64,000 bases of DNA from Podarcis pityusensis (taxonomy: Eukaryota). Below the pieces are notes generated by a model that saw only the letters and a list, made by a program, of their open reading frames with translations, searched no databases and was not told the DNA's origin. The first letter of the stretch is position 1. Every line of letters starts with the position of its first letter. The translations under genes were made by a program, and so were the position numbers. Positions 1 to 64,000 of this stretch are shown one piece after another. The stretch is taken from NCBI GenBank assembly GCA_964106645.2, contig OZ067043.1; one strand, 5' to 3'.

Positions 1-536
1 GTCTCTGAGGGAAATTTCGTGTGCAGCTTGCTCATTATGGGTGAGATGAGATTAGATGAGTAATCTAACTGCACTGTTCTGTAGTTGAAGAAAGGCCATG
101 TTTGACCAGTAGCTCAAAGAAAGATTCTTCTGCATATTGATCAGTTGGGTGACAGTAGCCAGTAAACAGGAAGGAGATGTTTAGATTGAACATGATTACA
201 TTGCTGTGAAGGTAAATATGTCTTTTTAGGTCTGGTTCAGACATAACAGGAAGCCATGGTTTCCTGTTACAAGAACAAGTTGTGGTGAGCTTTATGTACT
301 TTCTCCTCCCAGCTTTTTTGTTTTGTTTTGTGGCAGTAAAGAAATTAGAAGCTTCTGCTTCTAATTTTAAACAAACCACAGTTTCCCATCATGTCTGAAC
401 TTGGAACTGTGGTTTGTATAAAAGTTGGAAGGGAAAGCTGCCAATTTTCTCCTCCTGTGAAAGGAGAGTGAGGAGCACATGAGCCTGAGACTTGTCCTGG
501 TCCATTCATGTAATAACAAAGCATAGTTTCCTATTA

Positions 537-777
537 CAGTAGTACCTCGGTTTACAAACTTAATCCATTCTGGAAGTCCATTCTTAAACCAAAACCGTTC
601 TTAAACCAAGGCACGCTTTCCCTAATGAGGCCTCCCACCGCCTGTGCCCTTCCACCATTCAGATTCCATTCTTAGACCGAGGTAAAGTTCACAAACCGGG
701 ACACTTCTTCCGGTTTTGAGGAGTTCGTAAACCGAATAGTTCGTAAACAGGGCTGTTCTCAAACCGAGGTACCACTG
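537..777. mobile_element. Non-autonomous Tc1/mariner (pogo/Tigger-like) MITE, subfamily A
   Basis: TIRs CAGTAGTACCTCGGTTT ... AAACCGAGGTACCACTG. Left flank TA, right flank TG (degenerate TSD). Closely similar to the copy at 58291-58519. Confidence 0.85.
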
Positions 778-2073
778 TGTATCTTACATCTATGTAGATT
801 AGCAGCAATAGGATGAAATATTATTCCCCTAGGCATGTACCTTGCGAGAGTGACAGGTGCTCTCATTTAGAGTATTGATCACTAGCCAGCCTGTTTATGT
901 GGAAGCACCATAATGACAATTGCAGTGATCTAGACCTTTGTGTTAATTGATTTGCATGAATGAACATTTTCTGTAATCAGCTTTCTTTCCTTTAGCCTCT
1001 GATTCTTACATCTTTGTAAATGTCCCAATGGACCTTAATTAGACAGAAAGGGTAGGTTTTACAATCACTGGGGTGTTTGCAGGTTTTTTCAGAAGTGTTT
1101 CAAATATACACAATTCCACTTAAATGTGTGGTTCCCCAGAACGTAACCCAGAACATTAAAATATCACATGTTGCAAATTGGGTTTCAACAAGGGGCTGCT
1201 GTTTTCAGAGATGTTTCTTGCAACAGGTAGTGCCACCCTTAGCCAGATTCTGTGGTTCGCTAGAAGCACTTAGAACACCCAGAATAATAAACAAATGTTG
1301 GTCCCCTAGAACTGGAAGCTTCTGGGTGTGAACACATAAATAGTACAAATGAGGTTTACTGTCTGCAGTCTTTAAGGTTACCACTTTTCTATGATCCCCC
1401 CCCCCCCATTTTTAAAGGTTTAATTTATCACATAATGATTAGTTACGCTTGACAGGAAGAGGTAGCCTTTACCCAGAGCCTGGCTCTGCTTCCATCTGCT
1501 GCATATTGCATGAGTTGGCTGTACCCCAGTTTTAAGGCTCAAAATCAGCAAATTGTTTCTCAGTTCCCCAGGTTGGTATGAGACCAGAAAGACTCAGGTA
1601 GGCAAAGAACTATAGAAATGTAAGGTTGAATGTTTAATCTAAGTTCTTTCACATCCTGCAGCTGCAATAAAAACGGGTCTGTGTATGTGATATACTTACT
1701 ATACGTGCTTGCTTTATTCTGGCATGCTACTTTGGTGTTATTTTTAATAACAGCCTATGCCAACCTGGTGTTTTGGACTACAACTTCTCCATTCCCCTTA
1801 ACACTGCCTCCCAAAAGATAGTGTTGAGGGGAAGGTGGGATGTGGCATTTAGCTGCAGGAGCCGAAAAAGAAGCAGTCCAGAGTAGAAGTGAGCATTTTG
1901 TGAGCGGCAGAATGCCCATCTCCAAGTATGTGAACATCCACTCAAAGCTCTGCAGGCTTCTAAGTCTTGTGGAACTTTCGCATCTTTGTCAGAGTTGTCT
2001 TTTCTGCCACTGCAGCTTTTTAAAAAAGTGAGTTGATATGAACTGAATGATGCAGAACCTACAGACAGAATAA

Positions 2074-2207
2074 TTGGTGCTTTTTCAGGGGGTACTCAAG
2101 GGAACACAGTACCAGCACCTCTTTTTGTCGTTAAAAAGTGTGGCACTCACTATAACAAATTCATGGTGAGTACCAGCACCTATTTTCCTAAGGGGAAAAA
2201 AGCACTG
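2074..2207. mobile_element. Short DNA-transposon-like element (MITE remnant)
   Basis: Imperfect terminal inverted repeats GTGCTTTTT(C) ... GAAAAAAGCACTG. Internal AGTACCAGCACCT occurs twice. No clear TSD. Confidence 0.5.
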
Positions 2208-2789
2208 AGACAAATTATATCATATTGTGATGTGACTGCAAATGTGCACAGCTCAGGATAAGAGAGGGTTGGCATCTTAATATTGTACCCTTGAGTGCTT
2301 GGAGCAAGAACTGCTTCTGCCTAGATTAATATTTCCACCTAAAAAATCCATGGCAACTATTGACTCATGATAAAGTTTTATCAAGTGCTTGTTGCATGCT
2401 AATGCAAAGGAAGGAGTTCTTTGTTCTAACTGGAAAAAGTATGTATCCTTTTGTGACTCCTTTGTTTTCTGAGCTCAGGGTACCTACAGTCTTTTCCTCC
2501 AAGCCAAATGCATGAAATGGCAGTTATTGAAAGATGAAAAGTATTCATTCTTCTTGGATGCCTTTTAGAAGGGTGCAACAGCTGGTTGTTAGAAGGGTAA
2601 CAATCACAAAGCCCTTGACATCCACATGTTGCCTGGCCCACTGTGTAAAGCAGCACTGGCCAAGTACCTCAGTAACAGCAAGGCAACAAAGGACAAGACC
2701 AGCATCCTGTTGCTACTTCTGTGCTGTAGATCACCACCAAGCCCATGTCAGTGGCCAAAGACTATCACCAATCTTTCCCCTTCCTCAGG

Positions 2790-2841
2790 ATGGAGGGTTT
2801 AGTCACAGTCTGGTGTGTTATGTTTACTCTGATGACTGTAG
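2790..2841 (+). CDS. Mucin-like TM protein, coding exon 1 (signal peptide MEGLVTVWCVMFTLMTV-G)
   Basis: Acceptor ttcctcag|G ATG. Hydrophobic signal-peptide-like stretch. Donor G|gtaaaa, phase 1, matching the next exon. Confidence 0.75.
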
Positions 2842-3629
2842 GTAAAAGCTTAAATTCAAAAGGCATTGGGGGCTGCCTTATAATAGAAGCTATCTCATGC
2901 ACACACCAAACTCCCCAAACATTTTGGCATGCTGCTGAGACTTGGCATGCTGTTTTCCCCATTAGTCATTATCCTGAGCCTGCTGTGTAGGTGTGTTGAG
3001 TTTGGGTGAAGAAGCCAGCCCAGTTGTGCTCCAGCATGAGGGTTCTTTCAGCAATGCAGAGGAACAGCTGCCTCAGCAGAGACCCAAGACTGGAATAAAA
3101 TGAGTAAAGAGTTATTGAGAAGCTGTAATTTTGTGGTTTGTGGGTGGAGAGTGGGAGTCCAGTTTTAACTCCTGCTTTACTGTGTGAGCAAGTAGTGTGG
3201 GACTCCCTCCCATGCCACACTTAACTGTCTTGTTTGCTGTTGATTCTTCAACACTGTATGGGACGTACGAGATCCTTCATTCACACTGAAATGATTCTTC
3301 TGCAGAGATAGCACTGGCTACCAAGCATACTTGGTTCTAATTGTTTTGGGTTGTTCCCCACCACCAGTTAAGTCCCTCCCCTTGATTTTTTTTGTACTTC
3401 TGAAAACTCGGGGGTTCATGGATGGTTGTGCATGGATGGTTCCATTGTGTGTACACCAGGATCAGTACTTAGACTGAGGTCACTATAAATATATATATGA
3501 TTGATTGTTGCAAAAGGACATGAGATTCTCAAATTGACTTGAACTTTGAGATCATGAAAACTTGTTTTTCAGGGGTGTTAGATTTCAACCTTGGCCTACT
3601 GTATTTTTTGTCTTTACTCCTTTTTCATA

Positions 3630-3871
3630 CAGTGGTACCTCTGGTTAAGAACTTAATTTGTTCTGGAGGTCTGTTCTTAACCTGAAACTGTTCTTAAACT
3701 GAGGTACCACTTTAGATAATGGGGACTCCCACTGCCGCTGTGCCGCTGCTGCGCGATTTCTGTTCTTATCCTGAAGCAAAGTTCTTAACCCGAGGTACTA
3801 TTACTGGGTTAGCGGAGTCTGTAACTTGAAGCATCTGTAACCTGAAGTGTCTGTAACCTGAGGTACCACTG
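3630..3871. mobile_element. Tc1/mariner-type MITE, subfamily B
   Basis: TA|CAGTGGTACCTC ... GAGGTACCACTG|TA. Reverse-orientation relative of 17905-18113 and 57675-57917. Confidence 0.9.
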
Positions 3872-4337
3872 TATTTTGCAAGGAAGCACCCTCACAAAAT
3901 GTTTTGGTCTACATAGCTCCATCGTTATCTTTGGAGGTGGGGAAATAGTGCTTCTTCAAATCCTTGACTTCGTAACTCTGCTGATTTCTCTCTCTGATTC
4001 TTTACCCAACAATGATCATCAGTGGCCATAGGTACCTTTCCTACTCCAGTATGAAGCTCCAATACATTGGTTTGTCATACTTTGTATGTTTGAGGAGCAG
4101 AGGATGAGGTTTGGAGAAAATAATTTCCAGTCTGCAGAGAACTGGATGGCTGCAGTGCTACTAGAGGAGGAGGTTAATAGAAGAGGAGTTTCCTCCCCAC
4201 CCTGTAATTGTAATTGATTTGTCCTGTGGGCTCTGTTCCTTCCCTTTCCCTCTTATTTTCCCCTTGCTGGAAGCAGCTGACCTTCTGGGCATGTGTCTGT
4301 GATTTTAGCTTTCCTCTGTTTGTTTTTCCTGCACTAG

Positions 4338-4742
4338 GAGATGGGCAGAATTTATCATCAGCTCAATCTGGCACTGTGTCACACTTCGTGCTCCCTCACA
4401 CGGAGGCTGGCGGCCTTGGCAACTGGACAATTCCCCCTACTGCCATAAGTGTGGATGGCAACACCACCGTTGCTTCACAGTTAAATCTCAGTAGCTCAGT
4501 CCCGCTTGAATCTCTGGCACCTACTGTACACGGCTCCTTAAGCACCACAGCAAGACTACAGAACACAACGCATGTTGCCAACAGTAGTCCTGACATCCAT
4601 TCACTTCCTGCTGCAACTACAAACTTGGTAGAAGTGAACCAGACCCATCTGAATGATTCCGAACCCATCAGTACCACAGCCTGGGTTAATTCCAGTACAA
4701 ATGTTACGGCTACAGAGCCCTCTCAGCCAAAGGACGTACAAG
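4338..4742 (+). CDS. Mucin-like TM protein, coding exon 2 (S/T-rich, N-glycosylated stalk)
   Basis: Polypyrimidine tract plus cactag| acceptor, donor G|gtaaga. Lies within ORF 4214..4756 and carries 10 N-x-S/T sequons. Confidence 0.85.
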
Positions 4743-5339
4743 GTAAGACTTGGTAGTAGTCAACCACTTCCCATGGAATGTAGCTTAATTCTCAAGCAAC
4801 TTGGGTTGTGTACACACAACATTTTGTTCTGCAATCAAAGGAGACTGAATGCTTGCGTTGTTTTTTTCTATATAGTCCTTGCACAATCTAGATCTACTGC
4901 ATATTTTTATTTCCCTGAAAAGTATTTCTTGAGAAACTGGTTTCATTCCAAAAATAAAAGCTCATTGTGGATTGATTCTGCAATACCTCACAGTGTGTCC
5001 ATTTGAAACAAGATGTAGGCAGTCCTGGCAGTGGGGGTTGTATCCATACCTGCCCAATTATGTTATGGGTGTGCATACACCAAGACTGCAATCATTGCTT
5101 CCTTCTTCAATCACCTGGGGCATGTGTGGGGAGGAAAACATATAGATAGCCTAATCAAGGGGAGGGTTTTCACCTACCCCTGTAGATTGAAAGCCACATG
5201 TTGAGGACAAGCATAAATGATTCTCAACAGAGAAACACTACATATCTGTGCTACAAATGGGTTAGTGAGTGCACAGCCTTGGAAAAGTTTTCAATTGACT
5301 TTATTAGGTGGAATACCTCAGAAAGTTTTTTGGCTCTAG

Positions 5340-5407
5340 TTGTTGTTGTTTAGTGGTTTAGCTGTGTCCGACTCTTCGTGACCCCATGGACCAGAGCACG
5401 CCAGGCT
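5340..5407 (-). mobile_element. RTE/BovB-type LINE (or derived SINE) 3' tail fragment
   Basis: Reverse complement reads GGGGTCACGAAGAGTCGGACACAGCTAAACCACTAAACAACAACAA, the typical BovB-like 3' end with a (CAA)n tail. Confidence 0.65.
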
Positions 5408-5528
5408 CTAGTACCTTATCCCATACCTGCCAAAATTGGAGTGGAGAGAATAGAACACAATCTGAGTAGAACTCCCAAGTGCCTGGAATCATAATTAGAT
5501 GTTTCTATAACCTAGGCATAAATATTAC

Positions 5529-6219
5529 TGAGGCAAGGAAGAAGGGCTACCCCTATGCTATCCATATAATCAGTTATCAGTAATCAATATATTCATATAT
5601 GCTTACACATAATCAAGGCTTACAGTATTTTATAATCCATTTTGAATCAAAGGGAAGCTGTGCCTTAGCTAACTGCAAACTGCTTGAAACAGCAAAGTTA
5701 GGAGCCGACCTTTCCCCTACAAACATCCGTGTACCCTGGACAAGGGGAAGACGTGAATCAGAGATACTGGTACAAAAACCCCTCAGATACAGGCTAAATT
5801 AATTCTCAGAACAGAAAGAGCAAAACCACAAAATCTCCAAACTCCCTGTCCTGTCATAACTAGGGGAGAGGTTAGACAGAGCGTCACTGCAAGCATCGGA
5901 AAGCAGAACTAGAACTCCGTGCTTGACAGTGCTTGACCAGGAGCTGGTAGCGTGGCAAGGAGCTTGCTAATTGGCTAATTCTCACTGACAATATCGTGAG
6001 TCCCTCATGGTTGTCTCATGATCTATGATTTGCTGTGATCTGCTCAGGTATAAAGACCTCTGGATTTCTGTCAATCGGGGTCCCAGTTCCTTTTGGAAGA
6101 GATTCCAAACTGGGTCCTTATTGCCTGGCAATAAACTTCACCTTCTTATTCTCCATTGCTGAGTCTGCCTGATCCTTATTTAACACCAAGCGAGTACCTG
6201 CTTACGTTCACGTGCTTCA
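5529..6219 (+). mobile_element. Solo LTR of an ERV/LTR retrotransposon (691 bp)
   Basis: TGAGGCA...TGCTTCA termini (TG..CA, short inverted repeat), 4-bp TSD TTAC on both sides, TATAAA at 6049-6054, AATAAA at 6130-6135. Confidence 0.8.
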
Positions 6220-7079
6220 TTACCTCTTCGATGACAATTATAGTTCTGTTGACACAGGATATTTATTCAATCCCTCATGTAAACTTCAGTACACTTTGAA
6301 AACCTTGCAGTTTTTCATAAAATGGAAGGCAGGTAATTCTGGGTTGTTGTCAAGCGGTAAATGGAGAACAGAAAGTCAGACATCTGGGCAAATGCCTTGC
6401 TCCATATATATAAAAAGTTATGACATAACAAATTGGTATAATTTGGATATGCAGTAAATTAAAATATAAACAAGGAACCACAGAAAGAGGGAGAGAGGAG
6501 TCTAAATAAGTAAATGATTGTCTGCAAAGTAAATTTATATTTATTTTGTATATTGTAAAAGCTTATAAGTGTATTTTTTAAAAAGTTATGGCATTGTAAC
6601 AAAAATAGGGAAAGTTATTTTCACCTTTCTTCAAAGGATGAGAAAATCACAGCAAGATGTGCTGCAGGGTTCTATATGATTAGCAGGAACCATTCCATAC
6701 TGGGAGTCCTGGTGTCCATGAAGGCAGAAGTCTTTCTCTGATTGTTCTTTGACTACTTTTTATTGGTTTTGGTGGCTTCAGGATAAAGAGCAGTTCCTCT
6801 CAGGGAACAATTATTGACAGTGGGAGAAGGGGAAAGCTCTGTGTCTGATGTGTCAGAAACAAATGATGCAAAACACATATTGACATAGGCATTGATCTGT
6901 AGGCACCTATCTCTGATGTGTTTGGGCAGGCAATTGATTGTTGATGCTGTAACGCTCCAAGAGATTCCTCTATGCACCATGCAGTGGGGCTTGCCTTTGA
7001 ACTTCCTTTTCCTGTAGAGGGTACACTATGCTAATTCACCTTCCCCCACCCCCTTGGGCCACATGATAAAAGAAGAGCT

Positions 7080-7212
7080 AGGCTGTGTACACGCCATATA
7101 TTTAAAGCACATCCCCACCACCCAAGAATCCTGTGAACTGCACTTTGTTGAGGGTGCTGGGAATTGTAGCTCTGTGGGGGCAAACTACAGCTCCCATGAT
7201 TCTCTGAGGGGG
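7080..7212. mobile_element. Palindromic MITE remnant
   Basis: Inverted arms TGGGAATTGTAG (7158-7169) and ACTACAGCTCCCA (7184-7196). Similar to other short palindromic repeats in the window. Confidence 0.5.
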
Positions 7213-7702
7213 GATGATCTCTGACCCCTGGCTTGTCTGATAGAATTGAAGTATGCTTGGAACTAAAGATTTGGTTTCTAGGATTTCAGTCAGAACCCTC
7301 TTCTAATTATTTTGTGTAGATCAGTTAGGACTCACTTTAGCTGTCTCAATTTGCACCCTAAGATTTCCAGGCTCTACAGCTTGAAAACCCAGATTTTGCC
7401 AACTGACTAACCTAAGAACAGATATTTTCTGCACAACATGTCTCAGAAAGCTTGCTATTGTAAGACAAACTATGGCAAAGGGCTATGTGTATCCACTAGT
7501 GTGTTTCAGCCATTGATGTAAATCTCTTTGCAAGCTTGGTATACTTTGTTCTGGACTCTGGATCTGCTCCATCCATGTCCTAGAATTGTAGTAATAGAGA
7601 GGAAATGATCATGCTGGATTATTTTCATTTATTCTTGCACATCAAAGACCCAGGATCCTCGCTTGATTCACTTGTGGGTGTCTCTCTTGTCTCTTTCTCC
7701 AG

Positions 7703-8017
7703 GGCCGACATCTCCTTCCCAGCCAAAAGCTTCCACACTCATCACCTCGGGGCCTACAGAAGGGAGACCAGAAACTATGTCGGTGGCAAACCGTAATGCT
7801 ATCACAGAGGGGAGCAGTGCTGAGTCCACTTTCGCTCCAAATGCAACTGATACGGATGGAAGAGTGCTCACAGCGAGTGCCTCTAGCACTACCATATTAA
7901 CACCAGGCATTGTCTCCTCCACACTCACTTCTCCCAGAGTCCCACCAGTGGAAACAGAGCAACCAGCTAACCACGTGCAGAAGAAGGCCTCTACCACAGA
8001 CGTAGGAGATGGCGAAG
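7703..8017 (+). CDS. Mucin-like TM protein, coding exon 3 (S/T/P-rich stalk)
   Basis: Acceptor ctctttctccag|, donor GAA G|gtactc. Lies in ORF 7663..8070; phase 1 to 1. Confidence 0.8.
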
Positions 8018-8233
8018 GTACTCACTTGGAGCTCTTATTCCATGCGGGTAGAAACAAGGATAGAGAGTAGTTTGGGAACTAGATATATAGTGGAGATGAA
8101 GGTATATAAAAATGTTTTTGCGACAGAACAAGTTTTGACTTTTGAAGTGCCTAGTAGTTGTATGGAATTGCCATTCTGGGCCGGGAGCGATAATCCATGT
8201 TTGGCTGTCTGACTTTCCCCCCCCTTCCTGCAG

Positions 8234-8400
8234 ACCTACCTAGTATACCAGAAGCCAGCCCAATAGGTGAGGACCCTCTGGTGATTGCAGTCATCTTCAT
8301 CTTCATTGTGACAGTGGGGATCCTGGCTCTTATGGGGTTCTTGCGGTACCGACAGCGCAGTGGCCAGCTGCAGTTCCGGCGGCTCCAGGATTTGCCTATG
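8234..8400 (+). CDS. Mucin-like TM protein, coding exon 4 (TM helix LVIAVIFIFIVTVGILALMGFL plus basic stop-transfer RYRQR)
   Basis: Acceptor ttcctgcag|, donor ATG|gtttgt. A 22-residue hydrophobic segment is followed by basic residues. Confidence 0.9.
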
Positions 8401-8499
8401 GTTTGTGCCCTTGATTAATCCTCCTCGGTTAGACCTCTAACCTGGACTTCACAGGCTCTTATTAGAAGATAGGAAGCTAACCAATGATCTGATTTGGCA

Positions 8500-8642
8500 G
8501 AAGGCAGTCTAGCTCAACCCTAACTGGCAGTGGCTTTCCAGGGTTTCAGACTTTGGTCTCTCCCAGCCCAACAGGAGGTGGCAGGGATTGAACATGAGGT
8601 CTTCTGCATTCAAAGCAGATGTCCTACCATGGAGTTATGGCC
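8500..8642 (-). mobile_element. tRNA-derived SINE fragment
   Basis: Reverse-oriented B-box-like GGGATTGAAC and SINE body. Similar degenerate copy near 47190-47340. Confidence 0.5.
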
Positions 8643-9190
8643 ATTTTCCTTCCTCTGCCTTGAGTGCTCTGCTCTGAAACTAAGGTTTTTTTAAAATATA
8701 CTTTTCAAATATCATGATCAGAATGCATTTGAAAAGGATATAGGCTCCATAGTGTTCGTCAACCCTAACTAGGGTAGCATTCAAGTGTAACCTTTTGTGA
8801 AGGATTCAATTGGAGTTGGGAGGAAAACATCTCTAGTGTCTTCTACTCCATCCTTAAGGGTGATAATTGGATGAAGGACCTCCAGACCACATGGAGGTAC
8901 CATTTTTGGGGGGGGGGCTAGAAAATGGCACCATAGATTCCCCCCCACAGTAAGAGTGACAAAGGTTAGGACCCCCCCCCCCAATTTAAGTTGAATGAGC
9001 TCTCCAGCTGTGGGCCTTCACATTAGGGCATCTCACCTGGAGCATGGCCTAGATGCCAGTACACAATAAATCTTATCCGTCTGCCTCTCCTGAGGCTTCC
9101 CATCTCTTTCAAATACGTCAGTAGTCTGATAACAGCAAGAAGGTTACTTCAGGGTGTCTGTGGAATGGGGCAAGTCATAGAGTGCATATT

Positions 9191-9532
9191 TGTATACCTG
9201 AAGGAGCGTCTCCACCCCCATCGTTCAGCCCAGACACAGAGATCCAGCTCTGAGGGCCTTCTAGTGGTTCCCTCATAGCGTGAAGTGAGGTTGCAGGGAA
9301 CCAGGAAGAGGGTCTTCTCAGTAGTGGCGCCCGCCATGTGGAATGCCCTCCCTTCAGATGTCAAGGAAATAAATAACTCTTTGACTCTTAGAAGACTTCA
9401 GGGAAGTTTTTAATGTTTGATGTTTTATTGTGTTTTTAATATTTTGTTGGGAGCTGACCAGAGTGGCTGGGGCAACCCAGTCGGATGGGCAACATATAAA
9501 TAAAATTACTGCTAGTGCTACTACTACTACTT
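9191..9532 (+). mobile_element. L2-type LINE 3' end fragment
   Basis: ORF2-end motif ...GTGGCGCCCGCCATGTGGAATGCCCTCCC..., then 3' UTR CCAGAGTGGCTGGGGCAACCCAGTCGGATGGG and an A-rich/(TAC)n tail. Confidence 0.65.
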
Positions 9533-9649
9533 GAGGCATGGGCAGAGGGCCTGTGTGCACTGCTTGCTTTTATGCCCTTCACCTACTCCTGCTCCTTCAA
9601 GCCTGTGCAAAATTAACAAGGTCTCCCTTTCCCCCCTTTTTGCTTACAG

Positions 9650-9694
9650 GATGACATGATGGAAGACACACCTCTTTCCCTCTACAGTTACTAA
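9650..9694 (+). CDS. Mucin-like TM protein, last coding exon (DDMMEDTPLSLYSY*)
   Basis: Strong acceptor ccccctttttgcttacag|GAT, phase 0 matching exon 4, TAA at 9692-9694. Confidence 0.8.
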   Translation, partial: DDMMEDTPLSLYSY

Positions 9695-11188
9695 GCAGTT
9701 GGAAGACAATTTTCCTATTGTGATTCTGATCAGCCAAGGGAGGCATAAAGGCTTCTGACCGGGAAGAGCATCCTCTGCAAGATGCTGTCCTGATTTCCCA
9801 TGACTATAAAGTTGTGAGTCAGCTGACTTAGTCTACAAAGAGACTTGTTTTTTCTTTCTTTTTTGGGAATTGGCACCAGCCTGACCTAGTCCTTTCCCTT
9901 GTACCTTTGTGCTCCTTGTGCCTTGTGTCCAGAGCCATACAGCTCTCGGGGAAATGGACTTTCGTTCAGTGACCGCACTAACTCTTGTTCACATTGCCAA
10001 GGGAGGCCTTGCTTGGATTTTGAAGAGCTGCACTGTGGGATTCTTGCACAAGAAGTGAAGCAGCCGTGGGGGCGAGTCAGCCCAGCGCAAAACCGCGGAG
10101 TATGTTACATGTGAAAGGCGATGCAACCCAACTGTGATTTGGAGGGCTAGTTGGCTCCTTCCTTGAGTTTTACATATATACTTTTAAATTGCACTTCTAT
10201 TTACACTTTTTATCAATCGGATCCAAAGGTGTTCCAGAGGGTCTAGCAGGAAAACAAGGAGCAGTGACCCCATATTTGCTATAAGAGCCCTGATCCACCA
10301 GACCAAAAACCATTCAGCCCATCATTCTGCTTCCCATATTGATCAGTCACAAGCCTCCAGGAACCTTGCAAACAGGGTTTGAAGACATTAACCCTGACCC
10401 AAAGTTGTTCCCTAGCAAATGATCTTCAAAGATATTGCATAGCCTTATTGCGGAAGCCTTACTGCATAGCCTTACTGCGGAAGATGTGCTCCGGCCCTCC
10501 AATTATTGCTGTATTTCAGCAGGAATAAAAGCAGTTTTGATTCAGACAACACTGTTTGGGGGAAGCAGTTTATTTCTGGAGTTTCTCCAGAAAATTCTGC
10601 CACTGTTCGTGGTACCAAGGTGTGGCACAGGAGATGCCCAGCAATTATACCAGCCCAGTTGTGCCCAGACGCTTGTCCAACAACAGCTCAGATCAATGGG
10701 ACACATATGTGTACTCAGTGCTGCCACTGGAAGCTGTATCTAACTGTTGTATCGCTTGCTTGTTTGTTAGATTCATATTTAAATAGTCCTGGCAACCGTC
10801 TTTGTGTGGACTCTTGGCAGTTACCTCCTGCTGTTTGCACAGAGCGTTCATTCCCCACCTTGTCCTCTCCTGTTACTTCTTTACCCGCTAATCCTAGAGG
10901 AATTGCTTGTGCCTTGTTTGGATGAAGAAATCTAGAACCAAAGATGGGGCAGACCAATTAAGATGCAGTGTCCCTTTTATGTCTGCATAGGAGTGTACCT
11001 TTTATTTCTTCATTTAAAATTCTCTTTATTCCACCCTGTATCCTCTTTTCTCCAGCTGTTTTCTGTTTCTCCCGTTCTGTTTCCCCTCACTTCCTCCACC
11101 TGACATCTCTCATTTACATCTTTAGCCTTCTGAAGGCTTTTCCAGAACATAACACCTTTGTGTTTGGACTGTTGATTGTGGGTCTACA

Positions 11189-11194
11189 AATAAA
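11189..11194 (+). terminator. Candidate poly(A) signal of the mucin-like gene
   Basis: AATAAA followed by a T-rich downstream element. An alternative AATAAA lies at 10524-10529. Confidence 0.5.
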
Positions 11195-11961
11195 TTGGTT
11201 TTCCTCTAAATAGGCTTATTTCCTTTCTTGCTTGAAGCTTCTCAAGTTGTTAGTTGGATGAGATAGGAGCCTTTGCTCGGGTTTTCTGCAACACCCCCAA
11301 TTTGCATCCCAGCAAACTGGAGGAATTATGTTGCTGCTTCCCCTTCACATGCCTGTATAAAATAAGGAACAGCATAGATTATTCAAAGAAGAGCTAGAGA
11401 GAGCACGCCAGGAACAAAGAAAAAGCTCTAAAGGTTACTCTTTAAATCCTTACACACACCATCTGATTTGTAAAAGGGAATTTTTATTCAGTGGGCAATC
11501 ATGCAGGGGAATCTCACTGTGGCTAAAGGGACTAGTTCTAAGAACTTGGGTTTTTCTTGATCCATCATTCCAAGATAGGGGTACCCCAAACATTTATCTA
11601 GTTAGGAAAGCTACCTCTGATGGACGTTTGAGAACCTCCACAGTTAAAACGCAGGGTGTCACACCCTTGGGCTTTTCAAAGGCCTGCAGAAAGTTGAGTA
11701 TTCCATGTGATGCCCCTAAGAAAGAGGTTGCTCAAATGCTCCCCCTGAAGTCTGCAGAACTGCTCTAGAAGTGAGTAGGACTTGTAGCCACAACTGATGG
11801 ACTAATGCAGATAAAACCCCAACAAGCCTGAAAGATGTTGATAGTGTGATTCAGGTTTGTTTTGTTTGAAGTCTGTGCTACTGAGATTAATAGGGCTCAC
11901 TCTAATGTGTGTCAAGGACTGCAGCCCTGCTTGCTAGATAACTGCTAGGCAGGAAGCACAT

Positions 11962-12050
11962 TCATAGAATTGTAGAGTTGGAAGGGACCCCAAGGGTCAT
12001 CTAGCCCAACCCCCTGCAATGCAGGAATCTCAGCTAAAACATCTATGACA
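11962..12050 (-). mobile_element. CR1 LINE 3' end fragment
   Basis: TCATAGAATTGTAGAGTTGGAAGGGACCCCAAGGGTCATCTAG is the reverse complement of the CR1 3' terminus. Confidence 0.75.
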
Positions 12051-12228
12051 CAGGGAGACAACATTTGCTTACTGATTGATGCAGGCGCAGTACACAACCC
12101 AAAGTCCTTGCACTAACCCTAACAGTACGTCCACTAAAATAAAACTGTATTTTCAAAGCCTGCAGGCAAGGGGGATGCAGAGACATACGAGTCTGCAGGG
12201 AGGCTATTTCATACTCTGTCATGCTAAA

Positions 12229-12298
<70 letters not shown>
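12229..12298. repeat. Compound microsatellite (TG)n(AG)n
   Basis: Directly visible in the sequence. Confidence 0.98.
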
Positions 12299-12300
<2 letters not shown>

Positions 12301-13717
12301 TCATCCCCTCCCTCTGTTTTCAGAGGGCCTCAAAGAAAGAGTGAAGTTCCTGGGCAGGCTTGCCTCAGAGACTTCTGCCCCTGCAAAGCTGCACCCTTCT
12401 GCTTTGTAGCTGAATGAATGTTAACACTGCAGTTCCCCAGGGGCTAGCCCCCAAAAGATATTTGAGGTTTCGTTGCACAAGCAAGGAGTCTGTTTGACAG
12501 AGCCACAATGGGCAGCGTGCCAGATCCTTATAGGTCTCTTTGAAGGCAGCACAAGCCTTTGATAGCTCCTCTGGGTTGTTGCTTTTTTCACCATTCCAGG
12601 CTGCATAATTATGTTCATTACGAAGAGGCTAGAAATCAATCTCGGCGGCTTACCTTTGAAGCTAGAAAATGGGTGGGGCAAAAATCCAGATAAAAAGAAA
12701 TCTAAGCCAAGCCACTTCCTTGTGGGAGTGTGCGTTCATGTGTATGTGGTGAAACAATAAAATAGTGGCCATATTTATATGCTGTATGGTGCCTATAAAG
12801 CCAGCCAGAGCTGAAGCTAGTTTTTTCTGAAAGGTCCCAGACTCTTAATGGCCAGTGGAAAAGTTTGTCAGCAAAGCGAGTTCCATGTAATGAGTGAGGG
12901 TGGGGGGAACTAACAATGTACAAGGCAACAATCCTACCCCCAATTTTCTGGGCACAAGGCACATTGAACTCAGCAGAACTTGCTTTTGCATAGGCACACA
13001 CACAGGAGTGTGCTGCAACGTATTACATTAGTGTGAGTCAACTACAGCAGTGCAGGTGAACTTGGACTTCAGGTATATTTAGAGCAGGGGTTGCCAGTCT
13101 TTATGGGTACAAATGCAAACTGGTGAAACTTTTGTTGCCCATCTTGAAGGGAAGATGTTTAAGAACCATGTGCTCTTTAAGGGAGTAGTATAAAAGCAGA
13201 ACACCACAACACATAGGGCTGAACAGCCCATTCCATTTTACATTATTCATGCATTACAGATGCAGGGAGTCAAGAGCAATTGTGACTTCCTATTGTATGT
13301 ACACATGGCAGCAAAATGTTCATCACTATATAATGTGTGAAGCAGGCCTGAGCTATTGCTCTGGAAAAAAATGTAGTTTGGGCTTAAAGTAACATTACCG
13401 CACTGTTAGTTTACAGGCAGCGCTGGCCAGACATATTTTGTCAAGCCAAGTGACTGCCCTGAACAAGCCCATCTTTGTATCCTACCAGCCCTGCATCATA
13501 GTGCAAGGGATTGCGGACCACCCCTTTTTACACACTGCCCCTTTAGCATCCCTGCAACTCTTACCATTCCAACGACGTCATTTGCTTGTGTGATCAGGCT
13601 ATATTCACTGCCAAAATGAAGAGGTGTCATTTGGGAGCTCCTTAAGTACTTTGGTCTCTAGAAGCATTGATTTGAGATTCAATTTGCAGAGAGAGAGATG
13701 CAGTTGAGAAAGTTGTT

Positions 13718-13810
13718 TATAATAATAATAATTAAAAATTTTTATTTATACCCCGCCCTTCCCGGTTCAGAAAACTGGGCTCAGGGCGGCTAACAATAAA
13801 TTTAAAACAC
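13718..13810 (-). mobile_element. LINE/SINE 3' tail (L2-like) with (TAA)n
   Basis: TAATAATAAT...TTTATTTATACCCCGCCCTTCCC...GGCTCAGGGCGGCTAACA. Confidence 0.55.
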
Positions 13811-16109
13811 TTACCGTAATTGATGCAACAACAAATAGCATAAATACAGTATAAAACGTGAACAATAAATTCAGATTTATAAGAGTCTTAAAAGGTAATT
13901 TAAAGAGGACAACATACTATTGTCCCTGAAGGAACCTGAGAGAATGCTCTTTATTGTTATATAGCTGAATGGATAACTTAACATGAATGTAAATGCCCTT
14001 GATACTTCATGGTTCAGTCAGTGGTTCCCTGCAAGCCCAGATTCTATTCTTCTTCTGTAGTTCACCTTTAAAGCACAGCAAGCCAAAGCCCTGGAATCTA
14101 GGTTAGCTAGCCTTATAGTGTTACATAATAACAAGGCTATTGTTATGACATCACTTAGTAAAAGCAACCACAAGGTTTTTTTTACTTCAAGCCAATACAC
14201 ATACTCAGATTTAAGTTTTATTTTTAAAGATGCTTAAAAGGTCACTAGCCTCATGAAAAGCTCCATTTTTCCCCTAACAGCGGCTTAGCAGCCAAGTTTT
14301 AGATGAGAAATATGCCTGCTGCATCCATTAACCTTATCAGCTCTCATCTTTAGATTTTGCTTTCACTAAAGCAAAAAACAAAACAAAAACACAACCTATA
14401 TGTTTCAAACTTTCCTGGACAGGCCTCTTTTACAGTTAAACTGTTCTAAAATGTTAGTATTGTCTGCCCCATGGGCATCAAGGGTCATTTTGCTTCTAGT
14501 CAAATTCCCTTACAAAGCTGAGTTTGTCCTTTATTAGCAGCAATGCGCTTGTTTTGACATTGTTATAGGTCAGCAGCCCCAGGTGGCTTCTCTCTTCATA
14601 TTAACAGAGTACTGCAGTACGGGCAGAGGCAAGACAGCCCATAAGGAGCCCTCTTTCCTAAAGTACATTCCCCATATGCCAGTGCTGCTTCCTCCATAAC
14701 TAGAATGTATTCTAATACATGCCAAGATAGTGGACTAAAGAGCTAATATTTTGTGCTACAATAAGTAGTAAAATTAATATTTATGATATAATGTAAGTTC
14801 TACATGAGCACTATCCTATAGTATGCGTATTCTCTACAATAGTTGATTACAATGCAAAGACAGACTAAATCAGAACAGACTGAAAAGTAATTTGGTTACC
14901 ACAATCTTTTATTCCTTTCCATTTATAAAAAGTTTAAGTTCCAGCAAAACCCAGTGTTCCATCAGCTGAGCAGCATCAAATTTGTTGGTGAATACACACG
15001 ATTTGGTCCCACAAATACAGTTAGTTACATGCTTTGTGACTAACTGTGCTGTCTAGAGATCATTAATTAAAGACTTCTCAGCCTATATTTCTTCAGCCCT
15101 AAAAACAAACCAGTGTGTTATGAGCAGCCCAGAACTAATAAGCTCTAGGAGCAATCACTGCTTGCCAGCACTCTTTGAACTATAATGGAGCATCTGTTGA
15201 TTTAATCCCCTGTGGGCTAATTCCCCTCCCCTTGCCTTTAATCGTTTTTCCTTCTGAAGTGTTTTTACCCTGAAATTGGACATGCTGTCTACTGCATATG
15301 GCCCTTTGAGGGATTCCTCTTAACACAGGCTTCCCTAGTTGGTTTTGTATTTTGGGGTGGGAGGTAGTAGGAGATACACTTTACTTAATGTTCTAACATG
15401 TTATACACACAAGCTCCAGCTGCTACACTATATTGTCTGAATAGGATGGGGAACTTTATTAGTTGTAACAGGTTTGAGCTTTTAATTCAGGCATTGACAA
15501 GGGAGGAAGCAGCAGCCACTGATGTGATTCCAGATCAGTAAACTGGCACCCAGTCTTCTGAAAGTCCAGACCAGGAGTTTCAGAATAACTGTACTGTACA
15601 GGAAAGCTTTTAACACTTACTCATCCAGGTCTGTCATATAATTCCAGTTTTTACAAGAGTTACCAGGTCCAGACCTGAATATCTTCTCCATAACTTTAAG
15701 AATTTTAGGATATTGAGGTAGACAGGATCACTTTTGCTCAATACAGTGGGTGAACAGGCTGCCCTTTTCACTGATATGGAGTACAACTTACTACCAAGGC
15801 AAGAAAAAGCAAGCCAACAGTCAACTGAAACAGTAGGGAAGAATGTGCAACTGCTGCACATTCTCATTATCCTAATTGTGCTGAAGAGCAGCAGGTAGCC
15901 CCCAAGTAGCGAGTGATTCCCCACCAACAAAGCTATGGCAGAAGGTATATTTTGTGCAGCAAATTAATGCAATGAAGCCCTTTTTATTTATTTTTAATGT
16001 GGAGGCTGCAAGTGTGAGGAGAGGAGTAATGGGAGCTACTTAACATTTTCCTTGCATGAGTTGTTTCCACTAAGTATTGCCCTCTACAGGTTTTCTGCAT
16101 CTGGAGCTA

Positions 16110-16112
<3 letters not shown>

Positions 16113-16146
<34 letters not shown>
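16113..16146. repeat. (GT)n microsatellite
   Basis: Directly visible in the sequence. Confidence 0.98.
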
Positions 16147-16149
<3 letters not shown>

Positions 16150-16758
16150 ATAGTTAGGGGGCATTTTTAAAACAAATAGCTGGCAGTCACATGGCCCCTG
16201 TCCCAATACTCCTTTGCTCAAAATGGCAGCATTCCACAGCTGCCTTTCAAATAATAAAAAACCCCCAGGATTTTACTATATACATTTCCTATATGTCTTG
16301 GCTAGCAAGTGGTTGATGGATCTCATTCTATGTGAGTTTCTGCTCCTACCGGTCTTATTCCAAGAAAGGACCAGAGATATGAAGGATATTTAACTAATGC
16401 ATTGAACTATATTATGCTTTGCCACCTGATCCAAAATTCAGAAACACTAATGCCACTACTACTCAGACCACTTTAGGTCACTGGAAACCATAGTTCACCA
16501 GCAGTTCAACCAGGAAGGAGGAAAAAAAAGTTAGCTGCACAAAGTATTTTCCAGATAAGAGAATGCTCCCCACAGGTTTCTTCTCACACAGCCAGCCTAT
16601 CCTAGTCAACTGCTAATGTGGCACATCAGTGACTTGCCAAAGCAGTTTAACATACTATATGCTCCCTTCTTCAGTGGACTGTTTCCATCACTGCTGGTTT
16701 TGTCTTAGTGCTGAATCAGGAGCTGTTGTGCTGGCAAGCACCGTGACACAGATTAACA

Positions 16759-16894
16759 GAGGCTTCCTCAACCTTGGCCCTACAGATGTTTTGAGACTAC
16801 AATTCCCATCATCCCTGACCACTGGTCCTGCTAGCTAGGGATCATGGGAGTTGTAGGCCCAAAACATCTGGAGGGCTGAGGTTGAGGAAGCCTG
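16759..16894. mobile_element. hAT-type palindromic MITE with 8-bp TSD
   Basis: Perfect TSD GATTAACA at 16751-16758 and 16895-16902. TIRs AGGCTTCCTCAACCT ... AGGTTGAGGAAGCCT. Degenerate relatives near 21328-21415, 35884-36016, 40232-40376, 60950-61057 and 63290-63392. Confidence 0.9.
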
Positions 16895-17331
16895 GATTAA
16901 CAGAATCTGGGGTAAAGTGGATTGCTTACCAGAATATTTTCTCTTGCGGCTCAGTCTCAATATTTCATTTTAATATTTAAACACTGCAAATTATGAATGA
17001 TGAGAATAATCAGTTCCTTGAAGCTGGCCGATACGATCCATATCACACACGCAGGGACCAGCAATGCAATTGTTCCTTTTCCAGAAAGGGACACTGGGAA
17101 ATCTCTGAACAGAACATATATATACACACAACACACCCTTCTCAGCCCCCTGCATCATACTTGCATGTGCTAATATCACCAGGTCATAGGTTGAGGTTAA
17201 TACTGTCCTTCTACCTCAATGTTGCATCTGTACAAAAGGCAGCGGAGTGTGTGTGAGAACAGTACGTATGTTTCTCTGCTCTTTAATTTGTTTTCTCATT
17301 AGAAAGAATGAGGCAATCCTTAGGTGAAGTT

Positions 17332-17468
17332 TTAAAGGTTACTCAAGTTGAGCTCAGGAGGAGTGTCAGTCAGCTCACTGCTGAGGTCTTCTGTGTCCAG
17401 CGTGCCACCAGCTGCCCCTCCAGGGGTCTTCTTTTCTAGCTTCAAGCCTGGTATGGAAATCTTGTCAT
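17332..17468 (-). CDS. CCDC163: CCDC163-like coding exon 11 (DDKISIP...TPPELNLSNL*)
   Basis: Acceptor tacttgtag|, phase 1, TAA at 17334-17332. Confidence 0.75.
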
Positions 17469-17904
17469 CTACAAGTACAATACAAAGTAATTAGCTGACT
17501 AATGTGGTTGTTGTTATAACATTTTGCAATTCAACAGTATAGAATTAATAAGCTAGAAAGAAGTGCTTTCAAAAAAAGAGGGGAAGTTTAAAAAAATGAA
17601 AAGATTGAAAGAAAACTAGTAGACCACTTTTCTGAGCTACTATGCAGCACCATATTTTTCCATACGTTAAAATTTTAATAAACAAAGTGTTCTCTTCCAG
17701 GACCACCACATGTACAGATGTTAAGTCTTGTACGCAATCATCCACAAGCATCACCTTAGAGCCAGCAGTGAGTATATCTATAAGCTTCCCTTTCATATTT
17801 ATTACAAGTAGTGTCAAACCCATTTGTCAAGAGCTTCAGAAGAGCCTTCAAGCACCCAGCTATGATGGAGTGATTGGTTTTCCTTTACAAAACCCAAAGG
17901 ATTA

Positions 17905-18113
17905 CAGTGGTACCTCAGGTTACATACGTTTCAGGTTACAGACTCCGCTAACCCAGAAATAGTACCTCGGGTTAAGAACTTTGCTTCAGGATGAGAACAG
18001 AAATCGTGTTCTGGCGGCGCAGCAGCAGTGGGAGGCCCCATTAGCTAAAGTGGTGCTTCAGGTTAAGAATGGACATTCGGAACGAATTAAGTACTTAACC
18101 CGAGGTACCACTG
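17905..18113. mobile_element. Tc1/mariner-type MITE, subfamily B (internally deleted)
   Basis: TA|CAGTGGTACCTCAGGTTA ... TAACCCGAGGTACCACTG|TA. Confidence 0.9.
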
Positions 18114-18633
18114 TATTTGGCTCATCCCCTAGGCATGAGCTTGGATGTACAAAATCTTCTGGCAAAAGAAGACTCTACAGAGGGAAACAGCTCTAGTAAA
18201 GATCCTTGAAAACACTTTGAGGGCACCAGAACAGAACACAGTAGAAATGTAGCAGCTTCCTTCAGAAAGACTGAGTCACTAGGATTAGGGTAGAGAAAAA
18301 GCAAAATGCAAAGAGGTTTAAAGAGAATCTGTACACAAGAATCTTAAGCATCTTAATGAAATAGGGTAAGAATTCCCCTGACGAGAATGTTAATCCCTTT
18401 ATTCTCAAAACTGAGGGTTCCTCTATGTGGTGCAATATGGCTTTTGATATTTCAGAAACAGAAGAAAAGTAAACACAGCAAGTAGTATTTTCAGTATCAA
18501 TCCGTTCCTCTTCCAGGGTATTCTGGCAATGCTGCAATTCAAAATAAAAACTTGTAGAGATAAACTTCACAGTCCCAGAGCAATCACTAGGTAATGGTTT
18601 CAGTAAATATTTCAGAGTTACACCCAGGCTCAC

Positions 18634-18765
18634 CAGCAAGTTGTGCAATCTCTGGTTCACTAAAGAGTTCATCTGAGCTGACATCTGTGAGACTGAACTC
18701 AGAGGCTGAATCGTCACTGAGAAGGGATGACAAGGTAGCATCATGCAGCAAAACTCTCTTTTTTC
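18634..18765 (-). CDS. CCDC163: CCDC163-like coding exon 10 (RKKRVLL...acidic Ser-rich)
   Basis: Acceptor gtctcctag|, donor G|gtgagc. Lies in ORF 18587..18883. Confidence 0.8.
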
Positions 18766-19567
18766 CTAGGAGACAAAGTTCAAGGCAGATTAGGGAGACT
18801 AGCAGCTCACTTAAAATTCTGAGCTTTTTCTCAAAGCAATGTTTACAACTTAGTAAATGATTGAGTTTGCCCTTACTGTCCAAAGTCCCAATGATTCAAG
18901 ACAAGACCATGTATGCAATGCCAGTATACTTTTTTCTAATTAAGAGCTTTATTATTTCCATTTAAAATATGGCTGGCACCTGGGTTTATATGTGGAAAGT
19001 GTCATGCATACATAGGGCAGGATTCACCTTACTAGTCCTGTTAGTGGAAGCCTATGCAAGGGAGCTTATCTTTTCCCCTAGCACTCCTGAAATTGGTTTC
19101 AGCAGCGTTGGGAGAAGCCCCAGGTCAGGGCATGGGGGAAGGAGAGAGAGGGAATTGTTCCACCTGGTAAGCTGACATAGTGTGACACTGAATTCTTTCC
19201 AAAATTAGTAAAACTGAGAAAAGTGAACTGCTTCTCTGACCATGTATATTTTTTACAGGAGCAGAATATTTCACAGCTGAAGATGAGAGTCTAATGGGTT
19301 GTGCTGAAGAAACACTGGTACAATGAGGGCCATTTTACACAATGTTATATTTTCCTTCAAAAAGTTAATATATCCATAGCAAAAAGCAAATACTCTTTCA
19401 AGCATCTGAGTGCTTATTTTGCAACAAGACTGACAAATGGATGTGCAGCAGCTGCCCAGTCCACAAACTTGCAGCAAAATGAGCCCTCATGCCACACTTC
19501 CCATGTGCACCCATTTTCCTAATCAGAAATGCTCTCAGTGTCAGGTGTTCTAAGAACAAGCACTTAC

Positions 19568-19662
19568 TTAGACGGAGGTTTTTGTCTCTTAGTGGACCAG
19601 CGTAGAGTTCATCCTCCAAGTGCAGACCTTTCACCTGTTCTTTTAGGTCAGTAACTGTACTT
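19568..19662 (-). CDS. CCDC163: CCDC163-like coding exon 9 (STVTDLKEQVKGL...)
   Basis: Acceptor ttttaatcag|, donor A|gtaagt. Lies in ORF 19398..19691. Confidence 0.8.
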
Positions 19663-21669
19663 CTGATTAAAACAAATTCAAAAGCCCACATAAATTATTA
19701 GTGCAGATGGAAGAAACATATTTATAAGAGATGAGGCACTCTTGCACCTCATAAATCTGAGCGATGCAGTCAAGTAAGCTCATAACAGCTCTGTGCGATT
19801 CACTTAATGTCCGAAAGTATCTGTAGGCAGTGAAATAATCAAGCCTTCAGTTAAAATGGAAATGCTTGATGAGCTAATGAAAAGCAAGCCATGACTGACT
19901 TCAGTGACAGAGCAGCTAAGTTTATTTCAATGATATATTCAATGGCTTCTCTGGTGTTGCTTACTTAGAATCATTCATAGATTTGGGAGGAATACAGGGA
20001 AATAAGAGGAACTAGAGAGAAAAGAGTTTGATCCTCTGAATTCAAACCACTATAATGTGACTCAGTCACTACAGGTTCTGTGAACCTGGGTGATAATTGC
20101 TGGAGAATGTTCTTTCATTTCCAAGAGATGAATACTAGGAAATGGACATGTACTGTGCCACTCAGTACATCCCCTCTTATTAGATCCAAGCAGTTCCTGG
20201 ATGAGATTATCAATGTCTACTAAGTCTGTGTAGGCTATGCACTACCTCCAGTCCCAGATCACATGCAGAAAAGTGCTATTGAACTCATGTCCTATACTTG
20301 TGGATTTCCCATAGCCATCTGATTGATAGGGCTGGGGAAGAAATTCAATTCACTTTGCATTCAAAGGCAACCTTATCTAATTCAGATTTTCCAAAAAAAA
20401 ATATGAGAACTGAAATCCAACCATCTTTCCCAATTTGTGCTCCTCCAATTTTTGCAATGCAGTTCCCCAGGCCAGTAATGTGTACAAAAATGCACATACT
20501 AAGGTAAAGTGTGCATACAAATGCATATGTTATGGAAAATAACATACAAAAATGTTTATATTATGCAACATTGCATATAAAATGTACATATTACTTAATA
20601 AAATCACACTAACACTCTGATTAATTTTCATGAGGTTTTTTTTTGGGGGGGGAGATGAAAACTGATGTAGAAATGTGAAGAACTGAACTTAAGTATGGAA
20701 AAACAGGAAACTGAAATTGACATCTCTGTCCATCCCTACTGGCTGATCACTGCAAAAACAGAATGCTGGACCAGTCAGACCTCTAATCTGAACCAGCAGG
20801 GCTCTTAGGTTCTTACAGTTCAAGGCAAAAGCTATAAAATGCAGCAAGGCAAAAAAGCAAATACTTAATCTCAATGAAAGGGGACAGAAACAGGAAGTAG
20901 TGGACAGAGGTAGCTGATGTTTGAAGTGGCATGTTTGTGAGCTCTCTTGATAGAAACCCCTCTCTAAACAGCACCAAGTGTATCATCAAATTCACTGGGC
21001 TCGTTCCCAAGTTAACTTAAGGAAGTTCACAGAAGGAAAGTTTCCTGCCTTCTCCAGCCACCTGTGCTCCCTGAAAAGTCAGTCTGGGAGGTCAGGAGCC
21101 CTCTTGAGCAATGTGGGATGGGTGAATCACCCCAAACCAGGATTGATCTCAATGGGCTCAATGTAAAGTTAACAGAAGGAACACTTCCCTTTCTCTTTTC
21201 CCCAGCAGTCCCATTTCACATTGCTCATGAAGAACTGACCCTACACAGAAGTTGTTTGGGCCTGGGCTGGGGTGTCAAGTGGCTATAGGGAGAAGGGGAT
21301 GGGAAACATCCAAACCATTGGGTGACTAGGGCAGCCTTCTTCAACCTGCTACCATCCTGTCTGGTCAGGAATTAGTCCAAACCCTCTGGAAGGCCCCAGA
21401 TTAGGGAAGTCTGGTTTGGGAAGAAAGCAAACTGCTAGCCTTCTGCAGCACCTTCAAAGATTCCTGTCTCATCATTGCCTTTTTGGAGGCTAATGCAATG
21501 AATAGGAGGCCCTCTGGTGGACAACTGTCTACTAGCAACCATCTACAACACCATTTTTGAATAAGAGAAACAGTGGTAATAATTTAGCAACCATGCACGT
21601 CTCAATCCTGCATTGAACCACGGGCAGCTATCAAGTGAAGCACATACAGCATAACATGTGTTTCCCTAC

Positions 21670-21770
21670 TTGACATGACTAAGTTCCTTCTGAGTGCTCT
21701 GGGTCTCAATCCTAGCTTTGTCCAAATCCTTAGTCTGAGCTTTATGACTGTCCTTCAGATCTTCCAGCAT
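21670..21770 (-). CDS. CCDC163: CCDC163-like coding exon 8 (MLEDLKDSHKAQ...)
   Basis: Acceptor ttattcccag|, donor AA|gtaggg. Heptad-like sequence. Confidence 0.75.
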
Positions 21771-23179
21771 CTGGGAATAAGAAGACAGATAACTATGGTT
21801 TTAACCTAAGCTTTTAGGGTTAATTTTGTTTTTAAAAGAAATTCCCCCCACAAAAAAAACATAAGCAGGGAGTTAAGAGTGTTTTGGGTATTTGCTTGTT
21901 TTTTAGTTTTTAAGTATATCCATAGTTTCCCAGTCATGTATTCTGCTGCAGAGATTAGCATATACCCACAGACAGAAGCAGAATGGCAAACACATGTGAC
22001 CATATTCCTAATACCACTGCACTGGTTTTTCCAGGCTAGGGAAGCACAGCACAGTGGTATAATGGCCTTAAGAGGTGCCCACAAGTTTCCACAATGTTTG
22101 GAAGCAGTACTAAGTCATTAACTATGTTTTAAGTGAATTAGGCTGTGAACAAGCTAAGCATCTGTGTATACAGCTGTAACCCTCCCACTTGACTCCTCCC
22201 TCCATGAACAAAACAAACAATGAAATCATTTTGCATTCAAACCAGCACTTCTGGTTTGTCTCCAAATAAAACCTCACAATTTGAAGCCAAGGTTAAATCA
22301 TTACTTCCCAATGGTGGTTTGTTTGCTCTAAGCCCACACTCTATTTTAATGTGAAAGCTGGAAAGGCAGGACATACATCAAGACTGATGGTGGTGGCTAC
22401 AGTTCAGGAATCTTTCCATAGCTTAAGAAACCATCATTAGGGAAGGAAGAGTATTTAAACAAGTGGCATCAAAGGTGAATGACTACTTCTTGAACTGAAT
22501 ATTTGCTCGAGCAGCAGGTGGGGCAAATCTTGGCCAACCAGGCTATTTTCCACAAACCATGCCCACCAGTCAACCTGCTGACAAATCCAAGTGGCACCAG
22601 CTGATTGTCAGGTGGGCAGGGTTCAATTCTGCCTTGGCTGCGCAAACAGGTACCTGCAACCCTTTACTTCTCAGCTGATAAGCAAAGCTTAACTCCTTCT
22701 CATGTTGGCTGTATGAGCAGGCACCACAGTCAAGGCAAGCCAAAAGGAAGGTGCTTTTTATGAGCAGTGAAAGAAAGGAAGAGTTTTCACAAGCCAAGGC
22801 AGAGTGCATGAGGGAAAAGGCCTTTGCTTGCAAAATGGCCCTTTCTTCATTTCCTCCTGGACGCAAGGATTTTCGCAAGTGGGCAGGACACTCACCTGTC
22901 AATCATGTAACATGTCATAGAATTGACGGGTAGGTTGTTGACCTGCGAGGAGGTGCCAGATAAAGCAAAAAAAGGTTCCTCATCCCTGTGCCAGAGTCAT
23001 CTAGCTTGTAGGTATAGTGTAATCTTGTTCTAATCTTTCAGTCATCTCTGTCTTGTCTGTCCAATATATTTTAGATATCTGGGGTAGGGACTGCATCCGC
23101 CCTTCATGTTCCATGCTGGGCCTAGGACTACTAGCACAAAGTGATTGGGTAGCAGCAGGGAACCTTTTTAACAACGTAC

Positions 23180-23256
23180 CTGACAGTATCTTCTTTGAGT
23201 CTTCTTTATCTCATCAGTTGCAGACACTTGGTGGAACAGATCATCCTCTTGTTGAT
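23180..23256 (-). CDS. CCDC163: CCDC163-like coding exon 7 (DQQEDDLFHQVSATDEIKKTQRRYCQ)
   Basis: Acceptor ccctttag|, donor CAG|gtacgt. Confidence 0.8.
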
Positions 23257-23401
23257 CTAAAGGGTGCAATAAGCCATGTCATTTTCTCAATTCTGTACAT
23301 ATTTCTCTCTTCCCAATGAGGCCCACAGGGCACATAGCCTTTATCCCAATAGTTATTACAGGACAGAGGCCAGGGGAGGAGGAGCATCAAGTAGTACTTG
23401 C

Positions 23402-23469
23402 CTAGTTTGTGCTTCAGGTGTTCCATCTCTCTTTTGATGCACTTATATTCTTGCCACAAGATTTTCTTA
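23402..23469 (-). CDS. CCDC163: CCDC163-like coding exon 6 (SKKILWQEYKCIKREMEHLKHKL)
   Basis: Acceptor cttattctag|, non-canonical donor TAG|gcaagt. Confidence 0.8.
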
Positions 23470-24004
23470 CTAGAATAAGAAGGAAATCACGAACTGAATT
23501 AAGACAACAGGGATCACTTTTCTGGATTTACTGCAAAGTCCATTCCAAATTCAGCTGTTTTAAAACATTAACAGTTTTGAAATTTATGGAATTGGCCCCA
23601 TGCCATTCTGATTCCCAGAGAAATGGTAAGATAGAGCTCAAGCATGCTTGCATTGTTGGCTTTCTATAGGCTAGAAATCAGTGAAAAATATATTGCTAAC
23701 CTACAGGGGTCCACTCAGGTAACACAATTCACTACAAGCAAGTGGTTATTAGAACAGCAACTGTTATTCTTCCCAGCACAGCAGCAACCCCATTCAAGAA
23801 AACTTGGCAGAGGCCACAGTTCATTCAAGTCTTTGAAGACATTCTCAAATTGCAAATGACATGCCAACTTTCTTCCAGCAATTAATGATCTGCAGTTGAC
23901 ACTTGGAAAAGTACTGTTCTTTGTCCATCACCACACTATCCCACTCATCTCGAACATCCCTATACATAAAGCAGTTACTTTCACTAGATAGCTCAATTGC
24001 TGAC

Positions 24005-24185
24005 CTCTCCCGCATATCTTGCATGATGCCAGGGTTGGAAAAAGGATCAGGAGTACAGTCACCATCTGACTGCTGAAACACTTGCTGCCGAAGGCTACGG
24101 AACTCAGTCTTCAGCCCTTCCATCCTGACTCCCAGCACTGAGTCTAAGCTGCCGTGAGAATTGTGCTGCAGTCGATCCACCTCCT
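24005..24185 (-). CDS. CCDC163: CCDC163-like coding exon 5 (EEVDRLQHN...MQDMRE)
   Basis: Acceptor atgttgcag|, donor AG|gtcagc. Lies in the frame of ORF 23845..24180. Confidence 0.8.
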
Positions 24186-24965
24186 CTGCAACATGAAGCA
24201 GGACAGGACGAAATTAGCCAACAGTATTCCCCTTGGCTGTTGTGGAGATACAGTGACATTGATGCCCATTCACCATTGGTGCACGGCAGTCTGTTAACCA
24301 CATTCAAGAGAGGTTTGTCCCCATCAGAATACCATGGAGCTGGCAAGAGTGCTGACAGACATAAATGAAGTGTGGATTCAAGTATGAGGAAGGAGGGAGG
24401 TGAAGTGGCTGGATTCTTAGGTACCATGACATATTTCTCATAACAGGGTTATCAGCTAAGCAAGAGAAGAATCTTCCAACAGTTTCATTGGGTTTTTGTT
24501 CATTTCTGGGTCCAATTAAAAAATGCTAATTATTATCACTCACTAAAATCTGCTGGAGGGACTCTCCTTCATGTCTCAGTGATGAATTATGTTAGGCTGG
24601 ACTGCAGCACAAACCCACTCTGCAGTTGCACCAGCTATGGGGAACTTTTTTTATGTCCACCCTGCTCCATCCCATTAGCTTCTAAAGATGACTCTTTTGG
24701 GAGTTGTTGATGTTTGAAACCTCCTGAACTGAGGCATTTTCTGTGCATGCACGCTCTCTCCCATATTGTGCTTTTACCTTGTATATTTCTCAAACTGTAA
24801 TTGTAAGCTGCTTTGAACATTTTAATACAAAAAGCAAAAATAGAAAAATACACATTTTAAGTAAAATAAATAAAACTTGTGCTCTTTTAGGTGCAACTTG
24901 TTTGAACACATCAGAGAAAGGGCAGTCTGGCAGAGGCAATGCCAAACTGGACAAATCTCTTATAC

Positions 24966-25047
24966 CCTCTAGGTGACTGATACTCTGCTGCTGCAGTTCC
25001 TTCTCCTGTTTCAGCCGATGTACTGCCTGGGTGAGGGATTCTATGAC
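24966..25047 (-). CDS. CCDC163: CCDC163-like coding exon 4 (VIESLTQAVHRLKQEKELQQQSISHLE)
   Basis: Acceptor ttctttctcttag|, donor G|gtataa. Coiled-coil-like sequence. Confidence 0.8.
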
Positions 25048-25527
25048 CTAAGAGAAAGAAAGGAGGACCAGAGTCATGGGAACAGCAAATGCCATCATAA
25101 GCAAGAAGCCCTCAAAATCTTAGGCTGGAACATAATATACTAGAAAAACTAATCCTAACCAAATTGTTGGTTTGAGAACGTGTATTATTTCCTGTTACAT
25201 GATTTACCGTAAATCTCACATTTCCTCCAAGGAGCAGGGGTTGGAATTCATGGAATTCCCCACTACTCTAACTCCACGACAATCTAGTGATGCAGACTAA
25301 ATTGAGGCACAATGGCCGGCCAAGGTCTCACAGCGAGTTTTATGCCTGAACAGCAATTTACAACCCAGATCTGTCTGCTTTAAATTCAACCATCTACTGT
25401 ATGGCACTATCTTCTCATGTGCAAGACTTTGCATGTGGTTTTGCTGGTGTATGCACCCAGATGTATTAGCAAAGCTTTTCTCTACACCATAGCATAGTAG
25501 CTTGCACATCATTTCAGTGTCACTTAC

Positions 25528-25688
25528 CTGGGCTTGGGAATGCAATTGCTTGCTGATGGCAGAAAGCTCCTCAGCAGCCATTCTACAGCATGAGTGAGCT
25601 CCACATGTGAAATGCAGGGGTGGTGGTCCAGTCTGTTGCTCAGTCAGAGCAGCACTCTCAGTATTTATTCTGTCTAGCAAGAGATCAG
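25528..25688 (-). CDS. CCDC163: CCDC163-like coding exon 3 (ADLLLDR...SKQLHSQAQ)
   Basis: Acceptor cccaacag|, donor CAG|gtaagt. Lies in ORF 25297..25725. Confidence 0.75.
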
Positions 25689-26461
25689 CTGTTGGGATGG
25701 AAAGGAACAAACCTGACTGGTCCACCTAGTATGGAAACTGTCAAAAGTATCTACCTACATTGCTTGCTCTCTAAATCACCTCAATTGCACAATACAGCCT
25801 ACTCCGCTGTGCTATTTCTTGTCCACGTGTGCTCTTGGACATATAGCCCCTGGTATAGAATTCTTTCCTTTTAAGTATTCAGCTTGTTACCTCTTACTCT
25901 CACTTTTAAGAAATTAAAATATTCTCTTGGGAGTCTATTGGATTCCAACCCTCTCCCTACTCAAAAGTTAATTATTGTAGGCTTTTAACTCTCTTCCCTT
26001 TTTTCCCTTTTATACTACCTCCCTGTGATTTGGGCAGGAATTTGCTATACTTTCCTGCTTCACTTCATGCATATTAGGTGCTTTTATAAATAGCAACCAA
26101 TGGTGTAGAAGTGAGTTTACTATCATTTTTTTAAAAGCAAAGCCAGAGATGGAAAAGGGAGAAAACAGAGGTGGGGGTGGATGTGTAGGGTCAAAGAATC
26201 ACCTCGCTGGACCAGACCCAGCTCCATCTAGCCTTTCATTCAGTTCGCAGGAACAGCCAGTTAGTTAGATGCCTCTAGGTGCTTATAAACAATACATGAA
26301 GGCAATTGCCTTCTTTCACTGTTTGCTCCCAGGATTTATATACACTAGAATCAGTAAAGAGCTCTCTAATCTCAAAACTTCAGAAATTCAAAGTATGAAA
26401 GAGATGTTTCTTTCTGGAAAAGGTGCTTTAGAATTATACAATACAGGTCAATCATTCTTAC

Positions 26462-26495
26462 CTTTGGAAGAGATGCTGGGAGTGTTCAGACGTTG
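26462..26495 (-). CDS. CCDC163: CCDC163-like coding exon 2, 34-nt micro-exon (QRLNTPSISSK)
   Basis: Acceptor ttctgtttttgttccag|, donor AAG|gtaaga. Confidence 0.8.
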
Positions 26496-27039
26496 CTGGA
26501 ACAAAAACAGAAGATGGGACAGAAAGTTATAACACTGTTTTGAATAAACAGTGGAAAGATTAACACTTGAGTGTATGAATGCACATTGCTTCCACCGAGG
26601 GATGCTACATGAAATTTAAGTTAGAAAGTACTGCATAAACACTTGGAGAGGAACTGACAAGACAAAACATTCTCATTCATCATTATAGTGCCTTCAATGG
26701 ACAGGACAGTAAAATACACAGAGCAAGGTAAATCTGCACAATGTTTTAATGCCACATTTTCCAGGCAACGACAGCAACTGTCATTTGCTAACTTGGCCAA
26801 AGATCAAAGAAGCATTCCCATACCTTTATTTATAAGATTTCAAAGCTGCTTTTTAGCTGCCATACCCAAACTGGTGTACAAAATAGTCAATGTATCTTAA
26901 ATTCACAGGCTAAAAATAGCAAAACTACGATAGCAATACAAGCCCAGAACTAAACAGTTTAACAGCAAGAACCCAGGTAGTAAGGGTGATTTCTAAAAGC
27001 AGAACAAAATTAATAAAAACCCACAAAAATGGTTTTACC

Positions 27040-27468
27040 TGTATCCAGAATGTCATGGAACAGAGTCAAATTAACAGCTCTTAGAAGTTAGCTCCAAAGC
27101 TCAGAAAAACCCTGCAGATCCACATGGATCCTCAGGATTTTTGCATTGGGTCACCCCAAATTCACCATCAGATCACATAGCATGTCCATGGCTACAGCCT
27201 GCACCAAAAACACACACACATCCACTGTTTTGTGGGGCCGCAATGGCACAAAAACGTGGTTACAAAGCATGGATCCACATGGATTCTCAGGATTTTTGCA
27301 TTGGGCTACCCCAAACTCACCGTCAAAACACATGTCTGTGGCTACAGCATGAACCACAAAAATCATACATCCACTGTTTTGTTCAGAATATTTTTTTCTT
27401 GTTTTTCTCCTCTAAAAACTAGGTGCGGCTTATGGTCAGGTGCGGCTTATGGAGTGAAAAATACAGTA
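27040..27468. mobile_element. DNA transposon remnant with internal ~115-bp direct repeats
   Basis: GATCCACATGGAT..CAGGATTTTTGCATTGGG...CATCCACTGTTTTGT starts at about 27118 and again at about 27272. Ends with GGTGCGGCTTAT x2 and GAAAAATACAG|TA (mariner-like terminus). Left boundary uncertain. Confidence 0.6.
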
Positions 27469-27673
27469 ATAGCCACCTTTAACAATCAATAGCAAAACAC
27501 TCAGCAGATTTTATTAAAGACTAGTTCTTGGAAACTATCATCAACACATTTCCCCCTTGCAGAACACAACTTTGGTGTGATCAACTTTTAAATATTTAGC
27601 AGCATACACACCCCTTGTTCAATTACACTAGACACTTTTCTTCAACCAGTATGTTGCTCCAAACAAAACTTGC

Positions 27674-27739
27674 CTTAATTTTTGCCATGTTGCTGTCTGC
27701 TGCAGTCAAGAGAGAGCTGAGCTGTGTGTCCCAATCCAT
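27674..27739 (-). CDS. CCDC163: CCDC163-like coding exon 1 (MDWDTQLSSLLTAADSNMAKIK)
   Basis: ATG at 27739-27737 in good context (agcATGG), non-canonical donor AAG|gcaagt. Confidence 0.8.
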
Positions 27740-28149
27740 GCTGTTAGCAAAAAGATGTTTTAACAACTCACTGGTTGCCCAACTGTAACCCGGGAAGAGT
27801 CCTTGGCTAGAAAGAAATCCCAGCAGGAGAGAAGAGCGCCTGCAAAAGCAGCAGGAGACGGTTTATTTTTCTCCCGTGAGCAACGCTGAATCTCGTCATA
27901 GCAAAGGAGGGGTGGGGTGGGGAAGGTACAGACTTGGAAATGCAGACACTTTTGCAGAAAGACTGCCTAACAAGTTTCCTTCAAGTCACACACAAAAATG
28001 CCTCTTAAGGGAATGCAGCATCAGACACCCAACGTCTCTGGGACAGATTCACAAGCACCTTTTAACTACTGTGCCAACAGTTTAAAGAGCACAGCTCTAA
28101 AGCACAACGCTCTGGAGGCCCATAAACTCTTTCAACGATAGACCACGGC

Positions 28150-28960
28150 TCTCTAGGGGCAGAGATAACCAAGCAGTTCCTCAGCAGAGGGGAAATGGAA
28201 GCGGAGGCGCCCTCTTCCCACCCCCGTCCTTAGAGACTGCGGCCAAGAGCAGCCCCTCCTGGGAGGTCGCTTCCTGGTGTCCGGGATGTGTTCTGGAGCG
28301 CTGGGCGAGAGGGTCTCCCTCGGCCGGTCCCACAAGGGAGCGTGGAACACCCCGCCCGCCTCAACCCAGCCACGGCCGGTGGTGGCTCCAGTCTGGAGGG
28401 CTGGCTCAGGACCCACGTCAGCCTCCCCGCTCTGAGGACACCCAAGCCAGGCCCCACTCACTAGCGCTCCCGGCTGCCCCGACCAAACGGAGGCCAAGGG
28501 AATGGAGGGCCGGGGGCGAAAAGCCACGCCGGCCTTGCCTGGACCCGCAGCCAGACCCCCTCTCCGAAGGCAAAGGATTCGAACACGCACGTCCGAAACC
28601 GCTAAAAGCCCCGAGGCAGGTTCCGCCTTCCGCTCCGCCGCGGAGGTTTCTGGAGAGGAAAGTCCGTAAGGCCCAGCGGCTACTGTGAGGGGGGAAGTCA
28701 CCGGGACTGCATTTCCCGAAAGGCTCTTCGCGCCCCAAAGCGGGGGGTGTCGGAAAAAAGCGTCCCGGTTCCTTATTGGGAGAGGCGCGCGGCCCGCCGC
28801 TGCGGCAGCGAAACGCGCTGCCAGCGGGAGGGAGGGAGGACTCGGCTCTCGTGTCCGGCGCGTGGTGTGGGTCCGCCTTACCTCATGGGAAACTACATTT
28901 CCCACAGTACTCCGCGCTCATGCTATGATGGAGCTACGCGTGGTTGAGCTGGAGAAAAGG
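28150..28960. promoter_or_regulatory. CpG island / bidirectional promoter of CCDC163-like and MMACHC
   Basis: GC- and CpG-rich stretch between divergent ATGs (27739 minus, 28925 plus). Inverted CCAAT (ATTGG 28775-28779) and ETS-like CGGAA/TTCCG cores. Confidence 0.85.
28892..28904 (+). promoter_or_regulatory. ZNF143/THAP11(-HCFC1)-type motif ACTACATTTCCCA
   Basis: Matches the ACTACAnnTCCCA consensus, about 20 nt upstream of the MMACHC ATG. Confidence 0.75.
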
Positions 28961-29008
28961 ATCCGAGATCACTTGGAGAAGCTGGGCTTTGAAATCCACC
29001 CGCTTAAG
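28925..29008 (+). CDS. MMACHC: MMACHC exon 1 ((M)MELRVVELEKRIRDHLEKLGFEIHPLK)
   Basis: Tandem ATGs at 28925 and 28928, donor AAG|gtactg. Confidence 0.92.
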
Positions 29009-30304
29009 GTACTGCAGGAGGGGTGCAGAGTTGGGGGAAGCGAGGAGGGGAAAATAATCGGTTTCTTAATTGCATGTGCTTCTTCAGAGATATGGCTGGC
29101 ATGCTGGTAGGGCAGAGCGGCGTTGCATAAGTGTTAACACTGACCCCTGCGGACCCAGAAGGAATATAGGTGCTATGCTGTAGCTCCACACGGATTCATG
29201 TGGTTCATCGTGCCTACTTTGGTTCGTGATTCTGCCATTCTGGTCATATTGCTCCGCTGTTGCATTGTAGTTGCTGCTCCTTGTATAGTATCAATTTCTC
29301 GTGTGTGGCTGCTACCATTTTTTGGTGCCATTTGACGTTCTGCTGTTTAAATATGCATTTTTTAATAATGCGTGGAATGTTCTTAAAATAAATATGTGGG
29401 ATGCAATTTTCATTTTTATTGCATAATCTGTTATTTTTGCAACATGGACATCTGAAAGGCTACAAGTAAGCTTGTTAGTGTTGTTTGTGAGCAAACATTA
29501 TAGGCTGCAAACCATTAACAATCTCAGACATCAGGCGCCATCTGATATACTAGCAGATCTTTTTATGAAAAAAAACCCTGTTTCTCTGGTTATGTGCCAA
29601 ATCATTTTTTTACCCATTGTTTCCAGAAGTGTTCCATTTCTTTTACTGCCCTGTGGGTTGCATTCCAGGATACCATTTTATATTTACCCATAAGTTTAAA
29701 GAATAATTGTATTTCTGAAATCCAGGTATGTAATATATCAGAGTAGATACAAATGAGATTAGATACAGAGAAGGAATAAAGCACAATAATGTAGAAAGTG
29801 GGGTATAGCTGGGAATGTGGCCAACAGTAGCTGGTTATAAAGATGAATGTCAAGTTCTGTTGTCTAGGAAGTTAAAGATTAACATTGAATAGATTCAACT
29901 AGTGTGAAGTTGAGGCATGTCCTACCTGTGAGTTAAATATTAATCAGGGTAAAGGAAGAAGAAGAAAGCAATTTTCTCTTTTAGGCCCATCAAATCCTGA
30001 CATTCCTGCAAAAATGTATTCCTGGTTTTCTGTGGTTTAACTATACACAGTTGCAGCTGTCCTCAAGCATAACTCTTGCATGAGACAGAGAAGTCACATG
30101 ACTGAAATGAGTACATTGTGATTTGCCAAAGAGGCAATCAGTGCTAGAGGCTATAAAACAAATCTCCAATAAGGCCTAGAGGCTCTAGAGAAGAAATTAA
30201 ATCCATCAGTATGACAGTGTGTTCTCATAGGAGGTGCAAATGCTAATAAACTCACTGGACAGCACAGTGTGATGGGAAACAGGAGATGCAGGTTCAAGAC
30301 CTGC

Positions 30305-30845
30305 CAGGGCACTGATCCTCATAAGGCTTGGTTTCCAGACCCTTGATCTTCTGGATCTCTCTTCTCTTGATCTGGAAACTATAATCCTGTTGATGCAGCC
30401 TAGAACAGCATTAGCTTTTTTTTGCTGTTGCATCACACTGTTGACTGATGTTAAGCTTGTGGTCTACTAAGACCCCTAGATCCTTTTCACATGTATGGCT
30501 TACTAGTCTGGTATCCCCCATTATATATTTGTGCGGCTGGTTCTTCCTGCCTAAGTGTAGAGCCTTACATTTGTCCCTATTGCAATTCACTTTGTTAGTT
30601 TTGTCCCAGTTCTGTTAAGGTCATCTTGAATTCTGATTCTGTCTTCTGTGGCATTGGCTATCCCTCCCGGTTTGGTGTTATCTGCAAATTTGATAAGCAT
30701 CCCCTCAATTCCTTCATCCAAGTTGTTTATAAAGATGTTGAATGACAATGGGCCCAGGACAGAACCCTGCAGCACTTCACTTTTATCCAAGATGATGAGG
30801 AACCATGAATGGGCTGTCTTTGAGTTCAGTTAGTCAACCAGCTAC
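30305..30845 (-). mobile_element. Degenerate CR1 LINE reverse-transcriptase fragment
   Basis: ORF 30587..30790 gives QGSVLGPLSFNIFINNLDEGIEGMLIKFADNTKPGG (RT PQGSVLGP / FADD motifs). ORF 30206..30436 gives KKANAVLGCINRIIVSRSRE. Confidence 0.9.
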
Positions 30846-31224
30846 ACCATCAACTATTGGAAGCGACCCTAGCTGAGTGAAAGGTGAAAAATGCTTAGGG
30901 AGAGGGACTGTAGAGAAAGGTCTATGACAGATGTAGGACGGACTCGGGGCCACCCATACTTTGGGTGTTGACATCGTTCTTTAGACATAATCAGAGCAGG
31001 TTTATGGTGAAATGCACTTGGAGGCAGTAATGCTTCTGAATATCTGTTGCTGGAAACCACAGGAGGGGAGAGTGCTATTGTGCTTGAATCCTGCTTGCTG
31101 GCTTCCCACAAGCATCTGGTTGGCCTCTATGAGAACAGGATGTTGGACTAAATGGGCAATTGACTTGATCCTGTAGGCTCTTATGCATAAAATTGCCACC
31201 TGAACAGTTAGTTTTTGCTGGTGT

Positions 31225-32210
31225 TATTAAATTTATTACCCACCCTTCACCAGCAGGTCCCAGGGTGGGTTGCAATTATTTAAAATTAAACATTAAAAAT
31301 ACTGAAAACAGATTACAACCACAAGAATAAGGTGGCTTCTTAAACCTATATCTCAAGTGTCAAAGACCAAGATCAAGAGTTGTGTTGATCCCTCAGTTCT
31401 AAGTATTTGTTTGTTTATTTTTCAGCAACATTTATATGCTGCTTGCAGTAAAACCTCTAAACAGCTTAAGCAGTTTACAAGAAATGTTAACATTATCAAT
31501 AAAAACAGTTAAATATAATTAATACTAACAGTAAAAAGATTAAACGCATCAATACCTACCTATCTGGATAGGCTTGCCTAAAGAAAAATGCTTTAAGTGG
31601 ATCCCAAAAAGAGTACAGTGAAGATGCCTGCCCGGAAAAGGTCAAGTGGGGTAAAATGATTCCGCAAATAAACCAGTCTCCAGCTGTTAAGGACTTTATA
31701 TACCAATAGTAACACCTTGAACCTGGCCTAGTAACAAATTGGCAATCAGTGCAAATCTCTGGGCTGCAGTGTTTTATGCTGACAGCACCTCCCTCTTGTG
31801 AGCAACCATGCTGCAGCATTCTACACCAACTGGAGTTTCTGGGTCATGCACAAGGGAAGCCCCACATAGCATGCATTGCAGTAATCTAAGCTTGAAGTCA
31901 CCAGTACCTGATCTACCATGGTCAAGCTCTCGCAGTAGAGAAATGGTCATAGCTGTTGAACCAGGTACAGTTAATTAAAGGCACTTCATGTCACTCAGGC
32001 TACCTGGGCCTTCAGTGACAAAGCTGGATTCAGAAGCACACCCCGCCCTCCAGCCTGTGTACCTGCTCCTTCAGAAGGGAGTGCAACCCTGTCCAAGCCT
32101 GGCAAATGACCAATTTGTCAGACCCGGGAACAACTTCCTCACAGTGCCTCCCATCTCGCCAGGATTCAAGCTCAACTTATTTTTCTCATCCATCCCACCA
32201 CTGCATCTAG
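31225..32210 (-). mobile_element. Old L2-like LINE fragments
   Basis: 3' tail-like TTTATTACCCACCCTTCACC...CCCAGGGTGGGTTGCAA and an eroded ORF2 region (GCATTGCAGTAATCTAAG = LDYCN motif on the minus strand). Confidence 0.55.
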
Positions 32211-33056
32211 CCAACTACAAGCTCCATCATTCATTTTGCTCTTACTTATTTCCAGGTAGTACTTCCAAAACCCTTTTTGTGGTCTCCTGCTGCTCATGAC
32301 CCCTGCTGCTTGTTCTGCCTTCTAGTTGCTGATCTTTGGGCATGAATCACATGGTTAAACTGCAGGCCCTAGGCTTCTTGTTTGCTGCTGCTCACAACCC
32401 TTGTGACATCATAAGGAGCAGTGATGCTGTGTGATTTTAGCCTATGTCAGAGGTTGGACTGTGAACTCTAAATTAATTGAGCTCAGTTATTGCAGTCTTA
32501 ATTTCTCTACAGCAATTTGATGGATGGTAGAAATCAGAATTTAGCTGACGTCTCCACTTTATTTTATAATAATTATATCTTATTGGTTTTTTAAGTAACA
32601 ATTTCCCATTGGTATCTCATGACATCATATCACATTAGGTTCCAGGCAGGTAAAGCTGCAGTGCCAAATTGAAAAGGAAAAATTAGAAGGACACTCTAAA
32701 GTGTGCTCATAATTCTTCCTCTGCAACCACGGATTTAAGGTTGAATTACCTGCTTCTTGCATCCCCCCGCCTTTGGAAAAGCAACAGCAAGTTCTCAATC
32801 CTTTGAAAATCTGAAACCTTGAGAAACGCAGTGAAGCACAATTATGCAACTATTTGTACGGTAATTTGTGTTGCTTTCTATGTGGTGGTGTTGAGTTTCC
32901 TTGAAAGACTCACAGAGTTCCAGGTAGGGAGGTAAAGACATGTGAAGATTGATTTGCTTCTAAAAGCTGTATCTTAAAACCTACATTGCTCAGAGTGTAC
33001 TCCCATCCGTTTCCAGAATCCAGGCTAACTGTAATTATATTTTCTCTGTTCTGAAG

Positions 33057-33251
33057 GTAGGGTGGTACAATGCGGTCCTTTCTCCAGCTTTTCAGTTGCC
33101 CTACTTGGATGACACTCTGGCATTTGTGGTGCTCAGCACTCCTGCTATGTTTGACAAAGCCTTCAAACCTTTCTTGAGGAATGGGCCACTGAAAAAGATT
33201 CGTGACCCTGTGGACCAGTGCATTTCTCATCACCTCACATTGCTTAGGGAG
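33057..33251 (+). CDS. MMACHC: MMACHC exon 2 (VGWYNAVLSP...HHLTLLRE)
   Basis: Acceptor tctgttctgaag|, donor GAG|gtaaga, 195 nt. Confidence 0.95.
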
Positions 33252-34271
33252 GTAAGAGATTTTGATGCATACAGACAAGTCATGGAGAGAGTAGCTATAT
33301 ACGCTTTCCTAAAGTCAGCCCCATTGAACTCATTGGGGCTTACTTCTAAGGAGGCATGTCTAGAAATGTAATGCCAGTTCCCTATACCTTGGGAAAAGAC
33401 AAAATATTTGGGTGGTCATCCTTGTTCCTTTTTAACCAAACAAGAAATAGAGTATAATCCATATTGTGTTTTGGGGATGGAGTTACTGCTTATATTTTTA
33501 ACTGGGATTGGGAGACACAGGGGCTAAAGGCTGTTCTACACATTACACTGAAAGAGATGGTAGACTTTTGTACAGTACCTTTATAGATTGCATATTTAAC
33601 GCTGCACTGTATAAAAAATGAAACAACAAACCAAAGCCCTGTATTCTGGGAGCTTTCTACTTACACAAGCATTCCGAAACTTGACACACCCACCCTCCTG
33701 CAATCTGAAGCAATTCAATCCAGAATTCTACTGTTGCCACCTCCTTCTGTGTGATGTGTAGAATGGTTTTTGGTAACCAATATTGTAAATAACTTGCAAA
33801 ATAAGTGTCAGTCCTAGCAAGTATTGTTTGGAAAAATTGTTTTGTGGGTAAAGGGGTCACTGAGAACTTGCTTTATTATACTGCAATAATCCAACCTCAC
33901 ACTGATCTAACTGAGCTAAACTTTCCATGGGATTTTGATTTTTTTCAAAATAAGCAAGCAGTAAATGATGTACTGTTGTTACGATGGTGGCTTTGTGTCA
34001 TGTGACATGGTTTCCCTTTGTATGGCTTCAGTTTCCTGTCTGCAGAATAAAAATGCTGAGTGGTGACATTGCAGGGGCATTATAAGGAGGCAAGTGTGCA
34101 AACACAATGCCATTCATTGTGAGAACGTCCTTGCACCTGGGCTAGGAAACACTGTTGAGTAGTGGCATGGCTATGCACAAAGCCAGCAATGGCTTCTGTG
34201 TCTCTAGCATGGGACGATCTAGCTTTGTTTTCTCCATTTCACCTCCCCTGCAGTCACCCAACTTCACTATA

Positions 34272-34523
34272 CAGTGGTACCTTGTGTTACGGATGGGGTC
34301 CGTTCCGAAGGCCTGTCCATAACATGAAAAGCCTGCAACTCAAAGCACTGTGTCTGTGCAGGCACGCGGCGCGATTTGGTCTTCTGCGCATGCACAATTT
34401 AGCGCTTCTGCACATGCGTGAGCGGCGAAACCTGGAAGTAACCCATTCCGGTACTTCTGGGTTGCCACAGGACGCAAGATGAAAACATGCAACCTGAAGT
34501 AGATGTAACATGAGGTATGACTG
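34272..34523. mobile_element. Tc1/mariner-type MITE, subfamily C
   Basis: TA|CAGTGGTACCTTGTGTTAC ... GTAACATGAGGTATGACTG|TA. Confidence 0.85.
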
Positions 34524-35053
34524 TATTTGAATAAATGTTGTAAAGGCTTGAAGGTCATTCAGAGTGGTTTTTCTTGTTCTGCCACTTTGAATATTAATTC
34601 AACTCTTTATCAGCAATTTCATTTTATGTATGGAGACTTTTAAAAAGAAGCCATTGTGACAAGCCCAGGGAACTGGAAGAATTTGCATTTGGGTTAAGAG
34701 CTGTTTGTAGACTACATTGGCGGTCATGCTTCACCTGTGAGAAGATTTGTGAACTCCTTAATGGAACTGGGTGGAATAATTCTGGAAATCCTGAGAAAGA
34801 ATTCCCAATATAGGACAGATTTTCTAAGGCAGGTCAGCAAAGTGACACATGCCTCAGAGTTTCATAATACACGAGGCTGTAGCTCCTTTATCAAGAGGTC
34901 GCATTTCTCATTCGACAAGACTAGAGGCCCAGCTTGGAGCAGGGGACAGAGTGAGGCTGGGGAATGTAGACTGACTTGCTACATCATCCCATATTACCTG
35001 TAGCCAATCATCTTCAAATGTGAGTTTGATCTAATAAAAATTCCTCTTTCCAG

Positions 35054-35206
35054 AGTCTTGCTGACCAGCAGGTAGACATCATGTATGACTATGAGTTGCT
35101 GCCCAACCGGAAGCCCAAGTTCCTGGCCCAGACAGCTGCACATATAGCTGGTGCTGCTTACTACTACCAGAGGAAAGATGTGCAACAAGATCCCTGGGGA
35201 GAGAAG
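35054..35206 (+). CDS. MMACHC: MMACHC exon 3 ([30 protein letters not shown]...PWGEK)
   Basis: Acceptor ttcctctttccag|, donor AAG|gtgaga, 153 nt. Confidence 0.96.
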
Positions 35207-36339
35207 GTGAGATTTAAATTGGAGCAGGAGAAGCAGCAGAAGGGTGCTTGTTTCTTGGAGAGCCATTGATAAACTGTGACTTTCTTCTGTTTCAGAAGAT
35301 TTAGTGTGTTTTCTAAATGTTTTATTGGGTTACTTCTTTCTCTCTGTCTGTGATGTACAATGATCAGGAACGCACCCTCTCCTTGCATTGACCCAATACA
35401 GATCCATATTTTCCATCAAGAAAATGCACATTCTTCTCTTAGATAAATTATGAAATTAAGGGGTTTGTTTTACTTTATTATAGTGTTCATATTATTTTTT
35501 TCATTATACTTTGTCAAGGACTTGGATGGCAGAAGACATAAGAATAGTCTTCTCTAGCATTGGTTGAAGCTACAGGAAGGCAGCCATTAGTGTGTCATGT
35601 TTTGCTTGCTAAGGTTTGAGATTTCAGCAAATGTTTCCTTCACGGTTTGAAAACATTCCCCCACATGTTTAAGCTTCATAGCTGCATTTTTTAAAAGTTG
35701 CTTTTAAAAGTAATTTTAGGTAGGCTGCTCAATGTTAGCTATTTTCAGAGTAGATCCACTGAAATGAACGTGCTGGTACATTACTAATTAATTTCAGGGT
35801 GGCCTACTTTGAGTAGTAAATTATTCCCTGGCATTTCAGTGACAGTGTCAGTTGTCTGCAATAATTAGTGAGATGCCCTAAAGGAGGGCTGAGGAACCTG
35901 TGACCCTTCAGATATTGCCAGTCTGCAACCAGTAATCCCTGCCCATTGGCTGTGATGGCTCAGGCTGGCCAGAATTGAAGTTGAACAACATCTGGAGGGC
36001 CACAAGTTTTCCATCCTAAAGGATTTCCTACCAAGGATACTTTCCACTTTCTAATATTATAAAGCACCGTAGCAAAACATTTTGGAAGGGCTGTAGTTTG
36101 ATGGTAAAGTACATGCTTTTTGTACAGAAAGTAAACAAAACAGTTCATTCAGTGGGCTGCCTTCCAAGTAAACATGCGTAGGGTTGGGCAGCCTGTAAGT
36201 TAACAAGTCACTCTTTGTTTACTTATCTAACTGGCTATGCAATCAGGTGCCTAGAATGGAAACTAAGGCTGAAATCTTATGAGCTCAATGGGACTTCTGA
36301 GTAGACATGTACTGTATGGGATTGCACTTAGATGCTTTG

Positions 36340-36341
<2 letters not shown>

Positions 36342-36377
<36 letters not shown>

Positions 36378-36458
36378 GATGGCCATCTGTCATAGATGCT
36401 TTAGTTGAACGAGATGACCCTCAGGGCCCCTTCCAACTGTACAGTTCTATGATTCTAT
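36342..36458. repeat. (CA)n microsatellite followed by a CR1 3' end
   Basis: (AC)n at 36342-36373, then GGATGGCCATCTGTC...CCCTTCCAACTGTACAGTTCTATGATTCTATGA. Confidence 0.85.
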
Positions 36459-36537
36459 GAAGATAGTATGTTGGTTGTGATGTTTTCACCTCTGGCTTAC
36501 TCTTTTTGACATTATTTCAAAAACCTGCAAACCCCAT

Positions 36538-37105
36538 TGGATGTTGTTGGCATCCATCTATCTTGAGAAACAATGTAGTGCGCCTCTGGGGTTGAAGTCA
36601 AACTGCTGCATTAGCAGCACCAAAGTGACTTCCCTGGGGCACAAGCCTGGGCAGTGTATATGGAGGTCCCGGGCTGCCCAGACAACAAGACCCCCCTCTC
36701 AGTCCTGTTCATGTTGTCCAAAAGAAAGCAGAGCAATACATTTGGCATCAGCTTGGCTGCAGGAGTTGCCAGAAGCTCCTTGGAGACCCAACTCTGGATT
36801 TGTGTAGGGTTTACTCTTTAGCCTTTTCTTCTCCAGAAGGTATCCTACAAGGCAGCAGAGGTTTAGGACCAGAGTTTTCTTTCTCCTAGATGAACTACCT
36901 TTTCAGGTTGACAAGGCCCTCACTTCCTTCTACAGTACATGCAGAAACTGCCTTCTTGACCATTGGCCCCACTATTGGTCTCATCCACTCAATCTACTGG
37001 AGCCTGTCTTTGCATGCAAGGGAAGTCCCTAACTCACCAAGGTTTTGAGTCCTACCAGCTACCCTCACCTGGTTTAGCCAGCCAGTCGAAGCCATTTTCC
37101 AGGGT
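36538..37105 (-). mobile_element. RTE-type LINE/SINE-derived fragment
   Basis: Resembles squamate RTE-associated repeats (GGGCACAAGCCTGGGCAGTGTATATGGAGG, CTACCCTCACCTGGTTTAGCC). Family assignment from memory. Confidence 0.5.
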
Positions 37106-37637
37106 GCAGGAAAAATGTGTCTGTGCACCATGAGAATATCTGTTTCTCTCAAATCACTTCAAATTCCCTTCTAAACTATCTCCAGCCTACCTGAAGGTTG
37201 TGCTTCCATGATCACAAGAGCCTGAGGTGTAGCAGGAATGGAACCAGCCCAATTCCTATTAAGTGATGGCAACATCTCTCCCCCCCCCCCCCCATTAATT
37301 TATTTGCTTCTCTGTTACACATTCTCCACTAATACATAAACTACATACATAATACGTAATACCAACTACATAAACTCATACAGTCCAAACAAAACAAATA
37401 CATCCTTTCATGTACTTCCCTTCCACTTCTTCCATGTTTCTTATCTCTTTATCTCTTGCCATATAACTTACACTGCTGAACTACTCACATCCTGCTAGGT
37501 GCCAACCTTACACCTTGAAGAGAAGCTTTCTTAAATCTTTTGGTTATATTTGTCTATTACAATATCTTTCCTTTTTCCCTGTGAGATGTAAAGATTGGCA
37601 GGCCTTTTAATTCATTCAGTCTTTTTTCTTTCTCCAG

Positions 37638-37949
37638 AAGATCTATGGCGTCTGCATCCACCCACGTTACGGAGGCTGGTTTGCTATCCGGGCTCTCCTG
37701 CTTTTTCCGGGTGTTGAGGTGCCTTCCTTGCTGCAGAAAACTCCTGTTGATTGTGTGACAACAGAGGAAAAGAGAATAGAACTTCTGGAGAAGTTCAATT
37801 TCCACTGGCGGGACTGGAGCTATCGGGACATTACTGAAGTGAAGGAGAAGTACTCGGAGGAGCAGAAAACGTACTTTGCAACTCCTCCAGCTGAACGGTT
37901 AAAATTGCTGACTCTGCAAGGAGGATTGCAAAGGAATGCAATACACTGA
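37638..37949 (+). CDS. MMACHC: MMACHC exon 4 coding part ([18 protein letters not shown]...GLQRNAIH*)
   Basis: Acceptor ttctttctccag|AAG (NAGNAG), stop TGA at 37947-37949. Confidence 0.96.
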
Positions 37950-38879
37950 GGTGCTGTTCTCCTGGCCCAAGGGGGACTCATAGCCTATTCTACTGTGTCC
38001 ACTTCCATGGAGGGAGAGATGGGTGGTTTACTTGGGGACCCAAGCTGTAGTCCTGGACACACTTGCTAGGAAGTAAGACCCATTGAACACAGTGGGGCTT
38101 TGTTACAAGTAAATATGTCTAGGGTTGCACTGTAATATTAGTTACACCAAAAGCCTGTTAATCCAGGTGTAGGAACACTAGTCGTCCGTCCCCCCATTAT
38201 TATTTTTTAGAGGAATGTAATTTTTAAAACATGCTGCTGTATTTAATTTGAGGGTATTTAAAAATGCTTTTTGTGTGAGAGAGACTCTGGTAGGTGGTGT
38301 AATTATTTTTCTTCGGTTATGAATTCAGGAGAGATATTTTTGTAAATGGCACTTTTGCTGTCCTGTGGGAGAGATGTCCCATGAAGCAGTTGTTTTTGAA
38401 GGATGGTGTTGTCTAGTCCTTATCATAGTCTAAAGTCATTTCAGGTTCTCAACATTGCTTCTGAGGCTTTGAAATCATTTTGTTCCAGTGGTTTCTTTTT
38501 TACTTTCCACTCCTGTTCAAAGGACTAGAGATGTTGTCTAACTTGTGTTGCGAAGGGGAGGTGATAGTAAAACTGAAGGAAGCAAAACTGTCTGGCTCTT
38601 TCTGTTACGAGTCTTTTGTGGCATTCATGCTATGTTGCAAGGCTTTGGGGGGAAAGTACATAGCCTTAAATTAGAATATTAGACTAGGAATGCAAGTGTC
38701 ACCCAGTCCATTCCTGCCAACACCTACAATATCTACTGTTGGCATAGGTGAAGTGCTAGGTATTTCTGTAAGGGTTATTGACAAGAACTTGCCTTGCTGT
38801 TCACATATTTTAAGAATTGGCACACGCTAATAATTCATAATGTGCCTGACATTTTCAATACCCTCAGCAAAGGTTAAAG

Positions 38880-39095
38880 ACTGTATCCAAAAACACATGC
38901 AGTGTTTTTCTCATGCAATGGAAAATCCCCTTCCTTTCCCAGCACACACCCCAGATTCTGTTCTGGAGGGTATCCCAACTCTCTGGAGCAGATTTTAAGG
39001 GTTTTTTAGGGGGTTGCACAGGAGAGGAGGGGGAAATTTCATTGTACAAGTGGAAGCCTGTTGACACAGCGAAACAACAACATGGATGCAACCCC
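38880..39095. mobile_element. Dispersed ~210-bp repeat (MITE-like); relatives at ~61505-61715 and ~63625-63815
   Basis: Shared core resembling AAATCTGCTGTGGAGGG...CAGATTT...GGGAAATTCCATTG in three places. Weak TIRs TGTATCCA ... TGGATGCA. Confidence 0.55.
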
Positions 39096-41147
39096 AAGAA
39101 AACAATCCAGTCTACCTGTAAGCTTACTATACAAAAGGTAGAATGGGATAAAGAGAGTACATTGAGGTATTCTGCATAGGTTACAAAAATGTTTCATGAC
39201 CTGGCGGAATGGCTGCTGAGACAGTTCTGGGAGAAGAGTCTGTAGTCCTGAGTTGAGCACAGGTTGGGGAATCTCCAGTTCAACATATGGCCCCAAGTCA
39301 TGCTGCCTGGTATTTTGAATTTTGGATGCTGAAATTGCCCGATGTGTGGTATAAAATCACTCATGCCCTACTCAGAATCTCCCACCTGCAAATGGAATCT
39401 CGCTCCTTATTCTGTGCTTGAGCAGCTGAGGAATAGGCTGGCTAGACTGTTTAGTGAAGGCCAACCACATTTCCCTCCTCCTCCTCCTCCTCCTCCTTCT
39501 TTCTCTCTCTTTGTCTCTCTCCCTCCCTCACACACAGCAGGTCATGTTACATTGGGAACTTATGCATGGCATGCAAGGCTCACAAAAAAATTAACATGGG
39601 AACAATCTGAAGTTGTATTCTGTTGGTGAGTTTGGGCTCATCGTGTCTGTGTGTGTCAGCTGTTTGCCTCCATGGGGCTCAAATCCGTCTGCATTAAGCA
39701 GCAAATTGGGTGTTTAATCCCTACTTGCTGGCACCATAAGCAGTTGGGATTGGAAGGCCACAACTGAAAGATTTGTGTCTGCAGTCTGCCAGGCTATGGC
39801 TAATTTCTAAATCCCTCACAGCCTCCTCTCCACATGTCTTCCCTTTGCCATTCAGCGGCTAAGGCTGAGTGGCTGTTGTGGAGTCTAGAGAGCACCGTTG
39901 TGCACAGTACTACCTCTGTATGCAGCTTGCACAGTCAAGCATTTGATGAGCAAGAGAGATTCTGTAGGGAGCACACCAGCTTCCACATCCCAATGATGGA
40001 AGGTAGCTGCCATCCAAAGAATTAGTGCTCTTATTTGAATCAGTTTCTGATGTACAGCATGGGGCCATGTCCTGATTTTACTCTAGAAGTGGATAGGTTG
40101 TAACTACACTTGGCCAGTATTTAATTTAAACTTGGGCCTTGGGCAAAACTGTGGACTATTGCTACCCAACTTTGTTAAATGTTTTGTAAAGTGAAATTAT
40201 ACTAGGTTATGTGCATATTATCTGAACATCCTAGGGCAACCTTCCCCATCTTGACCCCACCCCCTGGCTGATGTTTTTGGACTTCAACTCCCATCAGTCC
40301 CAGCTAGCACAGCCAATGGTTAGGGATGATGGGAGCTGTAGTTCAATACCTGGAGGGCACCAGTTTGGCGAAGACTAGCTGGCTTTCAAAGGAGCTTTCC
40401 TGTCCACCTTTTCTCTGCTCTACACTGAAATTTGCCAAGCCCAGTAAGGCTAACAAATAACCTCCCCACACTTGTCAGCAAAGGCCACCTGTACTGCAAC
40501 GTGGGGAAACTATGATAAAATATTTTATATGTTTGTAATTATTATTACTCCAGGTTATAACTAGAAAATGGAGCATTGAACAGGCTCAGAATCAGAAGAA
40601 TAAAATGTAATTGGAAAACCGCTCTATTTAAAAAACACAAAAATGCCATTAAGAAGACAATAATAATCAGCTGAGTAGTATTAAATGTCCTGTTCCAAGA
40701 ATGGATAACATAAATTATGTCCCTGTCTTTCTTTTTCCCTTCCCCCATCCCACAACAGCTGTGGGGTACCCAGCATTAAGCTGGAGAATTGCCAAGTCAG
40801 ATTGCTTTGGAAATATCTCCCTAGTGGCAGCAGCTGAGCTCAAGAAAATGGGCAAGTGGAAATGAACAGAGCAGTAAAACCATAGGCCTGAATTCCCCCA
40901 TATTAAATGCTTTCCCCCACCCTCAGGGCTGGACTCTGTTTGAGGCAAGATGAGCCTCAAAACTCTGGTGGTGAACCCAGAAGGGAGGGCAGCAGAATGA
41001 GCACATGCCCCCACCATCCAGCCCACCACTGTAGCCACTACTGCTGGGTGGCCACCATTGGTGCCAGTAGCATTGGTGCCTACTATCTATGTCACTCCCA
41101 GCACACATCCTGCTGCTGTTGTCCCCCTGCAACCATAGGCCAGTCCC

Positions 41148-41348
41148 GAGAAAGGAGATGTCAACTGAACATCAGGATGAACTTTTTGACAGTAAGAACT
41201 GTTCAGCAGTGGAATGGACTCCCTTGGAAGGTGGTGGACTCTCCTTCGCTTAAGCAGAGGCGGGATGGCCATCTGTCATGGATGCTATGGTTGAGATTCC
41301 TGCATTGCAGGAGGTTGGACTAGCTGACCCTTGTGGTCCCTTCTATGA
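41148..41348 (+). mobile_element. CR1 LINE 3' end
   Basis: End of ORF 40907..41323 gives ERRCQLNIRMNFLTVRTVQQWNGLPWKVVDSPSL (CR1 ORF2 C-terminus), then GGTTGGACTAG...TTCTATGA. Confidence 0.85.
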
Positions 41349-44300
41349 CCCCCCCAAAGAGAGACACTGAGAGAACTGGCTACGTATGCTCTCTGCTGTT
41401 GATGAGCAGGAGGGTCCCATAAGTTCCTGCCACTGTTATGGGGAAAAAACTAAGCAGTTTTTGCTACCACAGCAAAGCAGCCACAGGTCCTTGCTCCACC
41501 TCCATCTCTCCACACATACGGCAGCTTTCTTCCTCAAAGCATGGCACTGTGGGTTGAGAAGGCTACAGAGATGAGATCTGCAAGTCCACCTGTTGTCACT
41601 TTGCTGCTGTGGCAAAAGCTCTTTAAGCAGGAAACTATTACACTTTAAGCAGTGCTTGCCATGGCAAATCAGAAGCACGGACAACATTCGTACAGTGTGC
41701 CTTTCCAGGGCCCACTTGCCCCGCAATGCCTCACTCTGAATAAGGACCCTGAATAAGGATCATTCCTGAGAGAAAAGCATTGTGCAGTAAGTGATAGCAG
41801 CCACACAGGATGGTGGAGGAGGGGAAAGGCCATGTTGATCATTTACCACCATGCTGTACACTGAAACTAGCTTGAAATGATGAAGGAACAATTCTGGAAA
41901 GCTAATTTGAAGTGTCCTGTTTACTCATAGTTTTTGCTTGATTTATTCATGCTCTTTCAGTCTGGCAAAAATGTTTCCCATGTTATTTTAGTATTTCTAA
42001 TTAACTGGAGTGAACATGAATGATTAGGGGATGTGTGGTTGGGGCTTCTTTTTGCTGAACTCAGCATTGCTTTCAGCCAAGGCCAGCTGGGCCAGAAGCC
42101 TGCTCTCTGGGGTCAATGAGTAACATTTTGGATCTCAACCCCCTTATTAGCATTTCCTCCAGAGGAGAGGAAAAGGCAGTAATTCTTTCTGCAGTAACCC
42201 AGGCTTCACATGCCAATATCTTGATATTTGTCAGGGCATAAAATTGTTGGCATTCAGAGCAAATGTATTTGTAACAGAAATATGAAGTAATGTGTTGGAT
42301 GAGCCTCCTTCTGCGTTGGATGGTTGGTCTTTTGCTTTCCATGTGGGTACCAGGTTTGAAAGGAAGTCTAGTCATTTACAGTTCGGACTGAAGCTGTTCT
42401 GGCTGAAGATTCAAAGACAGAACAATTACTTATAGTTCTTTGTAAGACACCTTCATGGAAGATTGAAAACTAAAAAGAAAGCAGAAACCTGGGGGTCAAG
42501 TGGCAGCGCGTTTGTGCATAATTTGCCAGCTTTTCAGTTAATACAAATATAGAGACGTCTCAGCCAACTATGGTTGGTGTAAAGCTTACACTGTAAACCA
42601 TGGTTTCCCATTAGATCTGAATCCAAAATGTGGACCTCATAGCCTCTTCACAATGTGACCCTGGCTTCTCACACAAAGGCCTGCCTGTCCAGTTATGTGC
42701 TGCTGTCAAACTGTACAAAGTTAGGAGCTTTATATCTATCTACCCATCAGGCTGCCACTCACAAAGGTTAGATAATATACGGGAGGCGATTATTATGTAC
42801 AAACCTTTTGAATTTTGTTTAAGGTATAAATATTGCCTATACGCAACATGGTTACATTTTGGGTTTTAAAGGGAAGTTCAATAAACTTGGTTATTTTGCC
42901 ATCTCAGATTCAGTAGTGTGGAGCACCACTTATTTCACTGCAAGAAAAGGATGTCCTCTCCTTAGGCACTATTTGCCAGCCCTTTGCATCTACTATATAT
43001 TTTGGAAAGTGATTTGTCCATCTATCTGTCCCTCTGTTCTTCACAGGTTCAGCTGCCTCATGAGATACCATTGCCATACTCGGCATGAGGGTTCCTGAGC
43101 TGCGGGTGGAGAGGGGGACAGTTGTTGTTGGAGTTCGGATTCTGGTTGCCATTTTGAATCAAGCTGGAGAACCCAAATGTTACTTGGGAATGACTTTGCC
43201 CAATTTTTGTGTGTAGGTTCAGCTACCTCTCAAGATCTCACCACCAAACTCAGCATGAAGGGTGGCAGACTTTGTCACTGTTTGGATGCCGAGTGCCATC
43301 TTGATTCAAATCAAATTTGGCATGACTTTTTTGGCATAGTTTTGGCTGCCTCCAGATATCGCTGCCAAACTTGGCATGAGGTTTCCTGAAGTGGGGACAG
43401 CAGTCTTCATTGACATTCAGATGCCAGACACCATTTTGATTCAGACCAAACCCTAGAAGGGTGTGTGTTTGGTGCCATTGGTCTCCACCATGCAAGCAAA
43501 TCTTGCTTGCTGAGATTTGGTTAATAAGACATTTTGCAATTGGAAAAGCTTCTCTGTATACTTGGGTCGCTCCTTGTCAGTCAGCTTTTCTCTTCAGTCA
43601 AGGACACTATGCATATATATACTGAAGCTCCTGTTCTCTACAGGGACGGAGAAAAGCTGAGAATGTTCATTATACTTTACAATCCTTGCTTAAACTGCCT
43701 GCTTTCTGAACAAAAAGAAAGTCTTGTCTCTTTTAAAATAATAATTAAGTACTGAATATAACATGTGCAAAAAGGAGCAGGGAATCAGAGTGGGGGGACA
43801 GAACCCAACTCAGTTTTTACCTGCAGCATCTCATGGTGTTCAGCGTCAAATGGCTGAAAAATCTACTAGCCTAGATAGTTTGATCCTTTGCAATAGACAT
43901 CTATCTCCACAGCTACTGCAGCTTTCAGGAGCTGAATGAAAGACTTGAGTACAGTATTTTCCACGTTCCTCTTGAAACGGACTTTTAACATTGCTTTCCT
44001 CGTTTCTACCACAAGAGGGACCTGGAATATAAAACAGCATTAATTAAAATCAAGCCTATTTCATTTCACTGCAGGAAAGAAAACAAAGCCTCCACCTGGA
44101 ACACCCGAGAGGCCATGGGTTGGTTAGCCTTTTGTCCTTTCCAACCTGACATCAGCCAGTCATGGAGAACAGAAAATGCGGAAGTGTTCAGAGTGGATCA
44201 GAGGGTGGGGGGGGTATTAAATTCAAGGCAAAAGAGTTCACTTGGGCACTCTTAAAAGGACTGATTTGTAAAATTAGTATAGTTGTGCACCAAGTTTGGA

Positions 44301-47300
44301 ATTGATTGCTGTTATTTTACTATCAAATGAATAAAATATTCTTTTAAAAAAGGATATGAACCCGGGTGTCACCTGTGAATGTTTTCCATGTTTCCAACAT
44401 GGGAAGCATCCTCTTTCTATTTTATTACATGGAACTAGGAGCTTAAGTTTAATTAATTCCTTATGTAAACCTTTGGGCAAGGTTCTAGACATTCTAGATG
44501 CCCAGATATAGAGAGGCTTGTTAGGTCAACATCTACAGAGGTAGTAAGCGCCCTTTATTCTTTCCTGCCACATGGGTTCTGCTTATGAGCAGCTCCCGTA
44601 CAGCTGGGAAAACATTTAAATAGTGCAATCGCAAGGGTGAAAGACGATTGGAAATGACCAACAACTGGGAGGTTAGATAATTTAAATGTTCTCCCAGCTG
44701 CATGTTGTGGATAAACAATTTCCATGTGGCGGGAAGAATGTCTAAAAGAATGCAATAACTTGGTGCTTTTAACCTTGATCGAAATACGTATGATACCTGT
44801 TTCAAATGAACAGACAATAATAGATGTTTCTTGGATAGAAAGAGTGACCTGAATAAAATAATTTTGGGCGCTCTGTTCTCAAACCTCATGTTTCCTTCAG
44901 TGATGCAATGAGCAAGGGGGGAGGTGGAATGTGTGTGAGAGAAAGAGAGACTTCAGACCGGGAAACTAGCCAGGTGGAATAGGGCTGAATCCTCGCTATG
45001 CCACAGCCCTGATGAGATCAAATCATGGATTTCACACATCTTTTCAAGTTTGACGTTTATAACCAGAGGCTAACCAGGACTTTAGATGTTTGGATGGTTG
45101 CAATTAGCAAACTCTCATTAAATGTTTTGTGCAGGTGGACCAGAGAAGTTAACTTTTCAGAGTGTGAACGTAGATTTCTATGGTCATGAGGGAAATGCCT
45201 ACAAATGTGAGGGGTAGAGTCTACGAAAGGCACAGGATTTGCTCTGTTCAATTTGTAAGTGTGAAATTAAATCAGTATCTGTAAATATTCCTAATTTTAA
45301 TAATTTATTTTAGTAACCCAAGTGAAGTATTTGTGCCAAAATGGCACTAGCATGACTGCTTATCCCTTTATAAAATTGTTCATGTACAATGAGGGCATAA
45401 ATAATTGTAATACTAATTAAACTATTAATATAAAATGTAGCAGCCACATTATCCATATGGAGAAAGTGCTTGTTTGCCTAAGGGTCTGCCTTACTTCATA
45501 TTCTATTCCGTGATCTTATGTCAGCTTCCTCTTTTTCCTAAACCCAAATCTACACTCAATTATTTGCCCTAGCTGTCCTAGTAAGCTCCCATGTTCACAC
45601 TTCGGAGTAAGCCCCATTGAATTACGGTAAATGCGAGTTGTTTCTGAAGAAACATGCATAGGATTGCACTGTTTGGTTCTGGGTGTTGCTACACTGTGGT
45701 ACTGAGTAAGAATTCTGTAAGCACTGTTACTTGGTCATTAGCTTTATGGCTCACAATCATGAAGCATTTAGTGATCTGTAAAAACATGGGACACCATCCA
45801 ACCCAAAGGTAAGCAGCTTTAAAGCCCATTGATTTGAAAGGGAGAGTTAAGTTTTCTCATTAATATCAATGGGGTTTTAAAAACTACTTAACAGAAGCAT
45901 TCTCATAATTAGAGCGAGCACCAGCATCTGGCATCCTAGGTGCAGTTTTCAGGGCCCACCGCAGCTAATGCTGTCCACCAGCCCCACACAAATACATGAC
46001 TGATTTAGGGGAGCCACAATTTTAAATTTCTTAAAATGTCACAGAGTGATGCTACATAGAATGCTCCAAGGCACCATGGGAAATTCAAAATGGTGGCTTC
46101 CCAGCTACTTTCTGCTGCCTCCAGAAATACCACCAACTGAGATGCCCTCCATTGTAAGAAGCTCACCAGATAGCACTTTGTCAAGGTCCTGTTCAACCCT
46201 GGAGGCAGCCCTCCACATCATCAGTTATTCAAATAGTCACAGTTATTGGCTGGCAGCAGCCACAGTGGTCACTAAATAAAGATATTGTAGGTGAGAACTA
46301 TAACAGGCACCTTATTTTTATATGTGTTTCATGTCTTTACTAGTATCAGAACAGCATATAACAGGGATATGTATTCTGAGAACTCTTTTGTCTGCTGTCA
46401 GTTAATAACCAGATTACCTATTGCATTTGTACACCTTTTCATCTTATATTGAACAGCCAGGTACATCTGGTAGTGTTTAATTGATTGATTAATTAAAAGC
46501 ATTTAATAATATCCCACAACAAATGTAACATCTGTAGAAAGGACTTTACAACCTGAAAAAAGAGACAATGCATGTATTTTTGTAAACCAAGAAAATCTTT
46601 AATAAAAATTATTTTTATAAATTAAAAGCATAAAAAACAGACACACACACACACACACATTTTTAAAATCTGAACTGGCTCTCAGAGAAGACAATACTGT
46701 GAAAGCAGGATAGTTCGGAGGAACAAAATTTTGTATCAGGACCTCAAGTGCTTTATTTCTGCTAAGTTCTCATTATTTAACCAGCGTTCCTAACTGTGAC
46801 AGATGTCCCATATTTGCGTTGGAGCTGTTTCCGCTCCTTTTGCAAAATCCCACCTGCTCCTTCCTCACCTGCTCCGTTTTCAACACTTGAGCTTGAGAAG
46901 GCATGCCAAATGTGAGACAGCTTTTGTAAGGTCTGGTCAATATCACTTGCTCTGATGTAACAAAACTAAACCCTGGAACTTGTTAAATTTCCATACACGT
47001 TGGGTTAACTTTCTGAGCAGGACAAGGATTCTTTATGGGTTTTAATGAGGAAGAGCAATCAGAGAATAATTTTAATATTGACTTTTGACTGTTTTAGCGT
47101 GCAAGTCCACTGGCTGAAGGAGTGCAGGATTTGGTGGAAGCCTCATTATGCTGGCGGAAGTCAAGATACAGATGAATACAGGAAGTTGTCTTCCACCAAG
47201 TCAGATACCATTGGGCCATCTAACCTAGTATTGTCTTCACTGTGTGGCAGCAACTTTCTCAGCCCTACCTGCAGAAGTTGGGTATTGAAACTGGGAAACT

Positions 47301-47743
47301 ATACAAAACAGATGCTTTACTTCTGAGCTACAGACTTACCCTATATGCTGCTGGCGTGACAAATTCACCAGTGGAACACCTGTGATACACAAGTGGTTGT
47401 GTTCTAGTTGCAAAGGCATGTCCACTGATCCAATTAAAAGACAGAACCTGATCTGATGCCATGTCTCAATGCATGGAGCCAACATGGAAAAACTGGAGAC
47501 ACTAATGAACTATAAAGGATAAAGCAAACCAGTTGCTCTAGGGGTGTTAAACCTCTCCTCAGCAGCTGCTACTTGGGTCACAGTGCTTCCTTTCTTTTTA
47601 AAAGAGCTCATCTGCAAAAAGCGGAGAATGCAACTTTTATATATGCAGAAGTCTAGCTGAAACTGTATATGTAGCAGGAAGTCAGCTACTGTGGTACAGG
47701 ATAAAAACATGGCCAGCTGATCTAGGATTGCAACTCAAAATTA

Positions 47744-47860
47744 AGGGTTGCATTCAACTATGTTTTACTCCGAGTAGACCTGTTTCAATTATTGGCAATG
47801 CTTAACTTAGGTGCACTAATTTCAATGGGTCTACTCGGAGTAAAAGTTAGTTGCCTACAG
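47744..47860. repeat. Short palindromic element
   Basis: Arms TTTTACTCCGAGTAGACC and GGTCTACTCGGAGTAAAA are exact reverse complements. Confidence 0.7.
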
Positions 47861-49349
47861 TTCTAAACTTGAAACATTGACTTGCTAAAGTTTTTGCCAA
47901 TGTTTGTGCTCACAGCCACCTCAGCAAAGGCAGATCTAGTAACCCAACAACTGTGATACGGTGCTTTGTGGCATGATCTCTTATGTATATCATCATTGAT
48001 CCAATATTAGAACTTGTGAGGTATCAGGCACTGCAATGTTGCTTCTCCTTTTTGCCTGCTGATGCATAGAAGTTACTCTCACATACATTTACAATGCAAT
48101 GCAATGTGGTGTCTCTCTTGATAATTTGTGAATACAGGGGCTTCTCTGTATCTCATAAATATTTCTGTTGAATTCACATTGAATGTCATAGTAAATAGCA
48201 TTTAAAATCTATATTGCCCTCTGCGGTTAATTTTAGTTATCAAAATTAGGTAGATAACCGTTTACTTTTGGAAACATTGGCACCCATGTTACAGAGCTAC
48301 AAAATCCAGGTTTTCACGTGTTCCACAAAGTAGAACTCTCCCTCTCTATATTCATGTGATGTTGGTCTCTGTGCCTGCCTGTTTATTGTCTGAGGTTATG
48401 GATAACATCTGTATGTGTGTGTATGTGCTTTGATGAAAAGAAAACTACTGAGATTGCACAGCATGTGGCAGGAGTTCCTTTCAGCCACTAACTGAACCAG
48501 TCACTCCTAACACAGATTTTGAAGTGAGAAGGAGTGATGCAAGGACTTGCCTAGGATTCTATGGAGTGAGTGGTATAGGTCTAAGGATGTTAGAATGTCT
48601 TTGTACACATTACTTTGCTTACAGAAGGATACTCTGACTTAGGCATGTTGTGCCTGGAAGGTCAATTGTGCTATGCAACCAGATTCTAAACAGAATTAGG
48701 AATGCCTAAACCAGTTTGTTGTGGTAGTCTCAGGCTTGTCTATCTCTGCATAAGAGCCAGCTGCAAGCACTAATGCATGCATACTCAAAATAGTGCTCAG
48801 ATGATAGCATGGCTACATACTGTTCTATATAGTAAGATAAAAGCAATGCACTTTCCCTTGTGTTCATCTTTGTGCAAATGAAGGTTGTTGTGTTTTCCCC
48901 CAAAAGTACAACTAGTTTCTTACAGAATCCAGAGGTGCCAGGGGCCTTTCTCGTGCAATGCGAGGTGTCTGCAATGGGAGCTTGATGGATCCAGAGGTAG
49001 CATCATAGAAGATCTATGGAACTGGGTTTAGTCTGTGGGGTACCATACAGCAGATGTTACAGCCAATTGTTTTATATTAGCTTATACTGAATGGCCCAGT
49101 TGCTGCCTTGTAAGATAGGAGGAGTACAGATTTCTACCCTCTCAGGTGCCAGTCTCTAGGTTTTTCTGAATTAAGTGTTGGCTCGGCTGTACATTTATAT
49201 TTTTTTCTAGGGCTTTGTGAGAAGCTGCGAGGCTCATTCCACGGGGCACTCAAGGCATGCCAGTGGCAGTGGGTGACGTTGCAGACTGCAGGTCAAGAGG
49301 AGCAATGAATGCTTTTGAGGGTTTGCCTTTCTAAAAGGAGAGATCCTTG

Positions 49350-50960
<1,611 letters not shown>

Positions 50961-53900
50961 CAGGCTTCGCCTCCGCTTCCTTCCCCGCTGCCTCTTTGCC
51001 TTCTCACGGGCTGCCCTTTCATTCCCCTCCCTCCTGTCAAATGCCATTCCTCTTTCCCCTCCCCCCCCCCATACTGTATCCTTTTCCTCGATCCCCTTCC
51101 CTCCCTCTCTCTCTCCACCCCCAACCTGCCTTTCCCCCTATTCTCTCGCTCGGTCCCTTATCTCTGCTGCTGCTTCTGTGCTTTAAGACCCTGAAGATTT
51201 CCCTCCTCCAACAATCGCAGCCTTTTGTCTGGTCTGTTTGCTGCTTGACAGTATCCCCACCACCACCACCACCACCCCGGAGGGCGGAGGTTGGAAGGGA
51301 GAATGAGAGGGTGTCCCCCACACCCCATGCAAGCTCTGCTGTGTGGCGGGCTTGAGAAGGAGCCGGCTTTGGTCTCTTTTCCTTTTCCTAAAGTAGGGGT
51401 GTTGCTGTGAAGGAGATGTTGGGGGGAAGTTTTCCAAAGGACGTAGGCAGCTGCCAGCATCATAGAGACCTGAACTTGCTTTGGGAAAGGATTCGAACTC
51501 TTTTGTCAAAGCGCCTCCCCCTAACGTTGCCTGCTTCCAAAACCCCTCTCTCCCACCCGTGGGTTAGAGAAGGACCAAACCCCACCCCCCAAACATCAGA
51601 AGATGATGTCTGTAGGGAAAGCAGGGTTAGGACACCTTGCAACGCATTATTGCTCCTTGCCTATAGAAAACTCTTATTTGCGTTTAAAATGAAATAATAC
51701 ATAGCCTTCTATGCAAATACTTGAGAATCTCATTGAGCATAACAAATGGGATTATTTTAGGAGGAGTGGGGGAACCAAAGTAATGTATAATGTATAACTT
51801 TTGCTAGTGCCTGAATGTTTGGAATTTTGTCATCATGGCATTCCATTTCTTGTGTGAGTATATGCGTGATATAGATTCCATTGGAAACTGAAAATGGAAA
51901 TGAAGTCCTTGACTTTATTGACATTCAACACAAGGGTTATTATTACGAGCCTTGTCAGGGGATTCGTAAGTCTGAGTGAGTGACAAAGGTTGTTTTCCTC
52001 CCATCCTATTTCCCTCCTGAAATCTGCTTTTGTGAAACGCTAGAAATAATCTGTTTCACATTGTTAGTGGAGGTGAATGAAATGAGTGTTCCCATTAAAC
52101 TGATATTCTGTTATAATTTTGTTTTGCACATTTGAAATGTAAATTCATTTTATGCCAATGCCCATTGCCATGTATAAACGTCCTGTTAGGTCCCCCCAGA
52201 TTTTTTAAAAAATGTTTTACTCTTACAGACAGTATGTGTGGCTATTCCACCCTCCTCTTGTAGAAAAATAGGAGTTAGTCAGTCAAATTTATTTGCAAAA
52301 AAATTAGTCATCACAAAAATACAGGCATGATCAAGCTGAAAGATGCAGTGCTCAGCACAATTTAAGTGGTTGTACAGATTTTTATATATCTACACATTCC
52401 CTTAAAAAAGCCTCCTCTGGAATGCTTATACCTTTTAACAATACATAATTAAATTATATATTTTTTTTCATACAAAGGGCTCAGTTATCCACTATGACTA
52501 AAATAATAGGTGGTTGTAGGAGTAAAGAGCTGAAATGGCAACATGAAACAATGTTGTGAGAAGAGAAGTAAGTCTATGAAGAATCTCTGAATATGATTTG
52601 ACTGTGGAGTTTGCAATCCTTGGATTACAGAACATTTACATCTGATATGTACTTCAACAAGAACACAAATGGTTTATTAAACTTCATATCAAAATAGGTA
52701 TGAAATCAACTTTAGATTTTATAATGGATGACTCATTGACATGTGAATGTGAGGACTAGAGGTTTTTGGACTGATTTGGTACGGCAAATTAAGAAACACT
52801 TGTTTTTTAAAGAATTTATGATAATAAGGTGAGCAACCGAGTGCAAAATTCTGAATAAATAATTCTTAGTATTTCTTGAATTAGAAATATAGAAGCCTTT
52901 GTAACTTATTTTGTACTGTATTATCAATATTTACTGCAGCAGCTGGGGTGTTTCCTCTAAAGATGACTCTTCTTAAAATATTTGGGGGGGGGAGTAGAGG
53001 ATTTTGGAAACGACACAGGGAAATGGTGAAGGAAAGTACACACAAAGCTGCAGATGGAATGCAACAATTTTTAGACTGAGAGCAGACCAGTTTATCTAGG
53101 CTCTCTTCCATTGATATGTCTTTGCCGTATCATGGTTCCATGACTAGATTAAGTAGCCTCTTGCGGTTTGTAGTTCGCAACAGGGCACCTGATTTTGTCA
53201 GGTACCATGCTGCATAAATGCAAAATTTAGCTGCAAACAGAATACCTATTCAATGTAAATATAATGTTTTTCTAATACAGGAGGGTGGGAAAGGGAGTTT
53301 TTTCTTACTGAACATATGGAAATATTCCATAATATAGGAATTGCAACCTCTGCTGCAGTTACCGACAATAAGAAGTTGTCAGCTTCCATTGATGTTCTCC
53401 CCCTCTCTTTTTAAAGTTTACAAGCCATAGATAAATTTATAACAGGGCTGGAGAATGAGATGAAAGACGGCTGATTTAATAGGGAAAGGAGTTGGTGCAC
53501 ATTTGCATAATACTGTAAGCCCTTTCCTAGAGAGGAGCTGAAAGAGAATTTAAATAAAACAAAATGCTCTGAAGTGATGAATGTTTATCTCATGCAGATG
53601 GTGAGCATAATAGTTTCCATATCTGTACTGGTAACCACATCTACTAATGTGTAAGATAGGGTAAGCCTTACCAACAAAGAGGTTTGTTGGTCTTGGAAGC
53701 ATTTGCATTGAAATTGGAACTTTTGATTCTGTGATGTATGAGAGCCTTTATGTTTTAAGGGAAAATATATACTGGCCATGAAATAAATAAATAAAATGTT
53801 AATTTATAATAAAGACCATCTGTAGCTCTACTTTTTTGTATGTTCATAATATGATCCCATCCATTCATTTCATTCTTTGATGTCTGTGCATACTTGTTAA

Positions 53901-55094
53901 AATTGTATGGATGCAGTTAATATTGTTTCAGGACATCCAATGGATATTTCAAATAAAGACAAGCAAATATTTGTTTTATAAGTGATCAGAACAGTAGTGG
54001 TGGTCTAGATAAAAGATTTTTCATATATATTTAACCTTTTGGTGCCTGGTATTCTAGAGATCTGAGCAATGTTTACGGTGTATGGTCAATTAATAATTCC
54101 TTCATGCTTAGTAAAACTTAAACACAGCTTAAGCTTGATCTCACTAGAGTCATTAAATTGATTTTTCAGTGTTAGAAGGCTGCTGGACACAAGCATCTTT
54201 GTCTTTTGTTTACATAAGACATCCTTAGCTTTGTGTGGCAGTTATAGTAGGGTTGTTTAGAAATTAGTAGATGGATAAAGGAAAGCTTAAAAGAACGGGG
54301 AATATTGAGCCTTAACATGAAGCACACTGTTTGTTGGGATCCCTAAAGGAGGGAGTCGATTTTTAACAAGTTAATTCAGGTGCAATAAATTTCCAGGAAC
54401 TATAAATAAATAAAAATATTATATAAATATAAATAAATAGCAATAAAAATGTACATGGAAGGTATTTTCTTTGGAGAAAATATTGTTTATGGATATTGAT
54501 CATAAACTTGTATCCAACATGTTGTCCAACACAAAAAGTTCCACTTCTGGTTTGCACTTTTAATTTAATATTGTTTGTCCTTGAGTTGATGCTTGCATAC
54601 TCATAAGCAGATGTCTCATTTTTAGATGGGGTGTGTGTATTTGTGTCTCTTTATAACTGCAGTACTTTCTCAGACAAGGAAAGATACATTTACACACTGT
54701 CAGCCATAACTATCAAGCTTTTTAATATAGAAAATACATCCAGAAACCTGAAATTCACTGTGTTTTATATCCTGCAATACTGGAATGCTCACAGAGAAGT
54801 GTATGTGCGCTTCTAGATACATGAGGGGAATTCACTTTTTAAAAACTTACTGTGGAGCCATCAGAAAATTTTTAAAAATATATAATCATCAGGGCAATCT
54901 TGTGTATGCTTACCTGTAAGTCCCATTGAACACAGTGTGGCTTTGAATAAACATGATTAGGATTTTGCTGTAAATTTGCTTTCACTTTCTTCCTTAGACT
55001 TTCACAATTCTTCTGATGTTGTGCTTCAGGCAGTTTTGTTCACATCTGGGCTAAACATTATTCACCAATTGGGAATCAACATATCTACAGGTGT

Positions 55095-55265
55095 GGAGAA
55101 GAAGTCTGAGTTTTGGATTAGGACCTGGAAGACCAGGGTTCAGATTATTGCTCAGCCATGAAGCTCACTGGGAGACCTTGGGCCAGTCATTGTCTCTCAG
55201 CCTGATGTACCTTACAGGGTTGTAGTGAGGATGAAATGGGCAGGGGAGAACCTTGAGCTCTTTGG
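55095..55265 (+). mobile_element. MIR/CORE-like tRNA-derived SINE
   Basis: GACCAGGGTTCAGAT...CAGCCATGAAGCTCACTGGGAGACCTTGGGCCAGTC...TACCTTACAGGGTTGTAGTGAGGATGAAATGG. Confidence 0.7.
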
Positions 55266-57609
55266 GGAAAACACAAGAGAGGAAGTCAATACAAAATAAT
55301 TCAATTAATATAGCTCTTTTATGTCAAAACTGAAGACTTTGAAAATTGTTCAGAGGAAAAACAAACAAGCGTTTCCACCCCTGATGCCTTGTTAAATTGA
55401 TAGAAATTGATTTGAAGTATCAGTTAAAAACAGCAAAGTGTTTAACTTTGGGTTTGGGATGATTTTTGTTGCTGTGTTGTCCCAATGACATCACTAGGAG
55501 GTACTGCTATTGCTCCTGAAACAGTACAGTATTGTGAATGGCTCCTAAAATTTTAATCTACAAAGTCTTTGATGACTATGCTATTTATAAATGTTTAGGA
55601 CTGTAGCTTGCATTCTGCACTATTTTACTTTGTTCATCTAAAGTGCCCAGTTAAGCATGCTAACGTCAGAACAGTTTCAGTGAGAGTAACATGTGTCTAA
55701 TTATGTTCTCAATTTCTTCCCAAGATCTAAATTTAGTAGTGTAAGGAAACATTGTTGCAACTTTCACTTTTAGACATAAACTTGACCCAGATTTGTTGCC
55801 AATCTCTGAGAACAGTGTTGTTAAGAAATTAGCAATAGTGAACAGCTTCTACTAAATAAAATGCATGTTTCGCCATTGTTTTATGTATATGGAATAGCAT
55901 GTACCATACTTTGATTCAGTAATTATTTATATTTTAAGAGTTGGGCAGTTGTACCCAAACCAGCATTGCCACAAAAGAAAAAGGATTTATTTTAACCAGT
56001 TAGTAAATAGAACAATTGATGCAAAACCTATAAAATGTAGTTATACTTTGTGTTAGCAAAAATTCTATTCTACTTTTTAACAACTTGCTCCCATAATTTA
56101 AATTGATGTTACAGCTCAAATCTTACAGCATAGGTTTTATCCCAGGAGGCACAGATACTTCTCAAAGCATATTTGTGGATAATATAAAAAGAACATTGAG
56201 GGCCACATCACAGGGCAGCAGAGGTGTTGATTACTGGCAGAGAGATCAAGGCAAACAATAACTGGAAACAGGATTGTTTTAGGGTCTGTACAGATGTAAA
56301 TAGTTTGCATGGTTAGCCTTCTCTGGATCTCCAGCTTACCATTTTTTTGGTCAGACGTCTAGCCTTCCTCAGAGTAGTGAGCTCAGAAGCAATACTGTAA
56401 TTTATTTCTCTTTTCATAGGAAGTAAGCTATGAAAGTGCTTATTTGCTGGCCTTTGTGATAAAGAAGCCATGGAGTAAGCTTGGATTGTTGGCTATGGTT
56501 GCCACCAGAATTTTCAGGACTGGGGTTTTGCCTGACATGGAAAAGTTTACACATGTTTTTTAGGAAACCAGGTTAAGAGCCAATACGGGCTTAGAATTTC
56601 CTGTGAAGTGGCACAGAAAGGTTGGATGAGTTCCATGTTGCATGGGCCGAGTGAACAACACCCACATGATGACTTCTGCATACAGTGGCTTTAACATTTA
56701 ACAAAGCACTTGCTTTGTTGATCCTCACACCAGCAGCTTTCAGCAATGTGCAGTTCAGCTGTAGAGAGTGTTAAGGTTGTTACGTGCAGAAGCTGTCACA
56801 CAGATGCTGCCCACATTGGCTGTGACATTTGAGCTGGTCCTGAATTCAGCATTTGGGAGGCCTTTCAAGATGACCACTAGAAAAAGTGCTCTGACTCAAA
56901 ATTCTAGTCCTGTTGGAATCAGCACTTCAGATAGCCTGATGCCAGACATGCTATCGTCACGTATTAGCTAGTCGGAGATTGTCAGGGCACATGTTATAAA
57001 GAAGTTTTGTTTTACATCTCTTAATTGGTTCTGCTTCAGCTGTACTGCAAGGTTTCTCCGGTAACGATGTGAGGCAGAGGACCAAATGTCATGTTACATG
57101 CATGTAAAGTAAGCCTATTTTAATTTTGCTAGTTGTAGGGAGTAGAATTGAGAGGGGGCATTTTGATTAACTTTGTAGGGAGGGAGCTATTAGGGGTAAA
57201 GGGTGCGACTCTTCCAGCAGATAATAAATCTCTTGCTAGCTACCAACTGGTAGATTCCATTTCCCTTTTCTGTAACACCCTATGCCAAGTATTATCCAGT
57301 CTTTCTTCCCCCTTGACTGTTCCCTTTAAGTCCACTCCCCTATTCTTCCAGACACTGCCTACCCACTTTTCTCTTTAAGTCCCACTTCTCACCTTACTGT
57401 CTTCTGTGCCTGCCTTTGATGGTCTCCTTGCCCCTTTACTCCCCTGCATTCTAGGCTCTCTTTCCATAACTATGCTCAGCTTCCCTGAATGCCCAGTACT
57501 GCTGCAATTCTCCCTTTTTCCCTGCAAGCCGCAAACTGCAACACCTGCCTTGAGGCCTGGTGTGAGGTTCTGCTCTCAGCTAAGCTGACAGTTTTCTAAG
57601 GGGCCGTGG

Positions 57610-58105
57610 CAAAAAATTATGCATAGCGTGGAGGAAAGTTGGTTGAGAGAAGTTTCTCTCTCTTTCTCTTAATACAGTGGCACCTTGGGTTACATATGCT
57701 TCAGGTTACGTACATTTCAGGTTACAGACTCCACAAAACCCAGAAATAGGGCTTCAGGTTAAGAACTTTGCTTTAGGATGAGAACAGAAATCGTGCTCCG
57801 GTGGCGCGGCACCAGCAGGAGGCCCCATTAGCTAAAGTGGTGCTTCAGGTTAAGAACAGTTTCAGGTTAAGAACGGACCTCCGGAACGAATTAAGTACTT
57901 AACCTGAGGTACCACTGTACTAGAAACCAGGGCCATCCCATGAAAGTGAATATTGGAAGATTCAGGACAGACAAAAGAAAAAACACCCTCACAAAGTGCA
58001 GAGTTAAGCTGTGGAATTTGCTATCGCAAGAGGTCGTGGTGGCCACCAACTTGGATCGCTTTTCCAAAGAGGATTAGACAGATTCATGGAGAACAAGGCT
58101 ATTAA
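57610..58105 (+). mobile_element. CR1 LINE 3' fragment interrupted by a MITE
   Basis: ...TCTCTTAATA[MITE]CTAGAAACCAGGGCCATCCCATGAAAG...TTCAGGACAGACAAAAG...GGATTAGACAGATTCATGGAG. Confidence 0.7.
57675..57917. mobile_element. Tc1/mariner-type MITE, subfamily B
   Basis: TA|CAGTGGCACCTTGGGTTA ... TAACCTGAGGTACCACTG|TA. Confidence 0.9.
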
Positions 58106-58290
58106 GAGCTGTAGCCGTAGCAGCAACGTTCTCTGGATGCCAGTCACTGGGTATCACAAATGGGGTGCTCAGATTCTGCTTGTTGGTTTCCCAGGGGGTG
58201 GCCACTGTGGGAAGCGGATGCTGGACTAGATGTGCCTTTGGATTGATCCACTGTGGCTCTTCTTATACTTTCCCAAAAGCAGTTAGAATA

Positions 58291-58519
58291 CAGGGGTACC
58301 TCAGTTTACGAACTTAATTCGTTCCGGAAGTCCGTTCTTAAACCGAAACTGTTCTTAAAACAAGGTGCACTTTCCCTAATGAGGCCTCCCACCGCCAGTG
58401 ACCTTCCACCGTTCGGATACTGTTCTTAGACCGAGGTAAAGTTCGCAAACCGGGACACTACTTCTGGTTTTGCGCAGTTAGTTCTTAAACAGGGCTGTTC
58501 CTAAACCGAGGTACCACTG
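58291..58519. mobile_element. Tc1/mariner-type MITE, subfamily A
   Basis: TA|CAGGGGTACCTCAGTTT ... AAACCGAGGTACCACTG|TA. Similar to 537-777. Confidence 0.9.
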
Positions 58520-61500
58520 TACTATGAAACATATGTCATGGAAGCTCCAGTAATAGCTGTGGGCCTTCACAGGTGGCAGCTGAATTTCGAGAGAGCAAGA
58601 GAGAATGAGTGTGGTTCAGCATTACACGGCTGGTCTTTGATGAGTCCAAAAATAAAAGCTTCCTCCTTCTACACCTTTAAAATGGGGAAGGGTTAGTGTG
58701 CTTTATTATGTGCATATGAAATGAGCATCGACACACCTAATTTATTTAATAGGGATAAGCATTCATAATTTCCTTTCTGAAGCCAGATGCCATAAATGCA
58801 TTTGGAAATGCATCAGATCCCTTGACAGTGATGAACACTGAATTAAGAGGAGTTGCATCATGCAAAACAGGCTTTTAAAATAAAACCATTTATGGTGCTA
58901 AGCACAAGAACTACACAAATATATCCAGAGGTTGTGAAACCATCAATAGGTTTTGTCTTGCATCTACTAGTTTTGTTTTAAGGGTACAAATTTATTCAAC
59001 TACATTTCAGTAGCAATTGATGCTGAAGCCTGTCTGAGAGAAAGCTGCAACAATCATTTACTTTTGTGTGTGTGCTCATCATTGTGGGGAGCATACTATT
59101 TTAATATGCCAGAATATGGTATTTGCTAGCATTTCCCCTGCTGCTTTGATTGCAAACGAGAAATCAAAGGTAAATATATTGCATCCAATTATACTTAGGT
59201 CCTGTCCCCCACCTCAGTGGCGTCTGAGCAGCTATGTTAATCCACGCACAGCTGATGACATCCGCAGATCAAGTTTCTGGCTACTAAAGGGAATAAAATG
59301 CCCCAATGTGCTTGAATAGGAGAGGTTGGGTGGAACTCTGCAGACTATTGGCTCATTTAGGAGGGATGTTGTTTCCTCCTGTGCTTTGCCTGTTTTGCTT
59401 TGGTCAAATGGCTAGGCAATGAATGTTGTGCCACTGCAGGAAGGAATTAGTAGTGTGAGTACCTCTTTCTGGTTGTGCATTTCTATGTTTTGAAGGCGCT
59501 TTAAAAGGAACTATAGGAGGGATTGTTCCCTCCCAATCATTTTTACAGACCAAGCCGAGGCTCCTTTAAGCTATGCAAAAATAACACTTTCTCACAATAA
59601 TAAATATATCTGCAGCAAATTAGCTTCTCCCTTGCCCCCATCTCTGGAAAAAAATAAGAGATGTAGTGAGAAATGTATTGCAAAAAAGCTGTGGTTCCTT
59701 TTTCTTCCCTTCATGGAAAGGAATTCTTTCTTTCCACTTCACATCGTCTGACCAGGCATAACATACCCTGGAGTATGTTGCATAAAAACATGATGTTTTC
59801 TGCCCATTAAACTTCACATGTACAGGAAAGTGCAATCCATGGTTTTTTTTTTATAATCTAGTGTTGTTGGTACACGTCGCTAGGTCTCCCAAGAGGACAT
59901 GCTAAAATCGCTTATTCAAGGCTCTCTCTGTGTATTAAGTGAAATTTGCACTGTAAAGATCCATGAAACTGTGACCTTTTTCTTTTCAAAGCATTTTCTT
60001 ATTTTCTTTTAACTGTATTTGTTTTGCATTACTTTATGCTATCAAGGGTTCTATAAAATAAATTTCTCTATGACCTTTCATCTTGCAGGAAAAAAATAGG
60101 TTAACCCATTCAAAAAAGGTAATATTGTAGTAGTCAGCAAAGCTGTTCAAGGTTCTTCCTTTGCATGGCTGATAGGCTGAGAGAATGTTCAATGGACTTT
60201 GGTTTAGGAGACAATAACTACTTAAATTAATCTTTGTCAGATACATGCCAGAACAGACAATTCAAATGTTATCCCTATCAGCACCCCCACCGCACAAACA
60301 CACACACATAAAACACATCAACATTACACTGGTTCTTTTAATAAATTAATTTTTTTGTGATGTGTTCTGGTTGGAAGGGTACCATTCAATATTATAAGGG
60401 GTTAGGTTTCTTTTAAAGCAAGCTTTCCTTTCTGAGTACGGACGTCTCCTCTCTGAAAGTGTCAATAATGGTTGGTTTGTTCGCTTTAAGCAAGGAAATG
60501 CAGGAATAAAAAGCCATTATTTCGTAAGTTACTGTATGTTAGCTACCTTCTTTGAACATAGCTGAACTGTAAGATGGTGAAGGCTGGAGTGGGATTGCTT
60601 TTAGCTCTGCAGTCCTAGGGCAACCCTTACACCCTTTTCCATTGTTAAAATTCCCATGGCCGCGTAGGAATCACATAATATCACGTACTGAATGAAACAT
60701 CATGGTCTTCAGTACCACAAATTATCCAAGAGCTCCTGATGTGACTCCATCTTTAAAGATAAGCAGGTCTGGCATGTCATCTTAAAAAGTTAAGTTAGTT
60801 TGTCCCTGGAACGGGGGTCCCTTGGGAATTCCATGTTTCCAAGTCTCAAGGACAAAGGGGGCAGGATAAAAATGTAGCCGCATTCTAGATAGCAACAGCA
60901 TGGCAATGCTACCAAAAAGAAGCTCATGGGGAGAATAAATGCTTCCTCTAGATCAGCCTTCCCTAATCTGGTGACCTTCAGATGCTGTGGACTACAAAGC
61001 ACAGGGCTGGTGGCAGTTGTGGTCTGCAACATCTGGAGCTGCTATTGGCCACCCCTGGATAGCTCTAGGAACTATTCTTACAGGGCATTTCTATGCATGA
61101 CTACTCAAAAGTAGTTCTTATTTAGTTCAATGGATTTACTTTCAGGACAGTAAGCATTGTAGTCTAACTAACACTGGGTTTTGTTTTGCAACTGAATAAC
61201 AAAAGTCAAAGAAGCACTGAGGTAGGACAAAGGTTAGGGGACATACATTAAATAAGCATTCACCTGGAGCTAAGATTGAATAGACAGTGTGGAACATTTT
61301 ACTTGTAATTATGGTGACAGGATCTTTTGATGGCGAATGGAAAAACCAAGCACTACATCTTTCTTGTGCAGACGGTATTGTTTCTGCCCTAAAGTCTCTG
61401 TTGGCTGGCATCTGAGTGGATTCAAAAGCATGATGGATTTAGTAGAGATAATGGTTTTCCACATGGAAATTCAGTATTGTGCTGAATGTTCTGAAGATGC

Positions 61501-63074
61501 GAAATAGTCCCTGGGTTGAGTTGTTGCTCAATGGAATGTCTACCCCCCCCCCGTCACCACATGTCCCCTGTACTTTCCCAAATCTGCTGTGGAGGGTTGG
61601 GGAAAACCCACAAACAGATTTGTGGGGGGCGCAGGAAGGAAGGGAAGGGAGGGAAATTCCATTATGTGAGTGGAAGTCATTCTGCTTGTGCAGTCATTTA
61701 GTTGGATACAAGCCCCTTGTGTGTGATCATTTCACCCACACATAGGAGACATGTCATATCTAAAATTTAAAGGACTCTGGCTAGCTCATTTTGCAAATAA
61801 CACTATTTACATGGAAGTTGATATCATATTACAAAATATTGTGAAAAAGGATAGGTGAAAGGACTGTATACAAATATAGAATCTTCTCATTTTCCAGTAC
61901 AATTGCCAACTTATTAAGGGACATTTATCCTTTGATTAACTATTTTTCAATTAAGTATGTTAAGATATGTTTCTCCTTAATAGCTTACTTCCTCTCCTTT
62001 AAATATAATAGAAATCATTTGTATGGCAAATCATTTTTTTAAAATATCGCTTGAATTAAGAGACAGAAATAAATTGTTTGCAACATTTACAACTGGTAAC
62101 AAGATTGTTTTACAAGCAATAGTGCCAATTAAATTAAATCCAAGATTTTCACCTGCAGTTAATAGTTCAGTCATTGCTAAGTCACTGTTATTAGTAACTG
62201 GGTGCTCTGCTGCTTTGAGGCCTTTTTAGATCCATTTCAGGGTGCAATCCTGAACAACTCTAGTCTGCTTAAATGCCATTGACTTGGGTTTTGTTTCAGC
62301 CAGCCCAGCTGCCTATGGCTTTCGTTTTTTTTAATAATCTGGTAGGAAAAGGAGCCATGCAAAGGAAACTTCCTTCTCATGAGCAAAATCAGCGTAGTTT
62401 TTATACCATTGGTATTGCTTATTTCAAATTCAGTCCATGTCCTCCTGCATACCCCATAGTTCCTGACAGCCACATAGTGTGACCAGATGCGTAAGAGGAT
62501 AGGGGTCCTACACCTTTAGTAATTGTGTAGAAGAGGAATTTAGGTGTAACTTACATGACACACGGCTTGCATAGAGTAACTGAGGTTTTGAATAGTTCAG
62601 AATATAACAAACTTAACAGAACAGCTATTTTTTAAATAAAAAACCCCATCAAAGTTATATGAATGAGGTGAGCATATATTTACAGAGAAAGTTAACGTTT
62701 TCTCAGTCAAAGTATAATCATCACCACTATGCTGGCTGCTTCTCACAAGATTATTTTGTGTTTGGAGTGTGGACAGCAGCCTACAAAATATATACCCCAC
62801 TTCTCAAGTATGAATGCTACTCACATCTGATTTCCTCACCAATGTTCCACTTTACATACATGTGAATAAATTACATAAACCCTTCATCCCTAGCAGGTAG
62901 AGTATATTTATTTAGTTGCGTCTCTATACTTCCCTTTCTTTAAAGGGAGTTTAGGACAATGTATCTTGAATATTAAAATGGCAATATAATGTACAGCCAC
63001 TCCAGGTAGCCATTCAAGAATGCAAAAGCTCAGCTCTTACAACTTTTTGTTTTGTTGGCATATTGTAATGCTTC

Positions 63075-63205
63075 TTAGGAGAGCCCTATTCCCCTCATGG
63101 AGCTACAATTCCCAGAGCTCCCTGGGCAGAGGGATCGTTAAACCGCTCTGGGAATTGCAGCTCCGAGAGGGGAATGAGGCTCTCTTAACAACTCACAGCA
63201 CCCCT
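63075..63205. mobile_element. Palindromic MITE remnant
   Basis: Arms ATTCCCCTCATGGAGCTACAATTCCCAGAG and CTCTGGGAATTGCAGCTCCGAGAGGGGAAT are near reverse complements. Confidence 0.65.
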
Positions 63206-64000
63206 AACAAACGACACACTTGTGTAACCATATGCTCTCAGAATTATTTTTCTATAGTATTTTTGCTTATATCAGTACCAGTCCTTAGATCAGGGTTGAG
63301 GAACATGAAGCCCTCACCATGCCTCTTGGTCAGGGATGAGGGGAGTTGTAATCCAACAACATCTGGAGGGCCACAATTTCCTCACCCCTGCCTTAGATGG
63401 AAGGGAAAGCTACCTAGCTTCCTAAACGTTTTTTATGGCAGTCTTCCCCAGGCCAGTGATTTTGGGAACTCTTTAATGAAGGTACAGTATTTTGAAACTC
63501 TGCAAGCTGCAAAAGTGCCGCATTAATATATATATCCATCCTTGTGGCTTGACTGTGGTTTCTGTGTTTATGTCAATTCTTCTCGCTTCAGTGGACTGTA
63601 TTTAAGTACGGTACCTCATTCCATCAGTGCAAGGATTTCAGTTTGTGCAGTGGGACTCCCCTGTACATGTATGTGCCCTGTACCCTCTCCTAATCTGCTT
63701 CAGAGGATTGAGTGAACCACTGGAATGGATTTAGGGGACAACAGGGGGAGAATATTCCATTGTGTCGGCAGAAATCCTCTTGCTGACGGAACTAGGGGCG
63801 CAGCACTACATTGAATATTGATGTTTCACAGGGATGATGACTTCAGATAACTTTTGAGAGTTGCTTTTATGTTTTTATTAATTCAAGAGAGCAGCACTGC
63901 TATGTTAGCGCTGGAAAAGAGTTTTGTCACACTTCTACACTCTGATAAACCCTCTTTCCTTTCTGCTGTGTCCTCCTATCCCCATTGTGCTCTCTGCAGC

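What the first reader, a model, noticed from the sequence alone, without database searches (positions are those of the whole stretch)
2790..9694. Complete orphan sialomucin-like type I membrane protein
Seen: five exons splice in frame to 327 aa, with a signal peptide, a Cys-free S/T/P-rich stalk carrying 11 N-glycosylation sequons, one TM helix and a 33-aa tail RYRQRSGQLQFRRLQDLPMDDMMEDTPLSLYSY. Knowledge: this is the general architecture of sialomucins such as CD43, TGN38, PARM1 and TMEM123, but I cannot match the tail to any named gene. As I recall, the human CCDC163 3' neighbour is TESK2, not a mucin. Inference: this may be an uncharacterised vertebrate surface or trafficking glycoprotein that mammals lost or relocated.
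Basis: partly seen in the sequence, partly recalled or inferred. Interest (0 to 1): 0.7.

Follow-up and report, generated by a model that had tools for sequence, protein, structure and literature searches.

The report
Ancient vertebrate mucin missing from mammals
This is a real, spliced lizard gene for an unstudied membrane protein predicted to be sugar-coated, found from sharks to birds, whose last 23 amino acids are almost unchanged and likely act as a docking or sorting signal; it seems to have been lost in mammals.

Summary
Exons 2-5 (4338-4742, 7703-8017, 8234-8400, 9650-9694) are joined at GT..AG in 4 of 4 RNA-like runs. The true exon 1 lies 7.5 kb upstream of the window. The corrected protein has 337 aa, 11 sequons, no Cys after the signal peptide, one TM helix and a 33-aa tail. 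Unnamed relatives occur in chimaera, sharks, ray, ray-finned fishes (zebrafish LOC100002633; second teleost copy si:ch73-344o19.1), coelacanth, lungfish, amphibians, reptiles and birds. Stalks are only 26-42% identical to the lizard's; the last 23 residues are 19-23 of 23 identical. No named hit is a mammal, and human TESK2 and CCDC163P leave no room for the gene, so loss in mammals is likely, not proven. It has no Pfam family, and five paper searches found nothing on it. It is not PARM1, TGOLN2 or C5orf15, which lie on other contigs. Most likely it is a sialomucin whose tail binds a trafficking adaptor (F-x-R-L, acidic cluster, terminal Y-x-Y), but the canonical YxxPhi, DxxLL and dileucine motifs are absent. 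The mechanism is inferred, not tested.

The parts
1..4337 (+). Window part of intron 1. The true coding exon 1 (82 nt, most of the predicted signal peptide) lies outside the window, at G000:C6:51576417-51576498 (L007:2417-2498), in a CpG island about 7.5 kb upstream.
   Evidence: Own-genome hit to P0003 residues 2-34, E 6.7e-11. Loose ends before exon 2 in 4 of 4 runs match that exon's 3' end. GC 0.57, CpG o/e 0.77 there.
2790..2841 (+). At most a minor or cryptic exon inside intron 1.
   Evidence: No joint 2841/4338 among listed joints (54 joints not shown). Exon 2 is preceded by the upstream exon in 4 of 4 runs. No similarity to relatives' N-termini.
4338..4742 (+). Exon 2 (405 nt): end of the predicted signal peptide and the N-terminal half of the S/T/P-rich stalk, with 10 of the 11 sequons
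   Evidence: pLDDT <50 over residues 27-268 of P0003
7703..8017 (+). Exon 3 (315 nt): second half of the stalk. Ends in a conserved juxtamembrane motif x-L/T-D/N-V/I-G-D (window 7990-8010).
   Evidence: Joints 4740/7701 and 8015/8232, GT..AG, in 4 of 4 runs. Motif in 266 of 356 relatives vs 5 of 1805 control windows (pattern chosen after seeing the alignments).
8234..8400 (+). Exon 4 (167 nt): D-P-L cap, TM helix (about 8278-8343), basic stop-transfer residues, F-R-R-L (8374-8385)
   Evidence: helix 282-310 of P0003 at pLDDT 85-95; 0-1 other letters in 168 in the four runs vs 7-17 in exon 2
9650..9694 (+). Exon 5 coding part (45 nt): acidic D-D-M-M-E-D stretch, terminal Y-S-Y, stop
   Evidence: Joint 8399/9649, GT..AG, in 4 of 4 runs; column conservation
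9695..11204 (+). 3' UTR (inferred). AATAAA at 11189-11194; one run has a lower-depth contig continuing past 12000.
   Evidence: Contig pieces 9649-9936, 9801-10936, 9978-11204 and 10936-12000; sequence

Best explanation
This is a spliced, single-copy lizard gene of an unnamed jawed-vertebrate family that encodes a predicted type I sialomucin, and its nearly invariant 23-residue tail likely binds a membrane-trafficking adaptor that cycles the protein between the cell surface, endosomes and Golgi, as the tails of PARM1 and TGN38 do. Step 1 (inferred from composition): the signal peptide takes it into the ER, and the disordered Cys-free stalk is O- and N-glycosylated into a brush whose sequence matters little. 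Step 2 (predicted): one 22-residue helix, capped by D-P-L and basic residues, anchors it. Step 3 (conservation shown, function inferred): F-x-R-L, 10 residues after the first basic residue, would be a Phe variant of the YxxPhi signal read by mu-adaptins; the acidic D-D-Phi-Phi-E-D cluster and terminal Y-x-Y would add a second contact (mu1 basic patch or a PDZ/FERM-type partner). Step 4 (inferred): the gene was lost on the mammalian stem from between TESK2 and CCDC163.
For: Splicing and exon 1. Single copy: only this locus matches P0003 in G000 (4 matches E<=6.7e-11; next E 3.0 is its own exon 5, then 3.8). Architecture. In 264 full-length relatives the median length is 332, median S/T/P fraction 0.44, median 6 sequons, and 241 of 264 have no Cys in the stalk. 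Range: (218 clusters at E<=1e-3). Against 13 relatives the lizard stalk is 26-42% identical, the TM 24-76%, the tail 19-23 of 23. In 366 collected tails F is present in 366, R+2 in 364, L+3 in 366, terminal Y in 359 (L was required by the picking pattern, which allowed F, Y, W or H first). F sits 10 residues from the first basic residue in 355 of 356. ESM Atlas nearest named clusters are PARM1 (0.95, 200 of 256 features). In PARM1, mutating YGRL moves it to the plasma membrane (PMC3750824, passages, citing its ref 17). mu4 binds a Phe-based motif and mu1 binds acidic clusters (PMC6627992, passages). Mammals: none among named rows; human TESK2 and CCDC163P/MMACHC promoter probes are 8.6 kb apart (PMC9020039, passages), against a 17.3-kb coding span here.
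Against: The canonical signals are absent: YxxPhi 0 of 366, DxxLL 0 of 366, [DE]xxxL[LI] 0 of 366. The first position is never Tyr, although Tyr is the residue the mu2 pocket prefers (recalled). Conservation spans all 23 residues, more than a 4-residue endocytic signal needs. The Atlas warns that the PARM1 family call is probably wrong (5 of 10 best hits share it), and the TM+tail alone scored under 0.9 (syndecan, endomucin, glycophorin). The family's tail resembles the lizard C5orf15 and PARM1 tails only in the first four residues (with those fixed, 5569 and 8731 of 20000 shuffles score as high). No localisation, tissue or binding data exist. Mammalian absence rests on lists cut at 120 of 136, 120 of 197 and 150 of 218 rows, and no mammalian genome was searched.
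Confidence: 0.5

Rival explanations
1. A stably surface-resident anti-adhesive or spacer sialomucin, like CD43, podocalyxin or endomucin, whose tail is anchored to the cortex by a PDZ- or FERM-domain scaffold that reads the basic juxtamembrane stretch and the terminal Y-x-Y.
For: Aromatic residue at -2 in 362 of 366 tails and Tyr at 0 in 359 of 366, a Phi-x-Phi ending like class II PDZ ligands (recalled). Basic cluster after the TM. The TM+tail's nearest Atlas clusters are syndecan, endomucin and glycophorin C (0.82-0.86, leads only). The TM has 22 residues.
Against: Terminal Tyr is an unusual PDZ ending (recalled). It does not explain the invariant F-x-R-L-Q-D block. No Pfam match to these families (15 proteins).
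Confidence: 0.25
2. An accessory subunit or chaperone of another membrane protein, held through its TM (D-P-L cap, Phe at +9 and +21) and the extracellular x-L-D/N-V-G-D motif, with the tail steering the complex.
For: P is 352 of 352 (picked by that pattern), Phe+9 349 of 352 and Phe+21 331 of 352 in an otherwise variable TM. A juxtamembrane motif is kept in 266 of 356 stalks vs 5 of 1805 control windows.
Against: TM identity between lizard and zebrafish is only 8 of 34. The motif is not evident in the four cartilaginous-fish sequences seen. No partner is known.
Confidence: 0.13
3. A signalling mucin, like MUC1 or CD43: shed at the conserved juxtamembrane motif, with the tail phosphorylated on its two terminal tyrosines or released inside the cell.
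For: Two conserved terminal Tyr. A conserved membrane-proximal motif could be a cleavage site. PARM1 over-expression raises ERK, AKT and STAT3 phosphorylation (PMC3750824, passages).
Against: The terminal Tyr have no downstream residues for an SH2, ITIM or ITAM consensus (YxxPhi 0 of 366). No SEA or other cleavage domain.
Confidence: 0.12

Closest known systems
PARM1 (Pfam PF17061)
   Same: Signal peptide, Cys-poor mucin stalk, one TM, short tail with aromatic-x-R-L near the membrane. Nearest named Atlas clusters (0.95). UniProt's automatic name for the crocodile member P0111.
   Different: Lizard PARM1 is on another contig (C13). No PF17061 match. PARM1 has Tyr (YGRL) and NPxY, and its last intron falls right after the TM, whereas here it falls 19 residues into the tail.
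TGOLN2/TGN38 and C5orf15/KCT2 (Pfam PF17818)
   Same: Low-complexity stalk, one TM, Y-x-R-L signal. The lizard C5orf15 tail is also 23 residues from the aromatic residue to the end and ends aromatic-x-aromatic.
   Different: PF17818 loci lie on C12 and C15 (names C5orf15 and TGOLN2 assigned from recall). No PF17818 match. Likeness beyond the first four residues is at chance level. Intron right after the TM.
CD43, CD164, TMEM123, endomucin, MUC15, podocalyxin (sialomucins)
   Same: General architecture; MUC15 and endomucin clusters score 0.85-0.86 in the Atlas (leads only).
   Different: No Pfam match to any of them among 15 members scanned at E<=10. Tail unrelated; no Cys-rich or SEA domain.
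Teleost si:ch73-344o19.1, zebrafish LOC100002633, Xenopus XB5735880, chicken XP_015146763 ('mucin-17'), Podarcis LOC114599084
   Same: Members of this very family; tails 19-23 of 23 identical.
   Different: Placeholder or automatic names only; no paper in the library mentions them. Orthology beyond sequence (synteny in those genomes, a tree) was not tested.

Membership tests
Type I sialomucin (architectural class) | N-terminal signal peptide | tested here: inconclusive
   Hydrophobic core (KD 2.35 over 11 residues), helix 14-25 in the model, small residues before a conserved G-Q. No SignalP available.
Type I sialomucin (architectural class) | S/T/P-rich, Cys-free, unfolded ectodomain with glycosylation sites | tested here: met
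   S/T/P 0.39, 11 sequons; pLDDT <50; no Cys in 241 of 264 relatives
Type I sialomucin (architectural class) | Single TM helix and short cytoplasmic tail | tested here: met
   One hydrophobic run; helix 282-310 at pLDDT 85-95; 33-aa tail
Type I sialomucin (architectural class) | Dense sialylated O-glycosylation and surface exposure | not testable with these tools
   Needs glycoproteomics and localisation
PARM1 family | Match to PF17061 | tested here: not met
   0 of 15 members at E<=10; the genome's PARM1 is on C13
PARM1 family | YGRL and NPxY in the tail; intron just after the TM | tested here: not met
   F-x-R-L, no YxxPhi in 366 tails; last intron 19 residues into the tail
TGN38/C5orf15 (KCT2) | Match to PF17818 and Y-x-R-L tail | tested here: not met
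   0 of 15 members; PF17818 loci on C12 and C15; shuffle test at chance beyond four residues
ARMH4 (PF15767) | Match to PF15767 | tested here: not met
   0 of 15 members; the only own-genome match is on C1, E 4.8e-5
Cargo with canonical clathrin-adaptor signals | YxxPhi, [DE]xxxL[LI] or DxxLL in the tail | tested here: not met
   0, 0 and 0 of 366 tails
Cargo with canonical clathrin-adaptor signals | Tail binds mu or sigma adaptins and drives internalisation | not testable with these tools
   No adaptor sequence was at hand for a complex prediction; bench assay needed
Genes lost in mammals | Absent from monotreme, marsupial and placental genomes | tested here: inconclusive
   No mammal among named rows; lists truncated; human interval 8.6 kb; no mammalian genome searched

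The most novel reading that the evidence does not exclude
The 23-residue tail is an undescribed kind of linear sorting or scaffolding signal, kept almost letter for letter since the shark-bony fish split and read as a whole by one partner. The gene defines an unrecognised jawed-vertebrate family, kept in two copies in teleosts and deleted on the mammalian stem, so it marks a cell-surface function that mammals gave up or rewired.
Probability: 0.3. Interest if true: 0.7.

Novelty: new member of a known kind. Interest (0 to 1): 0.45.

Why it matters
A tail almost unchanged from sharks to birds means a strong, specific constraint, yet the gene has no name, no Pfam family and no paper found, probably because human and mouse lack it. 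It is testable at once in zebrafish, Xenopus and chicken. Its partner could reveal a non-canonical (Phe-based) sorting signal, and it adds a candidate to the genes lost at the origin of mammals. Automatic names such as mucin-2, mucin-17, mucin-5AC or PARM1 hide that these are one family.

Tried and rejected
Identity with PARM1, TGOLN2, C5orf15 or ARMH4: rejected, since each has its own locus elsewhere in G000, and the family's tail profile finds none of those loci (best E 0.15 at Z=2000). Register likeness to the C5orf15 tail: 199 of 20000 shuffles overall but 5569 of 20000 once the first four residues are fixed, so not counted as homology. Integrin-ligand idea (L-D-V in the juxtamembrane motif): present in only 109 of 356 and absent in the lizard, so rejected. 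Glycosaminoglycan sites: 18 of 356, not a family trait. PDB: nothing better than E 0.27 for the family profile. Pfam: no family reaches its cut-off. The look-up of sequencing runs: no holder on record as RNA; the spliced contigs come from runs guessed to be RNA. Paper searches with no relevant result: tail motif 0, five accessions or LOC ids 0, ch73-344o19/XB5735880 0, gene-loss terms 0 and 6 unrelated listings. Supplements of PMC5901865 (a gecko paper on the fates of duplicated genes): 0 hits, files 13-19 of 19 not searched, and they may list the gene by an Ensembl id I do not have. Earlier scan findings: none by sequence or place; three unrelated by words. No complex prediction, no tree, and no synteny check outside this genome and human were made. 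The TESK2, CCDC163 and ZSWIM names for neighbours rest on recall and position; only MMACHC was confirmed by Pfam. The kinase exon had a weak PF07714 hit (E 0.042) and no PDB hit.
Full report
Observation. Contigs from four runs of four studies, guessed by the tool to be RNA, skip the three downstream introns at GT..AG in 4 of 4 runs. Exon 4 differs from them at 0-1 of 168 letters and exon 2 at 7-17 of 284-405, as expected under purifying selection on the TM/tail exon.

Correction of exon 1. Annotated lacertid relatives begin with a different signal peptide. A search of the own genome with P0003 found it at G000:C6:51576408-51576506, about 7.5 kb before the window. ATG is at 51576417 and the donor after 51576498, in a CpG island. 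In 4 of 4 runs laid on 3890-4800, the contig entering exon 2 carries that exon's 3' end. The corrected protein has 337 aa and 11 sequons, with Cys only at 16-17, and is 335 of 337 identical to P0147. As a 53-nt cassette from 2789 it would put a stop in frame (read from the sequence). Three of four runs show no depth there and one shows a little. It is at most a minor exon.

Anatomy. AlphaFold2 on 18 relatives gives a weak helix at 14-25, no confident structure over 27-268, a confident helix at 282-310 and an unstructured tail (mean pLDDT 44). In 264 full-length relatives the median length is 332, the S/T/P fraction 0.44, and 241 have no Cys in the stalk. No Pfam family reaches its cut-off (3 and 15 proteins), and no solved structure matches.

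Family. Relatives were found in squamates, turtles, crocodilians, birds, frogs, salamanders, a caecilian, lungfish, coelacanth, sturgeon, gar, bowfin and many teleosts. A profile search without a word index found 218 clusters at E<=1e-3. Look-ups of 20 of the 93 newly listed ids named a chimaera, two shark clusters and a ray, Xenopus XB5735880 and teleost si:ch73-344o19.1; two had no name. The other 73 I judged only by sequence as frog-, bird/reptile- or fish-like. Zebrafish LOC100002633 and chicken XP_015146763 are members. Several teleosts have two diverged copies (for example P0236 and P0321, P0372 and P0382, P0264 and P0327), which suggests retention after the teleost genome duplication; no tree was built. 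All names are automatic or placeholders, and no paper in the library holds the ids or the tail motif.

Tail. Against 13 relatives the lizard stalk is 26-42% identical in aligned columns and the TM 8-26 of 32-34, but the last 23 residues are 19-23 of 23 identical, including 21 of 23 in chimaera, catshark and ray. Among 366 collected tails (many are close relatives or isoforms) the first residue is F in all, R+2 in 364, L+3 in all (required by the picking pattern), and the last residue Y in 359. YxxPhi, DxxLL and [DE]xxxL[LI] occur in none. A second conserved element, x-L-D/N-V/I-G-D some 15-25 residues outside the membrane, is found in 266 of 356 stalks against 5 of 1805 control windows, with the pattern chosen after seeing the data.

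Neighbourhood and mammals. Upstream on the minus strand lie kinase exons, which I recognise from recall as TESK2. Downstream lie minus-strand coiled-coil exons at 18-26 kb (CCDC163 by position and recall; no Pfam), a CpG island at 28 kb, MMACHC exons at 33018-33251 and 35054-35206 (PF16690, E 1.5e-24 and 3.2e-22) and a ZSWIM-like exon at 50.1 kb (recall). In human, TESK2 neighbours CCDC163P, and probes at the TESK2 and CCDC163P/MMACHC promoters are at 45,957,053 and 45,965,625 (GRCh37; PMC9020039, passages). That 8.6 kb is too short for a gene whose coding span here is 17.3 kb. No named row (49 of 49 listed; 120 of 136; 120 of 197), 22, 50 or 73 is a mammal. A mammalian copy with the conserved tail should have ranked among them. 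The unlisted rows, and 68 of the 218, were not seen, and no mammalian genome could be searched. Loss is likely (about 0.8, my estimate), not shown.

Mechanism. Shown: splicing, architecture by composition and model, tail conservation. Inferred: glycosylation, location and partner. A variable brush with a frozen short tail is the pattern of cycling mucins. PARM1, the nearest named Atlas cluster (0.95, with the Atlas's own warning that the family call is probably wrong), sits in Golgi and endosomes and moves to the surface when YGRL is mutated (PMC3750824, passages). TGN38 uses YQRL to bind mu2 (PMC3655264 and PMC4022726, passages). mu4 reads a Phe-based motif and mu1 reads acidic clusters (PMC6627992, passages). 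I therefore favour an adaptor-bound, cycling protein (0.5). Against this, F is never replaced by Y and the whole tail is frozen, which suggests one partner reading a longer, non-canonical signal. Rivals are a PDZ/FERM-anchored surface mucin (0.25), an accessory subunit of another membrane protein (0.13) and a shed, signalling mucin (0.12).

Known families. The lizard's own PF17818 loci (C12, C15), PARM1 (C13) and a PF15767 match (C1) lie elsewhere. Their last introns follow the TM directly where checked, and tail likeness does not go beyond aromatic-x-R-L. It works like PARM1 or TGN38 at best; it is not a member of either family.

Verdict. It is already auto-annotated in many genomes but unrecognised as a family and unstudied in the library searched. 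It is a new member of a known architectural kind, notable for its near-invariant tail and probable loss in mammals. Interest 0.45.

Noticed in passing
window 2789-2841 (+): Good acceptor and fair donor flank a 53-nt stretch that would shift the frame to a stop if included between true exon 1 and exon 2; a possible cryptic or poison cassette. One run of four has low depth around it.
   Followed up: partly
window about 18600-25700 (-): Exon-like coiled-coil stretches (for example 25528-25686, 24064-24183, 23180-23254, 21672-21770, 19569-19661, 18635-18715), probably a CCDC163 orthologue; no Pfam match. The human gene is written CCDC163P in PMC9020039.
   Followed up: partly
window 28001-29000 and 33018-35206 (+): CpG island, likely the shared CCDC163/MMACHC promoter, followed by MMACHC exons.
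   Followed up: partly
window 50108-50824 (+): GC-rich first coding exon resembling ZSWIM5/ZSWIM6 (recall) follows MMACHC here, whereas human has PRDX1 next to MMACHC (PMC9020039); this suggests a local rearrangement.
   Followed up: no
L009:60-299, L013:1581-6111 (-): TESK-type kinase exons 22 kb and more upstream of exon 1, head to head with this gene; separate CpG islands near G000:C6:51563001-51565000 and 51576001.
   Followed up: partly
window 530-780, 3620-3875, 5340-5410, 9190-9450, 11960-12000, 17920-18110: Interspersed repeats with very high contig depth in the RNA-like runs; 17920-18110 judged by eye.
   Followed up: no
P0149 (cluster of P0004): An annotated 279-aa lacertid isoform ends just before the TM, which would be a secreted form; not tested in reads.
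   Followed up: no
P0328, P0333, P0350, P0361: Cartilaginous-fish members carry H-E for Q-D and one extra acidic residue in the tail, the main systematic length variant seen besides a one-residue deletion in some sequences.
   Followed up: partly
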